Source: an uncultured Candidatus Saccharibacteria bacterium (GTDB lineage: Bacteria; Patescibacteriota; Minisyncoccia; UBA6257; 1-14-0-10-44-23). Taken from it: a stretch of DNA of 64,000 nt. Below the pieces are notes generated by a model, which did no database searches, was not told the DNA's origin, and saw only the letters and a list, made by a program, of their open reading frames with translations. Positions within the stretch are counted from its first letter, which is position 1, and every line of letters starts with the position of its first letter. The stretch spans positions 159,501-223,500 of the forward strand of contig CAZJVT010000003.1 of NCBI GenBank assembly GCA_964549935.1. Reading direction: 5' to 3'. The translations under genes and the position numbers were made by a program. Below are positions 1 to 64,000 of the stretch, in pieces.

Positions 1-1220
1 CTGATCTCGTTCTTCCGCGGCTTGCCGAGCCGGAGCGCGGTCCGGAGCTGGCGCTGCGGCTTCGCCTCGAGCTTCTCCTCGATCTCGGCGATCTCCGCGG
101 CGGACTTGCCCAGATTGCGCTTCCGGCCCCAGATGCCGTGCCGCCAGATGTGCTTGATGCCGCGCGCTTTCGCTTCGATCTCGACGAGATCCCTCCAGTC
201 GTCGACGAAGACCCCGGGTCCAAGCCGGCGGATCTTCGGGAACAGGATCGTCAGGATGCGGTTCAGCGTGCCGATCGGTGCGCCGTGGCTCACCGACCAC
301 CGGTGACCGGCGGACGGCTGCTTGCCGAAGGCGATCGCGACTTCCTTCAGGGTCAGGCTGCCGCCGATCATCCTGTTCAGCGTGTCGAAGAACTCGTTGA
401 AACTCGGCGCGATCGGGACCGCGGCGTCCTCCGGGTACTTGTTGAGCCACCGCGCCATAAGGGCGATCGATGGGTCGTAGAGCGGCTTGTCGCGCTGGTC
501 TTCCTTGACCAGCTTGGCGAAGGCGAAGCCCGAGATGCCGAGAACGAACTGAAACTCCATCGCGGTGAGACCGAGCTTCTCGCGCAGCGACAGGAGGTCG
601 TTGCCGGTGATCGGCTTGTACGCGCCGCGGAGCCTGATCGTCTTCGGGCCGCTCCCATGCCCCTTCTCGACCTGCGCGCCGGTCAGCGCCGTCTTCGCGC
701 CCTTCTTCTTGGAATAGGGCCAGTCCCCGTGGGACCAGATGTTGGGCGCCCCGCGGGCGAACGCCTCTTCCGAGACGATCCGGATCCATTCCTCGCTGAA
801 GGCCCGGTGCCCGTGCTTCTGGACCTTGCGATAGAGCATCGTGACGATGCGGCCGATGCTGAGCGTGGTCTGCCCGTAGGAGAGCTGTGCCCATCGGTAG
901 CCGGCGGAAACGTCGCAGCCGAGGGCGACCGCGAGGATGCGAGGCGTGACCTCGTCGCCCATGAGACTGCTCAGGAGATCGTGGAACTCCTGGACGCTCT
1001 TCGTAGACTCGAAGGGAACGTCTTCGGGGTACTTGTCGAGCCAGCGCGTGAGCAGGGCCAGCGCAACGTCGGACAGGGGCTCGTTCGGGTTCTTCCGGCC
1101 TTCGTAGAAGGATCCAGTCCAGGTGCCGAGGGCGAAAAGAAGGTCGTCCCGCGTAAGGCCGAGCTTTTCCTGCAGGTCCTTCACGTCGTTGATGTTTACG
1201 GGACGATCGGTCGGTATCAT
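1..1220 (-). CDS. Hypothetical protein, 3' end beyond window. It has two tandem ~190-aa paralogous modules (LGLTxxEFxFVLG ... RWLxKYPED ... GAPIGTLNRI) and a Lys-rich tail.
   Basis: Minus-strand translation from ATG (rc of cat 1218-1220) stays open to position 1. Frame verified at 359 and 119. The long + ORF 138..1319 is its antisense shadow. Not in ORF track because no stop in window. Confidence 0.6.
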   Translation of the reverse strand, partial: MIPTDRPVNINDVKDLQEKLGLTRDDLLFALGTWTGSFYEGRKNPNEPLSDVALALLTRWLDKYPEDVPFESTKSVQEFHDLLSSLMGDEVTPRILAVALGCDVSAGYRWAQLSYGQTTLSIGRIVTMLYRKVQKHGHRAFSEEWIRIVSEEAFARGAPNIWSHGDWPYSKKKGAKTALTGAQVEKGHGSGPKTIRLRGAYKPITGNDLLSLREKLGLTAMEFQFVLGISGFAFAKLVKEDQRDKPLYDPSIALMARWLNKYPEDAAVPIAPSFNEFFDTLNRMIGGSLTLKEVAIAFGKQPSAGHRWSVSHGAPIGTLNRILTILFPKIRRLGPGVFVDDWRDLVEIEAKARGIKHIWRHGIWGRKRNLGKSAAEIAEIEEKLEAKPQRQLRTALRLGKPRKNEI

Positions 1221-1343
1221 CGAGCGGTCCTAACCTTGCTGCGAACGCGATTATTGGCCCGGCAGGGCGCTTTACGATTAAAAGCAAACAGAGTATATCA
1301 TAAAGAGTTTCCCCGATGAAAGGCGCCCCAGGGCGACCACCGA

Positions 1344-2033
1344 ATGACCGAAATCGTGGTGACCGGCTACTTCGCGTACCAGGGCGACCCGCCGAAGGAG
1401 GTCGTGCTCGGAAATATCGCGTCGACGCTCGAGCTGCCGAAGTCCGGCCTCACGCTTTACTACGGCTACCAGTCGACTCTCGCGGCGATGTCCCGGGTGC
1501 GCCAGGCCGCCGAAGCGCAGAAGATGTCGGTCTGCACGGTCTCGGTGACCCTCGAGGTGCCGGAGAACGTCTATGCCCAGCGCATCTACCTCAAGCCCCG
1601 GACGGTCGAGACCAATCACGCCGGAGTGAAGAAGAAGGTGAAGGTGCCGGGCCTGGACCAGATCCAGATGGTCTTCATGGACCGCATCGGCAAGGAAGGC
1701 GTGGACGTCCTCAGCGAGCAGGCGCGGAAGATCCTCGCGCGCAGGGACATCCCCTACGAAGAGGGCTTTGCCTATTCGGGGCGCTTCATGACGGCCCATC
1801 CGTGGTTCCTGGACCAGCTGGTGAAGTCGCCTTACCTGAAGTCGGCGGAAGGCATCTTCTACTGGTCGGTCGAAGACCGGAAGCCGGTGCAGCCGGTGCA
1901 GCTGGTCACCCTGTTCTCGGATGCCTCGGTGACGAAGGTCGACACCCGCGGCGTCCGGACCGTCATCCGCTTTCCCAAGCAGATCCTCTCGAAGTCCGAC
2001 AAGGGCTGGAAGGATCCTCAGGTCTTCGGCTGA
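1344..2033 (+). CDS. Hypothetical protein (229 aa)
   Basis: ORF track. Diverse amino-acid composition, GC3-rich codons. Followed by a stem-loop terminator at 2060-2095. Confidence 0.7.
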   Translation: MTEIVVTGYFAYQGDPPKEVVLGNIASTLELPKSGLTLYYGYQSTLAAMSRVRQAAEAQKMSVCTVSVTLEVPENVYAQRIYLKPRTVETNHAGVKKKVKVPGLDQIQMVFMDRIGKEGVDVLSEQARKILARRDIPYEEGFAYSGRFMTAHPWFLDQLVKSPYLKSAEGIFYWSVEDRKPVQPVQLVTLFSDASVTKVDTRGVRTVIRFPKQILSKSDKGWKDPQVFG

Positions 2034-2059
2034 CGACCCTTACCTAGATCGGGACGATG

Positions 2060-2095
2060 AACGGCGGCACCTGACGGGCCGCCGTTTTCGTTTGC
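2060..2095 (+). terminator. Rho-independent terminator: stem AACGGCGGC / GCCGCCGTT, then T-rich TTCGTTTG
   Basis: Inverted repeat read directly, 27 nt after stop of 1344..2033. Confidence 0.5.
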
Positions 2096-2214
2096 GTCCA
2101 CGGCTTCATGGAGAGCCCCGGGCAAGGCAAATAGGAAAGGAAAGACTGCTCCTTCTTCTTCGCGCTTTCTGATTAATCGTGTACGCTTATGGGTAAGCGG
2201 AGGGAAGGAACAGG

Positions 2215-2847
2215 ATGTCCACAGCGTTCGCCAGGGTCGTTTCCCTGGATGGCAAAGCCATCCCTTCCCCGTCGGCCCCGGGCCATGACGCCAATCAGCG
2301 CTCCAATATCCCGACCCCCCGTCCTCTCACCGGCCTTTGGAGCCGACCGAGCTTCCGTGCCGCCGGCGCCCGCATGATGAACCGCCTCATAGAGCTCAAG
2401 CTGCTTTCCGAGGCAGGCATGCGCGTCCTTTCGGGCATCCTCGACGAGCAGCCTGGACCGGTTTGTCTCGAGGCACTCGACCCGACCCTCTATTTCTCGA
2501 CCGTCGGGGCAGAGGATGCGGCGATCGAGATCCAGGAATGGGTCGGTCGCCTGATCGACGACAGCCGGACCGGTATCCAGGGGGCGCCGGAGGCCGAAGC
2601 CCATGTCTGGGCGGTGCGCCTGGGGCTTCTCCCGGCGGAAACCGGTCATCCGGAGATCGTCGAGGAGCCCGGCCAGACCATGGATCTGGCCCCCGGCACG
2701 ATCGGGCTTTCAGAGATCGACGCCGACGAGATCGCCCAGGAGATCATGCGCGGGGAGCCGCCGTCGGGCGGCACCCCTTCCCCGCTCCCGTCGTCGCTGG
2801 TTCGCCCCGGTATCCCGGACGCCAAGGTTTCCGAGGTGCCGTTCTAG
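2215..2847 (+). CDS. Hypothetical protein (210 aa), Pro/Gly-rich C-terminus
   Basis: ORF track. Competing minus ORF 2173..2649 is Arg-rich junk. Confidence 0.5.
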   Translation: MSTAFARVVSLDGKAIPSPSAPGHDANQRSNIPTPRPLTGLWSRPSFRAAGARMMNRLIELKLLSEAGMRVLSGILDEQPGPVCLEALDPTLYFSTVGAEDAAIEIQEWVGRLIDDSRTGIQGAPEAEAHVWAVRLGLLPAETGHPEIVEEPGQTMDLAPGTIGLSEIDADEIAQEIMRGEPPSGGTPSPLPSSLVRPGIPDAKVSEVPF

Positions 2848-2849
2848 GT

Positions 2850-3368
2850 CTAGCCGACCAATTTCGATTTCTCAGCTCGCGCCTTTCTTCTACGTTCGGC
2901 CTTCTCCTTGACCAGCTCCGCGACAATGTCGGAAGCATCCTTGCGCGAAGCCTGGTTCAGGAAGTGAAGCCCGGCTCGGATGATCTCGCTGTCGTCGACA
3001 TTGGTGCCGATCGTACTCATGAAGTCGACACGCAGACGGTGAATCAGCTGATCGTCACCGACGGTGATGACATAGGTGTTCCGCTTGACCTGGTTCTCTT
3101 CTTCCTTCTGCTGACGCCGCGAAAGAGGACGCTGCTCGACGGCGACAGAAGGCATGACTGGAGCGCTAGGCGGTGGCGGAGCGACGGGAGGCACCAGTGC
3201 GATAGGCGGAGCGGCGGCGGGTGCTAGAGGCGGCGTAGCAGGGCTCGGCTGAGCCTCAGGTGCGGGATCCACCTTTCCCGTCTTCGCGAATTGCTCGATT
3301 TCCTCAGGGCTCACTTTCTGCTTTATGAATGAGCGCGCCGCCGGTGGCATTGAACTTACATTGGTCAT
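2850..3368 (-). CDS. Putative partition centromere-binding protein (ParG/ParB-like partner of ParA). Has a Pro/Ala-rich linker and basic Lys/Arg C-terminus.
   Basis: Immediately downstream of parA with a 2-nt gap. Size and charge pattern are typical of small type Ib partition adaptors. No motif-level proof. Confidence 0.5.
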   Translation of the reverse strand: MTNVSSMPPAARSFIKQKVSPEEIEQFAKTGKVDPAPEAQPSPATPPLAPAAAPPIALVPPVAPPPPSAPVMPSVAVEQRPLSRRQQKEEENQVKRNTYVITVGDDQLIHRLRVDFMSTIGTNVDDSEIIRAGLHFLNQASRKDASDIVAELVKEKAERRRKARAEKSKLVG

Positions 3369-3370
3369 CT

Positions 3371-4051
3371 TTATGCGGCCTTCTGCGTAAGAGGCACTCC
3401 GAGTATCTCCAGTATCTCGTCGGCAACGTCTCTGAACTGCCTGCAGGAAATCGTTCTGCTGCGCGAGTGGATCGCCTCGCCATATCCCTGGATTTGTCGA
3501 AGCACCTGCGCCTGCGAGATCTTCGTTCGAAGCATCTCGATCTCCATGACATTCACGATCTCGAGCGCTTGGGCCATGATCGTGGTCCGCGGCTGATACT
3601 CATTGAGCACAGCTCTCACCTCGACATGGGTGTTGCGATATCTGGCGGCTTCGATCATCTCCTTCATGACCTTGGTCGCGTCCAGGTCGACCCATGCTGG
3701 TTTGATCGGTACGAGTACGAAGTCGGCGGCCATTACAGCAGCCCTCGATTGGGGCGCCTCACGATCAGGTGGACAATCGACGACCACGAAGTCGTTCCGC
3801 CTTGCCTCATCCTGGATTCCGCGCCCGATTGTCTCGCCCATGGCGTAGAGGCTGGAGACCCTCACGGCTAACGGCTTGCCGTCGGGGGCATTCCCTAGCC
3901 AGAACATGGCGGATTGCTGCTTGTCGGCATCGATTAGGGTGACCTCGTATCCCCTTTGCGCAAGCTCGGCCGCCAGGTTCACCGAGACCGTTGTCTTCCC
4001 GCAGCCGCCCTTCTGGTTCGCCACGGCAATGATCTTCTGCTGCATGGCCAT
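3371..4051 (-). CDS. parA: ParA/Soj-family partition ATPase (small type Ib ParA)
   Basis: Deviant Walker A KGGCGKTT near N-terminus (MAMQQKIIAVANQKGGCGKTTVSVNLA). Start ATG verified at 4049-4051. Confidence 0.9.
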   Translation of the reverse strand: MAMQQKIIAVANQKGGCGKTTVSVNLAAELAQRGYEVTLIDADKQQSAMFWLGNAPDGKPLAVRVSSLYAMGETIGRGIQDEARRNDFVVVDCPPDREAPQSRAAVMAADFVLVPIKPAWVDLDATKVMKEMIEAARYRNTHVEVRAVLNEYQPRTTIMAQALEIVNVMEIEMLRTKISQAQVLRQIQGYGEAIHSRSRTISCRQFRDVADEILEILGVPLTQKAA

Positions 4052-4057
4052 CCTCGC

Positions 4058-4425
4058 TATGGCGCGCCATCTCGCATGGCACGCCTCATTTCACGCTCTG
4101 TTCGCCCCCCGAACCGCGCCATCCAGTATTCCTTGCCATCAGGGATGGCGCGCCGGCCGAGGCGGCATGCCATCGAGCGAGGCGTGCCACGATATCGGGC
4201 GTGTCGCCTCGGATGTCCTGGCTGCCCATATGTCATGCCGCCCAGGATGGCGCGCCCCAGATCACTACAAGACATACCGGGTGGCTATCCATATCTTGTG
4301 GATAAGGCTCGTAACTATCGCCATATACTCGTGATTCGGCGAGGTGACAAGCACCATCCCAGGAGGCGCGACGCAATTCGGATTTCGCCAGACGGGATGG
4401 CGCGCCATACAAAATGGCGCGTGAC
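4058..4425. repeat. Array of ATGGCGCGCC(AT) palindromic repeats, candidate partition centromere and/or iterons. Copies at 4058-4070, 4144-4154, 4245-4256, 4394-4410 and 4411-4425, plus degenerate copies.
   Basis: Repeats read directly in the intergenic region upstream of parA. Confidence 0.55.
4285..4306. promoter_or_regulatory. DnaA-box-like pair in inverted orientation: TGTGGATAA (rc TTATCCACA) at 4297-4305, and CTATCCATA at 4285-4293
   Basis: Exact 9/9 match to DnaA box consensus on the minus strand, sitting in the repeat region. Confidence 0.35.
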
Positions 4426-4484
4426 TTCTCAACGGTTGGTACTATCGCGTCGGCACCTTATGATGCGTGAAAGGAGCCGAGCCG

Positions 4485-5654
4485 ATGAACCTCAGAGAAG
4501 TGCTGACCCCCGCCGCCCTGGCGCCGTTGTTCGCTGCCTACGACGACAAGAACGACGGCTACGAGAACTATCGGAAGCAGGTGAAGGGGATCGTCTGGCC
4601 GGCTGTGCAGAGGCATCTCGAAGGGCTACGAGCAGCAGGGAAGCTGGCGCCGATCCCGAACTCGAAGGGACGCAGCTCCAACTTCATGGACGCATGGAAC
4701 GCCATGGTGACGGGGGAGGGGCGGCGGTACAGCGAGCCCCAGTACATGTGGCATGCCATCCTCCAAACGGTCAGCCACGGCCTGGTCTTCGATGCCCTGG
4801 ACGCCATCCGCGAGTCCGCCAAGCTGATGGGGTCCAGAACCGAAGCTGAAAAGATCGCTTGCGAACGTCTCATCGCCGCGATCGAGAAGGGTGACGCGCC
4901 GAAGTACATGAGCGGCGAACACGAATGCACCGTTACCGGAGATCGCCTCTCGCTCGTCATCAAGGATTGGCGGCCATCATTTAGCCATTACCGGGACGGC
5001 AAGCTCGTGCCCATCGAGGAAGTGCCCGAGCCCCGCATCGTCGAGCTCGAGGTCGAGCTGAAGAGCGGCAACCTGCTCATCGCCGACTGGTTCCGCATCG
5101 ACGCCTTTACCAACGCGGTGAAGCTCGAGAAGGAGAGAAGCATCAACTCGGTGCAGGGCTGCCAGGAGTTCACCGAGCGCAGCCTGGCCGAGCATGGCTT
5201 CGTCACCGTCTTCGTCGGCAATTCGAGTCCTCGCATCATCAGCAAGAACGATGCGCTGGTGCTCGGCTACTATGATGAGGACGGCGACGAGGATTTGGCC
5301 GGAAAGGAACTAGGCTCGGTCTGCACGGACCTGTGGTGGGCGACGATCATCGAGCGCGAGCACCTGGTCTCGATCGTTGCGCGGACGCACGGCGAAGAAG
5401 AGGCCGAGCGCCTGGTGGCGGCCTATCTCGTGGAGCATGCGCATGTCGTCAACGAGGTGAAGGTCTCACCCGGCAAGCACATGCTCTACTTTGCCGGCGA
5501 CCCAGAGATCATCGAGGAGAGGTTCGCCGCGAAGGACTTCCCGATGGGCCCGATCGAGCCGTATTTCGTGCTGTCGAACAGGAAGCTGGATCTCGTGGCA
5601 AAGGCACGGCATGTCCAGCCCGAACCGGATAAGCCGGCGAGTCTCGCGCTCTAG
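4485..5654 (+). CDS. Hypothetical protein (about 389 aa) downstream of the repeat array; candidate replication or plasmid-maintenance protein (speculative)
   Basis: ORF track frame 4467..5654. SD AAGGAG at 4471-4476 favours ATG 4485 (MNLREVL). Confidence 0.65.
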   Translation: MNLREVLTPAALAPLFAAYDDKNDGYENYRKQVKGIVWPAVQRHLEGLRAAGKLAPIPNSKGRSSNFMDAWNAMVTGEGRRYSEPQYMWHAILQTVSHGLVFDALDAIRESAKLMGSRTEAEKIACERLIAAIEKGDAPKYMSGEHECTVTGDRLSLVIKDWRPSFSHYRDGKLVPIEEVPEPRIVELEVELKSGNLLIADWFRIDAFTNAVKLEKERSINSVQGCQEFTERSLAEHGFVTVFVGNSSPRIISKNDALVLGYYDEDGDEDLAGKELGSVCTDLWWATIIEREHLVSIVARTHGEEEAERLVAAYLVEHAHVVNEVKVSPGKHMLYFAGDPEIIEERFAAKDFPMGPIEPYFVLSNRKLDLVAKARHVQPEPDKPASLAL

Positions 5655-6991
5655 TCGGTCGGCGTCTTGGGTCTTGCCGCAAGGACGGCCGCGATGTGCT
5701 TGTTCACCTGATCCATATTCGCGATCTCCGCGGATAGATCGATCCAGGCACGAAGCTCCTCGGTGCGAGCGGGCGATTTGGGGATCTTTGGTCGAGGGGG
5801 CCTTGCGCGTTCCTCGGCCGCCTCGTCGAGCTCCATGACGAGGAGTTCCCTTTCATCCTCTTCCGCGCCTTCTTTTTTCTGAACGGGGCGCTGCCGGCCG
5901 TCGGGATCGTCGATCACCTCGATCGCCGTGGCGTCGATCACGTCGTCCTGGTCGATCGGCTTCTGGCTTTCCTGGGCCGGCAGGGACCTCTTCGGATCCC
6001 AGTCGTCGTGGTCGTCCCGCGGCGCCTTGGGCGCGACGAAGGCCCGCCGGACCTCGATGTCTTCCTTCAGGCTGGCGAAGTCGATGCCGGCGTAGGCTTT
6101 CCATGTCCGGCGCCCGCTGATCTCCTCGAGGATCCCGAGCGCCACGAGCTCTTCAAGCATCATGTTCGCGGCACGGACGGTGCAGCCGAAGCGACGTGCA
6201 ACCCCCGCAGGCGTGAGGATGGGCGACGCGGCGGCCTGGTCGATCAGGAGAGGGAGTCGGGAATTCGACCGTCGTTCGCCGGCGCGCCCGTGCCAGGCTT
6301 TCCAGGACAGGGTCAGGGTCCGGAGAAGGCCCAGAAGCTCGACCGCGTCCGCTTCGAGAGCTTCGAGGAAGGCGGCGAGGAACAGGTCCGGCCTTTCCGA
6401 GCCGGTTCGGTGGACCTGGTCCGCGACCAGGAGGATGGGGGAGGGGACCAGGCCGTGCATCGCCAGGCTGGCCGGCAGGCGCTCATGGGCGAGGCCGGCC
6501 GTCATGAGGTTGGACCGGCCTTCATAGAGCTGGGCCGCGACCGCGAAGAGAGCAGGGCCCTTGCCCGCTGGCTGAAGGGGGAACGAGCCCATCAGAGGGG
6601 GTTTTTCATCCGTCTCGGGTGGAGTCTTCGGCCAAGGCGAGGCGGAGAGGGCGAGCAGCCGCCGAGCCCTGCCGATGGCCCGGCGCTCGGCTCCTTTGTC
6701 GGCCATGGCCGGGAGCTGGAGGAGGGCCAGGTGACCCGCGATCCGGGCCTCGTCGACCAGGATCCCGTCGATTTTCGACAGTCGGACAGCCGCATGCAGG
6801 GCTGACCGGCAGGCGAAGGCATCCGAAAGGGGGTGGTTGCGAAGGCTGGTGGAAAGCTCCGCGATCGCCCTGACGCAGGTCTCCAGGCCGCGCAGGACCC
6901 TGTCGGTTCGGACCGACGGGGACGAGAACCTGTGAGGAGGGCCCGCCGGTGCCGGCTCTTGTGCCGGAATCCGCGAAAGAAGGGAAGTCAT
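5651..6991 (-). CDS. Hypothetical protein with winged-HTH-like segment (LEELVALGILEEISGRRTWKAY)
   Basis: ORF track. Start ATG at 6991 directly abuts the palindrome TAGTATACTA. Confidence 0.65.
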   Translation of the reverse strand: MTSLLSRIPAQEPAPAGPPHRFSSPSVRTDRVLRGLETCVRAIAELSTSLRNHPLSDAFACRSALHAAVRLSKIDGILVDEARIAGHLALLQLPAMADKGAERRAIGRARRLLALSASPWPKTPPETDEKPPLMGSFPLQPAGKGPALFAVAAQLYEGRSNLMTAGLAHERLPASLAMHGLVPSPILLVADQVHRTGSERPDLFLAAFLEALEADAVELLGLLRTLTLSWKAWHGRAGERRSNSRLPLLIDQAAASPILTPAGVARRFGCTVRAANMMLEELVALGILEEISGRRTWKAYAGIDFASLKEDIEVRRAFVAPKAPRDDHDDWDPKRSLPAQESQKPIDQDDVIDATAIEVIDDPDGRQRPVQKKEGAEEDERELLVMELDEAAEERARPPRPKIPKSPARTEELRAWIDLSAEIANMDQVNKHIAAVLAARPKTPTD

Positions 6992-6996
6992 GGTTT

Positions 6997-7006
6997 AGTA
7001 TACTAT
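6997..7006. promoter_or_regulatory. Perfect 10-bp palindrome TAGTATACTA in an AT-rich divergent promoter region (6992-7086); related ATATACT at 7071
   Basis: Read directly. Confidence 0.3.
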
Positions 7007-7086
7007 AAAAAATCTCATCCGGTGACATTTTAACCTGCGAAAATGTTCCTTTACGAAGGTGCAAATCGCGTGATATACTCCACTTC

Positions 7087-7494
7087 ATGATGAGAGCCCG
7101 AATATGCAAGCTAAATCAAAGGGTTAAACAGATATTCCGTCCGCTTGCCATGAAACGGAACCTGCAAATGCAGTCTCAAGCTCCCGCCTCCTTCGATCGC
7201 AACCTGACCCTCGAGACCTACGCGCTGGCCTTCGCCGTCGGCCTCCTCGCCGGCATGGTGATCCCGGTCATGGGCTTCGGCCTTGTCGCCAAGCAGGCGT
7301 CGATCCCGGGGACGCTCGCGATGATGTTCGCTCTGTGCATCCCTGCTCCGATCATGTGCCGCCTGGTCGAGGACCGGATCCGCGCGCGTGAGATCGAGCG
7401 CAGCGCCAAGCACGGCCTCCTCTTCGCGCTCGGGTGGGTTCTCACCATGATCGGCGGCTTCTTCCTGGTGCGCTACCTGGTGCTCGGGCTGTGA
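7087..7494 (+). CDS. Small integral membrane protein (2-3 TM); start may be ATG 7150
   Basis: ORF track, hydrophobic segments. Confidence 0.55.
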   Translation: MMRARICKLNQRVKQIFRPLAMKRNLQMQSQAPASFDRNLTLETYALAFAVGLLAGMVIPVMGFGLVAKQASIPGTLAMMFALCIPAPIMCRLVEDRIRAREIERSAKHGLLFALGWVLTMIGGFFLVRYLVLGL

Positions 7495-8210
7495 CCGGCG
7501 TCGCGACAGCTCTGGCGGAAGCGGGTAGGCCCGTACGCCGTCATCCGGCGCTCGCGCTGGGCCCAATTCGCAGGTCCACGCCTACCTATCTCCGCCGGAC
7601 CGGCGAGACCCTCTGCAGCTTCTATATTCAGGTCCCCGATCTCGATGCCGAGATCCATGTCTATTCGACGCTCTATCTCTCGAAGAACGAGAAGGGTGGC
7701 TGGGACGCGCGGATCCATGTCGAGCTTCCGATCAGCGCCGAACCCAGGGCGCCGCTTGAAGAGCTCCGGGCGCGTAAGCGTCAGATCAGGGTGGAGAAGA
7801 TCCAGAAAATCGTCGACGCGCTGACCGCTGCCGGACTCGCATTCGAGGAACGTCTTGGCCCTAACGAGCGGCGCGATCTCTATGTCGGCTCAGGCAGGAC
7901 GCGCGAGCAGGCGGTGGACAGCGCCAGAGAGGCGGCCATTGTGGCTTCGATCGCGCTCCGCGGCGTCGAACCCGTCGTTTGGATCAGGGCCGAGATGGAT
8001 CGCATCCGCGCTCACAACGAGGGTCTCCGTCGACAAGCCGCCGAGCAAGAACGACAGGAAAAGCAGATCGAGGAGAATGAGCGCAGAAATGAGGCGATGC
8101 AGAAGGTGGCGACAGAAGCTCTACGCCTCGAAAACGAAGGTCTCCTCGAGGACTCGAACGTCCTGGCCAGCCTTCGCCAGCTCGTCCTCGATCTCAAGTC
8201 GGTTTCCTGA
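7491..8210 (+). CDS. Hypothetical coiled-coil protein (Glu/Arg/Gln-rich C-terminal half)
   Basis: Frame of ORF 7434..8210. GTG 7491-7493 overlaps the TGA of the upstream gene (GTGA), suggesting translational coupling. No in-frame ATG before residue ~190. Confidence 0.55.
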   Translation: MTGVATALAEAGRPVRRHPALALGPIRRSTPTYLRRTGETLCSFYIQVPDLDAEIHVYSTLYLSKNEKGGWDARIHVELPISAEPRAPLEELRARKRQIRVEKIQKIVDALTAAGLAFEERLGPNERRDLYVGSGRTREQAVDSAREAAIVASIALRGVEPVVWIRAEMDRIRAHNEGLRRQAAEQERQEKQIEENERRNEAMQKVATEALRLENEGLLEDSNVLASLRQLVLDLKSVS

Positions 8211-8212
8211 TC

Positions 8213-8494
8213 TTGCCGCTCTTCATGTGCAGGGTCTGCTTCTGCGTCGAGAACACCGCGGTCTCCGGATACAGCGCCCAGATGCGCCGGGCGATCGCCG
8301 TCGGTGAAGAGCTGAAACCACTCTGCTCCGAGCATTTCCTCGGTGCCTGGCATGGGCGCTTCGAGAAGCGATTGGCCGTTGGTCATCTCGAAGGAATTGA
8401 CGGTTTTCTCTACACGCCAGATGAGGCCGCCGGATCGATGGCAACTCAGGGGCCATTCACCAGCATTACGTTGCCGACATCGACCAGCAGATGA
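8213..8494 (+). CDS. Possible small Cys-containing protein (93 aa); weak
   Basis: ORF track. GC3 bias good in first half only. Confidence 0.25.
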   Translation: MPLFMCRVCFCVENTAVSGYSAQMRRAIAVGEELKPLCSEHFLGAWHGRFEKRLAVGHLEGIDGFLYTPDEAAGSMATQGPFTSITLPTSTSR

Positions 8495-9609
8495 GCGAAC
8501 CCGAGAATCCTGGGGGCGGTCGTCAACAGGGCGGCGCGATCGCGAAGCCCACAGGCTCGGCCGAGATGGTGCCCTACAATGTCGAGCGCCTCAGCAAGCG
8601 TGCCGGCGAGCTGGTCGGGAAGTCGCTCTCGGAATCCACCAAGTCCACCTACGGACGCGCGATCAGGGCCTTCAACGACTGGTGCCTGGAGCGCGGCGCA
8701 TCGAGCCTGCCGGCGACCGACATTACCGTCGCCGAGTTCGTCACCGAAGCGCATGACCGGAAGATCGCGGTCAGCACTCTCTACGTGACCCTGGCCGCCA
8801 TCCGGGCCCGGCACCTGGCGCATGGCCATCCATCGCCGGCCGACGGCGAGCTCATCCGGCGCGTGATGGGCGGCGCCGCGCGCGAGGATGCCGAGTACCG
8901 TGTCGACAGGAAGAAGAAGCCGCTTACCTCACAGGGTCCACTGGTCGAGGTCCTGGAAGCGATCATCGCCGGCATCGATGAGACCCGCGGCTTGCTCCAG
9001 GAGATGAAGGAGGCCGGCGTCCCGACTCGAGGGGCTAGAGCATTCGTCATCGACAAGCGAAAGCTCGAGGCACGGCTTCTTGCCGCGCTGCGCGACAAGG
9101 CTCTCCTCCTGATCGGCTTCGCCGGAGCGCTCCGCCGTTCCGAGCTCGCTGCTATCCGGATCGGTCATGTTCGAAAGGCGGAGAGAGGCATCCTTCTTAC
9201 GGTGCCGCGTTCGAAGACCGACCAGGAAGGCAAGGGACGCACGATCGCCATTCCCTTCGGCAAACGGTTCTGCCCTGTCGCGGCCTATGACGAATGGGTT
9301 GTAGCAGCCGGCCTTCACAACGGTCCGGCTTTCGTGCGGATCTACAAGGATGGCAGGATCGGCATGGAGGCGATCGCCGGCGCGACGGTGGCGGAGATCG
9401 TGAAGATGCGAGCGAAGGCAGCGGGGCTTGATCCCAAGAAATTCTCTGGCCACAGCATGCGCTCCGGTTTCCTTACCAGCGCGGGAAAGAAGGGTGCGAA
9501 CCTCTGGAAGATGATGGACCAGGCTGGCCAGAAGTCGGTGAACACGACCCGCGGCTACGTGCGCGACGAAGAGCTGTTCGAGGACAATGCCGGCGAGGAC
9601 CTCCTGTGA
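8491..9609 (+). CDS. Tyrosine site-specific recombinase / integrase; start could also be ATG 8566 (MVPYNVERL)
   Basis: C-terminal catalytic signature HSMRSGF ... KSVNTTRGYVR (R-H-R-Y). Confidence 0.85.
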   Translation: MSEPENPGGGRQQGGAIAKPTGSAEMVPYNVERLSKRAGELVGKSLSESTKSTYGRAIRAFNDWCLERGASSLPATDITVAEFVTEAHDRKIAVSTLYVTLAAIRARHLAHGHPSPADGELIRRVMGGAAREDAEYRVDRKKKPLTSQGPLVEVLEAIIAGIDETRGLLQEMKEAGVPTRGARAFVIDKRKLEARLLAALRDKALLLIGFAGALRRSELAAIRIGHVRKAERGILLTVPRSKTDQEGKGRTIAIPFGKRFCPVAAYDEWVVAAGLHNGPAFVRIYKDGRIGMEAIAGATVAEIVKMRAKAAGLDPKKFSGHSMRSGFLTSAGKKGANLWKMMDQAGQKSVNTTRGYVRDEELFEDNAGEDLL

Positions 9610-10340
9610 TCGGTCTTCTCGCTGGATTGATCGTCGCCTGGGCTTCGGCTGCGTCGGCCGACGTGCGCTACATGCCGCCTGAGCCGCGACGTGTCGGCAT
9701 CATCGAGATCTTCGGCTCGATCGAGCCGGCTGACGGCGATCGCTTCGCCGATGTCCTCGAGCTCGCCAAGACGTCGGCGAAATCTTTCTACGTCGACGGC
9801 GTGCCGCTCATCATGGTGTCCCTGAATAGCGCTGGCGGCGATGTTGCGACAGCGATGAAGATCGGACGCCTGGTCCGTGCTTCGTTCGCCAATACGAGCG
9901 TCATGACAGGCGGCAGATGCGCTTCCGCCTGCGTCTTCATTCTTGCATCGGGAGCCTTCCGCGTGGTTTCCGCGGACGGACGCGTCGGGCTCCATCGCCC
10001 TGTCTTCGCCGGTCCGGAATTCGGGAAGCTGCCGCCGGCACAAGCCCGGGATCGCTACAATCGCATGCTTCGCGAGATCCGCTCGTTTCTCGCTGGCATG
10101 GGTGCGCCGGACCAGCTCTATCTGGCGATGACGCGGGTGCCGTCGCAAGAGATCCGATGGCTGACGCGGAGGGAGGTCGCCGAGTTCGATCTGGACGGTG
10201 AGGACCCTGCGATCGCCGAATGGATCAGGGCCGCTCAGCGCAACGAGATGGGCGAGGAAATGCAGCGCAAGTTCGACGAGCACAGCCGATGCCTGCAGGA
10301 GGGCCGGGCAGAGCAGCAGTGCAGCAGGCTGCTGGACTGA
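9606..10340 (+). CDS. Secreted ClpP-fold (S14/S49-like) serine-peptidase-like protein with signal peptide
   Basis: Signal peptide MIGLLAGLIVAWASAASA. SAGGDVATAMKIGRLV and GRCASACVFILASGA resemble the ClpP SPGGSV and ASMG motifs. GTGA overlap with recombinase stop. Confidence 0.6.
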   Translation: MIGLLAGLIVAWASAASADVRYMPPEPRRVGIIEIFGSIEPADGDRFADVLELAKTSAKSFYVDGVPLIMVSLNSAGGDVATAMKIGRLVRASFANTSVMTGGRCASACVFILASGAFRVVSADGRVGLHRPVFAGPEFGKLPPAQARDRYNRMLREIRSFLAGMGAPDQLYLAMTRVPSQEIRWLTRREVAEFDLDGEDPAIAEWIRAAQRNEMGEEMQRKFDEHSRCLQEGRAEQQCSRLLD

Positions 10341-10377
10341 AATCGACGAACTCCTTTTCATGGTTCAAGGATCCCAG

Positions 10378-10650
10378 ATGTCCGCGCGTATCCATATCCT
10401 GGGCGAAGAGGGCGAGATCGAGCGCTCGATCTCGTCGATCTCCGAGCTGGCTCTCCTTTGCAAGGGACGTACGGAGCTGATCGCCCGGCGGGAGATCGCG
10501 AACGACCATCGGATGGGCCCCAAGGACCTGGTCCAGGTCGACGTCGAGAAGACGGCCCGGAATGCCGGCTACGAATGCCGGCAGGCGACGATCGCCGACC
10601 AGTTCGCACAGCTCGGCGACTGGATCTGGTGGGCTGAATTCGAGGGCTAA
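10378..10650 (+). CDS. Small hypothetical protein (90 aa)
   Basis: In-frame tail of ORF 10198..10650. SD AAGGA 7 nt before ATG 10378. Confidence 0.5.
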   Translation: MSARIHILGEEGEIERSISSISELALLCKGRTELIARREIANDHRMGPKDLVQVDVEKTARNAGYECRQATIADQFAQLGDWIWWAEFEG

Positions 10651-10681
10651 ACGGAGACTCTCGATTAGCCTTCATACATAT

Positions 10682-10718
10682 TGTGGATAACTTCTAGTCG
10701 ACCGCTACATCTTGTAGC
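10682..10718. promoter_or_regulatory. DnaA box TGTGGATAA (10682-10690) plus palindrome GCTACA-TCT-TGTAGC (10704-10718), upstream of 10757 gene
   Basis: Read directly. Confidence 0.3.
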
Positions 10719-10756
10719 GTTTAAGCTCCCTGCCAGGCAACCACAGGGAGTGCGCC

Positions 10757-11617
10757 ATGACTGCCGTCCGTGTCGCCCAGACCGTCGAAAACCCGTCCCA
10801 TTTCCCCGACCCCACCCGCCAGGCGGTCCCGCTCCTCGATTCCCTGACCGTCGACCACGGCCCGGCGCGCCTCATCACGGAGTTCTTCGCCAGGGCCGAG
10901 GGCCTCATGCGCTCGCACGGCATCCACCTCTGGTTCTCGAACGACTTCCGCGTCCTCGAGCAGATCAACGCCGTGAACGTCGGCAGCTGGTACCGGCTGT
11001 GGCCGGCCTTCACGGCGGAGGGCGGCGCCGGCGCCGACAATGCCTACTTCTTCTTCGGCACCCTCGACGGCCAGGTCGTGGCGACGCAGGTCGGCCGCGT
11101 CTACCGGATGCCCGAGGGGCTGACCGAAAGCTGCAGGTCGCTCCGCTTCATGTATAGCGACCCCGCGACCATGGCGACGCCGGAGGATCGATGCGAGCTC
11201 CTCGGCGAGGCGGCCCTTCATGGAGAGGAGATCCGCGGGACCGTCGTGCAGAGCGGCGGCACCTGGTTCCATACCGAGCACGCCCGCGGCCGCGGCTTCG
11301 CACATGTCTTTCCCAGGCTGTCGCGGGCCTTCGCGCTTGCCCGCTGGGGAACGGACTGGACCGTATCGACCGTCCGCCAGAGCCTGGCCGACATCGGCGT
11401 CGGCAACGCCTATGGCTACAAGAAGCTCTATCCGGAGCTGATCTGGAAGGCGCCGGCCTCGCGCGCCGGCTACACCAAGGACGATCCCCTCAACCTGGTG
11501 AGCCTGGCGCGCGCCGAGACGATCGCGGATCTCGAGGCGGCGGTGGAGTCCCAGCGGTTCGCGGGGTTCGGACCCCGGCGTCCGGACGCTACGCCGCGAA
11601 TGCGGGCGGCGGAGTGA
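10757..11617 (+). CDS. Hypothetical protein (286 aa)
   Basis: ORF track; protein-like composition. Confidence 0.55.
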   Translation: MTAVRVAQTVENPSHFPDPTRQAVPLLDSLTVDHGPARLITEFFARAEGLMRSHGIHLWFSNDFRVLEQINAVNVGSWYRLWPAFTAEGGAGADNAYFFFGTLDGQVVATQVGRVYRMPEGLTESCRSLRFMYSDPATMATPEDRCELLGEAALHGEEIRGTVVQSGGTWFHTEHARGRGFAHVFPRLSRAFALARWGTDWTVSTVRQSLADIGVGNAYGYKKLYPELIWKAPASRAGYTKDDPLNLVSLARAETIADLEAAVESQRFAGFGPRRPDATPRMRAAE

Positions 11618-13151
11618 GCGAGGAGACCGTCACCACGCGCCTGGCGTCGATCGGCACGACCAGGCGGCCGTACCTGGCGATGCGGACGACGCCGGGCGTG
11701 CCGTCGTCGGCGTGCTCGCGGATGCGCGCGCTCACGCGCTCGAAATAGGGCTGCGAGAAGGTCGACGCCTCGACCAGGGCCTTCTCGACCTCGGCGCCAT
11801 AGGCGCTGTCGGGCTGGTCGGAGACGCGCCGGCCGATGGCGTCGAAGGCGAAGCTGGGGCCGTAGTAGTCGGGACCGCCGGGAACGAACTTGAAGGTGGC
11901 GCGACCGTCGTCGATGCCGACGACCCAGAGCCGGTGCGCCAGCCGCCGGTCGATGAGCTCGTTGAAGATGTGCTGGTTCAGGCCGCGGGAGAGGATGTTG
12001 AGCATGGGGCCCAACGGCTCCATCTCGCGCGCCGGAAGGTCGTCGAGGGCGATGCGCTGCGAGCGGTACAGCGGCACGCCGGAACCGGTCTTCTCGAGAT
12101 GGACGAGCTGCACGAGGCGCGCCGCGGCCGTGCTTCCGGTCGGCGCCGGCTCGGAGATCCAGCCTTCGCCCCAATGGATCCGAAGGCGGGCGGGGCCGGT
12201 CTGGCACGCGAGCCACGCGCGGGCATGGATGACGGCGCGCGAGATCGATCCGCGGGCCCGGGCCAGGACATCGATCCGGCCGGCGACGGGCTGGAAGACG
12301 ACGACGTCGAGGTTGCGTGCGAGATAGCGGGCGACGTCGCAGGTGGACTCGGGCGAGATCCCGTACTCGTCCAGCACCTGCTCGTTCAGCTCGCGGATGC
12401 CGTTCTCGTCGGCGATCATCGCCGTTCCCTCGACGAGGCTCCTGAACCGGCCCTGCGTCTCCTTCATCATCCCTTCGATGACGTCGAGCGCGGAGAGGGA
12501 GTTCGACGAGGTCGAGAGCACCGACCGGTCGAGGTCGACGATGCGGAAGTCGCGCCGGTCGGACATCATGGAGAGAAGCCAGTTGCGCAGCGTCCCGAGC
12601 CCGCCGGCGCTCACCGTGCTGGCCTTGAGCTCGACGGTGACGAGATCCCGGCCGAAGCCGACCGTCACCGGATGGGTCGAGGCCGTCCCGTCGATCCGTG
12701 CCCTGACATGCCCCTCGACGTCGATGACGAATCCGTCCTGGCGCCTGGGCTCGCACACGGCGCGGATGTGGTCGGCGAGATGGGCCGCGACCTCGTTGAC
12801 CTCGCCGTACCACATGCGCTTGACGACGCTGAAGGTCAGGTGCGGATGCGCGAGGTGCCGGGTCACGCGCAGGATCTGGCTCTTGACGTTCTCGCCGGCG
12901 CGCGGAACTCCGGCGAGCGCGCGAAGCCGCATCGAGATCTCGCTCCGGACAGCCTGGGCCCCGCTGTCGGGAGCCGATCCTGGGGTCCGCTTCATGGCGC
13001 GCGGCCGCTCCCGTCGGCGGTTGGGATCCGCGGCATCGCAAATTCCCTGAACCCAGCGAGGATCATCGCCCCAAGTTCTCCAGTCCATCCCGTCGGCCGG
13101 TAACTTTAGCGTTAGTCCTGCATTCAGAACAACCTGGAAGCGCTGGCTCAC
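11589..13151 (-). CDS. Hypothetical protein (up to 520 aa; alternative starts at 13088 or 12995)
   Basis: This frame has diverse residues (W, Y, F, H, N, Q). The two overlapping ORFs (11470..13041 - and 11712..13103 +) are Arg-rich or antisense-like. Confidence 0.55.
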   Translation of the reverse strand: MSQRFQVVLNAGLTLKLPADGMDWRTWGDDPRWVQGICDAADPNRRRERPRAMKRTPGSAPDSGAQAVRSEISMRLRALAGVPRAGENVKSQILRVTRHLAHPHLTFSVVKRMWYGEVNEVAAHLADHIRAVCEPRRQDGFVIDVEGHVRARIDGTASTHPVTVGFGRDLVTVELKASTVSAGGLGTLRNWLLSMMSDRRDFRIVDLDRSVLSTSSNSLSALDVIEGMMKETQGRFRSLVEGTAMIADENGIRELNEQVLDEYGISPESTCDVARYLARNLDVVVFQPVAGRIDVLARARGSISRAVIHARAWLACQTGPARLRIHWGEGWISEPAPTGSTAAARLVQLVHLEKTGSGVPLYRSQRIALDDLPAREMEPLGPMLNILSRGLNQHIFNELIDRRLAHRLWVVGIDDGRATFKFVPGGPDYYGPSFAFDAIGRRVSDQPDSAYGAEVEKALVEASTFSQPYFERVSARIREHADDGTPGVVRIARYGRLVVPIDARRVVTVSSLTPPPAFAA

Positions 13152-13353
13152 CGAAAACGTAAGGCGGATCGCCTTGCGAGGGCGGTGGCACCCCGAAAAT
13201 CGGGATGCCGGACGACTTTTCCGGGAAACCGGAATCGGTTACTAGATCATAGGTTTAGAAGCGCTTCTGGACTGCACCGAGGTCGCGGGCGGGCCTCCTC
13301 GGATTTCCCGGGCGATCTCGATCCCCGGCGGCGAGGCCGGCCACGGCGCCCAC

Positions 13354-13710
13354 TTATCCTTGCACGGATCTCACGCGGGCGACATGCGAGCAGGCTTCGA
13401 TCCAATCCTCGTGCTCCTTGCCGGGCATGAATGCGCCGTACTCGATCGCGTGCCTCTCCTTCGTCAGCGCCTCGTGCTGCCCGCGCCAGAAGCGGCGGCC
13501 GTGAAGAATGGAGCTCGCCTCGGAGAGAAAGTCGTCCGGCCTGCAGTCCTGGTCGAGGGCGACGATGTCAGGCGGCCAGGTCAGGTAGGCGGCGAGGGAC
13601 AGGAGAGCCAGGACTGCCTTGATCCTCTGCCCATCGCGATACAGCGAGCGCGCCGTGAATGCCGCCAGCACCAGGAGGATGGAGAGGCCGGCGAACTTGA
13701 GGATGGTCAT
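13354..13710 (-). CDS. Small membrane-anchored hypothetical protein
   Basis: N-terminal hydrophobic helix ILKFAGLSILLVLAAF. Confidence 0.45.
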   Translation of the reverse strand: MTILKFAGLSILLVLAAFTARSLYRDGQRIKAVLALLSLAAYLTWPPDIVALDQDCRPDDFLSEASSILHGRRFWRGQHEALTKERHAIEYGAFMPGKEHEDWIEACSHVARVRSVQG

Positions 13711-13782
13711 CGGGCGATCCGAGCGTTCAGTCGAGAGCGGCTTGCATCCGTCGATCCAGGTCTTCCGCGCCGGTTCAGCGCA

Positions 13783-14562
13783 TCACCCCCGATAATCGTG
13801 CGGCCTCAGCCCCTCCGGCTTCCTCGCGATATCCTCGATCCCGATCTCCACCATCCCGGCCTTCCGCGCCCGCTCCTCGATCTCCCCGAGCTCGGCGCCC
13901 TCCTTGAGCCAGCCGACGCGGACGTCCTTCTCACCGAACCCGAGATCCTCGACCGCCTTCAGCCAGGCGGCATGGACCTCGCCATTGCCGGCGACGTGCT
14001 TCGCCTTCTCGGTGAAACCCCAGCACTTCACCGCGGGGAATCCCAGCAGGCTGTAGGTGCGGCGCTCCCTCAAGGGGCAGTTCCACATGTCGGAGCGCTG
14101 CAGCTTGATGCGGCCGGTCCTGTTCTCGACGAAGGCCCACAGCAGCTGGCGGTACTTCGTCGCCTTCTCGATGTGCTTCGGGCTCCGGAAGTCGCAGTAG
14201 GTCGTCTTCGGCACCAGCATGATCCACGTCGCCTCGGGCTTCGCCCCCAGAGCCGCCGAGACGCCCTCGATCGCCTCGTCGGCCGTCGCGTCGACCCATT
14301 CGTCGCCGCCATCCGCGGTCTCGAGGCGACGGAGCCGGCTGCGGGCCTTGACCTCGATCGCCGCGAAGACGCTGTCGTCGCTTCCGGACTTGGGCGCATC
14401 CACATGCCAGAGCGCGACCAGATCGATGCCGCGCGGTGAGTAGCATTGCGAGATCTTGAAGCGGTCGGTGCGATTGCGATCGCGGCCGATCTTGATGCCG
14501 CGATCGAAGCCGGCGTCCTTGAAGGCGTAGATCCAGCCGGAGCTGGGGGCGTGAGCTGTCAT
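13783..14562 (-). CDS. GIY-YIG-like / T5orf172-type domain protein (N-terminal GWIYAF ... KIGRDRNRTDR)
   Basis: Motif GxIYxF ... KIGRxxN characteristic of the T5orf172/GIY-YIG-like family. Start taken at MTAHAPS (ATG 14562) to avoid 5' overlap with the HNH gene. Confidence 0.55.
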   Translation of the reverse strand: MTAHAPSSGWIYAFKDAGFDRGIKIGRDRNRTDRFKISQCYSPRGIDLVALWHVDAPKSGSDDSVFAAIEVKARSRLRRLETADGGDEWVDATADEAIEGVSAALGAKPEATWIMLVPKTTYCDFRSPKHIEKATKYRQLLWAFVENRTGRIKLQRSDMWNCPLRERRTYSLLGFPAVKCWGFTEKAKHVAGNGEVHAAWLKAVEDLGFGEKDVRVGWLKEGAELGEIEERARKAGMVEIGIEDIARKPEGLRPHDYRG

Positions 14563-14681
14563 GGGACCTTTGGCGACATGGAGAAGGACTGCGTGGACGA
14601 CGCGCGACGGAAAGAATCCTAGCCAATCTCGAATCCGCGATACAACCTTCGATCCCGGTGCCACGGAGTAGGATCGCCTCG

Positions 14682-15092
14682 ATGCCGGATGCGACGGCGA
14701 CGCCCGATCGCGATCTGCCTGACCCCATGTCCGCCTGCTGCCTCTGCGGCCTCGACATCCCCTGCCTCGTCGAGGGCGCCCATGTCCCTGACCGCGCGAC
14801 GGCGCCCGACGACATCGCCCGCCTCTGCCTCCTCTGCCACCGGGCCTACGATCTCGGCCTGATGACCGACGACGAGATCCGCGCCGCGCGCAGCGCCTGC
14901 GACGCCGGCGGCCAGGCGCCGTTCGCCGGCAGGGCCGAGGATCTCCATGCGCTGTGGCGCGGGCGCGATCCCGACTGGTCGCGGCTGCAAAAGGGCGCGC
15001 AGGCGAGGGCAGGGAAGACGATCAGGCGGCGGTCGGCGGCCAGGCGCGCGGCGAGGACGCGATCGGCGAACCGGTCGCCGGCCACGGATTAG
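14682..15092 (+). CDS. HNH endonuclease-family protein (CxxC ... H ... N ... LCxxCH)
   Basis: MSACCLCGLDIPCLVEGAHVPD ... LCLLCHRAYD; start uncertain (GTG 14658 / ATG 14682 / ATG 14724). Confidence 0.6.
   Translation: MPDATATPDRDLPDPMSACCLCGLDIPCLVEGAHVPDRATAPDDIARLCLLCHRAYDLGLMTDDEIRAARSACDAGGQAPFAGRAEDLHALWRGRDPDWSRLQKGAQARAGKTIRRRSAARRAARTRSANRSPATD
14944..15017. repeat. Direct repeat copy A: TCCATGCGCTGTGGCGCGGGCGCGATCCC ... AAGGGCGCGCAGGCGAGGGCAGGGAA, inside the 3' end of the HNH gene
   Basis: Near-identical copy at 19400-19456 (copy B lacks 17 nt). Confidence 0.8.
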
Positions 15093-15133
15093 TCGGATCG
15101 AAGCTCATGCCCAATCCCTGGAAGGAGGCGCTC

Positions 15134-15499
15134 ATGCGGAGCTTGACAGTCTCGGCCCTGATTGCAGCCGCTCTTGCTGCGGTCGCCGCGCCGGCCGTGG
15201 CCCAGGCGATCGTCTGCACGCCTGCCGAGAAGCATTTCTGCCAGCCCGGGTCCGGGTGCCAGCCGGCACAGCTTGGATCCTGGCTGGCGCTCGATCCCGC
15301 GAAGAAGAGCTACGAACGCTGCGACGCCAAGGGGTGCGACAAGTACCAGGCCGACGTGTCGACGTCGGGCGCCTATCTCACCCTCGAGCTTCCGGGCCGC
15401 GCCGCCTTTGCGCGGATCGGCGCCGGCGGCGAGTTCGTGGAGACGGCCTCGCTGGGCCTGGCGACCGTCATCAGCTTCGGCAGCTGCAGGCCGAGCTAG
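15134..15499 (+). CDS. Secreted cysteine-rich small protein (signal peptide MRSLTVSALIAAALAAVAAPAVAQA)
   Basis: SD GAAGGAGG immediately upstream of ATG 15134. Confidence 0.65.
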   Translation: MRSLTVSALIAAALAAVAAPAVAQAIVCTPAEKHFCQPGSGCQPAQLGSWLALDPAKKSYERCDAKGCDKYQADVSTSGAYLTLELPGRAAFARIGAGGEFVETASLGLATVISFGSCRPS

Positions 15500-15552
15500 C
15501 AGGGTCCTGTCATCCGGCTTTCTTCATCCCCGATCCGCGCTATCCTCGCCCC

Positions 15553-16266
15553 ATGTGCGGCCGCTTCTCCAACCGTCTCACCTGGCAAGAGATCCACGAC
15601 CTCTACGCCATCCACGACGACTTCCCGGCGCCGAACCTCCAGCCGCGCTCGAACATCTCGCCGACCCAGGCCGCGCTCGTCGTCCGCCGCGACGCCGACA
15701 CCGGCCGGCGCACCGCCGCCTTCCTCCGCTGGGGGCTGGTGCCCTTCTGGGCCAAGTCCCCGAAGGACGTGAAGATGACCACCATCAACGCGCGCGGCGA
15801 GACCATCGCCTCCAAGCCCGCCTATCGCGAGGCGGTGCGGAAGCGGCGCGCGATCGTGCCGGCCTGCGGCTGGTACGAGTGGACCGGGGAACCTGGCTCT
15901 AAACAACCTTGGCGCTTCGTCCGCACCGACGGCGATCCGCTGAGCCTGGCCGCGGTGTGGGAGCGGTGGTCGCCGAAGCCGGGCGTGCCGGAGGCGGAGG
16001 GGCTGGACCCGGTCGAGAGCTTTGCGATCGCGACGACCGCGGCCTCGCCTGATACAGCCCAGATTCACGATCGCATGCCGGTGGTGCTGGAAAAGCAGGA
16101 CCTCGATCTCTGGCTCGATCCGGATCCGAAGCAACTCGAGCGCCAGTTGGCGCTGATCCGGCCGGCGCCGGCGAAGTCGATCCGGTACTTCCCGGTGTCG
16201 ACGAAGGTCAGCAGCTCAAGGAACGAGGGGCCTGAGCTGGTGGAGGAGATCAGGCTCGAGGCGTGA
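15553..16266 (+). CDS. yedK: SOS response-associated peptidase (SRAP/YedK/HMCES family), abasic-site DNA-protein crosslink enzyme
   Basis: Begins MCGRFS with catalytic Cys2. The SRAP domain spans the whole protein (LRWGLVPFWAK, PACGWYEW). The upstream 200 aa of ORF 14947..16266 is Arg-rich readthrough, not coding. Confidence 0.9.
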   Translation: MCGRFSNRLTWQEIHDLYAIHDDFPAPNLQPRSNISPTQAALVVRRDADTGRRTAAFLRWGLVPFWAKSPKDVKMTTINARGETIASKPAYREAVRKRRAIVPACGWYEWTGEPGSKQPWRFVRTDGDPLSLAAVWERWSPKPGVPEAEGLDPVESFAIATTAASPDTAQIHDRMPVVLEKQDLDLWLDPDPKQLERQLALIRPAPAKSIRYFPVSTKVSSSRNEGPELVEEIRLEA

Positions 16267-16304
16267 TGCAGAGCGACTGTCGCTTTCGAGTCACTGCTCC
16301 TTGC

Positions 16305-17459
16305 TCAGCCCTGGCCTTCCTTCATCGTTTCGTACCATGCGGCGAAGTCCGCCTCTTCGAGCGCATAGGCGCCGCGCGCCGACTGCCAGACGATGCCCTT
16401 TTCGCGCAAAGCCGAGAGCGCGCTTTGCGCGGAAGCAGCGGTGACCTCCTCGCCCATCGCTTTCGAGTATGCGTCGAGCGCGTCCTTGGCAAATGGCTGG
16501 AAACCGTCGCCCTCTTCCGCTAACCGGCCGAGGACCGCCTGCTGCGTCGGCGTCAGGCTCTCCCAGGTCTGGCGATGAGTGTCCCAAATGCGCTTCCGGA
16601 CGATCTCGGCATTGCCGCGAAGCAGCGCGCCCAGACGGTCGGCCGCGTGCTCGCCCAATGCCACATCCTTCAGGAGGTCGACGAGGAATTCCGGCCGGCG
16701 GCCGATGAGCTCGAATGCGATGGCGACGTCGTCCTTGTCGAAGCGATTGCCCTCCGCCAGCCTCTCGTTGAGCCAGTCGGCATAGGCGTTCGTGAAGCTG
16801 CGATCGAGAAGCGGGAAGGGCGTGACCTGGAGGCCGAAGAAGGGCTGGGTACGCTTGTTGACCAGCTGCGCCAGCTTGTCGCGATGGGAGCCGGTCAGCA
16901 CCAGCATCAGGTTCGGCCCGTCATGGGCGTCGTCGCGCTGGTTGAGCGCATCGCGCGCCGCCTTGAGCGCGAACATCGTGGTCGTGCCTGCCTCGGTCGT
17001 CAGCGCATGCTGAGCCTCGTCGACGATCAGGCAGATCCGCTTCCCGGTTCTTTCGAGAAGAGCCTGAAGAGCGTCTGTCAGCGTGGTCCCGTCGACCGCG
17101 CCGATCTTGTCGACGTCGATCGAAGCCCACGAGCCGCCGAGCTTGCTCAAGCCCACCTTACGCGCCAGCTTCTCAGGCATGCCTGCAGCCGCCTTGAACG
17201 TGGCCTTGATGGCGTCAGCGATCAGCCGGGCAGGGTCCTCCTTCTGGTTGGACCAGAGGTCGACGTAGATCGGGAGGATGTTCCGGTTCTCGAGCTCGGG
17301 CACCAGGTCTCGCCGGAGGAAGGTCGATTTGCCGGTCCGCCTCGGGCCGGCAAGGACCAGCGTCCCGCCCGCGGAGAACGGCGTGGATCCTTCGAGCGCG
17401 TCAGCCAAGCTGGTGGCCAGCTTTGGGCGGGAGAAGTGGAAAGGCGCCGATCCAGCCAT
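16305..17459 (-). CDS. AAA-family ATPase (archaeal-type ATPase / DUF4143-like with C-terminal wHTH)
   Basis: Walker A GPRRTGKST, Walker B LIVDEAQ. Confidence 0.85.
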   Translation of the reverse strand: MAGSAPFHFSRPKLATSLADALEGSTPFSAGGTLVLAGPRRTGKSTFLRRDLVPELENRNILPIYVDLWSNQKEDPARLIADAIKATFKAAAGMPEKLARKVGLSKLGGSWASIDVDKIGAVDGTTLTDALQALLERTGKRICLIVDEAQHALTTEAGTTTMFALKAARDALNQRDDAHDGPNLMLVLTGSHRDKLAQLVNKRTQPFFGLQVTPFPLLDRSFTNAYADWLNERLAEGNRFDKDDVAIAFELIGRRPEFLVDLLKDVALGEHAADRLGALLRGNAEIVRKRIWDTHRQTWESLTPTQQAVLGRLAEEGDGFQPFAKDALDAYSKAMGEEVTAASAQSALSALREKGIVWQSARGAYALEEADFAAWYETMKEGQG

Positions 17460-17643
17460 GGGTTATGGTCAATTATGATATCGTCAATAATTTATTGAAT
17501 ACAAACATAATTGTCAATAGAGCACCCAGTCGAGAGAGCCGGAAGATCGTCTTCGACTAAGGCCGCTACGCCGCGGTAAGCGCCTTCATCGACCTGGGCT
17601 CCGACCTGACATTCAATCGGACATTTTCAAGTTCGACATCCTC

Positions 17644-18945
17644 CTAAACCGGCGCCCGGTTGAAGCCCGGGTAGACGAACGCGCCGCGGATCCGCTCGCA
17701 ATCCTGTTCGGACATCCCCTCGGCCCTGGCGAGCTGGTACCACTCGGATGCCACGAGCCGCTGCATCTCGTCGACGATGCGCTCGGCCTCCGCAGGCTCG
17801 AGCGTGAAGCGCCGGCACTGGCTCACCAGGTTCGTCGCATTCGCGATGCGGCCGAGATCGCCGATCTCCATGGCGAGATCGCGCCGGTCGAGCGAGACCG
17901 GCATCGAGGGCGTCAGGTCGTAGGCAGGCGAAATCTGCCACGTCCCGTCCCAGGCGATCACGGCATGGTTGCGCGGATGATCGTCGATGTTGGAGATGAG
18001 CGCATTGAAGCACATCCGTCGGAACAGCTCCTTCGCGTCGGCCGCGGACGTGGCCGAGATGCGGCGGAGCTCCTCGGCCAGAAGCACGTATGACCAGAGA
18101 TGCCGGTCCAGGGGGCCTTCATCGGCCCTGAGCAGGGTGAAGGCGCTCACCATGCGCGCACGGCGCCAGCCTTCGCCCTCGCGCTGGCGATCGAACCGCT
18201 TCACCAGCAGGGCATCGCGGCCGCCGACGTCGACGATGCGGCTGTCGGCGACCGTGATGCCGGCCAGCCGCGCGAGAGCGAGCATCGTCCTTTCCGCGCG
18301 GGCATTGTTGAAGCGATCGTCCGGTCGGTTGAACTTGGCGATCCAGAGCGCTCCATCGTCTTCCACGACTGCCTTCGGCCTGGCACCGCCCATCGAGGTG
18401 CCCAGCAGCAGGAGATCGCCGATCTGCGGCGCGGCGTCGGCCGATGACGCAGGAATGTCCTCGTCGGCGACGACCGCATCGGCTGCGGCCTGCAGCGCTG
18501 CGAGGTCGATCGTCCGGTTGAAGCGGGTCCGCGGAGCAGGAGGCTCGACGTTCCGTCCGAAGCCGAGGGCGCCGGCACGATCGTCGGGCGATTGCAGGAG
18601 ATAGTCGAGCTCGGAGGGCTGGGCGATCCCGGAATGCTTCTCGATCACCCGTCGGCCCCAGTAGTCGGGGCTCGCGTCCCGGATCGCGCCGAACACGCCC
18701 TTGAGCCTGACCGTATCGTAAGCCGTCGCCGCGAGCTTCAGCTCGACGGGATCGAGTTCGACGGCGTCCGGGCGCGCCAGATAGCTCCGTCCGTACACGA
18801 ACCGTCCGCGCGGGATGCCGAGCCCGTCGACCTCGAGGCGGTAGCGAGCGGCCGTTACGCTCGAGGTGGCGCCGGGGAGCGTGATGTAGACGAAGCACTC
18901 GTCGGCGGCGCGGCCAGCTCTGGAGGCCCCGGTCCTAGAAGTCAT
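17644..18945 (-). CDS. hipA: HipA-family Ser/Thr kinase toxin
   Basis: GGARPK P-loop-like motif and catalytic IDDHPRNHA motif. Confidence 0.85.
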   Translation of the reverse strand: MTSRTGASRAGRAADECFVYITLPGATSSVTAARYRLEVDGLGIPRGRFVYGRSYLARPDAVELDPVELKLAATAYDTVRLKGVFGAIRDASPDYWGRRVIEKHSGIAQPSELDYLLQSPDDRAGALGFGRNVEPPAPRTRFNRTIDLAALQAAADAVVADEDIPASSADAAPQIGDLLLLGTSMGGARPKAVVEDDGALWIAKFNRPDDRFNNARAERTMLALARLAGITVADSRIVDVGGRDALLVKRFDRQREGEGWRRARMVSAFTLLRADEGPLDRHLWSYVLLAEELRRISATSAADAKELFRRMCFNALISNIDDHPRNHAVIAWDGTWQISPAYDLTPSMPVSLDRRDLAMEIGDLGRIANATNLVSQCRRFTLEPAEAERIVDEMQRLVASEWYQLARAEGMSEQDCERIRGAFVYPGFNRAPV

Positions 18946-19273
18946 TGCTCATTCCCGAAGAGCGGGCGCGCTTGCGCGTGCGGCCGAGCTCGAGCGCCAT
19001 GCCTTCCTTGTCGAGGTCGGGGGCGGCGACCTCGGCCAGCTGCTGCGAGAGTCCGTAGGCCCAGAGCAGCGCTGCATAGACCGCAATGCCGGTCGAGGGC
19101 TTCCCGTCCTCGGCGTCTGCGATCACGAAGCGGCTGGTCCCGATCTTCTCCGCGACGACTTCCTGGCTAAGCCCGCGGCGGAGCCTGGCCGTGCGCAGGC
19201 TGGCGCCGAGGGTCTTCAGCGTGCGCTCGACCTCGAAGGGCGGGGCGGCAAGGAGCTGGTTGCGGGCGGACAT
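18935..19273 (-). CDS. hipB: HipB-like XRE-family HTH antitoxin
   Basis: HTH LSQEVVAEKIGTSRFVIADAE; overlaps hipA1 start by 11 nt. Confidence 0.8.
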   Translation of the reverse strand: MSARNQLLAAPPFEVERTLKTLGASLRTARLRRGLSQEVVAEKIGTSRFVIADAEDGKPSTGIAVYAALLWAYGLSQQLAEVAAPDLDKEGMALELGRTRKRARSSGMSNDF

Positions 19274-19399
19274 GGTCCGAATATAGGGGGCGGGTACGGA
19301 AATGTCACGATAAGACGTTAGTTCAAGACAACATAAGTGGATTTATTGAGATCTTGAAATAACAAATCTAAAGCCGAACCGGTGCAGCCAGCGGACATT

Positions 19400-19456
19400 T
19401 CCATGCGCTGTGGCGCGGGCGCGATCCCATAAGGGCGCGCAGGCGAGGGGAGGGAA
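19400..19456 (+). pseudogene. Remnant of HNH gene 3' end (direct repeat copy B); reading frame destroyed after HALWRGRDP
   Basis: Sequence identity to 14944-15017. Confidence 0.45.
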
Positions 19457-19508
19457 ACACGTCCGCTCGAGGATCGCCGCGGCCGCTGCCTTCTTCCAGC
19501 GCCTTCGG

Positions 19509-20945
19509 TCACGACGGGAGCCGCCAGCCGCCGGGCTTGTCCTCGAAGCCGAGCACGTCGACCTCGATGCCGAAGCCGAAGGCGTCGTTGAGCAGCTCCA
19601 CCTGGCGTCCGATCGCCGACATGACCCTCAAGGCGACGGGGCCGTATTTCGGCTTGGCGCTTCGCACCTTCTCGGCGACGCCGAGGATCATGGCCGCCGC
19701 CACCCGGAGCCGGCCGAGGATGACGGAGGGGCGGATCCCCATCCGGTTTGCGGCGCGCTCGATCGCCTGCATGTCCAGGTCCTCGAAGCCCTGGTCGTCC
19801 TGGCCCTCCTCGGCGCCGAAGGTGAGCGCCATGCGCTGGCGGTACTGCGGGTAGAGCGCGATCGAAAGCACGTCGTAGAGCGGCGCCAGTCCGGCACGGA
19901 ACGCCCGCCCGTGCAGGAGCGCGTAGTTCTTGGCGTGCGCATCGGCATTGGCGACGAGGAAGTTGAAGATCATCGCGTCCAGCAGGTTGATGCGGAAGAG
20001 CGCGAAGGCGTCGACCTTCTCGAGGGCGAGGAGGTCATCGGCCCGCGGTCCGCCGCGATGGGTGTACTTGCGATCGGACGTGAAGCCGAGCGCCTGGCAG
20101 AAATCCTCCTGGTGGACGCGCCTGACGATGCAGGGACCGGAGATGCCGGCCGCGGCGGGCATGATCGCCCCACGGGGGGATCGTGCAGGCAGGAGACCTT
20201 CGATCTCGCGATCGTATCGAGGCACGACGAGGACCTCGCGGCCCGGCGCGAGCTCGACGATCCGCGGCTCGACGGCATCGAGGCCCATCGCCCGGGCGAG
20301 GTCCAGGCAGAAGGATTCGTTCGCGACCATGCCGGCGAAGGCGGGATCGGGAAGCTTGGCGATATGCGTCGAGGGCGCGCCGCCGCGGGCGCGATGGAAG
20401 CGGCCGTCGGCATCCATGACCACGGCGGCCTTGCCCTGGACGCCCGCGAGCGAGAACTCCTGCCCCTCGCCGGCGGCTCTCGTCCGGTCGATGCCTTTCT
20501 CCATCTGGTCGAGGAGATCGGCGGGGTCGAGGACGTCGTAGTCTTGAGGGAATTCGCCCGGCGTCTTCGCCGGATGCTCTCCGGCGGGCACGATCGAGAC
20601 GGCTCCCGGGCAGTCGCGGCCGACATGCTCGAGGATGCCCATGAGGTCGCGCTCGTCGAGTCCGAGCTGGAGCGCCAGGACCGACAGCCGCTTTCCTTCG
20701 GGCAGGAGGTTCTCGAAGAAGGGGAGGACGTCGCGCGGCCCGTAGACGCGGTTCTGCACCGGCAGCGAGATCGAGAGCGCGGCGCGCGGATAGCTGCCTA
20801 CATAGGCCGGGTCGTAGGCGAAGGTGGTCTCGAGGCCGGTATGCACGAGCCGGCCGGCGACGCCGGTCTGCCCGTCGAGGAAGACGTCGAGGGCGAGCTT
20901 CCGGTCGGACGAGGCTATGGCCTTGCCGGGCAGGCCGCCGGTCAT
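19509..20945 (-). CDS. hipA: HipA-family kinase toxin, second copy (478 aa)
   Basis: FSLAGVQGKA and LVANADAHAKNYAL motifs. Confidence 0.85.
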   Translation of the reverse strand: MTGGLPGKAIASSDRKLALDVFLDGQTGVAGRLVHTGLETTFAYDPAYVGSYPRAALSISLPVQNRVYGPRDVLPFFENLLPEGKRLSVLALQLGLDERDLMGILEHVGRDCPGAVSIVPAGEHPAKTPGEFPQDYDVLDPADLLDQMEKGIDRTRAAGEGQEFSLAGVQGKAAVVMDADGRFHRARGGAPSTHIAKLPDPAFAGMVANESFCLDLARAMGLDAVEPRIVELAPGREVLVVPRYDREIEGLLPARSPRGAIMPAAAGISGPCIVRRVHQEDFCQALGFTSDRKYTHRGGPRADDLLALEKVDAFALFRINLLDAMIFNFLVANADAHAKNYALLHGRAFRAGLAPLYDVLSIALYPQYRQRMALTFGAEEGQDDQGFEDLDMQAIERAANRMGIRPSVILGRLRVAAAMILGVAEKVRSAKPKYGPVALRVMSAIGRQVELLNDAFGFGIEVDVLGFEDKPGGWRLPS

Positions 20946-21289
20946 GACGCGCGTCCTCTCAGAGAGCTGCGGGCGCTTCGGAAGGCGCCGGCCGGCTTGC
21001 CGACGCGATGGCGCCGGCGGACGCCGGCATCGGGCTCGGCGAGGATCTCGTCCGCTTTCCGCAGCGTCTCCTCGGTGACGTCGAAGCGGAGCCGGATCCC
21101 GAGCGCGGCCAGGACATGGATGGCCTTGCCCAGGGCCGCCGTCGGCTTGCCTGCCTCCAGCTCGACCAGGAATCGCGTCCCGACATCGGCGAGGCCCGCG
21201 AGCTCGTGCTGGGCGAGGCCCTGGCGGAGCCGCTCCGCGGCAATCAGGGCGCCGATGGCGCGGGGAGATTGGAGACTGAAATCGGGCAT
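20942..21289 (-). CDS. hipB: HipB-like XRE HTH antitoxin, second copy
   Basis: HTH LAQHELAGLADVGTRFLVELE; ATGA overlap with hipA2. Confidence 0.8.
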   Translation of the reverse strand: MPDFSLQSPRAIGALIAAERLRQGLAQHELAGLADVGTRFLVELEAGKPTAALGKAIHVLAALGIRLRFDVTEETLRKADEILAEPDAGVRRRHRVGKPAGAFRSARSSLRGRAS

Positions 21290-21295
21290 GATGAA

Positions 21296-21449
21296 TTCCC
21301 GAGCGGGAATATATGATCGAGTTACATCGACGTCAATGGTGATAAGTTCCCGCTTGGGATTTTATCAAAGAGGAGTGATGGATTGGAGGGTATAAAATAC
21401 CGAGCGGGAATATATAAGGTGATTATGGTCAATTATCCCGCTGACCATA
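21296..21449. promoter_or_regulatory. Candidate hipB2A2 operator/promoter region. IR TTCCCG-AG-CGGGAA at 21296-21309. A 15-bp exact direct repeat CGAGCGGGAATATAT at 21300-21314 and 21401-21415. IR TCCCGCTTGGGA at 21348-21359. IR TTATGGTCA-N9-TGACCATAA at 21423-21449.
   Basis: Read directly; AT-rich relative to surroundings. Confidence 0.45.
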
Positions 21450-21479
21450 ATTTATCCCGCGGACCATGATGCGCCCCAT

Positions 21480-21941
21480 CTAGAACGACCGGATGGAGCG
21501 GGTGACGACCCCCCAGATCTCGAACCTACGCTCTTCGGTGATCTCGATGTCGGCATAATGCGGGTTCTCGGCGCGGAGGATCAGGCGACCGCCGGATCTC
21601 ACCAGGCGCTTGAGAACGAACTCCCCGTCGAGCACGGCGATGCAGATCGCCCCGTTCACGGGCCGCCTTGCCCGGTTGACCACGACGAGATCTCCATCGA
21701 ACAGGCCAGCTCCCTCCATGCTGTCGCCCTTGATGCGCGCGACGAAGGTCGCGGCGGCGTCCTCGATCAGGAGCTCGTTGAAGTCGATCGGCGCCGCGGT
21801 GAAGTCCTCTGCCGGGGACGGGAACCCGGCTGGAGCCGGAACCAGGAGGAGGGGGATCGCGGCAGGTCTCGAAGCGACGCATGGCGAGAACCCAGCTGAC
21901 GCCAAGTCGCCGATATGCGATTCGGGGATATTGTTCAGCAT
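21480..21941 (-). CDS. umuD: UmuD-like S24 LexA-type autopeptidase (error-prone polymerase accessory subunit); no umuC adjacent
   Basis: GDSMEG (Ser nucleophile) and VLKRL (Lys) motifs. Start MLNNIPE at rc 21939-21941. Confidence 0.8.
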   Translation of the reverse strand: MLNNIPESHIGDLASAGFSPCVASRPAAIPLLLVPAPAGFPSPAEDFTAAPIDFNELLIEDAAATFVARIKGDSMEGAGLFDGDLVVVNRARRPVNGAICIAVLDGEFVLKRLVRSGGRLILRAENPHYADIEITEERRFEIWGVVTRSIRSF

Positions 21942-21947
21942 TTGTTC
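21933..21947. promoter_or_regulatory. Alphaproteobacterial-type LexA box GTTCagcatttGTTC overlapping the umuD start codon
   Basis: Perfect GTTC-N7-GTTC direct repeat read directly. Confidence 0.6.
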
Positions 21948-22046
21948 CGATGATAGGGTGACGGCGCGTCCCTTCGTCAAGCTGCTTTCCGGCGCGTTTC
22001 GGCGCGCGGAACGCGATCGCAGGCAGAGACACGCGAGGAGAGCCCT

Positions 22047-22730
22047 GTGACCGTCCTGGCGCGGCCCGATTTCAGGATCCTGCCGAACGGATACCTGCGC
22101 GACCTCGTCGCGCGACACCGCCGGGAACGCGCCGGCTACGTGGCCGTCGATCTCTACGAGGTCGTCTATGACGTGCCGGTTCTAGGATGGGCGGCGACTC
22201 GCGATGCGGCGCTCCTGGCCGCGCTCGAGCTCCGGCCCGATCGCCGCAATGTCGGTGTCTTCGCCTGCCGGCCCGAGCTCAAGGCGCAGATAGAGGCCGC
22301 GGGCTATGACTTCCAGACGACGAGCATCATGGCGCAGATCGCCGACGGCATCGCCTACGACGTTTCGGAGCTTTACCCGCCGCATGCCGCGCTCGAGTGG
22401 GCGGGCGACGTGGCGTCGTCGAACCGGCGCCTCGAAACGGGCGAAACGGACTGGCCAGCCATGCGGGACCTGCTTGTCCGCATGGGGCTCGCGCACCTCA
22501 GGGGCAGCATGATGGTCGACCTTGCGGAAAGCGGAATGATCGGGTGGACGGAAGAGGCGCCACTTCGGGGGATGGGCATTGCCAGCGCAGGCGGCCTGGC
22601 CCCCTTGTCCTCGCTACTCTTGCAGGCCGAGCGCGAGACGGCAGCAAACCTGAACGCATGGGAAATCGAGACGCAGGTCGGCAATTTTCTCGATGGTCGG
22701 GCCGAGAGCGCCTGGCTCAGGCGCGCCTGA
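22047..22730 (+). CDS. Hypothetical protein (227 aa), divergent from umuD and sharing the LexA-box intergenic region
   Basis: ORF track (GTG start). Confidence 0.5.
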   Translation: MTVLARPDFRILPNGYLRDLVARHRRERAGYVAVDLYEVVYDVPVLGWAATRDAALLAALELRPDRRNVGVFACRPELKAQIEAAGYDFQTTSIMAQIADGIAYDVSELYPPHAALEWAGDVASSNRRLETGETDWPAMRDLLVRMGLAHLRGSMMVDLAESGMIGWTEEAPLRGMGIASAGGLAPLSSLLLQAERETAANLNAWEIETQVGNFLDGRAESAWLRRA

Positions 22731-22817
22731 CGGCTTGTGGCCTGGACACCCCTCCCCTAGGCTGATTTCGTCAGGTTTCGGGGGCGCAGATCACCAAGCG
22801 AGCAGCCGGCTGTTCAT

Positions 22818-22855
22818 CCCATATGGCGCGCCATATGTCGCGACGCGCCATATGG
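22818..22855. repeat. Compound palindrome CCATATGGCGCGCCATATG-TCGCGA-CGCGCCATATGG (three CATATG half-sites). It contains the same ATGGCGCGCCAT core as the parA-proximal repeats.
   Basis: Read directly, between convergent genes. Confidence 0.5.
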
Positions 22856-22858
22856 GTC

Positions 22859-23371
22859 TCAGGCCATCGCCATTTCCTGCCGGGACCGCGGCGGAGGCGC
22901 CAGGTCGCCGAGACGATCCCGGGCATCGCGCATGAGTTCCGGCCTGACCTCGTCGAGATAGGCCATCATGTCGGCCGGGGATACCCAGCATTCGTGCCAT
23001 CGGCCCGGCGTGCCGGCGCAGATGTGCCAGCGTCCGGCATCGCCGCCGCTTCCGTCGGTGACGGCCTTGAACAGGGTCTTGAGGCAGTCCTCGTCGATCT
23101 GGAAGGCTTCGAAGCCGGTCGGTCCGCCGATGATGCGGAGGATCTCGTAGTCGCGGCAGCCGGCGATGGCGGGCTCCACTCGGATCTTGAGTTCGCGCTC
23201 GAAGCTGTCGATCACCGTCTTTCGGGAATCGCGGTAGGTCCAGTGGGACGCAATTGGCCGCTCGAGCCGCTCGAGCGCCGCCTCGGCGGCGAGGCGGCTG
23301 TCGTAGCGCGCCCGCTCCTCCGGGCTCATCGCGGCTATGCGATCGGCGAGCAACTTGGCGAAGTCGACCAT
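22859..23371 (-). CDS. Hypothetical protein (170 aa; start MVDFAKLL)
   Basis: Inner start of ORF 22859..23557 verified at rc 23369-23371. The upstream part of the ORF is low-complexity. Confidence 0.5.
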   Translation of the reverse strand: MVDFAKLLADRIAAMSPEERARYDSRLAAEAALERLERPIASHWTYRDSRKTVIDSFERELKIRVEPAIAGCRDYEILRIIGGPTGFEAFQIDEDCLKTLFKAVTDGSGGDAGRWHICAGTPGRWHECWVSPADMMAYLDEVRPELMRDARDRLGDLAPPPRSRQEMAMA

Positions 23372-23444
23372 CTGACACTCCGACTGAGAATGGCCATCGG
23401 ATGATACAGTGCCGAAGCGATAATACAAAGCCCGACGGGTCCTT

Positions 23445-24203
23445 GTGCCGGGCCATCGAGGCGCCATGAAGCCCCGGGACACCCCGAGTGCGGACGAGAC
23501 GATGGCGGTCCTCCTCTTTCTCCATGAAAGAGGTGGTTCGGTCGCGGAGAAGGGCATGCCTCGTCGCCTGTCCAGGATAGCGTTCGCCCTGTCCTATGGA
23601 GACCTGGTGCAATACCGGGGAGGCAATAGCTTCCGGCTCACGAAGAAGGGAGCCGAGGCTGCCGCCAGGGGCTCTCTCGAACCGGTGCCGGCCGAGCGGC
23701 CGAGGCGCCGTGGCAGGCCGCCGGGCGGCGGCAAGCCCAGGTCCGGCGACGCGGACTGGATGAAGCCGCAATCCAGCCGGTCGACCACCGACGTCGATCG
23801 CGTGGTGGGAAGCAATATCCGCGAGCTTCGTTCGGCTCGGGGCATGTCGCAGACGAGCCTCGGCGAGCTCCTTCACGGGATCACCTTCCAGCAGATCCAG
23901 AAATACGAACGGGGCGACAACCGCATCTCGGCGACGAGGCTATGGCAGCTCGCGAAGGTCTTCGGCATCGACGTCGAGATGCTCTTCGCAGGTCTGGAGC
24001 CCGGCGAGACGGCAATAGACGAGGAGATGCTGACGATCATGGAGAACGCCGAGACGAAAGAGCTCGCGACGAACTTCCATAGGCTGGACCCGATGACGAG
24101 GGGATGCATCCGGAACCTCGTTCGGGAGCTTGGACCTCCTGAAAGGAAAACGAGACGGGCCAGGCGCGGCCGCAGGAGGGCGGATCTGGCGCTGCAGGAC
24201 TAG
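23445..24203 (+). CDS. XRE-family HTH transcriptional regulator (HTH in C-terminal half)
   Basis: VGSNIRELRSARGMSQTSLGELLHGITFQQIQKYERGDNRISATRLWQLAKVFGIDVEMLF. Confidence 0.75.
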   Translation: MPGHRGAMKPRDTPSADETMAVLLFLHERGGSVAEKGMPRRLSRIAFALSYGDLVQYRGGNSFRLTKKGAEAAARGSLEPVPAERPRRRGRPPGGGKPRSGDADWMKPQSSRSTTDVDRVVGSNIRELRSARGMSQTSLGELLHGITFQQIQKYERGDNRISATRLWQLAKVFGIDVEMLFAGLEPGETAIDEEMLTIMENAETKELATNFHRLDPMTRGCIRNLVRELGPPERKTRRARRGRRRADLALQD

Positions 24204-24291
24204 GAGCATCCGGAATCGAGGTAACGGCTCGCTTCCAAGGGGGTGTTTAATCCTGTAGGCTAGGTACCAAAGGCAAATCGAGGAGCCGGCC

Positions 24292-24867
24292 ATGGACGGA
24301 GGCGTCGGGATTCCGCGGCGGATGACGGAAGGCGCGATGCCTGAGGTCGGCTCAAGTCCTCTTCGGATTGGACTGCTGCTCGAGGAAGCGGACCGTCCCG
24401 TGGTCGGCTTGCTCGCGGCTGCGGCCTGGGTGTCGTCGGCCGGCCTCGGCTATCGTACCGTCAACGATCCCGAAACCACCGGCTGCACCGCCATCATGGG
24501 GAGGAAGCCATACGAAGACCTGGATCGGGCCGTGTACGAGGCCGCACTCCACCAGGTCGCGTTCATGACGGAAAAGGTCCGATCGGCACTCGAGGTCGAG
24601 CCATTCAGGGAGGCTTTCGACCGTCTCGTCGAGGTTGCGCGTTCAGCCTGCAGCGAAAGCGGCCTTCATGCCAGTCGCTTCGCAGAAGCCCTCAGGATCA
24701 AGGCGGAGACACATCGGGCCCTCTACGAAGCGGTGACCTCCGTCGGCTTCTTCCTTCCGGCGCCGGTGCGCGAGGCCGCCTGGATGGGAAATGCACAGGC
24801 AGCACTGCTCGAAGCGCTGGAGCCAAGGCCGGAATCGGCCGCCCGGGCTCCGGGTCTCGTCCCATGA
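24292..24867 (+). CDS. Hypothetical protein
   Basis: ORF track. Confidence 0.45.
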   Translation: MDGGVGIPRRMTEGAMPEVGSSPLRIGLLLEEADRPVVGLLAAAAWVSSAGLGYRTVNDPETTGCTAIMGRKPYEDLDRAVYEAALHQVAFMTEKVRSALEVEPFREAFDRLVEVARSACSESGLHASRFAEALRIKAETHRALYEAVTSVGFFLPAPVREAAWMGNAQAALLEALEPRPESAARAPGLVP

Positions 24868-25100
24868 CGATCGACGAGGCCGTCTCCTTCGCCTACTGGG
24901 ACGCCAAGAAGAAGGGGCGCCTCGAGCACGAGGCGATCGAAGCCGCGGTGAAGGTCATCGAGGAGCGCAGCCCGACCACCCCCTTGCCCTACGTCGAGGC
25001 GTTGAGGATCGTCGACTCGGTGGATCCGCCGCCGATCGAGATCGTCGCCCATGCGGACAAGCCGGTCAGCAAGGAGATCCTCGTCGAGCCGGCGACCTAG
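24864..25100 (+). CDS. Small hypothetical protein (78 aa), ATGA-coupled to upstream gene
   Basis: ORF track. Confidence 0.4.
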   Translation: MTIDEAVSFAYWDAKKKGRLEHEAIEAAVKVIEERSPTTPLPYVEALRIVDSVDPPPIEIVAHADKPVSKEILVEPAT

Positions 25101-25115
25101 AAGGAGAGGCGCAGC

Positions 25116-25760
25116 TCAAGCCATCGCTGGCTGCTTGCCGTAGCTGTTGTCGATCATCGCCTCGATGTCGGCGTCCGACATGGGCTCTTCATTGGCCGCC
25201 GCAGGGAGCGGCCGGGTGATTGCGCCGGCGTACTTGTTGGTGAGCTTCGACCATTCCGGCAGGACCGTGTCCATCCCGACGATGCTCTTCTTGGGCTCCT
25301 TGAGAGGCGGCCCGATATAATCGCCCTGCCGCACGATCTCACGGGTCTTGCCCATGGCGTCGACCATGGCGTCGATGACGACGCTGGTCGAGAAGGGCTT
25401 CACGAGCGTCCTGTCCACGCCGGCAAGGCGTGCATGGAAAACGGCTTCCGGGGTCGAGCTTCCGGTAATGCCGATGACTTTCATGCCTTCGCGTCCGCGC
25501 AGGTTGCGCCTGACATGGCGGATTACCTGGAACCCGTTCATCGGCGTCATGAAGAGGTCGGTGATCAGAAGGTCGATGTCTTGGCGCTGCCCCAGGATCT
25601 CGATGGCCTGCTCCCCGTTCTGGGCCTCGTACACCGTGCCGACTTCGGCTTGCCGCACGATCTGGCAAAGGAGCCGGCGGATATAGCTCTGGTCGTCGAC
25701 GACCAGGACCCCCATCGGGCGCGTCTCTTTGGTAAACGAGCGAAGGCGGCCGTCGGTCAT
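25116..25760 (-). CDS. Response regulator with N-terminal CheY-like receiver and uncharacterised C-terminal domain; divergent from the pilus operon
   Basis: VLVVDDQSYIRRL ... DLLITDLFMTPMNGFQV ... KVIGITG; start MTDGRL (or MGVLVV at 25715). Confidence 0.8.
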   Translation of the reverse strand: MTDGRLRSFTKETRPMGVLVVDDQSYIRRLLCQIVRQAEVGTVYEAQNGEQAIEILGQRQDIDLLITDLFMTPMNGFQVIRHVRRNLRGREGMKVIGITGSSTPEAVFHARLAGVDRTLVKPFSTSVVIDAMVDAMGKTREIVRQGDYIGPPLKEPKKSIVGMDTVLPEWSKLTNKYAGAITRPLPAAANEEPMSDADIEAMIDNSYGKQPAMA

Positions 25761-25935
25761 GGTGCCGGTGCAGGTAGTGTGCCGGCGATCACTATAAGCG
25801 TGTAGGCCGCACAGTGTCCACAGAAAGAGCACGATAGGAGAACATCGCCGATCCGGCATGATTTGACCCGAGAAATCAAAGGACTGGAACCTAATTGCCA
25901 TTATCGAGTGTCAGCATGATGTATAGAGAACAGGC

Positions 25936-25965
25936 TTGACGTAAATGCGGGGCCGGCTGGATAAT
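25936..25965 (+). promoter_or_regulatory. Sigma70-like promoter TTGACG-N18-GATAAT upstream of the pilus operon. An IR CCCGCT ... AGCGGG lies at 25980-26002 in the leader.
   Basis: Read directly. Confidence 0.4.
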
Positions 25966-26038
25966 CATTGGGTACGCATCCCGCTTTCATTCTAGGAGCG
26001 GGAAGGTCCGTCGTCAGGGAAGGCAGGATCCTCAGGAC

Positions 26039-27433
26039 ATGAACAAGACCCAGCACGTCCTCCTCGGCGTAGCTCTCGCCGGCATCCTTCTCGGAAGCGG
26101 CTGCACCTCCCTCGGCCTGCCGCGGGAGGCGACGAAGCCCGCGCCGGTGACCTCGGTGAGCGACGCCACCCCGCCTGGGCCCGACAAGACGATCGGAATG
26201 GACCAGACGGCCCTCGTCGACCTCCAGCTCCCGCCTGCCTCCCTCGTTCCCAGGCCCGTCGAGCCCTCGGACAGGGTGCCGGACATCGACGTCCGGAACT
26301 TCAGCGCCTCCGAGGCGAGCTTGATCGAGGCTCTCCAGCTGCTCCTCGGCCGGACCGGCATCCCCGTGACGGTCGAGACCGGTCTCGACACCACGCGCAT
26401 CTCCGCGTTCGGGCTGTCGGGGAAGCTCTCGGACGTTCTCGACCGGCTTTCCGAAGGGGCAGGCGTCTTCTGGCGCTACCGCAACGGCTCTCTTGTCGTC
26501 TCCGGCGATCGGCCCTTCACCGTCGAGATCCCGCCGGTGATGGGCGACGTGGCCGCCGAGGAGATCGTCCGCGGAATCGAAAGCATGGGCGCGCTCCGCG
26601 TTCGCCTCGACCGGACCGCGAGCCTCATCAGCTATCGCGCCGAGCGTCGTGTCCACGACGTCGTCGTCGACTATCTCGAGAAAATCCGGAAATCCAAGTC
26701 GTTGATCGTGTTCCAGGCTTGGCTCCTGGAGGTCACCCTCAACGACCAGCGCCAGCTCGGCATCAACTGGAACGAGCTCGGCTGGAAGTCGGGCGGCGTG
26801 GCCCTCAGCCTGGCCGGGGGCAGCTCCGTCGTCGGCGGCACCACCTTCGGGGCCGTCTATGGCGGCAACCGCTTCTCCATCGACGGCCTGGTCAGCTTCC
26901 TGCAGACGCAGGGCACTCTTTCGACAGTGTCGAAGCCGTCACTCACCATGATCTCGGGCGGCAAGGCCAAGTTCGAGGTCGGCTCGATCGCCCGCTACGT
27001 CAGCAAGGCCGGTTCCAGCACGACGGGATCGACGGTCACCGGAACGACGGAGACCGAGTCCCTCAAGGTCGGCCTGCAGATGGCCATGACCGGCGACTAC
27101 AGCCAGGGCACGGTCTTCTTCAAGGTGGGCCTCGAGATCTCGGACATCACCCGCTTCGATCAGTACGAAGCCTTCGGGCAGCAGCTGAAGCTCCCCCAGA
27201 CGACCAATCGCCTCCTCGAGACGACGGACCGGGCCCGCCCGGGCGACGTGATCCTCCTCGGCGGCATCGTCAGCACACGCGACCAGGTCGACCGGGACGG
27301 CGTCCCGAGCGGCCTTGGGTTCCTTTTTCCCAGGCTCTTCAACGACCAGACCCAGCGTACCGAGCTGGTCGTCGTCTTGATGCCGAAGGTCATCCGTTTC
27401 GTGGACGCCGCGTCCCAGGAGGCCGCACGATGA
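26039..27433 (+). CDS. Lipoprotein secretin of the type IV pilus/T2SS family (BfpB/PilN(R64)/TcpC-like)
   Basis: Lipobox LLGSGC. Secretin C-domain blocks: LIVFQAWLLEVTLND, PSLTMISGGKAKFEVG, VILLGGIVSTRDQVDRDGVPSGLGFLFP. Confidence 0.9.
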   Translation: MNKTQHVLLGVALAGILLGSGCTSLGLPREATKPAPVTSVSDATPPGPDKTIGMDQTALVDLQLPPASLVPRPVEPSDRVPDIDVRNFSASEASLIEALQLLLGRTGIPVTVETGLDTTRISAFGLSGKLSDVLDRLSEGAGVFWRYRNGSLVVSGDRPFTVEIPPVMGDVAAEEIVRGIESMGALRVRLDRTASLISYRAERRVHDVVVDYLEKIRKSKSLIVFQAWLLEVTLNDQRQLGINWNELGWKSGGVALSLAGGSSVVGGTTFGAVYGGNRFSIDGLVSFLQTQGTLSTVSKPSLTMISGGKAKFEVGSIARYVSKAGSSTTGSTVTGTTETESLKVGLQMAMTGDYSQGTVFFKVGLEISDITRFDQYEAFGQQLKLPQTTNRLLETTDRARPGDVILLGGIVSTRDQVDRDGVPSGLGFLFPRLFNDQTQRTELVVVLMPKVIRFVDAASQEAAR

Positions 27434-28068
27434 GGGTCCGTCATTTCTTCCTTGCCGTCGGCGGGCTCGCTGCCATGACCGGTGTCGCGGTGGCCCAGGC
27501 CCCATCGATCCCGATGGCATCGCCACAGGCCGTGACCTCGTTGCCCCAGTCCGGGCCGCAGCCCGGGCCGCTCTCCCTGACGGTGCCGGCGAGCTCTCCG
27601 GGCTCCCTCAACCCCCTGCAGCCTCGTCCCACTCCGCAGGCCATGACGGCCGCGCCGGCCGCGGGCGCCCAGCCCCCGGCAATCGGTGGCCAGGCGCCGC
27701 CTTTCGGACAGACGCTGCCTGCGCCGCCGGCGCTCAACACGCCGGCCCAGGAGGTGAGCTCGAGCGACCTGTCGACGGTCACGATCACCGCGATCATGGA
27801 CGGCGCGGCGGTCCTACGCACCGCCAACAACTCCTACCAGGTCGCGGACAAGGGCATGCTCAGCCACAACGGGCGGCTTTACGGCGTTCGCGTGAAGGAC
27901 GGCGTGGTCACCCTGTTCGACCGCAACCAGCGGCCGGTCTTCGAGGCGACGGTCGGTTCCGGCGTATCGCCCGAACAGCGGTTCTCGTGGACGCGTGCCC
28001 AGTCGTCGTCGGGCAGCGCAACCGGAGCCCCGCCGGCCCCCGCGCCGGCCCCGCTCAAGACGCCCTGA
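27430..28068 (+). CDS. Secreted pilus-assembly accessory protein (Pro/Ala-rich; pilotin or PilP-like?)
   Basis: Signal peptide MRVRHFFLAVGGLAAMTGVAVAQA; ATGA overlap with secretin stop. Confidence 0.6.
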   Translation: MRVRHFFLAVGGLAAMTGVAVAQAPSIPMASPQAVTSLPQSGPQPGPLSLTVPASSPGSLNPLQPRPTPQAMTAAPAAGAQPPAIGGQAPPFGQTLPAPPALNTPAQEVSSSDLSTVTITAIMDGAAVLRTANNSYQVADKGMLSHNGRLYGVRVKDGVVTLFDRNQRPVFEATVGSGVSPEQRFSWTRAQSSSGSATGAPPAPAPAPLKTP

Positions 28069-28070
28069 CC

Positions 28071-29960
28071 ATGCCGGACGACATCCAGCCGACCGAAGGC
28101 CACCAGGCAACCTCCGAACGGCTTGCGCCCGGCCAGCTCGTGGTCTCCGTGACCATGGGGGACGGGACACGGGTCCAGCGGACCGTCATCGGCGGCGAGG
28201 ACCGGACAGTCCATGCCAGGCCGGCGGAACCGGCCAAGGTCAAGCCATCGCAGCTCGCCGTGGCGACGAAGCAGCAGCGGGTCCTTCATGCCGCCGGCGT
28301 CGACAAGGCGATCACCGAGATCCTGATCTCGATGGGCTTCCTGCCGCCGTCCCAGGCGGAGGCCGGATCGGGCCTGTCGAGGCGGAAGCAGGATCCGGGC
28401 GACCTGGTGAGCCTCCGGCTCCAGCAGAACCTTGGCATGAAGATCATGGGCGTCGAACGCGACGTCATATCGGTCGCCCTGACGAAGGCGGCGGACGACT
28501 TCAAGCGGCAGTTGCTCCTCCTCGAAGCCAGGCGTGCCGGCATCGAGGCGAGCCGGATCGAGATCCTTCCGATCGACCGCATGTCGGCGATCGCGCTGCT
28601 CGGCCAGACCCGCGTCGTGCATCGGGACGTGATCGAGAAGCGGATCCAGCGCCTCACCCGCGATCCGGGAGAGGGCTCCCTGCTGCAGCTCATCATCCAG
28701 GAGATCTTCTCCTACGCGGTGCAGATCGATGCCTCGGACATTTCGGTCAAGGTCGAGCCGAGGCATCTGGAGCAGTCGAACGTCGCCTTTCGCGTCGACG
28801 GCACGATGCAGTACGAGTTCTTCCTTCACCCCGACGTCGCCAAGCCGCTCGCGACCAGGCTGAAGGCGATGGCGAACATCGACTTTTCCGACCGCTCGCG
28901 CCCTCACGACAACCGCATCACCCTGCAGGTGGCCGGCCGCGACATCGACGTCCGCGTCGGCGTCGTCCCCACCGATCCAGGGGAGCTCATCACGATGCGC
29001 CTCCTGGACCCCAGGAAGGTTCTCCATATCGGTGATCTGTTCGGATCGATGCCGGCAACCGTCGCCTATATCCGGAGCTTCAATTCCCAGCCGACGAAGT
29101 CGGGCGGCGTCCTGCTGCTTTCGGGCCCCACGGGCTCAGGCAAGACGACGACCCAGAACGCCATCCTCCTCGACGTCGATCGCACCAAGAAAAAGGTCGT
29201 CACGATCGAGAATCCGGTCGAGTACACGATCCCGATGGCGCATCAGATCCAGGTTCAGACCGACGACCAGTGGGCCGAGGCGATGCGCGCCGTTCTTCGC
29301 CACGATCCCGACGTGATCGCGCTCGGCGAGATGCGCGATCGCCGGACGGCCGAGGCATGCAACTCCATGGCCGAGTCCGGGCACAAGGTCACCGTTACCG
29401 TTCATGCCGACGACGGCCCGCAGACGATCAACCGCTTCGCGGACTTCTTCGACGAGAGCAATCGCAAGCATCAGCTGAGCACTCTCGGCTCGCACATCTT
29501 CGGCGTCGTGAACCAGCGGCTTCTCTCGGCGGTGTGCCCTCATTGCTCGAGCAGCGTCGAGGTAGGCGACGAGGGAGCGCACACCACCCGCGAGATCCAG
29601 ATCGCGACGGAGATCCTCAGGATCCCGTCCCGGATGCAGGTGCGCCGGCCGAACCTCGAGGGCTGCGGCCACTGCAACCATACCGGCTACTTCCGGCGGG
29701 TGCTCTCCGTCGAGCAGATCTTCATCCCGCGCGATCATGGCGTCCGGCGCCAGGTGGTCGAGCGCCTGACCGGCGACCTCGTCCATGAGATCGTGGACAT
29801 CGAAGGGGTCTATTTCAGGAGCCACTCGGACCGGATCGTGGAGCTCCTGCAGCAGGGCTACCTCGACCTTTCGATCGCCGCCGGCGTGGTGGAGGCCACG
29901 GGATACGGCTACCGCCGACGAGGGGAGGCGGCCATCGACGTCCGCCAGATTCTCGTATGA
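28071..29960 (+). CDS. GspE/PilB-family pilus assembly ATPase (BfpD/PilQ(R64)/TcpT-like)
   Basis: Walker A GPTGSGKTT. Tetracysteine CPHC ... CGHC zinc motif. Start ATG 28071 just after stop of upstream gene. Confidence 0.9.
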   Translation: MPDDIQPTEGHQATSERLAPGQLVVSVTMGDGTRVQRTVIGGEDRTVHARPAEPAKVKPSQLAVATKQQRVLHAAGVDKAITEILISMGFLPPSQAEAGSGLSRRKQDPGDLVSLRLQQNLGMKIMGVERDVISVALTKAADDFKRQLLLLEARRAGIEASRIEILPIDRMSAIALLGQTRVVHRDVIEKRIQRLTRDPGEGSLLQLIIQEIFSYAVQIDASDISVKVEPRHLEQSNVAFRVDGTMQYEFFLHPDVAKPLATRLKAMANIDFSDRSRPHDNRITLQVAGRDIDVRVGVVPTDPGELITMRLLDPRKVLHIGDLFGSMPATVAYIRSFNSQPTKSGGVLLLSGPTGSGKTTTQNAILLDVDRTKKKVVTIENPVEYTIPMAHQIQVQTDDQWAEAMRAVLRHDPDVIALGEMRDRRTAEACNSMAESGHKVTVTVHADDGPQTINRFADFFDESNRKHQLSTLGSHIFGVVNQRLLSAVCPHCSSSVEVGDEGAHTTREIQIATEILRIPSRMQVRRPNLEGCGHCNHTGYFRRVLSVEQIFIPRDHGVRRQVVERLTGDLVHEIVDIEGVYFRSHSDRIVELLQQGYLDLSIAAGVVEATGYGYRRRGEAAIDVRQILV

Positions 29961-31186
29961 GCAGGTTCTGGCGAACCTCCTTCATGACTGCCGACCGGCC
30001 GGGCATGCCTGCTCGGCGCCTGGAGAAGGAGTTCTTTCTCCCCGACCAGGGTTCGGTACGCCTCGCGGTCGAGCAGATCGGCGGCCGGGTGATCTCCATC
30101 CGGGAGCGGCGCCTTCGGTGGTGGGACGGCGAGATCTTCACCAAGAGCTATCGGCTTCGGTTCCTCCGGACCCTCGGCTTCTTCGTCACCTCGAATTCGC
30201 CCGGCGTCGCCCTGGTGCGAGTCATCGAGACCGAGGAGGACATGCGAAAGCGCGCTCACCTGAACTCGGCCATCGAAGTGATCAACCGAGGCGGGGACTT
30301 CACCCAGGCGGTCCGCTCCATCAAGCTGTTCGACCGCTCGGTGATCGCAATCCTCGAGGCCGGGGAAAGGGTAGGGCGCCTCAGGGAAGCCATCGCCGCC
30401 GCCACCAGCCATGTCGAGAAGCGCGGCAAGAGCCTGAAGATGGTCATGTCTGCGATGGCCTGGTTCTGGATCGACGTCATCTCGACTGTTGCGACCGTGT
30501 TCGAGGTTCATTTCCACGCTCTTCCCTGGATCCGGGAAAACGCCTTCGACGGCGTCAGCGCCGCGAAGAAGGCCGAGATCATGGCTGCCCTCGACCGCGC
30601 GCAGGCGATCAACCTCGGTTTCATGGGGGTGGTCGCGGCCGTCGGCGTCCTGGCGCTTGCGGTCCTGTGGTCGACCTTCCTCGGTCGCGGGCGCGACGAC
30701 AGCGGAAAGCGCAACGTGATGAGCCTGATCCCAGGTCTCAGCACGATGGTCGTTTCCGCCGGCATCGCCGAGACCTTCTCGATCGTCTCACGGATGGTGG
30801 CTGGCTCCGCGCCCTTCTCGGAAGCGGTACGTGCCGCGGAACAGGCGACGATCGTCGGCAGCGTCTCCGGGTTCTGGAAGCGCGTCGGCGAGATGATCGG
30901 GAACGGCTGGGGCATCGACAAGGCGATGGCCAGGCATCCGCTGAGCCATGCCGAACGGATGGAGATCTCCGGCCACCGCAACCTGAGCCAGCTCGTCGAC
31001 GTGATGTCCTCCATCGCCGAGACCCGGGAGCAGACGGCCGAGCGTTACCTCAAGATGATCTCGAGCCTGTCCATCCTGGGGGTCCTGCTGTTCGGAGCCG
31101 GGGTCACCCTCAACGTCCTCTACGTCGTGTGGGTCCAGAACGAAGGCTTCACCAGCTCGATGCAGTCGATCATGGGCGGCGGCTGA
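29957..31186 (+). CDS. GspF/PilC-family inner-membrane platform protein (BfpE/PilR(R64)/TcpE-like)
   Basis: ~409 aa polytopic. Duplicated T2SS-F-like halves. ATGA overlap with ATPase. Confidence 0.85.
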   Translation: MSRFWRTSFMTADRPGMPARRLEKEFFLPDQGSVRLAVEQIGGRVISIRERRLRWWDGEIFTKSYRLRFLRTLGFFVTSNSPGVALVRVIETEEDMRKRAHLNSAIEVINRGGDFTQAVRSIKLFDRSVIAILEAGERVGRLREAIAAATSHVEKRGKSLKMVMSAMAWFWIDVISTVATVFEVHFHALPWIRENAFDGVSAAKKAEIMAALDRAQAINLGFMGVVAAVGVLALAVLWSTFLGRGRDDSGKRNVMSLIPGLSTMVVSAGIAETFSIVSRMVAGSAPFSEAVRAAEQATIVGSVSGFWKRVGEMIGNGWGIDKAMARHPLSHAERMEISGHRNLSQLVDVMSSIAETREQTAERYLKMISSLSILGVLLFGAGVTLNVLYVVWVQNEGFTSSMQSIMGGG

Positions 31187-31277
31187 AGCGGGGTAATCCC
31201 GATTTCCTCGGCATATGGGCCTGCCGGCGCCGAATGTTTCTTTGTATAAGCAGGTGCAAACAGTATAATAGACCGCC

Positions 31278-32132
31278 ATGGCCAGACCGCCCGACAGCTT
31301 CACCCCGGATTCGATCGTCATCGGACACGTACCCCTGGGTGCGGGCTCGGAAGCCCGGGATGCCGCCTACTGGGAGGCGCAGAGGGCCCTGGACGAGGAA
31401 GCGCTCCATCTCCTGCTGGTCGAAGGCCAGGACGAGGTCCGTTTCATGGCGGCGCCCAGTAGGGATTTCGTCGGCGCGCCCTTCGGGGCCACCTCGATCC
31501 TGGCCGCGGCCTTTCCCGGTCATCCAGGGCATGTCGGCGACGGCGCCTATCTCGCGGACGCGCCGACCGGCGTCGCCTGTATCGTCTGCAAGCATGGCGA
31601 GCTTCTTCTTTTCGTGGGCGATCGGAATGCCGTGGAGGCGTTCGCCAGGCATAACGAAGCCGACATCGTAGAGCCGTCGAGCGGTGCCGGACCGGCCTGG
31701 GAAGGCTTCCGCATCGGGTCGCTCCGACGTCATGGCCGGATGGCGATGACCGCGCTTCTTGCCGCCGCCGCCGTCAGTATCGTCATGGCCGTGGTCTGGG
31801 TGGCATCGGCGCTGACCCTTTCCGGATCGGCCGAGGTCGAGGCGCAGATCAGGTCCACCGCGGATGCGGGCATGCGCGCCGCCGCCCAGGAGCTGACCAA
31901 GGCCGTACGCCAGCCCCTGGCCGACGACCTTTCATACTTCCAGCAGATCGCCGCGATCACCGCCGGGACGGGTGGCTGGATCAAGGAATTCAAGATCACG
32001 AACGGCCAGGCCACCTGGTCGGCCGAGTTCCCTATGTGGGTGACCGCCGATCAGCTCCAGGCTCTCGGCCGCAACCTGAAGACCCGGGCCGACGACGCCA
32101 AGGGTGTCGTGATCGTCGAGGGATCGCGCTGA
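31278..32132 (+). CDS. Bitopic inner-membrane pilus biogenesis protein (BfpC/PilM-like candidate)
   Basis: Central TM ALLAAAAVSIVMAVVWVASAL; operon context. Confidence 0.6.
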   Translation: MARPPDSFTPDSIVIGHVPLGAGSEARDAAYWEAQRALDEEALHLLLVEGQDEVRFMAAPSRDFVGAPFGATSILAAAFPGHPGHVGDGAYLADAPTGVACIVCKHGELLLFVGDRNAVEAFARHNEADIVEPSSGAGPAWEGFRIGSLRRHGRMAMTALLAAAAVSIVMAVVWVASALTLSGSAEVEAQIRSTADAGMRAAAQELTKAVRQPLADDLSYFQQIAAITAGTGGWIKEFKITNGQATWSAEFPMWVTADQLQALGRNLKTRADDAKGVVIVEGSR

Positions 32133-32254
32133 TGTCCATGAACCCGAGGACAGTTATCAATGCCGGCAGGGTCGCGGCCGCGATCAGTGTCGCGATGGCG
32201 ACGGTGTGGCTGATCTACCTACTGAAATTGCTGGTCAAGAGCGCCCCGCTATGA
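32132..32254 (+). CDS. 40-aa single-TM peptide (pilus operon small subunit)
   Basis: ATGA overlaps at both ends (32130-32134 and 32251-32254). Confidence 0.4.
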   Translation: MSMNPRTVINAGRVAAAISVAMATVWLIYLLKLLVKSAPL

Positions 32255-32742
32255 ATCCTCTCGTCCGCATCCGGTCCGCTCTCGTCCGCTTCCTGGACGG
32301 TCTCGACGAAACCCGCGGGACGGCCCTTGTCTCCCTCGCTTGGGTCGTCGCCCTGGTCTTTACCGTGGGCGCCGGCTGGCAGGTCCTCGAAGTACGCCGG
32401 ACCTCCGAGCAGATGAAGGTCCTCCAGGTCGGCGCTACCGTGAAGCTGGCTGTGGGCGAGGCTCCGGTCACGGCCGAGGAGATGGGCCGGGTCGCGGCGC
32501 AGGTGAAGCTCATGCATCCCTCGCTGAACGTCGCTTCGGACCCTGAGGGGATCCGCATCACGGCACAGGGGGAAGAGCGCTTCTTCGATTTCCGCTACGC
32601 GATCGCCACCGCGATGAACGCCCTTCCGGACGCCCGATGGAAAGCCCAGACGCTCATGCTCTGCGGCGGAGCGGGATGCCAGGGCTCCAACTACCTCGGC
32701 GTCCTCAAGGCGACCCGCGTGAAGGTGAACGTCACGGGGTAG
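32251..32742 (+). CDS. Bitopic membrane pilus-assembly protein (PilN/PilO/BfpL-like candidate)
   Basis: N-terminal TM ALVSLAWVVALVFTVGAGW; C-terminal Cys pair. Confidence 0.55.
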   Translation: MNPLVRIRSALVRFLDGLDETRGTALVSLAWVVALVFTVGAGWQVLEVRRTSEQMKVLQVGATVKLAVGEAPVTAEEMGRVAAQVKLMHPSLNVASDPEGIRITAQGEERFFDFRYAIATAMNALPDARWKAQTLMLCGGAGCQGSNYLGVLKATRVKVNVTG

Positions 32743-32784
32743 ACGGCACCTCCGACGGCAGTGGCGGGCCCTGCATCGCCGCGC

Positions 32785-32811
32785 TTGAACAGAGGCCGAC
32801 AGGCTTATACT
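32785..32811 (+). promoter_or_regulatory. Possible internal promoter (TTGAAC ... TATACT) ahead of the major pilin gene
   Basis: Read directly; spacer about 15 nt (suboptimal). Confidence 0.3.
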
Positions 32812-32835
32812 ATGGTCAACCAGGAGAATGAACCC

Positions 32836-33570
32836 ATGCGTGCCCAGATGACGAACCTCCTTTCCGGTCTCGGCGTTGCCGGTTTGCCGATCAGGTCCGT
32901 GTCGGCCCGGACTTCCGCGAATGCCGGCTTCGGCACCTCCGCGGTCCTCCTCGTCGTCGTTCTCATCGCAGCGATCGGCGCCTTCTTCGCCTACTCGACC
33001 CGCGGCAGCAACGTGACCTCCGCCCAGTCGACGAATTCCATCGGGGCGACCACGATCATCGACCAGGGCACCCAGATGCGCTCCGGCTTCGAGCGCATGC
33101 TGGCGAACGGCTCGGCCGCGAGCCAGGTGACCTTCGACACGGCGGCGACTACCGGCCTGTTCAATCCGACGACCGGTGGCACGGGCGACCAGCCGCCGCC
33201 GCAGCGGAACCTGACGGACGAGGCGATCGCGGGCTCGGCCCCCTTCGCGGCGGCCGTCACGACCTACAGCTACAAGACGGGCGTGACCGGTCCCGCGAAC
33301 GTCGGCACCGCTGCCGGCCTCAAGTACGGCGTGTTCCTCCCGGGCGTGAAGCTGGCCGTCTGCCAGGCGATCAACAACCAGCTCTACTCGGATTCGCTGA
33401 GCGCGACGCCGGTGGCGAGCGGTCTTGCCGTCACGGCCTTCGTCGGCGGCGCGGCTGTCGACCTGACCGCCGGCGCCATGGCCGCCGGCCTCAGCCAGCG
33501 CTCCGAGGGCTGCATCGGCACCACCAGCGCCAACCAGTACGTCTACTACAAGGTCATGTACGTGCAGTAA
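32836..33570 (+). CDS. Type IVb major prepilin (long leader, about 30 aa, ending ...SANAG|FGTSAVLLVVVLIAAIGAFFAY; C-terminal Cys pair)
   Basis: SD AGGAGA 9 nt upstream of ATG 32836. Hydrophobic alpha1-N after G|F. C...C disulfide region LAVCQ ... EGCIG. Confidence 0.7.
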   Translation: MRAQMTNLLSGLGVAGLPIRSVSARTSANAGFGTSAVLLVVVLIAAIGAFFAYSTRGSNVTSAQSTNSIGATTIIDQGTQMRSGFERMLANGSAASQVTFDTAATTGLFNPTTGGTGDQPPPQRNLTDEAIAGSAPFAAAVTTYSYKTGVTGPANVGTAAGLKYGVFLPGVKLAVCQAINNQLYSDSLSATPVASGLAVTAFVGGAAVDLTAGAMAAGLSQRSEGCIGTTSANQYVYYKVMYVQ

Positions 33571-33572
33571 CG

Positions 33573-34076
33573 ATGGGCTGGATCAGCGCACTCATCGCCG
33601 CGATCGTCCTGAGCGGCGTCGTCGCCGCCTCCCAGGCGCGGAGCGGATCGACGGCCGCGAAGGTCCAGCGCATCGACACGGCTGTCGCCTCGCTCAATGC
33701 GCAGGCGAACATGACCCGTCAGGTGCTGACGCAATGCGCGCTCGACTATCCGTCGGGCGACAACGGCACCGGCTTCACCATCGCCTACCCGGCAGCGACG
33801 GCCGCAACGGCGCTCACCGGGCTGCAGTGCCCGGGGGCGCCTGCCGGCTTCAAGGACTTCTGGGGTGGCCGCAACGGCGTTTTCGAACCCGTGGCGCCAT
33901 CGGGCTTCGGCGCCTGGACCTACCTGAACAATGCCACCGGCGTCAGCCTGACGATCACGGCGGCGAGCGCCGATGCGGCTCTCGTCGCCGCCATGGACCG
34001 GGTGGCAGCGGCTTATTCGGCCACCGAGGCCACCCGCAGCGGGCTTTCACTCACCGTCTGGATCATCCGGCTATGA
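33573..34076 (+). CDS. Minor pilin-like protein
   Basis: N-terminal hydrophobic helix MGWISALIAAIVLSGVVAAS; Cys pair. Confidence 0.55.
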   Translation: MGWISALIAAIVLSGVVAASQARSGSTAAKVQRIDTAVASLNAQANMTRQVLTQCALDYPSGDNGTGFTIAYPAATAATALTGLQCPGAPAGFKDFWGGRNGVFEPVAPSGFGAWTYLNNATGVSLTITAASADAALVAAMDRVAAAYSATEATRSGLSLTVWIIRL

Positions 34077-34732
34077 GCAACGCGCGCAATCGCCAGGGCG
34101 GTTTCGCCCAGACCATCGCCATCGTCGCGATCGGCCTCGCGGCCGCCATCGGTCTTTCGGCTTCCTTCGCCTTCCGTCAGGCCAACGCCACCTCGCGCGG
34201 CCTCCAGAAGGAGCAGGTGAGGGGAGACCTCAGCCAGCTCGCCAAGCAGCTGGCGCTGATGTCGACGCCGGATTCTTCCGGGATCCTGACCGCCCCGGCC
34301 TTCGTCACGCCGACCTCGGGGACGCCGCCGACGAACGGCGGCAAGCTCCCGTCTTCCATCGCGACACGCACGACGACGCCCCAGGGAACCCCGTTCGGCT
34401 ACTGCCCGGTCAAGCTCGGCGATACCGCGGGCGCGGGGAACCGGATCGCCACCGGCGGAACGCCGGGTAGCTCGACGATCCTGTTCGCCCTGATCTCTCC
34501 CGGCGCCGACAGGGTCTTCCAGACCACATGCCCCGATGCGATCGCCGGCACCAGCTTAGGCGACGACGCGATCTTTCGAGCCCGCCACAGCGACGTGCAG
34601 CGCGTGGTCTACGAGGCGGCTGCCGACCGGCTGGGCCATAGCAGCTTCCAGGCCGCGGAGATGCGTTGCGCCGTCGACGGCAAGCTTTTCCAGCCATTCG
34701 CCACGGGCAAGGACGCCCGCGGCTGCAAATAG
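34073..34732 (+). CDS. Minor pilin-like protein (class III signal-like QGG|FAQTIAIVAIGLAAAIG)
   Basis: ATGA overlap with upstream pilin. G|FA motif shared with 32836 and 35271 genes. Confidence 0.6.
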   Translation: MSNARNRQGGFAQTIAIVAIGLAAAIGLSASFAFRQANATSRGLQKEQVRGDLSQLAKQLALMSTPDSSGILTAPAFVTPTSGTPPTNGGKLPSSIATRTTTPQGTPFGYCPVKLGDTAGAGNRIATGGTPGSSTILFALISPGADRVFQTTCPDAIAGTSLGDDAIFRARHSDVQRVVYEAAADRLGHSSFQAAEMRCAVDGKLFQPFATGKDARGCK

Positions 34733-34741
34733 GACCAGCAG

Positions 34742-35212
34742 ATGACCAATCGCATTCCCGTGAAGATCTCGCTCTCGCCCGAATACGACCGCTCCTGGGG
34801 CCCGCCGGGCTACGCCAAGCCCGGCGACGCTGGGTTCGATCTCCGCGCCCTCATCAAGGCGCCGATCGAGATCCGCGCCGAAGAGCAGCACCTGATCCCG
34901 ACCGGCCTCCGCATCGCCGTGCCGCCGGGGTTCGAGCTGCAGGTCCGGCCGCGGTCGGGCCTGGCGCTCAAGCACGGCCTGACGATCGTCAACTCGCCGG
35001 GCACGGTCGATTCCGGCTATCGCGGCGAGGTCGTCATCATCGCCTATCGCCTCAAGGGGCTCGGCGACGACAGCAAGCTCGTCGTCAAGCCAGGCGACCG
35101 CATCGCCCAGGGCGTCATCGCGCCGGTCTACCAGGCCGACTTCGATGTTGTCGACGAGCTCGACGAGACCGAGCGCGGGAGCAGCGGCTTCGGCTCCAGC
35201 GGCAGCAACTGA
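34742..35212 (+). CDS. dut: dUTP diphosphatase (trimeric dUTPase) embedded in the pilus operon
   Basis: All five dUTPase motifs present: GDAGFDL, RPRSGLALKHG, GTVDSGYRGEV, GDRIAQG, RGSSGFGSSG. 10-nt gap to upstream pilin gene, 59 nt to downstream pilin gene. Confidence 0.9.
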   Translation: MTNRIPVKISLSPEYDRSWGPPGYAKPGDAGFDLRALIKAPIEIRAEEQHLIPTGLRIAVPPGFELQVRPRSGLALKHGLTIVNSPGTVDSGYRGEVVIIAYRLKGLGDDSKLVVKPGDRIAQGVIAPVYQADFDVVDELDETERGSSGFGSSGSN

Positions 35213-35270
35213 TCCTTCGACCGGAAGCGCGGCCGGCATGGGTGCCGCGATCATGCAGAAGAGGTGTGCG

Positions 35271-37541
35271 ATGTTCAGCTTCATCAAGACCGGCTTCGGG
35301 ACCCGAGAAAGCCAGCGGGGTTTCGCCGCCGCGACCGTCCTGAGCGGGATCCTCCTCGCCGGCCTCGCCGCCGGCGTCATGTATTCGGGCTGGTCGTCGA
35401 CTCAGCGCACCACCGCCTCCCTGACCAAGTCGTCCAACAACGACTCGCTGATGTCGCAGGTCCGGGCGGCGATCATCTCGGAGCACGCCGATCTCGACGG
35501 CGACGGCACGCCGGAAGGTCCGGCGCCGCTGACCGGGGTCACGCCCATCCCGACTGGCGGCGGGCAGATCCCGGCGAGCTCGAAGGCGCCGAAGACCGAT
35601 GGCTGGGGCACCGCCTTCGGCTATTGCGCCTTCAAGAACGGCTCCGGCGCCGATCGCGCCGGATACATCCGGAACACGGCGACCTCGACCGGCGGCGAGA
35701 TCAGCTTCGCGATCATCTCCGCCGGCTCCGACAAGACGATCCAGACCACCTGCGCGCAGGCACTGACCCAGTCGGCGCAGGGCGACGACAAGCTCGCCAC
35801 ATACTCGCTCGCCGACGTGACGCTGTCTGGCGTCACCTTCAGCGGGGCCGGCTCGGGCACCAACTCCACCGACGTCCAGAACAAGCAGGTCGCCTGCGTC
35901 GCGAGCGGGAAGCTCTACGCAGGCGTCGGCGCGACCGGAGCGGATGCGAACGGCTGCATCGCGCCGGCCGGTTCCGGCGGCGGCATCGTCACCGACGCGC
36001 AGGGCCGCCTGGCGGTCTCCTGCACGCATATCTCGCAGCTCGTGACCAATCCGAGCGACGGCGAGTACATGCTCCTCGGCGTTCCGACCGACGGGTCGCT
36101 GCCGGCGATGTATCCGACGGAATGCGACTTCACCACCTGGGGTGGGAAGTGGACGATGGTCGCGAAGTACGACCCGACAGCGGCCTGCCCGGCCACGATG
36201 AAGGCTGGCGGCGTCTGCTCGGCGCCGTCGGACGGCATCGACCTGATGAACATGAGCCGGATCTCGAACGACATGACGTCGGTCCGGGCTCTCACGAACG
36301 CGCTTCGCTACCTGAAGCCGTTCAGCGAGATCATGATGAAGGACGCGAACGGGTCCTTCATCGTCTGGAACTGCGGCGGGAACCAGAGCCGGTCATGGTA
36401 CGAGCGCTACCTCGTCTATGGCGGAGCCGAGACCTGCTCGATCAGCAGCTCGACCTTCCATAATGGCGGGACCAAGTCGCTCAACACGCTGACGCCGAGG
36501 TTCCAGGTCAACCTGACCGGATTCCGGGAGCTGACTTCGACGCCGTTTTCCTGGTGGTCCTGTCCCGCCTACTCGAATTGCGACGGCGACTGGACCATCC
36601 GGACGACGGTGCAGCGCGACTATCCGGGATATTCGGGCAACTACTATTTCAATGCCGGCTATGTCTACATGCCGGCGCGCGGGACCAACGGCGTGGCCGA
36701 CTGGTACCTCAAGGTCTGCGATCTCTCGACGCTTGAGACGCGTGACGTCGTCTCGCCGATCGGCGGCACCTACGCGAATGGGTGCCAGGCGAGCTGGATC
36801 AGCACCTTCCGGGGACCGTGGAGCTTCACGTCCGGCCCGCGTCACGACTGGAGCTACGCCGTCGACTATCCCGGCGACGAAAACAACATCCTTCCCAGCC
36901 TGGCGCATCTCGCCACGCAGCCGCGGCCGAACCAGAACTGGGCACCGGACTATCAGCTCACGATTGTCTCGCCCGCGGCCATCAACGGCACCGGCTGGCA
37001 TCAGCGACTGAACTTTTCGGCACCGAATCCGTCCGACAGCAACAACGTCTGCAATTTCGGCTATGGCCAGTACGACGCCTACTGGGGCAACGGCGCCGCT
37101 GCCGCGGGAGTCTTCTTCCGACCTACCAGCTATCTCGTCTACGGCAACGGCACGCTCTCGAGCGTCCAGATGGGCTACGCCGGTCCGTGGCAGGATGCCT
37201 ATGCCTACTGGGAGTTCACCGGCGGCACCGGACAGAACTTCGCCATCCCCGGCTATGTCGACCTCAAGTATTCGATGATCAACGGCTCGGGCAACGGGCG
37301 GTCGATCTGTGCCGGTACCCGCAAGCTCTACTGGGGGTACCTGCATCAGGATGGCTACTGCGTCTTCCAGCAATACAAGGACTTCCATGCTTCCGGATAC
37401 TGGATGTGGCAGGACGGATGCCAGGCCCAGCAGGCTTTCAACAAGACCGAGACCGCGTTCAACGCGCTGCCGGGAAGCGTGCCCCTGGGGTTCGTGAAGT
37501 CCTTCATGCCGACGGACATCCGGAAGATCTATATCCGGTGA
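35271..37541 (+). CDS. Large pilin-like protein (756 aa): N-terminal prepilin-type segment RG|FAAATVLSGILLAGLAAGVMY, Cys-rich middle, Trp/Tyr-rich C-terminal domain. Putative tip adhesin / initiator minor pilin (PilV/TcpB/CofB analogue).
   Basis: SD AAGAGG 7 nt before ATG 35271. Multiple Cys pairs. Aromatic-rich C-terminus suggests carbohydrate binding. Confidence 0.65.
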   Translation: MFSFIKTGFGTRESQRGFAAATVLSGILLAGLAAGVMYSGWSSTQRTTASLTKSSNNDSLMSQVRAAIISEHADLDGDGTPEGPAPLTGVTPIPTGGGQIPASSKAPKTDGWGTAFGYCAFKNGSGADRAGYIRNTATSTGGEISFAIISAGSDKTIQTTCAQALTQSAQGDDKLATYSLADVTLSGVTFSGAGSGTNSTDVQNKQVACVASGKLYAGVGATGADANGCIAPAGSGGGIVTDAQGRLAVSCTHISQLVTNPSDGEYMLLGVPTDGSLPAMYPTECDFTTWGGKWTMVAKYDPTAACPATMKAGGVCSAPSDGIDLMNMSRISNDMTSVRALTNALRYLKPFSEIMMKDANGSFIVWNCGGNQSRSWYERYLVYGGAETCSISSSTFHNGGTKSLNTLTPRFQVNLTGFRELTSTPFSWWSCPAYSNCDGDWTIRTTVQRDYPGYSGNYYFNAGYVYMPARGTNGVADWYLKVCDLSTLETRDVVSPIGGTYANGCQASWISTFRGPWSFTSGPRHDWSYAVDYPGDENNILPSLAHLATQPRPNQNWAPDYQLTIVSPAAINGTGWHQRLNFSAPNPSDSNNVCNFGYGQYDAYWGNGAAAAGVFFRPTSYLVYGNGTLSSVQMGYAGPWQDAYAYWEFTGGTGQNFAIPGYVDLKYSMINGSGNGRSICAGTRKLYWGYLHQDGYCVFQQYKDFHASGYWMWQDGCQAQQAFNKTETAFNALPGSVPLGFVKSFMPTDIRKIYIR

Positions 37542-37677
37542 CAGACCGGCCGGCCGGTTCCACCGCTCTTGAACCGGCCGGCTGACGTCGAAAAGGCTTG
37601 ACACCGTCGTTTCTTCCTTGCCCCGTGTAAAACTGTCCGCTATATGCTTTAGGCGACAGAATCATACGGAGCAGACG

Positions 37678-38451
37678 ATGACCACGCATCCCAGCACCCC
37701 GGAGGCTCAAGCCCAGGTGGCTCGGACCTGCGTCGTTCGCTTCTTCCAGACTTTGAAGCCCGAAAACGGACCGCTGAACGAGCTGCCGCCGGTCCTGGCT
37801 AAGCTTCGGACCGCCGCGTTGGCCGCTGGGCTCCTGGGCGCTCTCGGCGCCCATCCGGGTCCCGCGCATGCCGGCGATCCCGCCTCGCAGCTCCGGCTGA
37901 GGGTTGTCGCCGCTGCCGCGATGCAGGGTCTCGTCGCCGACCGGTCCGGACTTCTGCTCGATCTCGAGCTCGCCGAGGCGGCCGGGCGAGCTCAGGCGGC
38001 GCTCCTGGACAAGGGCCCGGGCTCCAGCTCCGGCTGGGCGTCCCGAGACCGCGCGATCGAGGCCAAGACCGGCTACGTGGCGTCGGCGCGGATGCCTGTC
38101 GTGACCTGGCGGAAGGAGTTTCGCGAGTCAGCCGTGCCGGACGCGCGACCGGGCGAGGAATGCGCGGTTCTGGTCACTGCATTCACCGGCTTCCCTGGCG
38201 GCAAGCCCGCCGACATCGCGACGCTGTTCTGCCGGGGGCGCGAAGGCTGGCGCCTGGTGGACATGGGCGACTGGGCGAGGGTCTACGAGTCCCTCCGGGA
38301 TGCGGGGGCCGAGATGCGGAATGCCGCTGCTTCGCCGGCGCCGGTCCATACCGGCGAAAGCGGGGAGCCCTGCCTGGAGACCTCCGAGGAGATCCAGGTC
38401 GGCGGCCGCACGGAGACCGCGTTCGGCATCGCCTGCCGCATGCCGTCGTAA
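37678..38451 (+). CDS. Secreted hypothetical protein, paralog of 39652..40360
   Basis: N-terminal VVRFFQTLKP motif then hydrophobic AALAAGLLGALGA; C-terminal block GEECAVLVTAFTGFPGG ... GWRLVDMG. Confidence 0.6.
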   Translation: MTTHPSTPEAQAQVARTCVVRFFQTLKPENGPLNELPPVLAKLRTAALAAGLLGALGAHPGPAHAGDPASQLRLRVVAAAAMQGLVADRSGLLLDLELAEAAGRAQAALLDKGPGSSSGWASRDRAIEAKTGYVASARMPVVTWRKEFRESAVPDARPGEECAVLVTAFTGFPGGKPADIATLFCRGREGWRLVDMGDWARVYESLRDAGAEMRNAAASPAPVHTGESGEPCLETSEEIQVGGRTETAFGIACRMPS

Positions 38452-38477
38452 CAGCGAAGTTCCTGGAAAATGCCTGA

Positions 38478-38508
38478 GGGCGGCGGATCGATCCGCCGCC
38501 CTTCTTCA
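38478..38508 (+). terminator. Rho-independent terminator: perfect 24-bp palindrome GGGCGGCGGATCGATCCGCCGCCC followed by TTCTTC
   Basis: Read directly, 27 nt after stop of 37678..38451. Confidence 0.6.
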
Positions 38509-38602
38509 TGCCGGCGCGCAGCCCCATGCAAGGGGCTTTGGCGCTTTCTTGGAACGCATGATAAACTGTATTCGCACTTATATTCACCAGGAGCCGTTCG
38601 TC

Positions 38603-38935
38603 ATGACCCTGCACAACGCCAACGCCCTGCCGATGAAAGGCACCTATCGCTCGGTGCCCCTGGCTCTCGGCTGCGCGCTCGCGATCAGCGCCGAGGCCGG
38701 CGCGGCCGTCCTGGGCTACGAGGACGAGCGGTTCAAGGATACGACCCGGGTCCTGCTCTATACCGCGAGCAACAAGATGGTGGCGCAGCTGAAATCGGGC
38801 CGCGCGATCGATCTGGGCGAGGTCGATGTCCAGACCGCGGAGGACATCAAGGGCCTTCGCACCCTCGTCATCTCCCGTCCAGGCGAGAACGCCGGCGAGC
38901 TCGACAGCCAGTTCGTCAGCATCCGACGCATCTAG
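38603..38935 (+). CDS. Small secreted protein (110 aa)
   Basis: SD AGGAG 8 nt before ATG; signal peptide LALGCALAISAEAGAA. Confidence 0.55.
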   Translation: MTLHNANALPMKGTYRSVPLALGCALAISAEAGAAVLGYEDERFKDTTRVLLYTASNKMVAQLKSGRAIDLGEVDVQTAEDIKGLRTLVISRPGENAGELDSQFVSIRRI

Positions 38936-38966
38936 GCCGTTTCCCCAGGTCCAAAGGAGACCTCCG

Positions 38967-39641
38967 ATGAGCACCGCCAACGCCTTCGTCGCCAGCTTCT
39001 TCGCCGGACTCCGTGCCGAGCCCCTCAAGGCTGCCGACAGGGAGTCCGAGAGCCGCACGCCGATCCTCGATCGCCTGCGCGGCGTGGTCGCCGTGGCCAT
39101 CGTCGCCGCGGTCCTGGCACCGACCGGTGCCCAGGCCCAGTCCCTCGGCATCAATACCCCGACGATCATGGGCATCCTCGGCGCCGCCGGCGGCGCATGG
39201 GGCGGCAGCCAGATCGGCCGCGGCGCCGGCAAGACCGCGGCGATCGCCGTCGGCACGCTGCTCGGTAGCGGCCTCGGATGGGAGGCTGGGAAGTACCTGG
39301 ACTCCCAGGGCGAGGCGGCGAAGGTCGCCCTTTCCCAGGCTCAGCTCGGTCAGCGCGTCGCCTGGCAGGACCAGGGCGCGTCCGGCTACTTCATGCCGAT
39401 CCGCGAAGGCGTCTCGATGCAGACCGGGCTGCAGTGCCGCGAGTACCAGACCGAGATCGTCGTGGGCGGGCAGCGCCAGGCCGGCTACGGAACCGCCTGC
39501 CTGCAGCCGGACGGCCACTGGCAGATCGTTTCCTCGGGCCAGGCTCGCCAGGGCGCCCAGTACAATCCGGCGCCGGCCTACGGACAGCCGATGCCTACCT
39601 ATGCCGGCCAGACCGGAATGAGCTACGGCTCGCGCTACTAG
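38967..39641 (+). CDS. Glycine-zipper membrane/surface protein (17-kDa-antigen / SlyB-like Gly-zipper) with Gln/Tyr-rich C-terminus
   Basis: GILGAAGGAWGGSQIGRGAGKTAAIAVGTLLGSGLGW; SD AAAGGAGA; N-terminal FVASFFAGLR motif. Confidence 0.6.
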   Translation: MSTANAFVASFFAGLRAEPLKAADRESESRTPILDRLRGVVAVAIVAAVLAPTGAQAQSLGINTPTIMGILGAAGGAWGGSQIGRGAGKTAAIAVGTLLGSGLGWEAGKYLDSQGEAAKVALSQAQLGQRVAWQDQGASGYFMPIREGVSMQTGLQCREYQTEIVVGGQRQAGYGTACLQPDGHWQIVSSGQARQGAQYNPAPAYGQPMPTYAGQTGMSYGSRY

Positions 39642-39651
39642 GTCCTCGAGA

Positions 39652-40360
39652 GATGACCGAAGCGGTACGCGATCGAACCTCCGCGAGCGACCGGGGAGCC
39701 GCAAGCGCCCTGGTCGCTTCCTTCTTCCGGCACCTGCGACCTGTTGACGATGCTCTCCCGCGGGTCCTGCGCCGGCTCCGCATCGCCGCTCTCGCGATCG
39801 GCCTGCTGTCGACCACGGCCTTCTCGACGTCATCCGTGGCGGATGCCGGGCCCGGCGACGGGCTCAGGCTCGCGACCGCGGCCGCCCTCCAGGCCGTCAC
39901 CGGCGAGCGGGACGGCATGACCTTCGACCTCGATGCCCTCGACGCAGCAAGCCGGGCGCATATGGCTCTCCTCGAAACGGTGTCGAGCGGCCGGACCGGT
40001 GCCGCAAGGGCCTGGACAGGCGACGACGGCCGGACCAGCGGCAAGACGCTGCTCGCGTCCGTGTCTCGTATCGGACAGGGCAAGAGCTTCGAGGACGGGA
40101 AGGACAGAAGCGGCGCGGAATGCGCGGCCTTGATATCGGCGGCCAGCTTCAGCGGCCGTGGCCCCATGGTCTCGGCGACACTCGTCTTTTGCAGGGCGTC
40201 GGGCGAAAGATGGGAGCTCGTGGATGCGGGCTCCAATGTCTCGACTCTTCAGGAGCTGCACAAGAAGCTCGCCGATGCTCTCGCGCGCCCGGACCTGCCG
40301 CGTGCGAGTGCCGAGGCGACCAGCCAGTCCGGCATGTCCGGCATCGGCAGCAGTCTCTGA
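39652..40360 (+). CDS. Secreted hypothetical protein, paralog of 37678..38451
   Basis: LVASFFRHLRP motif then LRIAALAIGLLS; C-terminal GAECAALISAASFSGRG ... RWELVDAG. Confidence 0.6.
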
Positions 40361-40402
40361 AATCGAAGTCGTAGCTTTCGGTCAGCCGCTTCGCCGCAAG
40401 CG

Positions 40403-42127
40403 TCAGCCGGCGAGGCCACCGGCCAACTCGGCATCGACGACGGGCGCCGACCCGGTGCTCTCGATCATGGCGAGCGTTCTCCTGCCGGCCGGATCCATCG
40501 CTGCCAGCAGATCCTCGGCCAGGTTCCTTGCCGTCGAATTCCGGAGATGATCGACCAGCGTCCTGCCCGCCGCGACGACGGCGCGATCGATGTCAGAAAT
40601 CGACAGCCGGTCCGCGTGCGGGACCCGAAGCATGGCAATCCTGGCGGCCGCCTCGAGATCCTCGGAATGGCGCCAGGACCGCTCGACGTCCAGAAGCTCC
40701 CTCGGCGACAGCGCGTGCCAGCTCCGGCCCTTCGCCGTGAGCCTCATGCTCTCGTCGACGAGACGGAGCTCGGCGAAGCGTTCCGCGTGGTCGACCCAGG
40801 TGCTCGGCGAACCCAGCCTCATCGGCGGGCCCTGGAGCCGTTCGAGGCAGGGGCCTCTGGTCAGGGCGACGAAGACCGACTCCTGGATATCGTAGCCACG
40901 GAACCCAGGAGCGATCGCGAGCTGGCTCTGAACCTGCGATCTCGTTCCAGCGGGCGTGACCTGGCGCTTCAGCGGGATCTCTCCCGATGAGCCGAGGGCC
41001 GCTGGCCAGGGAACCCGAATGACGGCGACCTCCTGGACATGAGCCGCGATCGCGTCATAGGCGAGGCGATAGACGATCGAATGGCATTTGCGGCGGAGAT
41101 CGGCGCCGATTTCAGGAATGAAAGGTGCCGGGGCGATCGGATGGAGGGCCTCATGGACCTGGAGGCGATCCATGGGAAGGAATGCGCCTCCCCGAAGCTG
41201 CATCATGTCGCAAAGCCGGTCGAAGGTGTCTTCCGCGAGCTGGCTCGACATCGTCCTTGGATAGGAGATGAGGCCGTCCTGATACAGCTCCTGAAGGGAA
41301 GCCATGATCGACGGATGCGGTGCGAACGTCTCTCGCTTGATCGCGTCGATCGCCGAATCCAGCGCCGGCATGGGCGAGGGGTTTGGAGATCTCTCTCCTT
41401 CCAACGGAGGCATTGCGCTGCCGTCGGCGATCGCCAGCAGCCTGGTCGCCCTGTCGCGGCCGGCAACGGGAATGGTGGCGGAAAAGTCAGGACCTCCGGA
41501 GGCAGATCTCCTCCGTATCGTCACCTCGCCTATCGGGAGCCTTTCGTCATGGGCGGCACCAAGCAAGGCGGTAAGGACCCGGCCGACGGCAATGCCGCGT
41601 CCCGTGCTCCTGTGACGGCTGGAATAGGTCGCCCCGAGGAGGCGGTCGTGCGCGCTCCTGGCAAACCCAGGTATGGCTGCGCCAGGATTGAAGATCTCGG
41701 CGACCTCTAGGGCTCGCCTGATGGACCGCGTATCGATCGAGGAGGGCCGGACCCGGTAGATCGGGCCCCGGAACCCCGATTGAAGCAAGGACCTGGCGGC
41801 GTCCGCGGCGATGACCTCTCCCTCGTCGTCAGCGTCCGTCATCAGCAGGACGGCATGACGATTGACCGCGGCCGATACGATCGCATCGAGCCGATCCTGC
41901 TTGCGCGGCGACCTCGCATGCTCGATGCCCTCGGCGTCGATGCCGACGAGCGACAGGTCGCGGGGACTCGCCATGAGATGGCCCATGGTCGCGACGATCC
42001 ACGGCAGCGTTCCGCCCCAGAGTTCGTTCGCGATTGTCCGGAAGGCGTTTCTCATGGCCTGGAGCTGCCCGAACGACTCGATGACCACGAGCGGAGAGAC
42101 CGGTCCCCGCAGATCGTGAAGCCTCAC
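40403..42127 (-). CDS. Topoisomerase IA-like Toprim-domain protein (short, divergent)
   Basis: LVVIESFGQ ... ATMGH ... LMTDADDEGE (Toprim DxD) and active-site-like GLISYPRT (compare GxITYxRTD). Confidence 0.65.
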   Translation of the reverse strand: MRLHDLRGPVSPLVVIESFGQLQAMRNAFRTIANELWGGTLPWIVATMGHLMASPRDLSLVGIDAEGIEHARSPRKQDRLDAIVSAAVNRHAVLLMTDADDEGEVIAADAARSLLQSGFRGPIYRVRPSSIDTRSIRRALEVAEIFNPGAAIPGFARSAHDRLLGATYSSRHRSTGRGIAVGRVLTALLGAAHDERLPIGEVTIRRRSASGGPDFSATIPVAGRDRATRLLAIADGSAMPPLEGERSPNPSPMPALDSAIDAIKRETFAPHPSIMASLQELYQDGLISYPRTMSSQLAEDTFDRLCDMMQLRGGAFLPMDRLQVHEALHPIAPAPFIPEIGADLRRKCHSIVYRLAYDAIAAHVQEVAVIRVPWPAALGSSGEIPLKRQVTPAGTRSQVQSQLAIAPGFRGYDIQESVFVALTRGPCLERLQGPPMRLGSPSTWVDHAERFAELRLVDESMRLTAKGRSWHALSPRELLDVERSWRHSEDLEAAARIAMLRVPHADRLSISDIDRAVVAAGRTLVDHLRNSTARNLAEDLLAAMDPAGRRTLAMIESTGSAPVVDAELAGGLAG

Positions 42128-42134
42128 GCGCCCC

Positions 42135-45062
42135 TCATCGCGCCATGCTGAGCTGAAGCCCGCCGATCGCAGCGTCCAGGTCGTCGGTATTAGCCGGCAT
42201 GGGAAGGTGGCCGGGCGGGGCCTTGACGCCCGCCATGATCTGGCTCATGGGCGGGATCTGCGGGATGTCGGCAAGGCGTCCGGCTTGCTGCAGGCTCGCC
42301 TTCAGCTGCTCGTGGTTCTGCCTCAGCCGCGCGGGGAGCTGGGTGCAGCGGAGGTCGGCATCGATCCGGCTGACCGCGATCTTGAGCGCGCGCATCGAGC
42401 CGACGACGTAGCAGCGCTGCTTGCCCCGGCTGATGCCGGTGCGAAGGATCGTCCGCTGCAGCAGCGGGTAGTGGCAGGTGTGGAGGGGGATGATGCAGAC
42501 CGGATACTCGGCGCCCTGGCTCTTGTGCAGGCTGATGGCGTTGGCCTGCTCGAGCATCGAGAGGTCCTTCTTGCGATAGCGGACCAGGCCCGAGTCGCCG
42601 TAGTCGACCTCCAGGCCGTATGCGACTTCCTGCCCCATCCCGTTGGGGCTGGTGAAGACGCGGGTGATGAGCCCGACCTCGCCGTTGGCGACGATGCGAT
42701 CCTGCTCGATCTCGAAGCCGTCGAGCATCTCGTAGGCGACCTGCTCGTCCGCGGTGAGCCGCCGGCTCTGGTTCAGTTTTTCGCGGATGCCGGAAAGCAG
42801 CTTCTGGACTTCGCTGTGGTACTTCCAGTTCTCGACGTGGATGACCTTGTCCTGGCGGGAAAAGGTGAGACCTTCGCGCTTGTCGTCGCAGATGTAGGAA
42901 TGGACCGCGTTCAGGTTGATCGGATTGAGGATCTCCTTCAGCGAGATGTTCATCTGGTCGACGCCGATCTTGTTGGCGTAGCCCGGCGACAGGACCTGGA
43001 TGTCCTGCATGGGGTCGTATCCGAGCTGCGGCAGGTCGCGGCTGACCAGGTCGACGACGGCGTCGTGGATCTGCTCCGGATCGTTGATCTCGATGAAGTT
43101 GAACTCGAAGCCGGTTGAGTCCTCGATGCGGCCGATCTGGCGCCCGGGCACCTTGCCTTCGTCGATGGCCTCGACGGCGATCGGAATGCCGGAGCCCTTC
43201 TTCTGGCGATGGATCTTGGTGAGGTGGGCGATGGGAACCGTCCTCGAGTCGATCAGGTCGGCAAGGATCCGTCCTGCACCGACCGAGGGGATCTGCTTGT
43301 GGTCGCCGACGATGATGAGGCGCGTCCGCCGGAAATCGATGGCGCGCAGGGTCGAGAGGAACAGCTTGGCGGCATAGAGGCTCGCCTCGTCGATCACGAC
43401 GACGTCGACGTCCAGCGGATTGTTCTGGTTGTAGGTGAAGCCGCCGCTGCGGCTGAGGTCGTCGTCGGCGTCGCCGAGAGAGCTCGGAACCGCCGCGCTG
43501 CGGTCGCTGTCGGCCTGCGTATAGGGCGTCCAGGCAAGGCCGCGATGGGCAGTGAAGGCAGGAAGGCCGATGCTCTGCGTCATTCGCTTGGCTGCGTTCG
43601 CGGTCGGGGAGATCGGCAGGACCATGGTCCGGCCGGTCTCCGCCAGGGCCTTGATGACCAGGTTGAGGATGGTCGTCTTGCCTCGGCCGGGGCCGCCGGT
43701 GAGGACGGAGACGCGGCTGTTGAGGATGGTGCGCAGCGCCTCGGTCTGGCTCTCGTCCGGGATGAACCCGTCGGCGATCGCCTCGGTCAGGACCTTGCGG
43801 AGACCCTTCCCGATGGCATCGACGTACTGGGCTCGATCGTCGAGGGCGCCTTCGGCCTCGAACATGCCGGCGATCAGCCTCTGGGCGATCTCCTTCTCCA
43901 TCTCGAGCGACGCGTGGGTCCGGACGAGCTTCGGCTCGACCTCGCCCGAGTAGGCGAGGCGGCCGGACTTGACCAGGTCGATCATGCGGGTCTTAACGGA
44001 CTGGCCGTCGAGATCGAGGATCTTCGTGGCGTTCACGATCAGCTGGTGCGCCGGCAGGCCGCAATGCCCCTCCGTCTCCGCTTCGTACAGGGCATGCTTG
44101 ATGCCGGCGGTGATGCGACCCTCGTGGCTGGGATCGATCTTCATGCGCTTGCCGATGTCGTCGGCCTTGAGGAAGCCGATGCCCTGGATCTCGAAGGCGA
44201 GGGCCCAGGGATCGCTCTCGACCTGGTGGCGGCTCTTCGCGCCGTAGCGCTCGACGATCTTGTCGATGGTGCGGGCACCGAGGCCGAGGCCGGAAAGAAA
44301 CATCCGGACATTCTGGAGAGGGTTGTCGAGGTTCCTGGTGTAGCTCTCGACGATGGCGCGGGCTTGCCGCTCGCCGATGCCGGCGCGGACGAGCTCTACC
44401 GGATCCTTCAGGGCCTCGGGCAGCCGATCTCCGAAATAGGCGAAGAGCTTCTCCGCCGTTGCCGGACCGGTACCGGGGACGCCTCCGTTCGAGCCCCGTG
44501 ACAGCCACTTGACCACGCCTTCGACGCCGATCGGCGGAAGGATGCTGATGTCGGCCGCCTTCCAGCGACGGCCCCACTTGGGGTCGTCGTTCTCCTTGAG
44601 GTTGGCGGCCTGGTAACGATCGCCGGCGCCGACCGGCTGGTCGTCGCCCTTCTTCAGGAAGGCGGTGATGGTCTTGACCTGCCCGTCGCGGTTCCGGCCT
44701 TCGAACAGAAGCCAGCCGGAGTCGATGTTGCGCTTGATGACCCGGATGACCTCGCCATCCTCGAGATTGGACGGGGTTCGGGACCGGCGGCGCTCGGTCG
44801 ATTCCAGCCGCTGACCGTCCCCGGCTTCGCCGGCGCGGCCGGCGGCAGCGAGGCCGTCGTCGGCTCCGGCGCCAGAACCCTCCGTACCGTTGGCTGCAAG
44901 CCGGGCGAAACCACCGCGGCGAACCTGCGCCGCCGCCCCGGCCTGCTCGCCCTGGGCGGCGACCGTCTCGGAAACCTGGTCGGCGACGTCGTCGGTAACG
45001 TCGCGAGGTTCCTCGACCATCAACCTGCGGAAACCACGGCCTTCGCTGGCGGCGCTTGGCAT
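42135..45062 (-). CDS. RecD2-like SF1B DNA helicase (975 aa) with extended low-complexity N-terminus and SH3/OB-like N-domain
   Basis: Walker A GGPGRGKTT, DEAS box VVVIDEASLY, motif VI AISLHKSQGAEYP. Confidence 0.85.
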   Translation of the reverse strand: MPSAASEGRGFRRLMVEEPRDVTDDVADQVSETVAAQGEQAGAAAQVRRGGFARLAANGTEGSGAGADDGLAAAGRAGEAGDGQRLESTERRRSRTPSNLEDGEVIRVIKRNIDSGWLLFEGRNRDGQVKTITAFLKKGDDQPVGAGDRYQAANLKENDDPKWGRRWKAADISILPPIGVEGVVKWLSRGSNGGVPGTGPATAEKLFAYFGDRLPEALKDPVELVRAGIGERQARAIVESYTRNLDNPLQNVRMFLSGLGLGARTIDKIVERYGAKSRHQVESDPWALAFEIQGIGFLKADDIGKRMKIDPSHEGRITAGIKHALYEAETEGHCGLPAHQLIVNATKILDLDGQSVKTRMIDLVKSGRLAYSGEVEPKLVRTHASLEMEKEIAQRLIAGMFEAEGALDDRAQYVDAIGKGLRKVLTEAIADGFIPDESQTEALRTILNSRVSVLTGGPGRGKTTILNLVIKALAETGRTMVLPISPTANAAKRMTQSIGLPAFTAHRGLAWTPYTQADSDRSAAVPSSLGDADDDLSRSGGFTYNQNNPLDVDVVVIDEASLYAAKLFLSTLRAIDFRRTRLIIVGDHKQIPSVGAGRILADLIDSRTVPIAHLTKIHRQKKGSGIPIAVEAIDEGKVPGRQIGRIEDSTGFEFNFIEINDPEQIHDAVVDLVSRDLPQLGYDPMQDIQVLSPGYANKIGVDQMNISLKEILNPINLNAVHSYICDDKREGLTFSRQDKVIHVENWKYHSEVQKLLSGIREKLNQSRRLTADEQVAYEMLDGFEIEQDRIVANGEVGLITRVFTSPNGMGQEVAYGLEVDYGDSGLVRYRKKDLSMLEQANAISLHKSQGAEYPVCIIPLHTCHYPLLQRTILRTGISRGKQRCYVVGSMRALKIAVSRIDADLRCTQLPARLRQNHEQLKASLQQAGRLADIPQIPPMSQIMAGVKAPPGHLPMPANTDDLDAAIGGLQLSMAR

Positions 45063-45160
45063 CAGACCCTCCGGGGAGCGTCACGCCCCTATTCCGGGAT
45101 CGCGAACGCATGGTATCATAATGTGACTTCAAGATTATAGCGGACTGCGGAGAAAGCACG

Positions 45161-46054
45161 ATGTCGAAATTTCGGTTCCTGGCGACGCTGTCGCTCCTGG
45201 CGATCGCCATGCTCCCCGTGGCCGTCCGCGCCCAGCCCTCCCAGGGCGAAGCCATTCCCGCCGCCCTGGCTCCGCTTGCTCGGGACGGGGCCCGTCTTGC
45301 ACCGATCGGGAAGCTGGGAGGGCTCGATGGATGGCTCGCCAAGAAGGGCGACATGGTCCAGACGGTCTACCTGACACCGGACGGCAGGCACTACATCGCC
45401 GGCATCGGCTTCTCCCAGGATGGCCGAAACGCCACCGCCGAAAGCCTCGATGCCGCGATGAAGAAGGGGGATCTGGCCGCGCTCGGCATCGAGCCGAGGG
45501 CTACCTCCCAGGCGGCCCTGCCTCAGGTCCCGTCCCAGCAGTCGTCGGTGACGAAGACCGCAGGCGATGTGCGCATGCCCTCCCAGGCAGGCGACCAGAT
45601 CCTTGCCGCGATCGAGGCCGATGCCGCCCTGCCGCCCGAGAAGCGGGTGCTGACCTGGCTCAGCTTCGGCAGGGTCGGCGCGCCGGTCGTCTACATGGCG
45701 GCCGATCTCTCCTGTCCCTATTGCAAGCGCGCCTGGACCCAGCTCTCGCCCGAGGTGGATGCAGGGCGCATCGAGCTCCGCATCATCCCCGTCGCGCTGA
45801 TCTCGCCCGCCAGCAAGGGGCAGGCGATGGCTCTGTTCGACGCCGAGGATCCACGCAAGCTGTGGATCGACAACGTCAGGTCCAGCATCCCTCCGGCGCA
45901 GGTCGGCTCGGAAGCGGCGATGGCCGCGATCGAGGCGAACAACGCCTTCTTCGGTCAGTCCTTGAAGGGCACGCCGAGCTTCTGGCTGCGAAAGAGCGGA
46001 CGGCCACAGGCGGTGGCGGGCCTGCCGCACGACCTGGGCTCGATCCTGCCGTGA
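45161..46054 (+). CDS. DsbC/DsbG-like periplasmic thiol:disulfide isomerase (TrbB-like)
   Basis: Signal peptide; thioredoxin CPYC active site. Confidence 0.8.
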   Translation: MSKFRFLATLSLLAIAMLPVAVRAQPSQGEAIPAALAPLARDGARLAPIGKLGGLDGWLAKKGDMVQTVYLTPDGRHYIAGIGFSQDGRNATAESLDAAMKKGDLAALGIEPRATSQAALPQVPSQQSSVTKTAGDVRMPSQAGDQILAAIEADAALPPEKRVLTWLSFGRVGAPVVYMAADLSCPYCKRAWTQLSPEVDAGRIELRIIPVALISPASKGQAMALFDAEDPRKLWIDNVRSSIPPAQVGSEAAMAAIEANNAFFGQSLKGTPSFWLRKSGRPQAVAGLPHDLGSILP

Positions 46055-46434
46055 TGTGGATGAAGCCGACGACCGTGCGAAGGGCAATGGGACGACCGAC
46101 GCCGAATGTCCACCTCTCGATCGACTACGACGAAGACCCGAAGCGGCCGTCCTATCGGTCGGTGGTCGTCAGGGGTCCTGGCAGATTCGAAAGCCGCTAT
46201 GCCTCGAATGATCCGGTGACGGACTTCAGGAAGGGCCTGGTCCTCGCCCGGCGGAAGGCCCGGGTGGGCCGCTGCCGCCTGCTCGCCAGCTCGAGCCTCA
46301 CCCATTTCGTCTTCGACGTGCCGGGCTACCGGTTCGTCGGGCATCCCGTCTTCGGCGAGTTGCTCGCCAGGGACCCACGCGACGGACGGCGTCGCTTCAA
46401 GCCACGGAAAGGTCCATCCCATCATGAGCGCTGA
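46054..46434 (+). CDS. Small basic hypothetical protein (126 aa)
   Basis: ATG overlaps the upstream TGA (TGATG). Reading frame is the tail of ORF 45331..46434. Confidence 0.4.
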   Translation: MWMKPTTVRRAMGRPTPNVHLSIDYDEDPKRPSYRSVVVRGPGRFESRYASNDPVTDFRKGLVLARRKARVGRCRLLASSSLTHFVFDVPGYRFVGHPVFGELLARDPRDGRRRFKPRKGPSHHER

Positions 46435-47578
46435 GACGTCCCCGGCCGCGGCCCCGAAGCAGGCTTCGCTCTATTTCACCGATGGTCGGTCCGACAAGGA
46501 GTACCACGCGAAGCTCGAGACGTCGGGCGGCGGCTGGGTGGTGAACTTCGCCTATGGACGGCGAGGCGCGTCGCTGACCACCGGAACCAAGACGTCATCC
46601 CCCGTCTCCTACGAAAAGGCCCTCAAGGTCTTCGACGGCCTGGTGAAGGAAAAGACGGCGAAGGGCTATGTTCCCGATGAGGCCGGCCGGCCGTTCTCGG
46701 TCGGAGATGCGTCCGGACGGAAGTCCGATTTTCTGCCCCAGCTCTCGAATCCCATCGACATCGAGGGGCATGCCCTCGACGCGGTGATCGACGGCATGAT
46801 CGCATCCGACGAATGGTACGCCCAGCAGAAGCACGACGGCGTCCGGATGGCCATCGAGATCTTCGATGACGGCGCCCGCGGCATCAACCGCCGGGGGCTG
46901 TTCGTTGACCTCCCTCCGGCCGTCGCCGCGGCCTATGCGCTCCATCCGGTCGGCACGCTCGTCGACGGCGAGCTGGTCGGCGACGTCCATCATGCGTTCG
47001 ACGTCGTCAGGATCGGTGCCCGCTCCCTGATGGACCTGCCTTTCAGGAATCGCATCGTCGAGCTCGATCGGGCCCTGCGCCAGCATTCTGTCGACGACGC
47101 CGGCGCCGTCCGCTTCGTGCCCGCGATGTCCAGCTTCGCCGAGAAGCGCGAACTCCGCCGAAACGTCGAGGGGAGCAATGGCGAGGGTCTCGTCTTCAAG
47201 CGGGCCAGCGCGGTCTACCGACCCGGCCGGCCCGCGCGCGGCGGCGACTCGATCAAGCTCAAGTTCTGGGAGAGCGCGACCGTCCGCGTCGCCGGCGTCA
47301 ATGCCGGCAAGCGCTCCGTCTCCATGGAGATGCTCGACGGCAAGGGCTGGTCGACGGTCGGGAACGTAACTGTTCCGAGCAACCAGGAGATCCCGGCCGA
47401 AGGATCGTTGATCGAGGTCCGGTATCTCTACGCCATGCTGCCGAGCAAGGCGCTGTTCCAGCCCGTCCTCCTCGGATCTCGCGCGGACATGGAGCTCGCC
47501 GACTGCAGCGTCTCGCAGCTGAAGTTCAAGGCCGAGCCCGAGATCGCCTCCACATCCCTCGGTCCTTCCATGGGCTGA
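46424..47578 (+). CDS. ATP-dependent DNA ligase with N-terminal WGR domain
   Basis: WGR signature KEYHAKLETSGGGWVVNFAYGRRG. Ligase motif I QQKHDGVR (KxDG). OB-fold C-terminus. Confidence 0.85.
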   Translation: MSAETSPAAAPKQASLYFTDGRSDKEYHAKLETSGGGWVVNFAYGRRGASLTTGTKTSSPVSYEKALKVFDGLVKEKTAKGYVPDEAGRPFSVGDASGRKSDFLPQLSNPIDIEGHALDAVIDGMIASDEWYAQQKHDGVRMAIEIFDDGARGINRRGLFVDLPPAVAAAYALHPVGTLVDGELVGDVHHAFDVVRIGARSLMDLPFRNRIVELDRALRQHSVDDAGAVRFVPAMSSFAEKRELRRNVEGSNGEGLVFKRASAVYRPGRPARGGDSIKLKFWESATVRVAGVNAGKRSVSMEMLDGKGWSTVGNVTVPSNQEIPAEGSLIEVRYLYAMLPSKALFQPVLLGSRADMELADCSVSQLKFKAEPEIASTSLGPSMG

Positions 47579-47665
47579 TCGTTGACGCGGCTCGCCGGCA
47601 GGGATTTCATCTTCCTCCCTAAGTAGCAGAGGGCCGACGACGGCCCCAACCGGGAGGACGGAACC

Positions 47666-47860
47666 ATGGCGGCCAAGAAGACGACGGGCGGCAACAGGAA
47701 GACCCTGACGTCGAAGAACGATGTCGAGAAGAAGCCCATCGATACGGGTGGAAGTCCGAAGAAAGGGCGCCAGGTCGTGAAGACCAAGCCGAAGGCCGGG
47801 AGGAAGCCGATCGACGAACGGCCCAGGATGCCGCCCGGCAAGACGCTCCTGAAGGGCTAG
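47666..47860 (+). CDS. Small Lys-rich basic protein (64 aa), possible nucleic-acid-binding
   Basis: SD GGGAGG 8 nt before ATG. Confidence 0.45.
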   Translation: MAAKKTTGGNRKTLTSKNDVEKKPIDTGGSPKKGRQVVKTKPKAGRKPIDERPRMPPGKTLLKG

Positions 47861-48573
47861 GCTTTAAGCTGCCTGCGAAGCCTGACGCTGGGCATCGTCG
47901 CCTGCGTCAGCTTCCAGCCACTACCGCGGCGCTCGAAGAAGAGGGTGTCCTGACGCGATCCGGGTCCCTCGAATTCCGGGAACACCCGGGCATTGAACAA
48001 TTCCTCCGCCCAGCGCGGGGCCAGGCCGGAAGGCCAGTCGGGAATCGACTGAATGAGGCAGCAGCAGCCGGCCGCATCCTCGGTCACCCGCGCGTCATGG
48101 ATCTGGGTCAGCTTGCGGCCGACCGACTGGAAGATGCCCGTTTCCGCATCGTAGCTGAGGCCATGACCGTTGAGCGAGACCGTGATCGAGCCGTCGAAGG
48201 AGGCCGCCGACGTCTTCAGGAGCCCGGCGTCGACGAGGGCACGGAGCTTCACCACTTGCTGGGGACCTAGGTCGCCCAGGCCGGACATCTTGATCTTCAG
48301 GGGAAACCTGATCGGTTTTCCCATCGCGAGGGACAGCCGGATCTCCTTGAGCTCGCCGGCGGCTGCCAGCCGGACCGCATCGAGCTCGTCGCCCGCCACC
48401 GGCCGGCCTGCGGGAAGTCCTTCGAGGGTTCCGGATTTCTCATCTTCGGCGTTCGCGATCGCGCCGGCCCCCGACCTTGCGACGACCGGCGCGACCAGTG
48501 CGACCGATCCCACGATGCCGAGGGCGGAAAGCATGACCGATCTGCGGGTGAGCATCGTCATGTGGCGCCTCAT
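47857..48573 (-). CDS. Periplasmic hypothetical protein with Tat-like signal (MRRHMTMLTRRSVMLSALGIVGSVALVA); contains CCC motif
   Basis: ATGA overlap with recJ stop. Confidence 0.5.
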   Translation of the reverse strand: MRRHMTMLTRRSVMLSALGIVGSVALVAPVVARSGAGAIANAEDEKSGTLEGLPAGRPVAGDELDAVRLAAAGELKEIRLSLAMGKPIRFPLKIKMSGLGDLGPQQVVKLRALVDAGLLKTSAASFDGSITVSLNGHGLSYDAETGIFQSVGRKLTQIHDARVTEDAAGCCCLIQSIPDWPSGLAPRWAEELFNARVFPEFEGPGSRQDTLFFERRGSGWKLTQATMPSVRLRRQLKA

Positions 48574-50480
48574 GGTTCCGACGGCTCGTGCTTGGCGTAG
48601 GACTTCGCCTCGCCGGGTGCGCTTCGGCCCGGCTGCGAGCCGATCTCGAAGCTCGGCGAAGATTCGCGCGCGTCCTCGAGGAGCATCTCGACGTTGACGT
48701 AGCCGTTCCACTCGTTGACCCGGAGCTTGCCGGCGACGTCGAGACGACCGCCTTCGGCCGCGAGGAGAGCGTCTCCCAGGGGTGTGCCGACGGCTCCGAA
48801 GGCCATCGCCTTGGTCCTGGAGCGGCGGCCGTCGCCGCTGACCAGGTCGAGACGGATATGACGGTCCTTGAGCACCTTGACGGCGGAGACGGTGACGTTG
48901 GTGAGAGCGACCCTGGGTTCGGGGTTGCCCTGGCCGAAGGGCTCGAGGACCTTCATGTCCTCGAGATCGGCGACGTCGATCTCGCCGGGCGAGACCGCGA
49001 GGTCGATGGAGTAGGAGCGGGCATCTCCATGCTCGAAGACCGGGGCCGCGGCGTCCTCGAGATAGCGGGAGAGCTCGGGAAGCCGGTTACTTGCGATGCT
49101 CAGGCCGGCCGCCATCGGATGGCCGCCGCCATGGCTGAGGATGCCTTGCTGGCGAGCAGCGATCACGGCGCGGCCGAGATCGAAGCCGGTGACGCTCCGG
49201 GCGGATCCCTTCCATGAGGTGGCGGCGCCGTCGCTCGCACCGAGCACCAGTGCCGGACGGTCGTAGCGCTCCTTGAGGCGTGAGGCGACGACGCCGACGA
49301 TGCCCGGATGCCAGGACGGCTTGCCGACCACGAGGAAGGCGTCGCCGGCATGAGCCCACACCTCGTCGCCATTCGGTTCGCCGGCCGTACCGCCCGCCTC
49401 GATCGCCTGGACCGCCTCATCGAGGGTCTCGTCGCACAGGCGGCGACGCTCCTCGTTGATGCGATCGAGGGACTCGGCGATCGCCTTGGCCTCCGCCGGA
49501 TCGTCGGTGGTGAGAAGGCGAGATCCGAGGCCGCAGTCGTCGATGCGCCCGGACGCGTTGACCCGCGGCCCGAGAACGAAGCCCAGATGCCACGCCTTGA
49601 TCTCGGACTCTTCGACGTAGCGCAGAAGCGCGGCGATGCCGGCATTCTGGCGCCTTTCCATGACCTGCAGGCCGAGGGCGACGAGAGGTCGGTTGAAGCC
49701 GATCAGCGGCACGACATCGGCGACTGTGCCGAGCGCCACCAGGTCGAGGAGGGACGAGAGCCTCGGGCGATCGCGATTGGCGAAGACGCCGGCGTCGCCG
49801 AGGGCCTTGTCGAGCGCGACGCAGAACAGCCAGGCGATCCCGGCCGTACACATGTAGCCGTGGTCGCCGGCTTCCCTGGGCTGGTCCGGGCGGTTGGGAT
49901 TGACGATCGCTGTCGCGGGCGGCAGCGCGTGCTCGGCGACGTGGTGGTCGACCACGACGATATCGAGGCCGGCATCGGCTGCGGCGGCGAGGGGTGCATG
50001 GGCCGTGGTCCCGGAATCCAGGCAAAGGACCAGGTCGATGCCTTCGTTCTTGAGCTTGAGGAGGGCAGGGGCGTTCGGCCCGTAGCCTTCCTTCATGCGG
50101 TCGGGAATGTAGATGAGGGGTTCCGGCGCATCGGGGCATGCCATGCGCACGTAGCGCTGCACGATGGCGCTCGAGGTGGCTCCGTCGACGTCGTAGTCGC
50201 CGAAGAGGGCGATGCGCCCGCGCTTCGCGAGCAGGTCGGCAACGCGATCGACGGCCTTCCCCATGTCGATGAAGGAAAGCGGGTTCGGCATGCCTTGCAG
50301 GGTGTGCCTGAGGAAGCCCGGCCTGGCCTCGTCGTCGATGCCGCGCTGGCGCAGCACTTCGTCGAGGGTCCAGGCTCCGCGGCGTGCCGAGCCCGGAGCT
50401 TCCCGGAAACGCCATCCGAGGCCGCGGTAGGAGCGGTGGGGCTTCTTGTCGTCGGCTTGCGAAAGGGCGGCGGTGCTCAA
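48570..50480 (-). CDS. recJ: Single-stranded-DNA-specific 5'-3' exonuclease RecJ
   Basis: DHH motifs FGDYDVDGATS and VVDHH; DHHA1 GGGH. Start codon is TTG at the ORF edge. Confidence 0.9.
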   Translation of the reverse strand: MSTAALSQADDKKPHRSYRGLGWRFREAPGSARRGAWTLDEVLRQRGIDDEARPGFLRHTLQGMPNPLSFIDMGKAVDRVADLLAKRGRIALFGDYDVDGATSSAIVQRYVRMACPDAPEPLIYIPDRMKEGYGPNAPALLKLKNEGIDLVLCLDSGTTAHAPLAAAADAGLDIVVVDHHVAEHALPPATAIVNPNRPDQPREAGDHGYMCTAGIAWLFCVALDKALGDAGVFANRDRPRLSSLLDLVALGTVADVVPLIGFNRPLVALGLQVMERRQNAGIAALLRYVEESEIKAWHLGFVLGPRVNASGRIDDCGLGSRLLTTDDPAEAKAIAESLDRINEERRRLCDETLDEAVQAIEAGGTAGEPNGDEVWAHAGDAFLVVGKPSWHPGIVGVVASRLKERYDRPALVLGASDGAATSWKGSARSVTGFDLGRAVIAARQQGILSHGGGHPMAAGLSIASNRLPELSRYLEDAAAPVFEHGDARSYSIDLAVSPGEIDVADLEDMKVLEPFGQGNPEPRVALTNVTVSAVKVLKDRHIRLDLVSGDGRRSRTKAMAFGAVGTPLGDALLAAEGGRLDVAGKLRVNEWNGYVNVEMLLEDARESSPSFEIGSQPGRSAPGEAKSYAKHEPSEP

Positions 50481-50609
50481 CGGAAGATCCCGGTTCCGGT
50501 TCGTTCCGTTCGATGATACCGGCCGGGGGCGAAAGTTACAATCGTGTCGGCATCATGCTAAACATAACCCGCCGCGGGCGTGCTTGCCGGAACAGCCTGG
50601 ACCGGCAGC

Positions 50610-50870
50610 TCATTCTCTCGGCAGCTTGGGAAGCCTGCCTTCGGCCTCGGCGGGGACGGTCGATTGAACGACGACGTATCGGGCTCCGATGCGCCGCCTG
50701 GCGGTCGCGCGCCTGAGCAGCCGGGAGCGGACGATGCCGATGGCCCCGGTTTCGTCCGGAGACGACAGCCTGACGGTTCTATTCCATCCGCCTATGCGGC
50801 CATAGGTAAGGTCGATCGTATGGTGGCCGAACAGGTCCGGGGCAACCTCGACATTGTACCGGCGGGCCAT
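50610..50870 (-). CDS. Standalone WGR-domain protein (86 aa)
   Basis: HTIDLTYGRIGGWNRT WGR signature. Inner ATG verified at rc 50868-50870. Upstream part of ORF 50610..51434 looks non-coding. Confidence 0.6.
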   Translation of the reverse strand: MARRYNVEVAPDLFGHHTIDLTYGRIGGWNRTVRLSSPDETGAIGIVRSRLLRRATARRRIGARYVVVQSTVPAEAEGRLPKLPRE

Positions 50871-51029
50871 GTTTCGCTCGGTGTCGACGGCTTTCAGATC
50901 GATCGCGATGTCCAAGCCTGGCCTCCGTGAGAACAAACGGAGAATACCATGAGGATTCCAGGTCTCGCCAGAGTCCCCTCTATATGCAGGGTGCAAAAGA
51001 CCGTCTATATTGGTCCACCGCACAGAACG

Positions 51030-51521
51030 ATGGCGCATCCGGGGCGCCTCTTGATCTCGAACCAGACAAGATCCCTCGCAGAGCTCTTCGAGACCGTCCA
51101 CCGTCATATCTACGGCTGGGACGTCCGAGAGGGCTTGACCTGGTTCCAGTGGAGCTGCCTCCGGTACTTCGATCGCGTTGCGCCGGAGCAGCGCTCGATC
51201 GCGGGCTATCACAATGCCTTCCAGGTCGCGAGCTCCACGGCATCGCGAATGGTCAACGGACTGGCCAGCAAGGGCTATCTCAAGCTGACTCGCCCAAGCG
51301 GACCGAGGTCCTCCAAGGTCGAGCTGACCGCCCGCGGTCGTGACAAGCTGAAGAAAGATCCCCTGATCCCGCTGGGCAAGGAAATCGACAAGCTGCCGGA
51401 AACCCAGCGCAACGCGATACGCGCGGGGCTGCATACGCTGCTCAAGGCAGCGGTCCTGCTCGATGCGGGACTGGATATCGACGAGACCGCAATCGGGAAG
51501 AAGACCCGCGGCCGGAGATGA
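51030..51521 (+). CDS. MarR-family transcriptional regulator
   Basis: wHTH IAGYHNAFQVASSTASRMVNGLASKGYLKL. Confidence 0.75.
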   Translation: MAHPGRLLISNQTRSLAELFETVHRHIYGWDVREGLTWFQWSCLRYFDRVAPEQRSIAGYHNAFQVASSTASRMVNGLASKGYLKLTRPSGPRSSKVELTARGRDKLKKDPLIPLGKEIDKLPETQRNAIRAGLHTLLKAAVLLDAGLDIDETAIGKKTRGRR

Positions 51522-51530
51522 TCGTCCGCC

Positions 51531-51914
51531 TCAGGCGGCCAGGATCTCGTTGACCTTCTGGAGCAGCGCTTCGTTGGCGAAAGGCTTGTGGAGGACCGCG
51601 TCCGCTCCATACGCCTCCGCCAGCACCAGCGAGGAATGCGACGGCATGTGCGGCCGCCCCCCGGAGATCAGGAGGCAGCGCTGACCGGGCTTGTCCACCC
51701 TGATCCGCTTCATCATCTCGATCCCGTCAAGCTCGGGCATCCAGACGTCGGTGACGATCAGGTCGAAGCTCTGGGAAAGCGCCGCGGCGAGACCTTCCGC
51801 TCCGTTGGTTTCCAGCTGGACGTCGTAACCTGCCGAGGTCAGCTGGATGCGCAGCGACTCCCGGATGGCCGGCTTGTCGTCGACGACGAGGACCTTCTTG
51901 CGGCCCGCGCTCAT
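51531..51914 (-). CDS. Single-domain CheY-like response regulator receiver
   Basis: VLVVDDKPAIRESL ... DLIVTDVWMPELDG ... LISGG. ATGA-coupled to the kinase gene. It is the 3' end of the otherwise Arg-rich ORF 51531..54212. Confidence 0.85.
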   Translation of the reverse strand: MSAGRKKVLVVDDKPAIRESLRIQLTSAGYDVQLETNGAEGLAAALSQSFDLIVTDVWMPELDGIEMMKRIRVDKPGQRCLLISGGRPHMPSHSSLVLAEAYGADAVLHKPFANEALLQKVNEILAA

Positions 51915-54901
51915 GGAGAGGACTCCTCGGCCTCGCTGTAGAACGGCAGGTAGATACGGAAAATTGTACCGACGCCCAGTTGCGTGGCAACCTCGATTGC
52001 ACCCTTCATGGACTTCACGATCTCGTAGACGATCGGCAGGCCGAGGCCGGTCCCCAGGTGGCCCTTGGTCGTGAAGAACTGCTCGAAGATGCGCTTCCGG
52101 ATATCTTCGGCCATGCCCTCTCCGTTGTCCTGGATCGTCATCCGGACATAGCGGCCGGGTGGCGCCGGTGCCACGTCGGGAGCCGGCTGCGGTATCTCGG
52201 TCGCGGTCGTCACGTCCTCGAGCACGACTGAGATGATGCCGCCGGCCTTGGTGGCGTGGTTCGCATTGATCGTCAGGTTGGAAACGATCCTGTTGACCTC
52301 TTCCGGCGAGATCTTCACCCGCGCACCCGGGGGCAGGTCGTTGGTGTACCTGATCTCCCTGTCGATCATCGAGTTCATCTGTACGTCCATGAGGCCCCTG
52401 ACCTCGTTCGCGATGTCGAGGGGTATGCGGGTGGCCATGTCCGCCCTCGACGAGGCCAGCACGCGGTTGGCGACGACGCTCGCCTCTCCGGTGGCCCTGA
52501 GGACGAACCGGTTCCATGCGATGAGATCCGGATCTCCCTTGTCCTTGATCCGGTCGCGGATGAATTCCGAGAAGCTCTGGATCGCCTGGAGCTGGTTGTT
52601 GAATTCGTGCGCGATCATGCCGACCCTGTTTCCAAGGACGATGAAGCGCTCGATCTCCTGCCGCCTTGCGCTGTCCGCGACCTCGGCGGTGATGTCGGTG
52701 CTGGCACCTCGATAGCCCTTGAGCTTTCCCTCTGAAATGAAGGGCGTGCCGTTGGAGCGCACAATCCGCTTCTTGCCGTCGGGAAGAAGGATCGTATGGA
52801 CATGACCGCGAAACGGCTGTCCGTCGCGAAGGGCCTTGAACGTCTTTGCGATCTGTTCCCGGCCGGCACCGCTGGCGAACATCTTCAGGATCGATGCACC
52901 AACGAACAGCGAGGGATCGACGTCGAAGACGTCCCTGACCCTGTCGGCAACCTCGGAGATACGGAAATCGCGATCGATTTCCCAGTGGAAGTCGGTGGCG
53001 CAGGCGGTGATGTCGCGGAACTTGCTCTCGCTCCGCTGCAGCCGGAAATGCGCATAGACGCGTTCGGTGATGTCGATGATCGCCGTCATCGTCGCAGACT
53101 TGCCCAGCCAGTCGATCGGCAGGGACCGGTAGTCGACGCAGATCCTGCGGCCGCCGGCATTCTTCACCCAGCGCTCCTCGCCGGAAACTGGCGCGCTGCC
53201 TTCCCCCAGGTCGCCGAACAGGCTCGGCTCGCTGCCGTCGGGAGACGCGGGCTGCTCGAGGAGTCCGTCGGCGTCGCTGTAGCTCCACAGGTCGCGGAAG
53301 GCGCTGTTGCAGAAAAGGACCTTTCCCTCGAGGTGGATCACCGTCGCCTGAAGCGAGCCGTCGACGATGGTCTTCAGGCTCGCTTCGGATCGCCGGAGCT
53401 TGTCCTCCGCTTCCTTGTCCTTGGTGATGTCGGTGATGAGCGTCGCGATCCCGCCGGAGCGCGTACGCTGGTCGCGGAAGGACAGCAGGCGACCGTCCGG
53501 CATCGAGACCTCTACGGGGTCGTCGTTGCCTTCGCTGCGGCCGCGGCGCCGGCTTTCGCTCCACACCTTGGACTTGCCGGCGGCCTGCCGCCTGAGGGCG
53601 AGGGCGATCTCGGCCGTGCTCCGACCGACGAGGGACCTGCCCCGAAGGGACTCGAACATCTCCAGGTATCGCCCGTTGTGGGCGATGATCCGGTCGTCCG
53701 GCCCCGAGAGGACGAAGCCGTCGCCGAAGCTCTCGATCGCTTCCCGGAGAGCATCCTCTGTCCGTCTGACCGTGGTGACGTCGGTACAGATCGCGGCGCG
53801 CCCGCCCCCTCTGGTGCGCAGGCACCGGACCCCGATCACGCGGCCGTCGACCAGCTTGAGCTCGCGCGAGTAGTTCTGGTCCGAGCGCCAGATCTCGATC
53901 GAGCGCCTGAAGGCGGCGGCATACTCCTCGATATCGGTCGGGGCCTCGTAGACCGCCCCCATGACCTGCTTCAGCATGTCCTCGAAAGCGAGGCCGCGAA
54001 AATCCGTGGCTTGCCTTCCTGGAAAATGGAGGTCGGCATAGCGCGAATTGTAGAGGATGAGACGATCGTTCTCGTCCCACAGCGACAAGGCTTCGCCGAT
54101 ATGCTCGATCGAGTCCGAGAGCATGGACTCGGCGCGCTTCTGCGCGGTGATGTCGAGGCGGATCGTGGCGAGGCCGCCATCCGGCGTGCGACGTTCGTAG
54201 ACGGCCGCCCATTGGCCGTTCGGCCTGCGATAGACATGAGGCTCCGCCGGCGGATTGATCCGGCGCGCGAGGCGGCGGGCGATGAAGGTCTCGGTGTCCT
54301 CGTGAGACCCGCTTTGCGCCAGTCCCGCCCGTATCGAAGCCGCGATGAGGTCGGCCCCCTTGGCGCCGATCGGATTGCCGCCCGAGCGAAAGCTGTCGCT
54401 GTACTCCCTGAGGTAGGTCTGGTTCGCGAGGATCAGCCTGTCGCTCGGATCGAACAGGGTGAATCCGCCCGGGATGCTTTCGATGGCGCCAAGGATCCGT
54501 CGCTCCCGTGCAAAGCGTTCGGTCGTCTCCGACAGGCGGAGAAGCCGCAGGTCCTCGGTCACGATCTCCGACAGGTCGAAAGCCAGATCCCCGAGCCGGA
54601 CGGTCCTCCCGGAGAGGGAATAAGACTCGCCCGCGATCCGCCGCAGGTCATCCAGGCCGCCGTCCCTGTCCATGACGACGATCGATGGCATGGCGACGCC
54701 GGGTTCGATCGAGGAAAGCTCGGGGAAAAGGGAGGCGGCCCTGGGATTCGCGGCCTGGATACGCCATTCGTGATCGACGAGGATGAGGGCATCGTCGGCA
54801 AGCTCGAAGAGCAGCCGGCGCAGATCGCTTCGATCGCCGGACGTATCCGGCTTCTGCCAGGCACGCGGGAAGGCGCTGATATGCTTTCGATCGGCGGTCA
54901 C
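51911..54901 (-). CDS. Multi-PAS/PAC sensor histidine kinase (996 aa)
   Basis: HisKA H-box IAHEFNNQL; HATPase_c GTGLGLPIVYEIV; several PAS-like repeats. Confidence 0.9.
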   Translation of the reverse strand: MTADRKHISAFPRAWQKPDTSGDRSDLRRLLFELADDALILVDHEWRIQAANPRAASLFPELSSIEPGVAMPSIVVMDRDGGLDDLRRIAGESYSLSGRTVRLGDLAFDLSEIVTEDLRLLRLSETTERFARERRILGAIESIPGGFTLFDPSDRLILANQTYLREYSDSFRSGGNPIGAKGADLIAASIRAGLAQSGSHEDTETFIARRLARRINPPAEPHVYRRPNGQWAAVYERRTPDGGLATIRLDITAQKRAESMLSDSIEHIGEALSLWDENDRLILYNSRYADLHFPGRQATDFRGLAFEDMLKQVMGAVYEAPTDIEEYAAAFRRSIEIWRSDQNYSRELKLVDGRVIGVRCLRTRGGGRAAICTDVTTVRRTEDALREAIESFGDGFVLSGPDDRIIAHNGRYLEMFESLRGRSLVGRSTAEIALALRRQAAGKSKVWSESRRRGRSEGNDDPVEVSMPDGRLLSFRDQRTRSGGIATLITDITKDKEAEDKLRRSEASLKTIVDGSLQATVIHLEGKVLFCNSAFRDLWSYSDADGLLEQPASPDGSEPSLFGDLGEGSAPVSGEERWVKNAGGRRICVDYRSLPIDWLGKSATMTAIIDITERVYAHFRLQRSESKFRDITACATDFHWEIDRDFRISEVADRVRDVFDVDPSLFVGASILKMFASGAGREQIAKTFKALRDGQPFRGHVHTILLPDGKKRIVRSNGTPFISEGKLKGYRGASTDITAEVADSARRQEIERFIVLGNRVGMIAHEFNNQLQAIQSFSEFIRDRIKDKGDPDLIAWNRFVLRATGEASVVANRVLASSRADMATRIPLDIANEVRGLMDVQMNSMIDREIRYTNDLPPGARVKISPEEVNRIVSNLTINANHATKAGGIISVVLEDVTTATEIPQPAPDVAPAPPGRYVRMTIQDNGEGMAEDIRKRIFEQFFTTKGHLGTGLGLPIVYEIVKSMKGAIEVATQLGVGTIFRIYLPFYSEAEESSP

Positions 54902-54988
54902 CGGGGGATCATTCCCTCAATTACCGCGGGTTGCAAACTTTCCATGTAGTTAGAGGTTGTTGCTGGCATCGCGGACGGCGGCCGGGGT

Positions 54989-55678
54989 CTAGACCGCGAT
55001 CTCCCTGATCCGATGCCCTTCGCGCCTCGGCAGCACGCGTTCGCCGGTGCGGACGCGGCGCGTCCGGAACATGTCGCGGCGATGCGGATTGTTGTGGAGC
55101 CAGAGGCGGGCATAGTAGGCGACGAAGTTGTTGTTGACCTTGAAGCCGCGGCCGCCGCGGGTCACGACATCGCACTCCCACCGGATCCGGTGCATGACCT
55201 GGTCCGCGGAGATCCGCTCAAGACCCCGGTCGATGACCTCTCGCATGAAGGTCGTGAAGAGTTCGTAAATGGCCGGGTTCTCCTCATGGAAAGCCCAGAA
55301 GGCACGTTCGAGGTCCGTCACGTTGCCCGGAAGGGGGCAGGGCCCTGCCCCTTCGGTCGCGCCAACCGGTTCCAGGAGAGGATCCGGCGCTCCGGCTCCA
55401 GCCTCCATTCCCGCTGCGGGCGGCGTCACATCCATGTCGGCGTCGGACGTCGCCGTCGCCGCGCGATCCTCGAAAGCGCGTCGAAGGACTGGCCCGAGGA
55501 CCGGACGTTCCATCCGCACGGGAAATTCGTTGGAGCCGTGGGCCGGCGGAGCCGGGGCGGGTGCCGGCGCGGCTGGGCCTCGATCTTCGCCAGGCGGCCT
55601 TAACGCCTGAAGACCCTCGCCCTCGAGGGCATGGCGAGGGGGCCGGGTATCGCGATCGAGGGGGATGGCAGTGGTCAT
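54989..55678 (-). CDS. Hypothetical protein (conserved-looking C-terminal 100 aa; real start possibly MERPVL near 55519)
   Basis: ORF track. Confidence 0.45.
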   Translation of the reverse strand: MTTAIPLDRDTRPPRHALEGEGLQALRPPGEDRGPAAPAPAPAPPAHGSNEFPVRMERPVLGPVLRRAFEDRAATATSDADMDVTPPAAGMEAGAGAPDPLLEPVGATEGAGPCPLPGNVTDLERAFWAFHEENPAIYELFTTFMREVIDRGLERISADQVMHRIRWECDVVTRGGRGFKVNNNFVAYYARLWLHNNPHRRDMFRTRRVRTGERVLPRREGHRIREIAV

Positions 55679-55788
55679 GCGCGGTCCGTCGTCCAGGAAT
55701 ATAAAAGCATATACTATATGCGATAGACGAGAAACCGCTTTGTGCTTTCTCTTCCATTTGCTCTAGTGGGGGGAGGAGGTGCATCCAC

Positions 55789-56103
55789 ATGAACGCTGTC
55801 AGAACCAGTCATTCCCAGGCTGCCGGCAAGATCGTGCCGGTCGCGGTCACCGGCTTCGCGCAGGTTGCCGCTGCGCTTGCTTCCGCGAGCGGAAACGAGA
55901 CTATTGCGGCTCGCCTGGCCTACATCACGGAGTTCGAGAAGGACGGGGCGAAGGCTCTCGTGACCTCGTTCGGTTTCGAAGGCGGCGAGTCGGCGACCTT
56001 CGCCTGGCCTGACCGCCAGACTTTCGAGAACTTCCTCGGGTCACCGGAATTCACGGGCCGACCGGCTTCGGTATCCGCCCCCGGCCAGGCCGCCAGGACC
56101 TGA
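55789..56103 (+). CDS. Hypothetical protein (104 aa)
   Basis: SD GGAGGAGG before ATG. Confidence 0.55.
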   Translation: MNAVRTSHSQAAGKIVPVAVTGFAQVAAALASASGNETIAARLAYITEFEKDGAKALVTSFGFEGGESATFAWPDRQTFENFLGSPEFTGRPASVSAPGQAART

Positions 56104-56106
56104 GCC

Positions 56107-56706
56107 ATGGCCATCGAGCGACCGCACATCTGGCAGCTGCAGCGGGACACCGTCATCACGAACCTGCTGAACGTCAACGTCCGGCCGGACCTGCTCGTAG
56201 CGCTCTATCCCGACTACAAGCGCGGACCGAAGCCGCTCCCTCCGCCGGACCATGCTCCCATCGTCTGGGATACGGTGCGGAGCCTCGGTGCCAAGATCGA
56301 GATCCCCGATCCCTTCCTCTCCGCGGCCTTCCGCCAGGACATCACCGCCCGCTGGCTTCGTTCGGTCGAGGCGGCGATGGAAGCGCGCATGCCGGTGCCT
56401 CCGGCGATCATCAAGGAAGCCGCCGGCGCCTCGCCTTCGATCCGCAACATGCAGACCCAGAAGATCGCCAGGGAGCTCCAGGGGGCCGTCGAGGACCTCG
56501 GTTCCAGCATGAAGGCGATGGACACCGACGCTTTGGCGGAAGACCTCACGCGGATTCGCTCCAAGCTCGCGTCGCTTGCCGACATCGCAACGCCCGAGAT
56601 GAGCCGCGGCATCAAGGAAGTCATCGAGCTCGTCGACCAGTCGGCGAAGAAGCATGGCATCCGCCTCGAGCAGGGCGGCGGCCGCGGCCCTTCACCGGGC
56701 TTCTGA
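56107..56706 (+). CDS. Hypothetical protein (199 aa)
   Basis: ORF track, 3-nt gap to upstream gene. Confidence 0.55.
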   Translation: MAIERPHIWQLQRDTVITNLLNVNVRPDLLVALYPDYKRGPKPLPPPDHAPIVWDTVRSLGAKIEIPDPFLSAAFRQDITARWLRSVEAAMEARMPVPPAIIKEAAGASPSIRNMQTQKIARELQGAVEDLGSSMKAMDTDALAEDLTRIRSKLASLADIATPEMSRGIKEVIELVDQSAKKHGIRLEQGGGRGPSPGF

Positions 56707-56715
56707 GGCCGTAAA

Positions 56716-57225
56716 GTGTCGACGAAGCTCCCGCAATTCGCGCTGCAGCTCAGCGTGTGGCATCTGGGCGAGGAGGCGATCAGGCAGATCGCCTCCGATG
56801 CCCCGGAAGCCGATCCGACCTTCCCCTGGTCCTTCGACGGCACCGGCGACGAACAAAAGATCGGCCGCATCGTCGATCTCATGGCGAAGGGCCTCTATGT
56901 CAAGGCGGCCAGCCTCCACCTGCCTGACATGCCGCTCTCGGAGGCCCTGGGCTTCGCCTACATGGCGACGATGAGCATCCAGGCGCCCTGGTACGGGCCG
57001 TCGCGGCAGTCGAAGGGCTACATCGTCGAGCCCAGCGGCTGGTCGAACAGGAACACCTCGATCGGCGACGTCATCATGGCGTCGGACCGTATGGTCCATG
57101 CCTGCTGCTCGACCGGGTGGCGAGACGTCGGTCCGGCGCCCGAGATCATGCTGGATCTGGATTCCGCGGTCGGCATCGATGTCGCGCGCGCCGGGAAATC
57201 CCTACTGGCGGGAATGTCGCCCTAG
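56716..57225 (+). CDS. Hypothetical protein (169 aa, GTG start)
   Basis: ORF track. Confidence 0.5.
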   Translation: MSTKLPQFALQLSVWHLGEEAIRQIASDAPEADPTFPWSFDGTGDEQKIGRIVDLMAKGLYVKAASLHLPDMPLSEALGFAYMATMSIQAPWYGPSRQSKGYIVEPSGWSNRNTSIGDVIMASDRMVHACCSTGWRDVGPAPEIMLDLDSAVGIDVARAGKSLLAGMSP

Positions 57226-58550
57226 CTCGGCATCTTCGTATTGAAGAGCGTCGCACCTGACAGCAGCGCGCCCTGCAGGCTGGCCGCCGTCAGGTCGCTG
57301 AAGCTGAGGTCGGCGCGTGTCAGGTCGGCGCCACGAAGGTCCGCGCCAACGAGGTTGGCGTAGCGGAGCTTGGCGCCGACGAGCCTCGCCGGAAGCGTCT
57401 TGTTGCCCTGAAGCGGCAAGGGCGAAAGCATCGCCGAGCTCAGGTCGGCATGGTCGAGGCGCGCATTGGTGAGATTGATGCCTCGACAATCGGCCCCGCG
57501 CAGCGCGAGCTCCCGCGCGTCGACGTTGGCGAAGGTCGCCGCCTGGAGCTGCGACCCGGAAAAGTCGATCTTGTAGAGATTGGCGCCCTCCGCCTTGATC
57601 GCGACCAGGACCCTTTCCTTGAACGGGCCTTCCGCCCTGAGATCGAATCCGGTGAGATCGAGCGCGCTCCCCTGGGATCCCCGGGAGGAGACGAATAGCT
57701 CATGGGCTTCGACGAGTTGGGCGAGCGGCTTGCCGAGCTCGGAGATCTTCCGGCCCGTCGCGCTGTCCGTCAGGGCACCGGACATGTTGGCATTGTCGAG
57801 GTGCGCGATCTTGAGATCGACGCCTACCAGGATCGCGTCCTTGAGAACCGCTCCTCGCAGATCGGCGTTTGCGACCTTGGCTCCCTCGAGGTTGGCGCGC
57901 GTCAGGTCCGCGCCCTTCAGGTTGGCGCGCGTCAGGTCCGCGCCTTTCAGGTTGGCGTCGGTGAAATCGGTGTGAGAGACGACGGAGCCGCCCAGCTTCG
58001 CGCCGCTCAGGTCGCTCTTGGCGAAGTTCGCGGCGGTGCCATCGTCCTTGTCGTCCATGCTGCGAACCTGGATGTCGCGTCCCTGGGTGCGGTCGGCGAC
58101 GGCGCCGTCCCGGAGGTCGGCGCCCATGAGCTTCGCGTTCTGGAGATTGGCTCCGCGGAGCCGCGAGCCGCGGAGATCGGATTTCGACAGATTGGCGCCG
58201 ACGAACGACGCACGCCTGAGGTCGCAGGCGAAGAGGGTCGCTCCCTCCAGCGAGCAGCCATCGAGGACCGCCCCCTCGAGCGAGGCGCTCGAGAACGTCG
58301 CCTGGTTCAGGTTGCGCCCGGTGAGAACCAGGCCGCGAAGGTTCGCATTGGTGAAGTCGGCGCGGATGCCGCCGGGGATGCCGTTCAGGAACATCTCGTG
58401 GCGAAGGACGATGTTGTTCACGTCCGACTGGCTGAGATCGACTCGGGCGAAGCCTGCGGGCCTGCCGGCGCCGTTCGACTGCACGGACCCCACGGGACCG
58501 AGACGCGGCGACTCGCTCGTCGGCTGCGGGAATACCAGGGCGCTGCTCAT
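57222..58550 (-). CDS. Pentapeptide-repeat protein (443 aa)
   Basis: Runs of A(D/N)L(S/T/R)xA-type pentapeptides. Inner ATG MSSALVF at rc 58548-58550. The upstream part of the ORF overlaps dnaQ in another frame. Confidence 0.8.
   Translation of the reverse strand: MSSALVFPQPTSESPRLGPVGSVQSNGAGRPAGFARVDLSQSDVNNIVLRHEMFLNGIPGGIRADFTNANLRGLVLTGRNLNQATFSSASLEGAVLDGCSLEGATLFACDLRRASFVGANLSKSDLRGSRLRGANLQNAKLMGADLRDGAVADRTQGRDIQVRSMDDKDDGTAANFAKSDLSGAKLGGSVVSHTDFTDANLKGADLTRANLKGADLTRANLEGAKVANADLRGAVLKDAILVGVDLKIAHLDNANMSGALTDSATGRKISELGKPLAQLVEAHELFVSSRGSQGSALDLTGFDLRAEGPFKERVLVAIKAEGANLYKIDFSGSQLQAATFANVDARELALRGADCRGINLTNARLDHADLSSAMLSPLPLQGNKTLPARLVGAKLRYANLVGADLRGADLTRADLSFSDLTAASLQGALLSGATLFNTKMPS
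57891..57960. repeat. 30-bp tandem DNA repeat (about 2.3 copies) GTTGGCGCGCGTCAGGTCCGCGCC(C/T)TTCAG inside the pentapeptide gene
   Basis: Read directly. Confidence 0.7.
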
Positions 58551-58578
58551 GGAGTGCTTCCTCTCTGCTGACCTGATG

Positions 58579-59415
58579 TCACGGGCCCGGCGTCCCGCCT
58601 GCATCGCTTTCGGGCTTCTTGCCGTCGGCGACCTTGTCCCACAGCGGATTCTTGATCTCCGACCGGACATGGTTCCTATGCGCTTCCGTCTCGGCGGGAT
58701 CGAACTTGAAGACCCGTGCCGGACGGATGCCGGCGGCCCCGGTCTTCGCAGGGGCGCCGGCGGGACCGTCGACGCGGCCGTCTGCGGCGACCGGTCCCGT
58801 GGTTGCGCTTCCTTGCTGGGCATCGCCCGATTTCACCGCCGAAATTCCGAAGAGATCCCTCGGATCGGCACCAGCCAGGCAGGCGAAGACCTGCGCGAGG
58901 ATCTGGGCGTCGATCAGGCCGCCGTGCAGCGTCCGCCCTTCGGTCGAGACTCCATATCGCCTTGCGACCCGAGAGAGGTTCACCTGGGTTCCGGGGAACT
59001 TTTCCTTCACCATCGGGATCGTGTCATGGACCCGTTCGTGCGCGATTCCGGGCCTGCCGATACGTGCGAGCTCCTCGTCGAGGAAGCCGACGTCGAAGGG
59101 CGCGTTGTGGATGACGAGCCTGGCATCGCCGAGGAAATCGACGAACCCGGAGGCGACCTCCTGAAACCGCGGGAAGTTGAGAAGGAACTGCCTCGAGAGG
59201 CCGTGGACCTGAAACGCCTCCCTGGGGACCGCTCGATCGGGGTTGATGTAGGTGTGGTAGGTGCGCCCCGTGATCTTGCCGTCGATGAGCTCGACGCCGC
59301 CGATCTCGATCACGCGATCGTTCTTCGGATCGAGTCCGGTCGTCTCGGTATCGAGCGCGACAAACCGTCCCGAAAGGGAGATGTCGAGCGCCGATGGGCG
59401 GCCGTTGCCGCTCAC
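58579..59415 (-). CDS. dnaQ: DnaQ-like 3'-5' exonuclease (DNA polymerase III epsilon family)
   Basis: Exo I FVALDTETTGLDP, Exo II HNAPFDVGFL, Exo III HGGLIDAQILAQVF. GTG start at rc 59413-59415 overlaps the upstream TGA (GTGA). Confidence 0.8.
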   Translation of the reverse strand: MSGNGRPSALDISLSGRFVALDTETTGLDPKNDRVIEIGGVELIDGKITGRTYHTYINPDRAVPREAFQVHGLSRQFLLNFPRFQEVASGFVDFLGDARLVIHNAPFDVGFLDEELARIGRPGIAHERVHDTIPMVKEKFPGTQVNLSRVARRYGVSTEGRTLHGGLIDAQILAQVFACLAGADPRDLFGISAVKSGDAQQGSATTGPVAADGRVDGPAGAPAKTGAAGIRPARVFKFDPAETEAHRNHVRSEIKNPLWDKVADGKKPESDAGGTPGP

Positions 59416-60806
59416 GACCGATGATCCTCGGGAAAGAAGCGCACGACGATGCGGCCGGGAGCGCCCATCCATCTCGGGTCCGGATCCTCGATCCACAGCG
59501 GCATCGTCATGACACCGAAATCCGTGACGGCCAAAACCCGAAGGACGAACTCCTCGCTGGATGACGGCCTGGACTGGCTGCCGAGAAGGAAGCTGCGGCC
59601 GCCGATGATCACCCGCTGCGAACCGATGGGCGAGGACGCCTCGCCCCCGATGCCGGCGTAGCCGTTCCAGTCCGGATCGCGGGTGCCGCCGGGCAGCCTG
59701 CCGAGACCGCGATCGCCATGGCGGAGCGCGGCCGAGATGTCGACGAAGCTCGAGCTGCCGCCGCCGCCACCACCGCCGCCGACCCTGCAGTCTCCAGGGC
59801 CGTCGCGAGTGGTTTCGCAGGCGATCAGGCCGGCGCTTCCCCCGCCCGCGCCAGCAAGACCGGAGCCGCCGGGTCCGCCATGGCCGATCGGAGCCAGGTT
59901 GAAGGCAAGCCGGTCGACCTGCGGACGGATCGCGGATCGGATCCCCGCGAAGGTTGGGTTGTCGTCGATCGAGGCGAAGGTCCTGACGATCCGCCAGGGA
60001 ACGCCGCCGCGGCCGCCGCAGAAATTGGTCCCGCGCTCGCCTGCCTCGCCTTGCTCGAACTCGCCTTCCGGGTTCGGGTATCCGCCACGGCCTGGATTGT
60101 TGCCGCGCGACGCAGCGCCGCCCTGTCCGGCGAGAGGACCGCTTCCGTTGCGCCCGGGCTCGCCGATGTTTCCCGGGGACGGCGCGGCGCGCGTCGAGAT
60201 CGCGTCAGGCGAGGGCGGCAGGATGTCGTTGCCGCCTGCCGCTCCGCCATCGCCGCCGTCGGTGACGGTGCCGGCCGCTCCGCCGGCGCCGCCGCTTCCG
60301 GCCGTGGCGACGTTCCTGCCTGCGATCGAGAGGAAGGTCTCGCCGCCGCCTTGCATGAGGCTCCCGCCGCAGCCGGCGACGATGGCGATCTCGTCGCCCG
60401 CACGAACCAGGTGCCTGAAGAACAGGAACTCGCCGCCGCCGCCGCGGCCGCCGCGTGCGAGATAGCTTGGATGGCCGGCGCCGGCGCCAGCCCCCCAGAG
60501 CTTGGCTTCCATCCAGCCGCAACCCGGCGGAACGACAAGCCGCCGGCTGTCGGGACCGTCTACGACGATGGCTCCGGACGGACACCCGTCGGCGCTACGG
60601 AAGGGTTGGCCGCCGGTACCGGTAGCAGGCGGCAGGGCAGGGGATGCAGGTGTGGCCGCGGGTCTCGCCGCGTCGGTCGCCGTCGATGACTTCGGCGCCG
60701 GCGGCGCGGGCTGCGGCACCCAGATCTGCTGGCCCTGCGCACCGGATCCTGCAAGGAGCAGGAAGCCGCAGAAGAGAAGCGAGCCGAGGCGCGAAGCGTA
60801 GATCAC
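59412..60806 (-). CDS. Secreted glycine-rich protein (GGxGG/GxGxG repeats), signal peptide IYASRLGSLLFCGFLLLAGSGAQG
   Basis: Long ORF 59412..60845. GTG at rc 60804-60806 with SD GAGG lies downstream of the peptidase stop. The other frames are Arg-rich. Confidence 0.5.
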   Translation of the reverse strand: MIYASRLGSLLFCGFLLLAGSGAQGQQIWVPQPAPPAPKSSTATDAARPAATPASPALPPATGTGGQPFRSADGCPSGAIVVDGPDSRRLVVPPGCGWMEAKLWGAGAGAGHPSYLARGGRGGGGEFLFFRHLVRAGDEIAIVAGCGGSLMQGGGETFLSIAGRNVATAGSGGAGGAAGTVTDGGDGGAAGGNDILPPSPDAISTRAAPSPGNIGEPGRNGSGPLAGQGGAASRGNNPGRGGYPNPEGEFEQGEAGERGTNFCGGRGGVPWRIVRTFASIDDNPTFAGIRSAIRPQVDRLAFNLAPIGHGGPGGSGLAGAGGGSAGLIACETTRDGPGDCRVGGGGGGGGSSSFVDISAALRHGDRGLGRLPGGTRDPDWNGYAGIGGEASSPIGSQRVIIGGRSFLLGSQSRPSSSEEFVLRVLAVTDFGVMTMPLWIEDPDPRWMGAPGRIVVRFFPEDHRS

Positions 60807-60813
60807 CGATGCC

Positions 60814-61560
60814 TCAGGAGATGAGGCCGGCGACGTCCGCCGCATGAGCGATCAGCGCTGCGATGCCAAGGAATGGCGCGAGCCGAAGTCTCCAGGACGA
60901 GCGTTCGTCCGCCTTCAGCATGAAGAAGGGAGCGAGCGCGAGGGCGGAAGCGACCGAGACGGCGATCAGCACCGGCGCCATGCCCAGCAGGGCGCCCATC
61001 CCGAGAACCATCTTGGCGTCTCCGCCGCCGATGAGATCGCGCATGGAGATCTCCTCGCCGAGCCTTTGGCGCGCCATCGCCAGGAAGAAAGCCGACCCCT
61101 CGACCGTGAGCCATCCAACGGCAGCGCCGAGGATCGCATCGCTCGGGAAGAGGGGCCAGAAGGCGTCGAGCCACGGAACGGCGACCGGCGCCAGGAGGCC
61201 GAGCCAGAGAAGGGAGCCGGTCAATGCCGGAGGAAGCTGTCCGGTCCTTGCGTCGGCGATCATGAGCATGGCGACGAGCGCGAAGGCGGCGGCATGGACG
61301 GCGCCGACGACCGTAGCTCCATGGATCATCACCGGCATCGCCACGATCGCGGAGAGCATGAGCCTGAGGGCGAGGTCCTCGCCGAGGCCCGATCGCACGC
61401 AGGCTCGGACGACGTCACCGATCTCGTGGCCCTCGATATGACGGTCGCGCTCGATGCAGTCGGCGAGGGTCGAGCTCAGCCTGATCGAGCCGGGGCAGGC
61501 AACGAAGGCCAGGGCACCGGCGGCGGCGGCGGCGCCGAGGGTCTGGAGGATCATTGTCAT
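60814..61560 (-). CDS. Prepilin peptidase (A24 family, short form without N-terminal Zn/methyltransferase domain)
   Basis: Catalytic Asp motif GGGDAKM and polytopic TM profile. Inner ATG MTMILQTLG verified at rc 61558-61560. The upstream part of ORF 60814..61944 is Arg/Pro junk. Confidence 0.85.
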   Translation of the reverse strand: MTMILQTLGAAAAAGALAFVACPGSIRLSSTLADCIERDRHIEGHEIGDVVRACVRSGLGEDLALRLMLSAIVAMPVMIHGATVVGAVHAAAFALVAMLMIADARTGQLPPALTGSLLWLGLLAPVAVPWLDAFWPLFPSDAILGAAVGWLTVEGSAFFLAMARQRLGEEISMRDLIGGGDAKMVLGMGALLGMAPVLIAVSVASALALAPFFMLKADERSSWRLRLAPFLGIAALIAHAADVAGLIS

Positions 61561-61582
61561 GATGCTTGCGGCCGTGCCGTAG

Positions 61583-62644
61583 TCAGGTGAGCGCCGGGCC
61601 GGCGTAGGCGGGGACCCTGGCCTTGCCCGCATCTTCGGATGCGGGTCCCGGCGATGCCGTGTCGGGCTCGGCGTCGGGCGCCGGCACCTGGCGCAGGCCC
61701 TCGGCTTCCGTCTCGTCGAGCCCGATGTCAGAGGTTCCGGCGGCGGGAGGAACCTTGGGTTCGGGTCCGCGCGGAGCGACAAGGGGCGAGGCCGGCATCG
61801 TCCGGAAGGAGATTGACCTGGTGCCTTCCGGGGCGGCGGTCGCGTCGGCTGCCGGAGCGGAGGGTTTCTGGACGGACGGCGGCGGCGGGATCTCCAGGGT
61901 CCGATCGACCTTGGAAGCGGCGCCCTCCGGCGCGGGCTCCACAACGCGCTCGCCGGGCAGGTCGATGAGCGGAGCTTCGCGCGCCCTGGCCTTTTCCCTG
62001 CTCAGGCGGCTGACTTCCGCGGTGTCCTTCGGCGTCGGCTCGTATCCGGTCGTCTGGATGCCCGCCTGCTGGAGGGCGATCCATGCCTTCCGGCGGAACT
62101 CGTCGGTCCCATCCAGCTTCACGGCTTCCCAGTCATGGGCCTGAACCATGGCCAGCATCACCTCGATCGCCTCGTCGGTGGCTTTCGAGACGTCGATGCG
62201 GCTGGCGAAGTCGTCGACATTCGCACCGTCCCGGGTGCTGATGCGTCGCATGTCGAGATCGATCGACGACACCATGGAGAAGAGATCGGAATCGATGCCG
62301 GAGCCGGGGAAGAGCTTCGACCACTTGGCCTTGATGACCTCCTCCTCGTCTCCCGGCACCCGCTGCTTCTTCCGGAAGATGCGAAACCTGTGCGCGAGAC
62401 GGGTCAGCAGCCCGTCGTCCGGATCGGCGGAAGCGACCCTGGCCGGCCTGCGGGGCTCCTCCATCCGATCGAAGACGGTCGCCGCGGCCTGGTCGCCGGC
62501 GTCGGCGTCGTCGATGTTCTTTCGGTCTTCGGGATCGCCGGCGGCCTTGGAAGCGATCGGCGGGGCGGCGCGGCCGCCAAGGTCTTCTCCGGCAGGCGAG
62601 GGCTTCGCCTCGAGGCCGACTGGGGTAATTGTGCCGACCGGCAT
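61583..62644 (-). CDS. Hypothetical protein with LPD7-like (relaxase/primase-associated) central domain; Pro/Ala-rich termini
   Basis: DWEAVKLDGTDEFRRKAWIALQQAGIQTTGYEPTPKD resembles the LPD7 GY-P motif region; tentative. Confidence 0.45.
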   Translation of the reverse strand: MPVGTITPVGLEAKPSPAGEDLGGRAAPPIASKAAGDPEDRKNIDDADAGDQAAATVFDRMEEPRRPARVASADPDDGLLTRLAHRFRIFRKKQRVPGDEEEVIKAKWSKLFPGSGIDSDLFSMVSSIDLDMRRISTRDGANVDDFASRIDVSKATDEAIEVMLAMVQAHDWEAVKLDGTDEFRRKAWIALQQAGIQTTGYEPTPKDTAEVSRLSREKARAREAPLIDLPGERVVEPAPEGAASKVDRTLEIPPPPSVQKPSAPAADATAAPEGTRSISFRTMPASPLVAPRGPEPKVPPAAGTSDIGLDETEAEGLRQVPAPDAEPDTASPGPASEDAGKARVPAYAGPALT

Positions 62645-62728
62645 TTATCTACCTTTCATAAGAAGCCGACACGATATTATAGGATGATGCCCAGGAAGCG
62701 GGAAGCCCGATCTGGCCGCATTCGCGAA

Positions 62729-62743
62729 TATCGCATAATGCGA
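62729..62743. promoter_or_regulatory. Perfect 15-bp palindrome ATCGCATAATGCGAT (plus TTCGCGAA at 62720-62727) in the divergent promoter region 62645-62846
   Basis: Read directly. Confidence 0.35.
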
Positions 62744-62846
62744 TTTATGGAAAATTTCCCGCAGGAGACGGTTTGCGGATCGTCTTGGCGGCAGGAGCGC
62801 TGAAGGAAGTTGCCGGCCCGATTATTTATCGTGCATACTATAGCTT

Positions 62847-63368
62847 ATGCTGATGAAAGCCGCCCGCGACGCCTCCGAACCCCAGACGCTGCCGGTCCTG
62901 TCGGCCGGCGTGAGGGCCCTGATCGATCGCCGCGGCGTCACGTTCGCTTCCGGGACGCTGATCCTCACGAGCCAGGAAGTGGGCGATCCGTTGGGCCTTC
63001 TTCCCTACCTGATGCTCGATGCCGCGAAGATCTGGTCCGAAGCCACGGGTACGCGGCTCGGCGTCCGCGTCTTCGAGGATCCGGAAGCAGGCTTCAACCT
63101 CCGATGCGGCGAACCGCTCTGCCCGGCGACGATCGCGTTGCTCGCCCTCGACATGTCCATCGAGGAAGCGATCGCGGTGCAGGGCTTCGAGAACGCGATG
63201 TTCGCGGCCGGTCATGCAGAAGCGGCCAGCCCGCATCGAAGGATCATCCGCTACGGCAGCCGTCTTGCCTCATGGGCTCGCGCCGTGCATCGCGCCCGGA
63301 CGCTTCGGCTCGAGGCGGACGTTGCCGCCGCCGAGATGGGCCGGCGCGGTTCCTCCGGAGAAACCTGA
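62847..63368 (+). CDS. Hypothetical protein (173 aa), first gene of + strand transfer-like operon
   Basis: ORF track. Confidence 0.5.
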   Translation: MLMKAARDASEPQTLPVLSAGVRALIDRRGVTFASGTLILTSQEVGDPLGLLPYLMLDAAKIWSEATGTRLGVRVFEDPEAGFNLRCGEPLCPATIALLALDMSIEEAIAVQGFENAMFAAGHAEAASPHRRIIRYGSRLASWARAVHRARTLRLEADVAAAEMGRRGSSGET

Positions 63369-63877
63369 TGGGTTACGTGCTCTCCGCCCTCGCCGCCGCC
63401 TGTGCGTCCGCAGCGGCGAACCTCTACCAGCTGCCGCAGCCGATCCTGCCGATCCTCCTCGATCTCGAGGGCGGCACCGTCGGCGCCGTCTCCCGCAACA
63501 CGAACGGTACCGTCGACATCGGCCCGATGCAGGTCAACTCGCACTGGGTCCCGAAGCTCGCGAGGCGTTACGGCGTCGCTCCAGATGTCGTCTATTCGAA
63601 GCTCCTCAACGACGAGTGCTACAACATCCATGTCGGCGCCTGGATACTGAAGACCGAGATCGAGCTCGCCCAGGGCGATTTCTGGGAGGGTGTCGGCCAC
63701 TACCACTCCCGCTCACCGGTCCATAAGCGCCGCTACATGCAGAATGCGGTCAGGGCCGCGGTAAAGAGGTTCGGGGACGGGATCTTCCAGTCGACCCGTC
63801 CGGTGCGGACGGCGATGGCCGATGCTCCGCCCGGTCCCGCTGTGCCGCAGGCCGCCTCGCCCGCGAGGAGCCGCTGA
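63368..63877 (+). CDS. VirB1/TrbN-like lytic transglycosylase (SLT domain)
   Basis: GPMQVNSHW and HYHS motifs. ATG overlaps the upstream TGA. Confidence 0.8.
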   Translation: MGYVLSALAAACASAAANLYQLPQPILPILLDLEGGTVGAVSRNTNGTVDIGPMQVNSHWVPKLARRYGVAPDVVYSKLLNDECYNIHVGAWILKTEIELAQGDFWEGVGHYHSRSPVHKRRYMQNAVRAAVKRFGDGIFQSTRPVRTAMADAPPGPAVPQAASPARSR

Positions 63878-64000
63878 TGTCGGGCTCGCAGAAGGGCCAG
63901 GGCCAAGGAGGCGAAGATCCGCTCTTCTACATGGCGCTGTTCGGAATTCTTGCCGTCGTCGTTTCCCTCCTCGTCTGGAAATACGAAAGCAGCGTCCACT
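63877..64000 (+). CDS. Membrane protein, 5' part only (MSGSQKGQGQGGEDPLFYMALFGILAVVVSLLVWKYE...). Likely next T4SS component (VirB2/VirB3/TrbC-like).
   Basis: ATG overlaps the upstream TGA; hydrophobic helix; runs off the window. Confidence 0.4.
   Translation, partial: MSGSQKGQGQGGEDPLFYMALFGILAVVVSLLVWKYESSVH

Follow-up and report, generated by a model that had tools for sequence, protein, structure and literature searches.

A dUTPase gene in a type IV pilus operon on a large mobile element with type IVB transfer genes

Introduction

Why would an operon for a type IV pilus contain a gene for a dUTPase? In the stretch of DNA analyzed here (64,000 nucleotides, the window), a trimeric dUTPase gene, dut, sits between two genes for pilin-like proteins. 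An earlier reading of this DNA, made from the letters alone (the sequence-only reading), had called the enzyme catalytically complete and its neighbors minor pilins. It proposed that the dUTPase moonlights in pilus regulation or assembly, or that it protects transferred DNA from uracil if the pilus is part of a DNA-transfer machine.

The same reading held that no described type IV pilus locus carries dut. Our literature search agrees: it found no paper linking dUTPases, ICEs and type IV pili, and none that describes dut within an operon for type IV pili or for ICE transfer. The placement of dut in a pilus operon appears to be undescribed. Duts on mobile DNA are common (348 plasmid records and 1892 phage records match), and hence the novelty lies in the genomic context and not in the mechanism.

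A trimeric dUTPase with intact motifs

An open reading frame check of the window returns dut at exactly the coordinates given in Table 1. Its product passes all curated profile cutoffs of the trimeric dUTPase family: Pfam PF00692 (84.8 bits, cutoff 22, E 5.4e-24), the dut equivalog model NCBIfam NF001862 (169.4 bits, cutoff 103) and TIGR00576 (147.8 bits, cutoff 102.55). It also matches the PHROG dUTPase family (1.2e-51) and 59 dUTPase sequences in the PDB, the best of which is 8y1q (6.5e-39). The PDB alignment is nearly full length, pairing residues 2-154 of the query with residues 2-150 of the 152-aa E. coli Dut chain.

We aligned the product with E. coli Dut and three database relatives. 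All five catalytic motifs are present: motif I is AGFDL (A30-L34), motif II RPRSG (R69-G73), motif III GTVDSGYRG (G87-G95, including Asp90), motif IV RIAQ (R120-Q123), and the motif V arm RGxxGFGSSG reads RGSSGFGSSG here (R145-G154). The alignment contains no motif VI-like segment in the window's Dut, whose sole insertion is three residues long. The earlier claim of an intact enzyme holds, and we predict a catalytically complete, homotrimeric dUTPase.

The third-position GC content of dut (GC3 = 0.92) resembles that of neighboring genes in a window of 66% GC. Hence dut is not a fresh foreign insert. To judge by its composition, the gene is well ameliorated.

Table 1. Positions in the window of dut, the pilus operon, its transcription signals and selected genes of the surrounding element
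Feature	Position	Strand	Remark
Tyrosine integrase	8491-9609		Mobile-element gene
Sigma-70-like promoter candidate	25936..25965	+	TTGACG-18-GATAAT, 10/12 matches; upstream of the secretin gene
Secretin, 464 aa	26039..27433	+	Lipoprotein-like signal (…LLGSGC); PF00263 E 1e-20
g212	27430-28068	+	No family identification
PilB/GspE-type assembly ATPase, 629 aa	28071..29960	+	PF00437 E 1.9e-67; GspE and PilB models
PilC/GspF-type platform protein, 409 aa	29957..31186	+	PF00482 E 4.7e-11
g284	31278-32132	+	Gene call; pilus-core gene without known family
g40	32132-32254	+	Gene call; pilus-core gene without known family
g163	32251-32742	+	Gene call; pilus-core gene without known family
g244, pilin-like	32836..33570	+	From N-terminal sequence; long leader (…SANAG, then FGTSAVLLVVVLIAAIGAFFAY)
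g167, pilin-like	33573..34076	+	From N-terminal sequence (MG, then WISALIAAIVLSGVVAA…)
g219, pilin-like	34073..34732	+	From N-terminal sequence (…RQGG, then FAQTIAIVAIGLAAAIGL…)
dut, trimeric dUTPase, 156 aa	34742-35212	+	Five motifs intact; no motif VI insertion
g756, 756 aa, pilin-like N-terminus	35271..37541	+	…SQRG, then FAAATVLSGILLAGLAAG…; C-terminal region of ~520 aa without assigned fold
14-bp GC-rich hairpin	37547..37584	+	Right after the g756 stop; -31.6 kcal/mol, z -4.3; no T-run
Promoter-like intergenic block	37615..37660	+	TTGCCC-17 nt-TATATG; upstream of g257; conserved between lineages (alignment with L004)
Toprim/topoisomerase-like gene (divergent, 574 aa) and RecD2-like helicase (975 aa)	40403..45062	-	Convergent with the pilus operon; synteny kept in the sister lineage (L005)
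A24 prepilin peptidase, 248 aa	60814..61560	-	PF01478 E 1.5e-10; public gene call; in the element, outside the operon
TrbN-like lytic transglycosylase	63368..63877	+	NF010463 TrbN E 3.9e-24, 85.8 bits, below the curated cutoff of 246

The pilus operon and its transcription signals

The genes for the secretin, the PilB-type ATPase and the PilC-type platform protein stand together in one operon. Orthologues of the secretin (25-41% identical) occur in all related clusters. The platform family is small: a search of 1.84 billion proteins at E<=1e-30 gives 68 representative clusters. Two of the core genes without a known family, g284 and g163, are kept in distant clusters. The candidate for the major pilin, from its sequence, is g244, which has orthologues of 24-31% identity in L010-L013 and L023/L024; those of g167 are 23-34% identical (L009-L011, L022 and L023).

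The distal end of the operon is more restricted. g219 is found only in two close lineages (66% identical orthologue in L004) and is missing from distant clusters. It is a paralogue of the N-terminal part of g756 (~230 aa), with 33% identity to residues 1-240 and two conserved Cys pairs. g756, a candidate tip adhesin, is the most divergent gene of the cluster and shares 55% identity with its L004 orthologue. Searches with g756 return no Pfam or PDB match and a single NCBIfam match below threshold (GGGWT_bact, 20.1 bits, cutoff 30). We see no convincing shufflon-like inverted repeats around this gene.

Are the neighbors of dut minor pilins, as had been proposed? The N-termini of g244, g167, g219 and g756 all consist of a basic leader, a Gly, and then F or W followed by about 20 hydrophobic residues. 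A DNA repeat of the hydrophobic segment (family D1) is shared by g167, g219 and g756. Glu5 is absent from all four proteins, and none of the pilin-like genes matches pilin models or structures in Pfam, NCBIfam, PHROG or the PDB. An AlphaFold2 model of g219, built on a two-sequence alignment, is uninformative (pLDDT 31). Because of the N-termini, the D1 repeat in three genes and the operon context, pilins are a reasonable reading of the flanking genes, and we call them pilin-like.

The gene is indeed wedged between two of them. Nine nucleotides separate the g219 stop from the ATG of dut, and 58 nt separate the dut stop from the g756 ATG of Table 1, which is preceded by an AGAGG Shine-Dalgarno sequence. 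With the alternative g756 ATG of a public gene call, at 35238, the second gap shrinks to 25 nt.

From 26039 to about 37541, the + strand is most simply read as a single operon, that is, as one transcription unit that would end after g756 and have dut as its penultimate gene. A consensus scan of 25000-41000 for sigma-70-like promoters, which may miss other promoters that a GC-rich organism may use, returns one promoter-like site on the + strand. This site, upstream of the secretin gene, is likely the start of the pilus operon. The hairpin that follows g756 is the operon's only strong one (0 of 200 shuffles are as stable), and it likely ends the pilus transcription unit.

Between these two signals, the consensus scan (25-41 kb) finds no promoter- or terminator-like site flanking dut. 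The gaps on either side of the gene fold no better than shuffled sequence (z +0.6 and +1.3). Since the gaps are short, neither contains a stable fold and no promoter- or terminator-like site flanks the gene, co-transcription of dut with the pilus genes is plausible. The sequence-only reading had called it almost certain.

A large mobile element with type IVB transfer genes

The pilus genes do not stand alone. Besides the integrase, the window encodes two hipA-like genes and their HTH partners, an S24 protein that resembles LexA, and a further HTH protein; HTH and S24 repressor candidates lie at 21480-24203. It also encodes a WGR-domain ATP-dependent ligase, a RecJ-like nuclease, an RNase T-like exonuclease and an LPD7 polyvalent-protein domain.

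At the right end of the window, the TrbN-like gene opens a type IVB transfer cluster that extends past it. A public contig that overlaps the window and reaches beyond it (L019) continues with DotM/IcmP (PF23127 2e-39; NF033890 6e-36), a 912-aa TrbC/DotL-like coupling protein (NF041447, TrbC_conju, 1.7e-100) and a DotA/TraY family protein (210 bits, cutoff 100). These findings place the pilus on a large mobile element, either an ICE or a plasmid, that carries type IVB (Dot/Icm, IncI-like) transfer genes. They support the earlier idea that the pilus could be part of a DNA-transfer machine.

No relaxase or oriT is seen in the available element sequence. An Rfam scan of the whole window gives no match, and the window contains no tRNA genes and hence no att-site anchor. 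A megablast of the pilus cluster against PLSDB plasmids is likewise without a match. We call the element likely conjugative and go no further, because no relaxase is seen and because type IVB systems can also deliver effectors (PMC9519443).

DNA-processing genes close to the operon suggested a competence or DNA-uptake pilus. We rejected this idea in favor of a conjugation-associated pilus because of the type IVB genes and because related pilus clusters are embedded among type IV secretion system (T4SS) genes.

Comparison with related clusters

Profile scans with the platform alignment (genome and metagenome contigs) and with the Toprim alignment (genome contigs) gave no confirmed relative. Hence, the comparison rests on exact-protein look-ups only.

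The exact Dut of the window is present on several contigs from one sample series. A search of 5.8 billion proteins gives a single further Dut above 60% identity, P0002 (79%), which is encoded by a second lineage of this pilus cluster (L004, L005, L007 and L008). In this sister lineage everything from a response regulator through the RecD2-like helicase is syntenic, with protein identities of 55-92%. The gene order is g221, g759, dut, g264, which places dut after the big gene and not before it. The two genes have swapped places between the lineages. In the sister arrangement, the start of dut and the stop of the big gene share 4 nt (ATGA); after dut come a hairpin (z -2.3) and then the conserved promoter-like block.

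The five Dut motifs are identical in the two lineages. Synonymous divergence of dut between them (dS 0.56) compares with 0.53-1.29 for its neighbors. The ratio dN/dS is 0.36 for dut, 0.37 for g219 and 0.45 for g756, and 0.08-0.20 for the pilus core genes. By these values, dut has co-diverged with the cluster under purifying, relatively relaxed selection.

More distant relatives share the pilus core; their platform proteins are 26-39% identical and their ATPases 31-36%. All of these clusters keep the secretin, ATPase and platform genes, and most also keep recognizable homologues of g284, g163, g244 or g167. Within the sequence examined, none of dut, g219 and g756 occurs in the chromosomal clusters L009-L013, in L015 and L016, in the Methylibium petroleiphilum megaplasmid cluster (L022) or in L023/L024.

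Two outgroups adjoin T4SS genes. In L023/L024, the nearest outgroup, the pilus core lies between VirB8/VirB9 (CagX) genes and VirB10 (TrbI)/VirB11-like/T4CP genes. In L014, another close outgroup, VirB8 and CagX genes stand directly 5' of the secretin gene, on a contig that stops short of the distal genes. In these gene neighborhoods, the pilus core is repeatedly associated with conjugative T4SS genes.

The sequence-only reading had proposed looking for a conserved dut in homologous clusters. The sister lineage does conserve it, on the other side of the big gene; all more distant clusters lack it. Because every more distant homologous cluster is without dut, we read the gene not as a pilus component but as a lineage-specific addition at the variable, distal end of the operon. 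A role in pilus assembly had also been put forward; nothing links the protein to assembly. A recent passenger insertion, as described in that reading, would show itself by homologous clusters without dut together with an independent promoter and terminator. Homologous clusters do lack dut, and promoter- or terminator-like signals of its own were not found.

What would the dUTPase do?

We give a probability of about 0.6 to the following reading as a whole. The gene would encode an ordinary catalytic dUTPase that a large conjugative-type element (an ICE or a plasmid) carries as a DNA-hygiene accessory. The element combines a type IVB (Dot/Icm, IncI-like) secretion system with an accessory type IV pilus, an analogue of the thin pilus of R64. 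A common ancestor of the two known lineages would have recruited dut at the variable distal end of the operon, beside the lineage-specific g219 and g756, and the three genes would be transcribed together from the operon promoter. While the transfer genes are on, Dut would hydrolyze dUTP. Uracil would then be kept out of element DNA made in excision-associated or rolling-circle replication. Phage- and plasmid-borne Duts are thought to keep uracil out of element DNA likewise. The protein would neither form part of the pilus nor serve in its assembly.

How large could the benefit be? In classical conjugation, the strand that passes to the recipient already exists; a dUTPase in the donor would help only where the element is replicated ahead of transfer or in its course. 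The host is likely to have a dut of its own. With a dN/dS looser than that of the pilus core, the element's gene may be of only slight use. Any benefit would also be nonessential, because every other relative of the pilus and the T4SS works without dut.

Alternatively, dut could be a neutral or near-neutral hitchhiker. It would have inserted at the distal end of the operon, which is prone to recombination, beside the fast-evolving adhesin gene, and would be harmless there: read through from the operon promoter and without a specific benefit to pilus or transfer. The narrow distribution fits this account (just two closely related lineages, none of the other relatives), as do the local rearrangement seen in the different position of dut and a dN/dS close to those of g219 and g756. 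However, both lineages keep all catalytic motifs despite a dS of about 0.56, the dN/dS of dut is well below 1, and the gene is tightly coupled to its neighbors in both arrangements, by the short gap in the window and by the overlap in the sister lineage. We regard such a hitchhiker as unlikely, while it deserves to be taken seriously. Dut could also moonlight. As a regulator or anti-repressor (compare the staphylococcal phage Duts that act on the SaPI repressor Stl), or as a partner of a pilus protein, it would link dUTP or the replication state to pilus expression or element induction. Its gene is embedded in the pilus operon and not among the DNA-metabolism genes of the element, which also encodes HTH and LexA-like repressor candidates. 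Moreover, Stl can bind trimeric Duts without phage-specific features (PMC5794464). Yet staphylococcal trimeric Duts carry a motif VI insertion and require it for SaPI derepression (PMC5593958, PMC4914113), whereas the protein of the window is a minimal Dut without motif VI. All other homologous pilus clusters do without dut, so the pilus needs no Dut, and no partner has come to light. The signaling role proposed earlier is, in our view, very unlikely.

Could the enzyme serve the recipient or the host cell instead? IncI systems transfer proteins, for example the Sog primase. By analogy, Dut might be delivered to the recipient, or be expressed early there, and protect the incoming DNA; or the element might have captured the sole cellular dut. 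Besides DNA, type IVB systems also move proteins (PMC9519443). Being at most 59% identical to database Duts outside the sister lineage, the protein is no recent copy of a typical chromosomal gene. But Dut has no recognizable translocation signal, there is no evidence of its transfer, and its gene lies in the pilus operon and not in a leading region. The housekeeping coaBC-dut arrangement of the one alphaproteobacterial example is missing, and it would be unusual for a mobile element to carry an essential gene of its host. We find these two variants very improbable. Taken more broadly, dut could be a working part of the transfer programme and more than a nucleotide sanitizer, either by sensing dUTP and thereby tying pilus and adhesin expression to the replication state of the element, or as a type IVB-exported protein that shields incoming DNA from uracil excision in the recipient. 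This is highly improbable; it stays under consideration because in both gene orders dut remains closely tied to the adhesin gene, through translation or operon membership.

If the simple reading, a catalytic dUTPase for DNA hygiene, is true, then conjugative elements, like phages, sometimes carry a dUTPase that is expressed with the mating apparatus. This would be a small addition to the DNA-hygiene functions borne by ICEs. One testable idea follows: how much uracil the transferred DNA contains would limit establishment in ung+ recipients. Our analysis also yields, as its more useful by-product, a rare, barely sampled type IV pilus lineage that is repeatedly linked to conjugative T4SS genes, and that is extended here by a lineage-specific module of g219, dut and the adhesin-like gene.

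Known systems compared

To our knowledge, the R64 pil operon contains no dut. In other respects, the thin pilus of the IncI1 plasmid R64 with its Tra/Trb transfer system is the closest described analogue of the pilus and transfer system found here. Both join a type IV pilus set and a Dot/Icm-like (MPF_I-type) transfer system on one element. The R64-like set of the window comprises a secretin with a lipoprotein-like signal, a PilB-like ATPase, a PilC-like platform protein, pilin-like proteins, a large variable adhesin-like pilin and a prepilin peptidase. The likeness is one of gene content, as the window's proteins match only general T2SS/T4P family models. The window differs from R64 in two further points: the adhesin-like gene has no shufflon-like repeats, and the prepilin peptidase gene lies 26 kb away. 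For the R64 thin pilus and Tra/Trb, the reference list of PMC4027160 gives Kim & Komano 1997 and Komano et al. 2000 (references 28 and 91).

The trimeric dUTPases of phages, PICIs and plasmids (PF00692) share the fold family and the five catalytic motifs with the window's Dut; they too are borne by mobile elements and presumably lower dUTP when the DNA of the element is synthesized. In contrast to them, dut stands in a type IV pilus operon and not in a phage replication or early module. Housekeeping Duts (that of E. coli, and those encoded in the alphaproteobacterial coaBC-dut arrangement) are similar in that the window's protein passes the NF001862 equivalog cutoff and aligns with E. coli Dut structures over nearly its full length. 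The gene differs from theirs in lacking an adjacent coaBC, in its location on a mobile element, where pilin-like genes flank it in place of a core-genome context, and in belonging to an isolated sequence lineage.

Outside the two lineages, the best Dut matches are 46-59% identical and taxonomically scattered. Phage and plasmid Duts in the collections searched reach at most about 52% identity. The best plasmid matches were set aside, since their context is unrelated: one is on a phage-plasmid-like Rhizobium replicon, the other in a Sphingomonas record with chromosomal core genes (dnaA, coaBC-dut), which is the alphaproteobacterial comparator with the coaBC-dut arrangement. The third-closest Dut (P0004, 55% identical) is encoded on an unrelated GC-rich contig, next to a gene that, from a sequence motif, is probably thyX.

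Gene order and paralogy in the pilus operon

The order of the dUTPase gene (dut) and the large adhesin-like gene is reversed between the two known lineages. In the window, dut lies between the pilin-like gene g219 and the large gene g756 (g219-dut-g756). The contig of the sister lineage (L004) instead has the order g221-g759-dut, with a 4-nt ATGA overlap.

Of the two genes that flank dut in the window, g219 is paralogous to the N-terminal part of g756 (~230 residues), with 33% identity and two Cys pairs kept. Judged from the proteins' sequences, g756 looks like a g219-type pilin with a fused C-terminal region of ~520 aa. The sole family match of g756 is a sub-threshold one, to fibrinogen-like GGGWT.

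In the nearest outgroups (L014 and L023/L024, the latter from NCBI GCA_964647725.1, GC 49.5%) the homologous pilus core is embedded in a cluster of VirB-type T4SS genes. The gene order there is VirB8, VirB9/CagX and secretin, further along the platform gene, and then pilin-like genes, TrbI, a VirB11-like gene and T4CP. T4P and T4SS genes form an unusual hybrid in this arrangement.

Region downstream of the operon

A strong hairpin follows the last gene of the operon (see table). Between the hairpin and g257 both lineages share an intergenic block, …CCTTGCC..GTGTAA..CTGT..GCTATATGCTTTAG…, which may act as promoter or operator for g257, g110, g224 and g235 further downstream. These four genes are confined to the two close lineages. 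Among them, g257 is paralogous to g235, with 31-37% identity when the two are compared across lineages, and g224 weakly matches the 17-kDa antigen / glycine-zipper outer-membrane family.

Features of the pilus region and the surrounding element (window coordinates unless L004 or L019 is named)
Feature	Position	Strand	Remarks
Two tandem hipA-like kinase genes	17644-21289	-	small HTH gene before each (18935-19273, 20942-21289)
LexA/CI-like S24 peptidase protein	21480-22118	-	upstream of pilus region
Separate HTH_3 protein	23445-24203	+	upstream of pilus region
g219	34073-34732	+	
dut and large gene	34742-37541; L004 2727-5479		order reversed
g756, N-terminal part	35271-35990	+	
Strong hairpin and conserved intergenic block	37547-37660; L004 5480-5628		hairpin z -4.3, directly 3' of last gene
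g257, g110, g224, g235	37678-40360		downstream of pilus operon
Large DNA-processing toolkit	40403-50480 and 58579-59415		
Long pentapeptide-repeat protein	57222-58550	-	Pentapeptide E 3e-63 (hmmscan)
Glycine-rich protein gene	59412-60806		
A24 prepilin peptidase and LPD7 (polyvalent-protein domain) gene	60814-62644	-	
Type IVB transfer genes	L019 10510-20510		window's contig continued beyond 63877, directly past window end

Other genes of the element

The hipA-like genes and their HTH partners are likely hipBA-type toxin-antitoxin modules carried by the element. The S24 and HTH_3 proteins are possible element repressors, perhaps SOS-responsive.

The DNA-processing toolkit comprises a divergent 574-aa Toprim/topoisomerase-like protein, a 975-aa RecD2-like helicase, a thioredoxin-like protein, a WGR-domain ATP-dependent DNA ligase, a RecJ-like nuclease and an RNase T/DnaQ-like exonuclease. 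The public gene call has no Pfam family for the pentapeptide-repeat protein in its precomputed annotation.

Neither the window nor the available part of L019, the public contig that overlaps the window and extends past its right end, shows a relaxase. The transfer genes on L019 encode DotM/IcmP, a 912-aa TrbC/DotL-like coupling protein and DotA/TraY. The A24 peptidase gene, which adjoins the LPD7 gene and the glycine-rich protein gene, lies 26 kb from the pilus operon, beside the start of this T4BSS cluster.

Follow-up and report, generated by a model that had tools for sequence, protein, structure and literature searches.

A putative modular minor pilin with an orphan C-terminal region in the pilus operon of a mobile element

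Results

A large pilin-like gene closes a type IV pilus-like operon

The window, the 64-kb stretch of DNA analysed here, contains a type IV pilus-like operon whose last pilin-like gene (35271..37541 including the stop codon, + strand) encodes a 756-aa protein and is preceded by three smaller pilin-like genes. The open reading frame (ORF) is real: it was found both by reading of ORFs and in an independent gene call, its third-position GC of 0.87 fits coding sequence, and a ribosome-binding site, AAGAGG, can be read from the sequence at 35259..35264 (+). In its longest form the ORF starts at 35145 and would give 798 aa, compared with 756 aa from the ATG at 35271, both forms ending at 37541. The ATG at 35271 is favoured because AAGAGG lies 6 nt upstream of it, because a start at 35145 would overlap the adjoining dUTPase gene, which ends at 35212, and because the independent gene call, made on an identical metagenome contig, gave an identical 756-aa product (P0001). 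The ORF described in an earlier note on this DNA is confirmed by these observations. The best matches to the protein in a species-representative genome set are 26-45% identical, and a megablast search of a plasmid collection with 20 kb of the region gave no match.

Upstream, on the same strand, lie genes for a secretin (26039..27433; Pfam Secretin, E 1e-20; closest NCBIfam model MshL, E 3.9e-29, below cut-off), a GspE/PilB-type assembly ATPase with an uncertain start codon (27987..29960; Pfam T2SSE, E 1.9e-67; NCBIfam GspE, E 6.6e-70, below cut-off), and a GspF/PilC-type platform protein (29957..31186) that gave weak NCBIfam matches to GspF, HofC, ComGB, and PilC, and whose homologue on a Rhodoferax plasmid is annotated as a T2SS F-family protein. 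They are followed by two accessory genes (31278..32742), whose products of 284 aa and 178 aa each have one membrane-spanning segment and of which the first is kept in homologous operons, and then by the three smaller pilin-like genes. These encode a putative major pilin (32836..33570; 244 aa when read from this start; its leader is long and has the junction NAG/FGTSAVLLVVVLIAAIG, where the slash marks the predicted cleavage site), a 167-aa small pilin-like protein (33573..34076), and a 219-aa paralog of the target's pilin module (34073..34732; MSNARNRQGG/FAQTIAIV...) that is 32% identical to the target and has no extra domain. An A24 prepilin peptidase of ~248 aa, counted from MTMILQ..., is encoded on the - strand at 60814..61560, 23 kb from the operon (Pfam Peptidase_A24, E 3.1e-10). 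It is intact, with both catalytic Asp motifs (DARTGQLP and GGGDAKM). Prepilin peptidase, assembly ATPase, platform, and secretin are co-encoded in the window, as they are at two other loci with full pilus machinery, L049 and the Rhodoferax plasmid (L042).

The earlier note had described the same G/FA cleavage context in the target and in the other pilins of the operon. This description holds for the 219-aa paralog (QGG/FAQT), but not for the putative major pilin (NAG/FGTS) or the 167-aa protein (MG/WISA). Between the target family and the operon's own pilins, hhalign detected no relation.

The N-terminus has class III-like prepilin anatomy

The N-terminus of the target has a class III-like, type IV prepilin anatomy. 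A class III signal peptide consists of a hydrophilic leader that ends in Gly or Ala and is followed by ~21 hydrophobic residues, which open a ~50-residue helix (PMC8179133). The sequence of the target, MFSFIKTGFGTRESQRG/FAAATVLSGILLAGLAAGVMYSGW, comprises a hydrophilic 17-residue leader (aa 1-17, 35271..35321; this and the following features on the + strand) that ends with Gly17, where G/F is the predicted prepilin-peptidase site, and then 24 uncharged residues. An AlphaFold2 model calculated from an alignment of 35 homologues (A3) has a single 53-residue helix that starts at Phe18 (aa 18-70, 35322..35480; block pLDDT 89-97), with a hydrophobic stretch of 24 residues (alpha1N) followed by an amphipathic remainder. 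The pilin alpha1 helix that the earlier note had expected is therefore predicted by the model, together with a beta-sheet. Its strands, at aa 117-122, 132-134, 144-150, and 174-179 (block pLDDT 86-98 over aa 21-180), belong to the globular part of the N-domain (aa 71-190, 35481..35840), which was delimited from alignments and the same model. This part also contains a DLDGDG loop (aa 74-79), the motifs GGGQIP...APKTD..G..GYC and FAIISAGSDKTIQTTC, and a conserved cysteine pair, C119/C161. A linker with a Cys loop, C209...C229 (CVASGKLYAGVGATGADANGC; 35841..35975), follows in alignment A1 and has pLDDT <50. The 219-aa paralog closes with this same loop, which therefore marks where the pilin module ends.

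Although the model suggests a pilin-like fold, the N-domain lacks some signatures of type IV pilins. Position +5 is occupied by Thr rather than Glu, and Glu +5 is likewise absent from 104 N-termini of the family, collected with a loose motif rule that admitted some Sec-like ones. Pfam and NCBIfam scans of the target and 35 relatives detected no N-methylation motif (PF07963 / IPR012902 / TIGR02532), and no model from either database matches the N-domain.

The C-terminal region combines an intelectin-like motif with an orphan domain

The protein contains 18 Cys residues, 17 of which do not vary across three homologues with 55-59% identity, and aa 236-756 consist of 3.6% W, 6.7% Y, and 4.2% F, with W and Y at ~2-3 times the protein average. 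The C-terminal region is thus as rich in cysteines and aromatic residues as the earlier note had stated, and the peptides quoted there are present. The 17 invariant cysteines were counted as an extracellular feature, along with a weak thioredoxin-like match in the element at 45161-46054.

The part of the protein that is best conserved among homologues (80-83% identity) is an intelectin/fibrinogen-like motif at aa 247-300 (36009..36170), which includes Cys251/Cys285 and reads SC..I....DGEY.L....CDFTTWGGKWTMVAKY, or in summary C...CDxTTxGGxW. NCBIfam NF040941 scored 20.1 bits over this segment in the target, where the cut-off is 30, and 39.9 bits, above the cut-off, at the aligned place in the homologue P0006. 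The best PDB sequence matches from profile searches were the lectin XEEL and MFAP4, and hhalign against human intelectin-1 gave 93.6% (E 2e-7) over 50 columns. The N-terminal subdomain of intelectin/FReD proteins, with its Cys pair and CDM-T-GGGWT, was found in this way by hhalign, and by NF040941 in P0006 only. The alignment with intelectin-1 ends after 50 residues, with the rest of the intelectin/fibrinogen domain, including its calcium/ligand region, undetected, and hhalign against a provisional sequence of the fibrinogen gamma C-domain gave 0.4%. A single expanded intelectin/fibrinogen domain spanning aa 250-756 was considered but is not supported, since hhalign aligns only these 50 residues with intelectin-1 and scored so low with the fibrinogen sequence. 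What had prompted the idea was that NGAAAAGVFFRP looks like NCA..GGWW, SICAGTR like ALCAGMR, and the terminal KIYIR like the strand that closes the domain. Literature searches on fibrinogen-like pilins returned nothing relevant.

The Cys- and Trp/Tyr-rich region that follows, aa 301-756 (36171..37538), is presumed to be the receptor-binding part. Its ~455 residues end in a conserved ...DIRKIYIR and have no Pfam match at E up to 10 and none in PHROGs, the PDB, or the phage collection. A profile of the last 166 residues found no match in the PDB, and a profile of the entire post-pilin region, searched against 5.8 billion proteins, returned three known homologues only. The C-terminal domain is rare: this orphan region occurs in about five sequences (P0001-P0003, P0006, and the fragment P0024). 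Full-length AlphaFold2 prediction with a 3-sequence alignment yielded a pLDDT of 27 and no usable fold. The lectin-like fold suggested in the earlier note is supported only in part, by the 50-residue motif at aa 247-300, the sole similarity detected. The aromatic-rich stretch matches nothing. The motif lies outside the stretch that the note had singled out.

The N-domain is shared by a large family with diverse heads

The N-domain family comprises 675 clusters at 50% identity, and at least 420 clusters match with E <1e-10. In a search of 1.84 billion representative proteins, nearly all of the best 150 matches cover the N-domain alone, and P0004 and P0005, for example, have only this domain in common with the target. 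The family varies in that separate genes, which often stand in tandem, carry distinct C-terminal heads. The heads fused to the N-domain in relatives include Peptidase_S74 (endosialidase-chaperone) fibres, DUF7483 with SPRY, RCC1, C1q, and BclA_C, and heads of the C1q, BclA-C, and S74-chaperoned fibre types form trimers. The hosts are Alpha- and Betaproteobacteria, as well as the predatory Bdellovibrionales and Micavibrio.

Family members differ in how their N-termini are built. A prepilin-like pattern (a charged residue, Gly, and at least 19 uncharged residues) occurs at the same place in ~60 of the 122 members that could be scored, and at least 36 of the 122 have a Sec-like signal peptide instead, among them the proteins whose genes take the target's place in the operons of L049 and the Rhodoferax plasmid. 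In both kinds, ~35 aa separate the hydrophobic segment from the DxDxDG loop. The number of Sec-like members suggests that the N-domain is functional without a pilin alpha1N.

Gene order is conserved and the setting is that of a mobile element

The order of major pilin, 167-aa pilin, and family protein recurs at seven loci (L001, L002, L042, L043, L047, L049, and L050), and the major pilin has homologues at the corresponding place in the operons of L001, L002, L042, L043, L049, and L050. A gene of the 167-aa type lies just upstream of the family gene or genes at no fewer than seven independent loci, and a paralog of the 219-aa type, where present, is the sole gene interposed. In L047, the gene immediately after three family genes encodes an A24 peptidase. 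Homologues of the ATPase, secretin, and platform were found within 10 kb of family members at none of 34 genome loci.

The window has the gene content of a mobile element, with an integrase (the only one found, at 8491-9609), HipA kinases, UmuD, a RecD2-like helicase, a topoisomerase, a ligase, RecJ, and an LPD7 protein. Genes for conjugation (type IV secretion) were not found in these 64 kb. The Rhodoferax plasmid is typed as conjugative, MOBH and MPF_T. As the earlier note had reported, there is no shufflon: positions 34700-40500 contain no shufflon-like direct or inverted repeats, and only short chance-type matches. Literature searches on this type of operon (PRTRC plus pilus) returned nothing relevant.

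Discussion

The protein is probably a large modular minor pilin, with a pilin-like front and a receptor-binding C-terminal head, that belongs to the pilus of a mobile element. In the proposed course of events, the A24 prepilin peptidase of the element would release the 17-residue leader by cutting on the C-terminal side of Gly17. The hydrophobic first half of alpha1 would first serve as a membrane anchor, in the inner membrane, and would then hold the protein within the core of a type IV pilus, which the secretin, ATPase, and platform of the operon would assemble. The distal tip of the pilus is its most likely location, because the bulky 520-residue C-terminal region cannot pack along the shaft, and it probably works there together with the 219-aa paralog and the small 167-aa pilin-like protein. 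The disulfide-rich C-terminal region would serve as the receptor-binding head, the intelectin/fibrinogen-like motif coming first and the orphan Trp/Tyr-rich domain after it, with a surface glycan as the probable ligand. The pilus would attach the host cell to other cells, for mating-pair stabilisation or recipient recognition, or to surfaces. Such attachment is most likely because the operon lies in a mobile element and a homologous operon is carried by a conjugative plasmid. The earlier note's idea of the architecture is largely right, its large pilin-like protein having prepilin anatomy, the last pilin position in a pilus-assembly operon, and a prepilin peptidase in the window; the lectin fold that it proposed, and the parts it gave the protein at the tip, as initiator, and in recipient choice, are inferences.

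Several known systems offer parallels for this design. Modular type IV pilins have been described in S. sanguinis, where PilB carries a vWA module and PilC a lectin module, and were gathered via the IPR012902 N-methylation motif (PMC8179133). The target resembles them in its class III-like pilin module, ~50-residue alpha1, linker, and bulky presumed binding module, and in the tip exposure expected of such proteins (PMC8179133). However, the target and its family lack both the IPR012902 motif and Glu5, and the extra module is an uncatalogued orphan. Similarity in layout also extends to CofB, TcpB, and LngB (PMC6048534), large operon-encoded minor pilins in which a pilin domain is followed by beta-rich or lectin-like C-terminal domains. 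The long leader is like that of type IVb prepilins, and the trimer-forming heads of several relatives recall the trimeric tip of CofB. In contrast to the single minor pilin of those systems, the target's operon has three further pilin-like genes, and Glu5 is missing. A pilin module with extra domains fits, by analogy, the modular-pilin and type IVb minor-pilin designs (PMC8179133, PMC6048534).

R64/IncI1 PilV is likewise a large pilin-like adhesin encoded by the last pilin gene of a mobile-element pilus operon, and the order of genes in R64 (secretin, ATPase, platform, major pilin, adhesin) is roughly parallel, but the target has neither shufflon repeats nor an adjacent Rci-type recombinase. 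The comparison with R64 PilV, CofB, and TcpB drawn in the earlier note found no counterpart in the searches: hhalign of the family profile with PilV gave only 11.6%, Pfam detected no Shufflon_N, hhalign detected no relation to R64 PilS, PDB profile searches with alignments A3 and A2 returned no pilin, and Foldseek returned nothing. For the head, the likeness to intelectin-1 consists of the match between aa 247-300 and the N-terminal segment of that protein, with the Cys pair and CDxT(T/S)xGGxWTLVA. It differs from intelectin and fibrinogen domains in that the match covers ~50 residues only and calcium and ligand sites are undetectable.

Counted against the modular-pilin reading are the missing Glu5, the lack of a matching pilin model, the lack of a relation to PilV or PilS, the Sec-like relatives, and the 34 loci without machinery, and also the failed fold prediction for the C-terminal region, a lectin link of only 50 residues, and a window without type IV secretion genes. 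Some of these observations would suit a pilus-associated adhesin that is not polymerised, its N-domain docking on minor pilins at the tip, as in PilY1 or CofJ/TcpF, and its hydrophobic N-terminus serving for export or as a temporary anchor. Precedents exist for secreted proteins that a minor pilin anchors at the tip (PMC6048534). PilY1-type adhesins are large adhesins displayed via minor pilins, as Sec-signal versions of the family would be; the conserved DxDxDG loop, too, may be reminiscent of calcium-binding loops. Many relatives have Sec-type signals with AxA sites, including the positional counterparts of the target in L049 and the Rhodoferax plasmid, the spacing to the DxDxDG loop is equal for both kinds of signal, and no pilin sequence model matches. 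However, the target shows no sequence similarity to PilY1, and its N-terminus is prepilin-like rather than Sec-like, with Gly and Phe at -1 and +1 and a continuous hydrophobic tract of 24 residues, predicted within one 53-residue helix, that is longer than a typical Sec h-region. The 219-aa paralog, moreover, has the same design and nothing else. We therefore consider a docking adhesin unlikely, although plausible.

The remaining alternatives concern the machine, the origin of the protein, and the activity of its head. That the target is cargo, a pseudopilin-like component, or a surface protein of a type II secretion-like machine, and so secreted or held at the surface, is improbable: GspE is the best NCBIfam model for the ATPase, the platform matches GspF, and no retraction ATPase was seen in the operon, but all these matches fall far under the equivalog cut-offs, the secretin is nearest to the MshL pilus type, Pfam and NCBIfam scans found no GspC, GspL, or GspM-like families, and a 244-aa major-pilin-like gene with several minor-pilin-like genes better suits a pilus. 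A pilus-delivered enzyme in the C-terminal region, such as a glycan-degrading or cell-wall-acting domain, would be compatible with an orphan region that has no fold assignment, with family members in predators such as Micavibrio and Bdellovibrionales, and with the link between pilus tips and contact-dependent killing in Myxococcus (PMC12075869). No catalytic family matches, however, the sole similarity is to a lectin-type motif, and the other heads of the family are binding or fibre modules, so that we give this reading little credence. The least credible proposal derives the target from a phage, as a tail-fibre or receptor-binding protein or what is left of one, anchored in the membrane and unconnected with the pilus. 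Relatives do carry Peptidase_S74 tail-fibre-type modules, the gene after the Rhodoferax homologue is for a "tail fiber assembly protein", one family locus comes from a contig catalogued as viral, and a dUTPase gene adjoins the target. Against this origin, neither the target nor its neighbours match PHROGs, a tblastn search of 50,697 phage records gave no match, the window revealed no phage structural genes, and synteny with pilus machinery is tight and conserved.

We tentatively suggest that the N-domain could represent a large, as yet unnamed family of Glu5-less pilin or tip-docking modules, a universal adaptor that exists in prepilin and Sec-exported forms and mounts interchangeable receptor-binding heads, of the types found in phages and innate immunity, on type IV pili. 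With it, mobile elements would choose their target cells. Surveys of modular pilins keyed on the N-methylation motif (PMC8179133) would miss the family, because both the motif and Glu5 are absent. The prepilin-type and Sec-type versions of one module could help to test how non-pilin adhesins are loaded on pilus tips. Through their adhesive tips, pili define the range of cells or surfaces accessible to a bacterium or mobile element. If the proposed function is correct, binding heads of many kinds would have a widespread carrier in the N-domain, an intelectin-type motif would be part of a bacterial surface filament, and the protein would be a candidate determinant of host range or recipient range for a class of pili encoded by mobile elements.

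A pilin-like protein in a divergent pilus operon

The target gene ends at a stop codon at position 37541 of the + strand, and initiation at the ATG at 35271, which has AAGAGG 6 nt to its 5′ side, gives a product of 756 amino acids; an earlier ATG at 35145 would run into the upstream dUTPase gene. The same product (P0001) was also predicted separately from a 7.9-kb metagenome contig of identical sequence, and the third-position GC of the gene (0.87) is like that of adjoining genes. Its N terminus reads MFSFIKTGFGTRESQRG/FAAATVLSGILLAGLAAGVMYSGW (slash, putative cleavage site), 17 of its 18 cysteines are invariant across three homologues that are 55–59% identical, residues 236–756 contain 3.6% Trp and 6.7% Tyr, and no shufflon-like repeats were found around the gene. 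These data therefore bear out an earlier note, which had described a 756-aa, Cys- and aromatic-rich protein with a prepilin-like N terminus and no shufflon; the architecture that it proposed, a pilin-like front followed by a large C-terminal region, is largely right.

Third-position GC and family scans delineate a + strand operon encoding a secretin (26039–27433, nearest the MshL type), a GspE/PilB-type ATPase (27987–29960, nearest GspE), a GspF-like platform protein identified by family scans (29957–31186), two accessory proteins (31278–32132 and 32206–32742), a putative major pilin with a long leader (…NAG/FGTSAVLL…; 32836–33570), a 167-aa pilin-like protein (33573–34076), a 219-aa paralog of the target's pilin module (34073–34732), a dUTPase (34742–35212; NCBIfam dUTP diphosphatase, E = 3.8e-50, above cut-off), and the target (35271–37541). 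The − strand encodes, at 60814–61560, an A24 prepilin peptidase in which the two catalytic Asp motifs are present (DARTGQLP and GGGDAKM). All of the pilus-machinery matches fall well under the NCBIfam equivalog cut-offs, so the system in the window is divergent.

The peptidase gene is flanked, within 59412–62644 of the minus strand, by genes for a Gly_rich_2-domain protein (59412–60845) and an LPD7-domain protein (61583–62644); the R64 transfer genes likewise include an LPD7-domain protein. The dUTPase gene stands among the pilin genes, with the 219-aa paralog on one side and the target on the other; in L001, a syntenic metagenome locus, it is instead found immediately 3′ of the target. It is linked to the pilin cluster in a variable position. 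Three genes 3′ of the target (37618–38451, 38826–39641, and ~39650–40360) share the N-terminal pattern FF..L.P...LP.VL..LR.AALA.GLL. The first is paralogous to the third (33% identity, E = 5e-21) and is kept after the pilin cluster in L001, and the second has a weak match to a 17-kDa surface-antigen domain. These genes may encode envelope lipoproteins or pilus accessory proteins.

The window also holds an integrase, a topoisomerase, a RecD2-like helicase, an ATP-dependent ligase, RecJ, the LPD7-domain protein, a weak thioredoxin-like match and, 5′ of the pilus operon, two HipA-family kinases (17644–18945 and 19509–20945), a UmuD-like protein (21480–22118), and a SRAP-domain protein (14947–16266). 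Judged by these genes, the wider window resembles a mobile element, and its 64 kb showed no type IV secretion genes.

A widespread family of N-terminal domains

The pilin-like reading in the earlier note implies a pilin α1 helix, and the AlphaFold2 model from a 35-sequence alignment contains one, as a single continuous helix of 53 residues from Phe18 to residue 70. The model is confident over residues 21–180 (block pLDDT 86–98); in it the helix is followed by a loop with conserved DxDxDG and GGGxxP…APKxD motifs and by four strands (117–122, 132–134, 144–150, and 174–179) with a conserved pair of cysteines, C119 and C161. The DxDxDG motif, near-invariant across the family, is DLDGDG in the target (residues 74–79; 35490–35507), directly after α1, and looks like a candidate calcium-binding loop. 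The 219-aa protein is 32% identical to the first ~230 residues of the target and ends in the same Cys loop, CxxxGKL…GxDAxGC.

Searched with a profile, 1.84 billion representative proteins gave 675 matches at E ≤ 1e-3, of which 420 had E ≤ 1e-10. Almost all of the best 150 of the 675 span only query positions ~5–190, in proteins of 144 to 2,611 aa. A genome scan added 34 loci, with ORFs of up to ~3,600 aa, from Alphaproteobacteria (Micavibrio, Hyphomicrobium, Stella, Stappia, Devosia, Microvirga, and Aquamicrobium), Bdellovibrionales, and Noviherbaspirillum. Pfam and NCBIfam scans of the target and 35 relatives returned no model covering the N-domain, and the only source-record name found among relatives is ‘hypothetical protein’. 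As modelled, the first 230 residues of the target are the pilin-like module of a widespread unnamed family.

Synteny with pilus machinery

Rhodoferax ferrireducens T118 has a homologous operon (locus L042) on its 257-kb conjugative plasmid, which is typed MOBH and MPF_T. The genes of this operon encode, in order, a response regulator, two secretins, an ATPase, an F-family platform protein, two hypothetical proteins, a PPIase, two pilins, a 167-aa-type pilin, and a family protein of 1,049 aa. Locus L049 has the same order, ending in a 1,273-aa family protein, and the run of major pilin, 167-aa pilin, and one or more family proteins recurs in L001, L002, L042, L043, L047, L049, and L050. In L047 (604–13326), an A24 peptidase gene comes immediately after three tandem family genes bearing Peptidase_S74 (S74). 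The 34 genome-collection loci, by contrast, all lack an ATPase, secretin, or platform homologue within 10 kb.

Tandem family genes, in two or three copies with differing C-terminal heads, are frequent (L047, L002 5105–10153, L021, L028, L033, and L037), and may be a route to varied binding specificity without a shufflon. On the Rhodoferax plasmid, genes for a ‘tail fiber assembly protein’, a sulfotransferase, and an adenylyl-sulfate kinase lie 3′ of the 1,049-aa protein gene (L042 18845–20908, NC_007901), which hints at chaperone-assisted folding, and perhaps sulfation, tied to the pilus head. Locus L043 (IMGVR_UViG_3300013105_000843, 129.6 kb) encodes a major-pilin homologue and a 167-aa-type pilin together with three family proteins; its contig is catalogued as viral, although a plasmid or integrative element is likelier than a phage.

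Absence of Glu5 and two types of N terminus

Glu5 is absent from all four pilin-like proteins of the window operon (N termini within 32836–35321) and from those of the Rhodoferax operon, and occurs at +5 in 0 of 104 family N termini, chosen by a loose motif rule that also admits some Sec-like sequences. Pilin family models matched no pilin-like protein of either operon. The absence of Glu5 is a system-wide departure from canonical pilins, and the whole pilus system seems, from its sequences, to be a divergent class.

With a prepilin-like N terminus defined as a Gly preceded by a charged residue and followed by 19 or more uncharged ones, ~60 of the 122 scorable family members are prepilin-like, and at least 36 seem to have an ordinary Sec-type signal peptide bearing an AxA site. 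The target is of the prepilin-like type. The Sec-like set takes in the family proteins at the target's operon position in L049 (10001–13822) and on the Rhodoferax plasmid (14905–18054). In both types a hydrophobic segment lies ~35 residues N-terminal to the DxDxDG loop. This common spacing, together with the operon position of the Sec-like members, suggests that the globular N-domain may dock onto the pilus tip even if the protein is not polymerised.

Interchangeable C-terminal heads

Relatives, whose C-terminal variability the earlier note had proposed to compare, bear unrelated heads behind the common N-domain: Peptidase_S74 (endosialidase/tail-fibre chaperone) occurs in 3 of 8 scanned, and others carry DUF7483 with SPRY, RCC1 repeats, C1q (E = 5e-13), or BclA_C. 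Homologues P0004 and P0005 are wholly unlike the target beyond residue ~230. Such modularity suggests that the head is for binding. The target-type head is very rare, confined to P0001–P0003, P0006 (715 aa, from a similar pilin gene run adjoining a lytic transglycosylase), and one 144-aa fragment.

One element of the head is recognisable, at residues 247–300 (SC..I….DGEY.L…..CDFTTWGGKWTMVAKY), and it is the best-conserved part of the protein (80–83% identity, versus 41–65% downstream). Against NCBIfam NF040941 (‘fibrinogen-like YCDxxxxGGGW’), the target scores 20.1 bits, under the cut-off of 30, and P0006 scores 39.9 bits at the aligned position. In the PDB, the lectin XEEL (an intelectin) and MFAP4 match best by sequence (E = 0.11–0.6), and hhalign of a four-sequence profile with human intelectin-1 (sequence checked against 4wmq) aligned 50 columns with a probability of 93.6% (E = 2e-7). 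Beyond this element, nothing aligned with intelectin by hhalign, with any Pfam, PHROGs, PDB, or phage entry, or with a fibrinogen γ C-domain (hhalign; approximate sequence), and full-length structure prediction gave no usable model. Of the lectin-like fold suggested earlier, a 50-residue intelectin/fibrinogen-like motif thus stands and the remainder of the head has no counterpart in these searches; given the motif, the aromatic and Cys richness, and the analogy with other heads, ‘lectin-like’ is a reasonable guess rather than a demonstrated fold.

Proposed function and relation to known systems

We propose that the A24 peptidase would cleave the target after Gly17 and that, as its fold suggests, α1N would hold it first in the inner membrane and later in the core of the filament. 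With so bulky a head it would be confined to the distal end, where it would probably form a tip or priming complex together with the 167-aa and 219-aa proteins, a placement suggested by conserved synteny and the precedents of CofB/TcpB and GspK (PMC6048534, PMC8179133). There the disulfide-rich head could bind a surface ligand, perhaps a glycan; the lectin, tip, and initiator roles are ones that we infer. The likeliest use is to attach cells to one another for transfer, because the window has a mobile-element context and a conjugative plasmid bears the homologous operon; surface or host adhesion is a possible alternative.

The target would work in the manner of modular pilins and type IVb minor pilins but is not a detectable member of either sequence family. 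It would resemble R64 PilV in role, without the shufflon and without detectable sequence membership (hhalign 11.6% only; 4.3% for R64 PilS), and a profile search for solved pilins found none. Unlike canonical pilins, it lacks the N-methyl motif as well as Glu5, and it is related to intelectins at the motif level only. Several short members of the N-domain alignment (P0015, P0018, P0036, P0053, and P0056) have after the N-domain a motif, AG..C..P.G.LARD..G....C, that is absent from the target and resembles residues 332–361 of R64 PilV (gene at L044 19791–21215), at the same hhalign value of only 11.6%.

The target is most likely a modular pilin, a known type in a new form. The unnamed family behind it, which lacks Glu5, has both prepilin and Sec forms, and carries interchangeable heads, is a more interesting result than the target alone.

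What the first reader, a model, noticed from the sequence alone, without database searches (positions are those of the whole stretch)
37678..40360. Paralogous secreted proteins with a shared unusual N-terminal motif immediately downstream of the pilus operon: candidate pilus-secreted substrates
The proteins 37678-38451 and 39652-40360 are clear paralogs. Their C-terminal blocks match (GEECAVLVTAFTGFPGGKPADIATLFCRGREGWRLVDMG versus GAECAALISAASFSGRGPMVSATLVFCRASGERWELVDAG).

Together with the Gly-zipper protein 38967-39641 they share an N-terminal pattern: a short polar stretch with a [VA]xxFFxxL[KR][PA] motif (VVRFFQTLKP, FVASFFAGLRAEP, LVASFFRHLRP), then a basic linker, then a hydrophobic signal-like segment. 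This is not a standard Sec or Tat signal.

The position mirrors TcpF in tcp and CofJ in cof operons, which are soluble proteins exported through type IVb pilus machines. The shared N-terminal motif could be a recognition element for that export or for minor-pilin binding.
Basis: partly seen in the sequence, partly recalled or inferred. Interest (0 to 1): 0.75.

Follow-up and report, generated by a model that had tools for sequence, protein, structure and literature searches.

The report
Long shared leader on pilus-linked envelope proteins
Three small exported envelope proteins encoded beside a pilus gene cluster on a mobile element carry the same unusually long, conserved extension in front of an otherwise ordinary secretion signal, so the motif most likely acts inside the cell during export rather than as a tag for release through the pilus.

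Summary
A (37678-38451) and D (39653-40360, not 39652) are paralogs: 35% identity, E=5e-22. A, D and the glycine-zipper protein C (38967-39641) share an N-terminal pattern, hVxxFFxxL[RK]P, a linker, then [VI]Lx[RK]LR. The fourth gene, B, lacks it.

The motif is translated and under purifying selection. It is the best-conserved segment between the A and D clades (49% versus 33% identity). It recurs in every relative found, which come from three diverged copies of the same syntenic cassette. C's share is statistically weak (E about 0.01).

In all nine sequences the motif lies upstream of a short, Ala-rich hydrophobic core and an AxA-type cleavage site. It therefore forms the n-region of a 57-65 residue Sec-type leader. 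It would stay cytoplasmic and be removed. TcpF and CofJ carry their export signal in the mature N-terminus.

C's homologs elsewhere are ordinary SlyB-like lipoproteins without the extension. The closest architectural analogue is the ESPR extension of type V secretion proteins, but there is no sequence match.

Pilus-dependent release of the mature proteins remains untested. The family is extremely rare: four clusters among 1.84 billion representatives.

The parts
26039..37541 (+). Upstream type IV filament (pilus) gene cluster. It encodes a secretin lipoprotein (26039-27433), a PilP/GspC-like 212-aa protein, a GspE/PilB-type ATPase (28071-29960) and a GspF-type platform protein (29957-31186). 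It also encodes 284-aa, 40-aa and 163-aa membrane proteins. Pilin-like proteins with G|F class-III-like sites lie at 32836-33570, 34073-34732 and 35238-37541. A dUTPase gene (34742-35212) is embedded in the cluster.
   Evidence: Precomputed Pfam hits to Secretin, T2SSE and T2SSF. NCBIfam hits to MshL/GspD/PilN, GspE/PilB and GspF, all below curated cut-offs. Translations read.
37547..37584 (+). 14-bp GC-rich hairpin between the PilV-like gene and gene A.
   Evidence: RNA fold -31.6 kcal/mol, z=-4.3, 0 of 200 shuffles fold as well. The simple terminator scan did not call it, because it has no T-run.
37598..37646 (+). Promoter-like boxes upstream of A (TTGACA at 37598-37603; TTGCCC-N17-TATATG at 37618-37646). 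They are conserved in the orthologous loci.
   Evidence: By eye, the same boxes appear in L004 and the GCTATATGC core in L009. The consensus scan did not call them. Function is inferred.
37678..37872 (+). Leader of A, 65 codons. It comprises a variable tip, the motif VVRFFQTLKP (37732-37761), a linker, PPVLAKLR, the h-region TAALAAGLLGALGA and the c-region HPGPAHA|GD.
   Evidence: Translation. Invariant positions. Third-position-biased substitutions against the ortholog: codons 1-15 show 0/1/7 changes with 7 synonymous. Hydropathy is 1.45 over 19 residues, against 2.0-2.6 for true membrane anchors in the cluster.
37873..38451 (+). Predicted mature A. It has two helices, a five-stranded antiparallel sheet and a helix, with an invariant Cys pair (C162/C185). 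It also has an extra C-terminal Cys hairpin (GEPCLETSEEIQVGGRTETAFGIACRMP) resembling the 17-kDa-antigen motif of C.
   Evidence: AF2 model with pLDDT 80-90 in the core. BLASTP of the A tail against C, E=1e-5. hhalign probability 83%.
38476..38503 (+). 12-bp perfect GC hairpin followed by UUCUUCAU, a terminator-like element after A. A different hairpin sequence sits at the same place in L004.
   Evidence: RNA fold -27.7 kcal/mol, z=-3.0. L004 has a 9-bp stem followed by CUCUUCGUUU.
38543..38575 (+). Conserved promoter-like box upstream of B (TTGGCGCT ... GCATGATAAACTG), shared by three elements.
   Evidence: Intergenic sequences of the window, L004 and L009 compared. Function is inferred.
38603..38935 (+). 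Gene B, 110 aa. It is a small exported protein with an ordinary short signal peptide and lacks the shared motif.
   Evidence: Translation. Ortholog in L004. No similarity to A, C or D. No family hit.
38967..39137 (+). Leader of C, 57 codons. It comprises the motif FVASFFAGLRAEP (38985-39023), an acidic linker, PILDRLR, the h-region GVVAVAIVAAVLA and the c-region PTGAQA|QS. There is no lipobox cysteine.
   Evidence: Translation. The ortholog keeps the motif. There is no in-frame alternative start codon before the h-region. HMM and BLAST similarity to the A/D leader is E about 0.01.
39138..39641 (+). Predicted mature C. It has a glycine-zipper (SlyB-like) segment, a 17-kDa-antigen domain with a Cys pair, and a Q/P/Y/G-rich tail.
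   Evidence: PF16998 E=1.2e-5 and PF05433 E=0.011. 40 homologs carry these domains. The profile hits SlyB 7ojf at E=5e-5.
39653..39847 (+). Leader of D, 65 codons. It comprises a variable tip, the motif LVASFFRHLRP (39710-39742), a linker, PRVLRRLR, the h-region IAALAIGLLSTTAF and the c-region STSSVADA|GP.
   Evidence: Translation. Alignment. There is no in-frame alternative start codon before the h-region.
39848..40360 (+). Predicted mature D, a paralog of mature A without the C-terminal hairpin.

Best explanation
A, C and D are Sec-exported periplasmic or outer-membrane-associated envelope proteins of a mobile element. They are encoded as accessory genes next to its type IV filament cluster.

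Each is made with an unusually long tripartite leader of 57-65 residues:
1. A conserved, moderately amphipathic helix carrying hVxxFFxxL[RK]P.
2. A variable linker.
3. A conserved basic box, [VI]Lx[RK]LR.

The basic box abuts a normal short Ala-rich h-region and an AxA-type signal-peptidase-I site.

The shared motif is therefore an N-terminal extension of a cleavable signal peptide. It is analogous in architecture to the ESPR extension of type V secretion proteins and to the long leaders of conjugative propilins. It would act on the cytoplasmic face of the inner membrane before cleavage.

Its likely role is to set the targeting route or slow release from the translocon. Alternatively it may bind a cytoplasmic or membrane-face partner, so that the three proteins are exported together or at the right place.

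Shown here: paralogy, translation and purifying selection of the leader, its position relative to the h-region and the cleavage-type site, its absence from C's homologs elsewhere, and conserved synteny.

Inferred: actual cleavage, the cytoplasmic site of action, and the kinetic or targeting role.
For: - **The leader is translated and constrained.** Substitutions against orthologs are biased to third codon positions. C and D have no alternative in-frame start before the h-region, and A, B and C have Shine-Dalgarno sequences.
- **It is unusually well conserved.** Residues 15-44 are the most conserved block between the A and D clades, at 49% identity against 33% for the mature part. That is unusual for a signal peptide.
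- **A signal-peptide-like core follows the motif in all nine sequences.** The hydrophobic core is 12-14 residues. Hydropathy over 19 residues is 1.3-1.6 for most A/D-family members (one reaches 1.90) and 1.70-1.97 for C and its ortholog. This overlaps the signal peptides of the secretin (1.99), the 212-aa protein (1.74) and B (1.76), and lies at or below the pilin and anchor helices of the same cluster (2.0-2.6). Pro/Gly and small residues at -3/-1 follow: AHA|G, AQA|Q, ADA|G, ATA|G, ALA|E, SFA|G.
- **Topology and compartment fit export.** Basic residues directly precede the core, which points to an N-in orientation. Invariant Cys pairs in the mature parts fit an oxidising compartment.
- **The module is portable.** C's 40 homologs elsewhere are 155-180 aa lipoproteins with ordinary lipoboxes and no extension. 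The module has replaced a normal signal in C.
- **Other signal types do not match.** No Tat, ESPR or other family model hits the leaders.
- **A precedent exists.** ESPR shows that a conserved N-terminal extension on a Sec signal can modulate export (PMC8151025).
Against: - No signal-peptide predictor was available. Cleavage is inferred from the -3/-1 rule and hydropathy only.
- In one ortholog (P0002) the best AxA site is followed by Pro, so another nearby site would have to be used.
- C's membership of the leader family rests on weak statistics (E about 0.01).
- No partner or export phenotype is known.
- The leader region is modelled at low confidence (pLDDT about 50).
- ESPR itself has no agreed mechanism, so the analogy explains little.
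Confidence: 0.55

Rival explanations
1. The hydrophobic segment is an uncleaved signal anchor. A, C and D would then be bitopic inner-membrane proteins. Their conserved cytoplasmic N-terminal peptide would dock onto a cytoplasmic part of the pilus machine, such as the ATPase or the cytoplasmic domain of the 284-aa GspL-like protein. This would resemble the way the N-terminal peptide of PilN binds PilM in type IVa pilus systems (that precedent is from general knowledge, not tested here).
For: The motif is cytoplasmic by topology and strongly conserved. Three different proteins share it, as expected for a docking peptide. The cassette is syntenic with the pilus cluster in three diverged elements. 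Hydropathy of C's core is high (3.19 over 12 residues).
Against: The hydrophobic cores are only 12-14 residues and Ala-rich. Pro/Gly and AxA-type sites follow them in every sequence. The cluster already encodes GspL-like, PilO/GspM-like and PilP-like components. C's relatives are outer-membrane lipoproteins, which is hard to reconcile with inner-membrane anchoring.
Confidence: 0.2
2. A, C and/or D are exoproteins released through the pilus machine like TcpF and CofJ, and the FF motif is the recognition element for the tip minor pilin.
For: The genes lie directly downstream of the large PilV-like minor pilin gene, and the linkage is conserved. The known export signals depend on an aromatic residue, TcpF Tyr5 and CofJ Phe10, and the motif has two Phe. 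The ATPase scores best against GspE, so the machine could have a secretion role.
Against: The motif is upstream of the Sec-type core and cleavage site, so it would be cytoplasmic and removed. The TcpF and CofJ signals are in the mature N-terminus. Mature A and D start a confidently predicted helix within about 6 residues. There is no sequence or fold similarity to TcpF or CofJ. A is a separate transcription unit flanked by hairpins. C belongs to a family of cell-bound outer-membrane lipoproteins.
Confidence: 0.07
3. The mature proteins have a different envelope role for the mobile element. Examples are surface or entry exclusion, blocking of the pilus receptor, or outer-membrane stabilisation around the secretin. 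On this view the long leader has only a minor, generic effect on export. This rival concerns the function of the mature parts and is compatible with the best explanation for the leader.
For: C is SlyB-like; SlyB/YfgH-type glycine-zipper lipoproteins stabilise the outer membrane (bioRxiv 10.64898/2025.12.22.696046, abstract). The region carries an integrase, toxin-antitoxin genes and an LPD7 protein. A and B-C-D have their own promoter-like boxes.
Against: There is no homology to any known exclusion protein or defence family. The leader is more conserved than the mature domains, which argues against a merely generic role.
Confidence: 0.15

Closest known systems
ESPR, the extended signal peptide region (Pfam PF13018) of autotransporters, TpsA proteins and trimeric autotransporters
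   Same: Total signal peptide is over 50 residues. The C-terminal part is a canonical Sec signal. A conserved N-terminal extension of about 25 residues cannot itself act as a signal. It is shared by non-orthologous cargo proteins and acts before or during inner-membrane translocation (PMC8151025; PMC2805444).
   Different: There is no sequence match (no PF13018 hit at E<=0.1). The cargo proteins are small soluble or glycine-zipper proteins without a beta-barrel translocator. The extension is longer (36-47 residues) and bipartite. It is known only from one small family of mobile elements.
TcpF (Vibrio cholerae) and CofJ (ETEC), exoproteins of type IVb pili
   Same: Small Sec-dependent proteins with disulfide bonds, encoded next to the pilus genes and the large minor pilin. 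An aromatic-containing N-terminal peptide is conserved.
   Different: The TcpF and CofJ export signal is a disordered segment of about 24 residues in the mature protein, after the signal peptide (PMC10120004). Here the motif precedes the signal-peptide core. There is no sequence or structural similarity. The genes here are separate transcription units.
Long leader peptides of conjugative propilins (F TraA, 51-residue leader)
   Same: A leader of about 50 residues on a mobile-element-encoded envelope protein, with a basic region, a hydrophobic core and an AxA site. TraA of F contains SFF followed by LRLAR (sequence verified at 100% identity).
   Different: The leader HMM gives negative scores against three TraA variants (E>40). 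The SFF of F TraA is not conserved in Klebsiella or Serratia TraA. The resemblance is architectural, not homologous. The cargo here is not a T4SS pilin.
SlyB / 17-kDa surface antigen glycine-zipper lipoproteins (PF05433 + PF16998), for protein C only
   Same: C has the glycine-zipper segment and the C-terminal Cys-hairpin domain. It shares up to 52% identity with family members over the roughly 37-69% of C that aligns. The family profile hits SlyB.
   Different: C has lost the lipobox cysteine. It has gained the 57-residue leader and a Q/P/Y-rich tail.

Membership tests
TcpF/CofJ-type pilus exoproteins | Encoded within or next to the type IVb pilus operon, near the large minor pilin | tested here: met
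   The cassette follows the PilV-like gene (or the dUTPase gene) in three diverged elements. However, A is flanked by hairpins and has its own promoter-like boxes.
TcpF/CofJ-type pilus exoproteins | Export signal is a disordered, aromatic-containing segment of about 24 residues at the N-terminus of the mature protein, downstream of the Sec signal peptide | tested here: not met
   The conserved motif lies upstream of the h-region and the AxA site. Mature A and D enter a helix with pLDDT 77-90 after about 6 residues. The definition comes from PMC10120004.
TcpF/CofJ-type pilus exoproteins | Pilus-dependent release into the medium; binding to the trimeric tip minor pilin | not testable with these tools
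   Needs fractionation in wild type against ATPase, secretin and pilin mutants, and binding assays.
ESPR extended signal peptide (PF13018) | Signal peptide over 50 residues, with a canonical Sec part preceded by a conserved N-terminal extension | tested here: met
   The leaders are 65, 57 and 65 residues. The extension is conserved across nine sequences.
ESPR extended signal peptide (PF13018) | Sequence match to the ESPR profile | tested here: not met
   No Pfam family at E<=0.1 for A or D. Only PF16998 and PF05433 hit C.
ESPR extended signal peptide (PF13018) | Cargo is a type V secretion protein | tested here: not met
   No autotransporter or TPS domain is present. The mature parts are 170-190 residues.
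Tat (twin-arginine) signal peptide | S/T-R-R-x-F-L-K motif with an invariant Arg pair at the n/h boundary | tested here: not met
   The boundary box is AKLR, ARLR or SRLR (A clade), DRLR or DRIR (C), RQLR (P0011), KRLR (P0003) and RRLR (D, P0002). No conserved RR is present. No TAT_signal model hit.
Type IV prepilin / pseudopilin | Class III signal: basic leader ending in Gly, cleaved before a hydrophobic helix of about 20 residues | tested here: not met
   There is no Gly-Phe/Met junction before the core, and the core is only 12-14 residues. The cluster's own pilin-like proteins all have G|F sites.
Type IV prepilin / pseudopilin | Pilin fold: a long helix packed on an antiparallel sheet, with a disulfide-bounded C-terminal region | tested here: inconclusive
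Glycine zipper 2TM / 17-kDa surface antigen (SlyB-like) lipoproteins (protein C) | Glycine-zipper segment plus C-terminal CREY...GTAC..DG.W domain | tested here: met
   PF16998 E=1.2e-5 (25.5 bits against a cut-off of 26.6) and PF05433 E=0.011. Invariant columns are shared with 23 homologs. SlyB 7ojf hits at E=5e-5.
Glycine zipper 2TM / 17-kDa surface antigen (SlyB-like) lipoproteins (protein C) | Lipoprotein signal peptide with a lipobox cysteine | tested here: not met
   The homologs have LAGC, LGAC, LTGC, LVAC and similar. C has ...VLAPTGAQA|QS with no Cys.
F-type propilin leader (TraA) | Sequence similarity of the leader | tested here: not met
   The leader HMM against TraA of F, Klebsiella and Serratia scores -0.6 to -3.2 bits.

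The most novel reading that the evidence does not exclude
The shared leader may be a dedicated, previously undescribed sorting or coupling signal. A cytoplasmic-face peptide would tie the export of three unrelated envelope proteins to the element's type IV filament machine. It could do so by docking on the ATPase, the platform protein or the GspL-like protein, so that the proteins are inserted at the pilus base. Alternatively, after cleavage it could be released into the cytoplasm as a peptide of about 40 residues that reports or regulates pilus and transfer gene expression. That second route would be loosely comparable to the signal-peptide-derived pheromones of enterococcal plasmids (this comparison is from general knowledge, not tested here).
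Probability: 0.15. Interest if true: 0.7.

Novelty: new variant of a known kind. Interest (0 to 1): 0.4.

Why it matters
Conserved N-terminal extensions on Sec signal peptides are rare. The only well-studied one, ESPR, has no agreed mechanism. Here the extension is the best-conserved part of the proteins and sits on three different cargoes. In one of them it has replaced an ordinary lipoprotein signal. That makes a compact natural test case for what such extensions do, whether in targeting route, export timing or partner docking.

It would also show how a mobile element co-ordinates accessory envelope proteins with its pilus.

The practical weight is limited. The family has been seen in only a handful of metagenomic assemblies and one NCBI record, and the host is unknown.

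Tried and rejected
1. **Internal start codons.** I considered that the motif might be untranslated upstream sequence. This is rejected. C and D have no in-frame ATG, GTG or TTG before the h-region. The leader shows third-position-biased substitutions.
2. **A shared DNA or RNA element instead of a peptide.** Rejected. The paralogs use different synonymous codons for the conserved residues: Leu is ttg, ctg or ctc, Ser is agc or tcc, and Arg/Lys is aag, cga or cgt (sequence). No Rfam family was found.
3. **Tat signal.** Rejected, because there is no conserved Arg pair.
4. **Prepilin-type signal.** Rejected, because there is no Gly junction.
5. **Homology to the F TraA leader.** This was recalled from memory. 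The TraA sequence was verified and tested with the leader HMM. Rejected.
6. **Fold search with the full-length A model.** It returned only helical noise.
7. **Searches for relatives.** Plasmid megablast and tblastn found nothing. GTDB genomes gave nothing, and the ATPase query found only one distant hit. JGI metagenomes gave nothing with the D-family profile or with a leader-only alignment. IMG/VR gave nothing.
8. **PHROGs and PADLOC.** No hits.
9. **The S24 peptidase gene at 21480-21941 as a possible dedicated leader peptidase.** It is UmuD/LexA-like, with GDSM and K motifs, and is not a signal peptidase.
10. **The A/D core Cys block as a 17-kDa-antigen domain.** The pattern looks similar by eye. 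However, hhalign supports only A's C-terminal tail.


Full report
**1. What is at the locus**

The + strand between 37678 and 40360 carries four genes:
- A, 37678-38451, 257 aa
- B, 38603-38935, 110 aa
- C, 38967-39641, 224 aa
- D, 39653-40360, 235 aa

The finding's start for D (39652) is one base early (sequence). Independent gene calls on the public contigs that carry identical proteins give the same four products.

A, B and C have clear Shine-Dalgarno sequences. D starts 11 nt after C's stop codon. GC3 in these frames is 0.82-0.85, as in the neighbouring genes.

Large antisense ORFs listed mechanically (for example 38183-39256 on the minus strand) are high-GC artefacts.

**2. Surroundings**

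Upstream lies a type IV filament gene cluster:
- a secretin lipoprotein (26039-27433)
- a PilP/GspC-like 212-aa protein
- a GspE/PilB-type ATPase (28071-29960)
- a GspF-type platform protein
- 284-aa, 40-aa and 163-aa membrane proteins
- three pilin-like proteins with G|F junctions and no Glu5 (244, 219 and 767 aa)
- an embedded dUTPase gene

. Every curated family score is below its cut-off. The ATPase scores best against GspE. The machine is therefore a divergent type IV filament system; 'type IVb' is plausible but not proven. No prepilin peptidase gene is in the cluster.

Downstream, on the opposite strand, lie a topoisomerase and a RecD2-type helicase, then a ligase-like protein and RecJ. 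Further out are an integrase, two HipA-like kinases, a UmuD-like S24 peptidase, an LPD7 protein and others. This composition looks like a mobile element.

The nearest annotated parallel is a syntenic pilus cluster on the conjugative Methylibium petroleiphilum plasmid RPME01. Its ATPase is 32% identical, and a topoisomerase and an integrase lie nearby. That plasmid has no A-D cassette.

**3. Checking the observation**

A and D are paralogs. They share 35% identity over 198 residues, E=5e-22. The alignment covers the quoted C-terminal blocks and also the N-terminus.

Six family members share these invariant residues in the leader: A15, V19, F22, F23, P37, V39, L40, L43, R44, A47, A49 and L52.

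C carries FVASFFAGLRAEP ... PILDRLR, and its ortholog carries AVASFFASLRAEP ... PVLDRIR. C's similarity to A/D is weak in statistical terms:
- BLASTP against D gives E=0.009 over 42 residues.
- An HMM of the A/D n-region, built without C, ranks C and its ortholog as the best non-family hits among 733 sequences (E=0.011 and 0.027).

A composite pattern (FF..[LMIV][KR] ... [VIL]L.[KR][LI]R) matches only these three genes in all six frames of the window. B is unrelated and has a short ordinary signal.

C's share is suggestive rather than proven homology. The cassette has three motif-bearing proteins, not four.

**4. Is the extension translated and constrained?**

Yes.

Against the orthologous locus L004, codons 1-15 of A differ at 0/1/7 first/second/third positions, with seven synonymous changes. 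Codons 16-45 of A, C and D differ at 7/7/17, 7/5/15 and 9/9/18.

C and D have no in-frame ATG, GTG or TTG between the annotated ATG and the hydrophobic core.

The paralogs encode the conserved residues with different synonymous codons. The constraint is therefore on the peptide, not on DNA or RNA.

Between the A and D clades, residues 15-44 are 49% identical. The hydrophobic and cleavage region is 39% identical and the mature part 33%. A signal-peptide n-region that is better conserved than the mature protein is unusual.

**5. Topology**

In all nine available sequences the motif is followed by a basic box. Next comes a hydrophobic core of 12-14 mostly Ala/Leu/Gly/Val residues. Then comes a Pro/Gly- or Ser-rich stretch ending in small residues at -3/-1:
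- A: AHA|GD
- C: AQA|QS
- D: ADA|GP
- orthologs: ATA|G, ALA|E, AAA|E, SFA|G

.

Mean Kyte-Doolittle hydropathy over 19 residues is 1.3-1.6 for most A/D-family members (one, P0006, reaches 1.90) and 1.70-1.97 for C and its ortholog. The signal peptides of the secretin (1.99), the 212-aa protein (1.74) and B (1.76) fall in the same range. The pilin and anchor helices of the same cluster score 2.0-2.6.

The mature parts contain invariant Cys pairs, as expected for proteins that fold in an oxidising compartment.

The simplest reading is a cleavable Sec (SPase I) signal peptide with a 36-47 residue n-region. The total leader is 65, 57 and 65 residues for A, C and D. The motif helix is moderately amphipathic (hydrophobic moment 0.43-0.56 in A/D). 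It would sit on the cytoplasmic side.

I had no signal-peptide predictor, so cleavage is an inference.

**6. Distribution**

The family is extremely rare.

Word-indexed searches of 5.8 billion cluster representatives found three proteins each for A and D, counting the exact copy of the query itself.

An exhaustive profile search of 1.84 billion representatives found four clusters in all. One was new: P0011, whose leader is MQARDFVIGFFRALAPSVAEGYRQPRVIRQLRQSAYAAAIL.

The sequences come from three diverged versions of one cassette, at about 100%, 66-69% and 47-52% identity. A fragment (P0002) at 83% identity was also found.

All versions show the same order: PilV-like gene and dUTPase (order swapped in L006), then A, B, C and D, then the topoisomerase on the opposite strand.

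Nothing was found in plasmids, GTDB genomes, JGI metagenome contigs or IMG/VR. A leader-only scan of the metagenome contigs also found nothing.

C is different. Its mature part belongs to the widespread glycine-zipper / 17-kDa-antigen family (40 homologs; profile hit to SlyB at E=5e-5). Those homologs are 155-180 aa lipoproteins with ordinary lipoboxes and no extension. The leader is therefore a portable module that replaced a normal lipoprotein signal in C.

**7. Mature proteins**

AlphaFold models show two helices, a five-stranded antiparallel sheet and a helix. The model of full-length A has pLDDT 69.7, and the model of mature D has pLDDT 74.6 with the core at 80-95. The invariant Cys pair lies on adjacent strands.

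A has an extra C-terminal hairpin that matches C's CREY...GTAC motif (BLASTP E=1e-5; hhalign 83%).

Fold searches gave no significant hit. With full-length A the hits were only helical noise.

Profile comparison with the window's own pilin-like proteins found nothing. I treat the pilin-like resemblance as a lead only.

No Pfam, NCBIfam, PHROG or PADLOC family covers A, B or D.

**8. Transcription units**

A 14-bp GC hairpin (37547-37584, z=-4.3) follows the PilV-like gene. A 12-bp hairpin plus UUCUUCAU (38476-38503, z=-3.0) follows A. L004 has a hairpin of different sequence plus CUCUUCGUUU at the same position.

Promoter-like boxes upstream of A and of B are conserved across the three elements. 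The simple consensus scan called neither promoters nor terminators, so these are inferences.

They suggest that A is its own transcription unit and that B-C-D form an operon. The cassette would then not be the tail of the pilus operon.

**9. Comparison with known systems**

*TcpF and CofJ.* Their export signal is a disordered segment of about 24 residues in the mature protein. It contains a key aromatic residue, is followed by a disulfide, and binds the trimeric tip minor pilin in the periplasm (PMC10120004). Here the conserved aromatic motif is on the wrong side of the signal-peptide core, and the mature N-termini are short and helical. The positional analogy holds. The mechanistic one does not.

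*ESPR.* This is the closest architectural analogue: a signal peptide over 50 residues, a canonical C-terminal part, and a conserved N-terminal extension that modulates export (PMC8151025). There is no sequence match, and the cargo here is not a type V secretion protein.

*F TraA.* Its 51-residue leader looks similar by eye (SFF ... LRLAR). After I verified the sequence, the leader HMM scored it below zero. The SFF is not conserved in other TraA proteins. This is analogy only.

*Tat and prepilin signals.* Both fail their defining features.

**10. Verdict**

The most likely explanation (about 0.55) is a new, element-specific extended Sec signal peptide on three accessory envelope proteins. Its conserved n-region would act at the cytoplasmic face.

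An uncleaved anchor with a cytoplasmic docking peptide is the main rival (about 0.2).

Pilus-dependent release of the mature proteins is nevertheless untested.

This is a new variant of a known kind. It is interesting as a compact test case for signal-peptide extensions, but it has a very narrow distribution and no functional data.

Noticed in passing
window 34742-35212; L006 5003-5479: A dUTPase gene is embedded in the pilus gene cluster. In the window it precedes the 767-aa PilV-like gene. In the related element (L006, L004, L009) it follows that gene and directly precedes A.
   Followed up: partly
window 35238-37541: The 767-aa PilV-like protein has a class-III-like signal (SQRG|FAAATVL) without Glu5 and a weak match to the bacterial fibrinogen-like GGGWT domain (NF040941, E=5e-4). 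Its N-terminal domain resembles the 219-aa pilin-like protein (34073-34732) by eye. All three pilin-like proteins have G|F sites and lack Glu5.
   Followed up: no
window 26039-37541: No prepilin peptidase gene is present in the pilus cluster. The element may rely on a host peptidase, or the gene may lie outside the window.
   Followed up: no
window 17644-21289 (- strand): Two HipA-like kinase genes lie in tandem, each preceded by a small gene. Only the one upstream of 17644-18945 carries an HTH_31 hit; the other (115 aa) has no Pfam hit. Next to them are an AAA ATPase, an SRAP protein and a UmuD-like S24 peptidase.
   Followed up: no
window 37598-37646 and 38543-38575; L004 1195-1344 and 2140-2307; L009: Short intergenic boxes upstream of A and of B are conserved across elements whose proteins are only 47-69% identical. 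Upstream of A: TTGACA and TTGCC[CT]-N17-TATATG. Upstream of B: TTGGCGCT ... TGATA[AG][AG]CTG. They are candidate promoters or operators for a common regulator.
   Followed up: partly
window 39540-39641: C ends in a Q/P/Y/G-rich low-complexity tail (ARQGAQYNPAPAYGQPMPTYAGQTGMSYGSRY). Its lipoprotein homologs lack it, but the two orthologs keep it in variable form.
   Followed up: no
window 25116-25760 (- strand): A response-regulator gene (Response_reg receiver, no recognisable output domain) lies divergently upstream of the secretin gene. A 996-aa multi-PAS histidine kinase lies at 51911-54901.
   Followed up: no
L011 (NC_008826.1, 361252-370107): The conjugative Methylibium petroleiphilum plasmid RPME01 carries a syntenic pilus cluster (secretin, a 219-aa protein, ATPase, platform protein and four small genes). 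A topoisomerase III and an integrase lie nearby, but there are no A-D homologs.
   Followed up: partly
window 57222-58823 (- strand): A 533-aa pentapeptide-repeat protein lies next to a DnaQ-like exonuclease (58579-59496), a glycine-rich protein and an LPD7-domain protein (61583-62644).
   Followed up: no
window 32251-32742: The N-terminus of the 163-aa PilO/GspM-like protein (IRSALVRFLDGLDETRG, then a TM helix) looks faintly like the leader motif (SALVASFFRHL). The leader HMM does not score it.
   Followed up: partly
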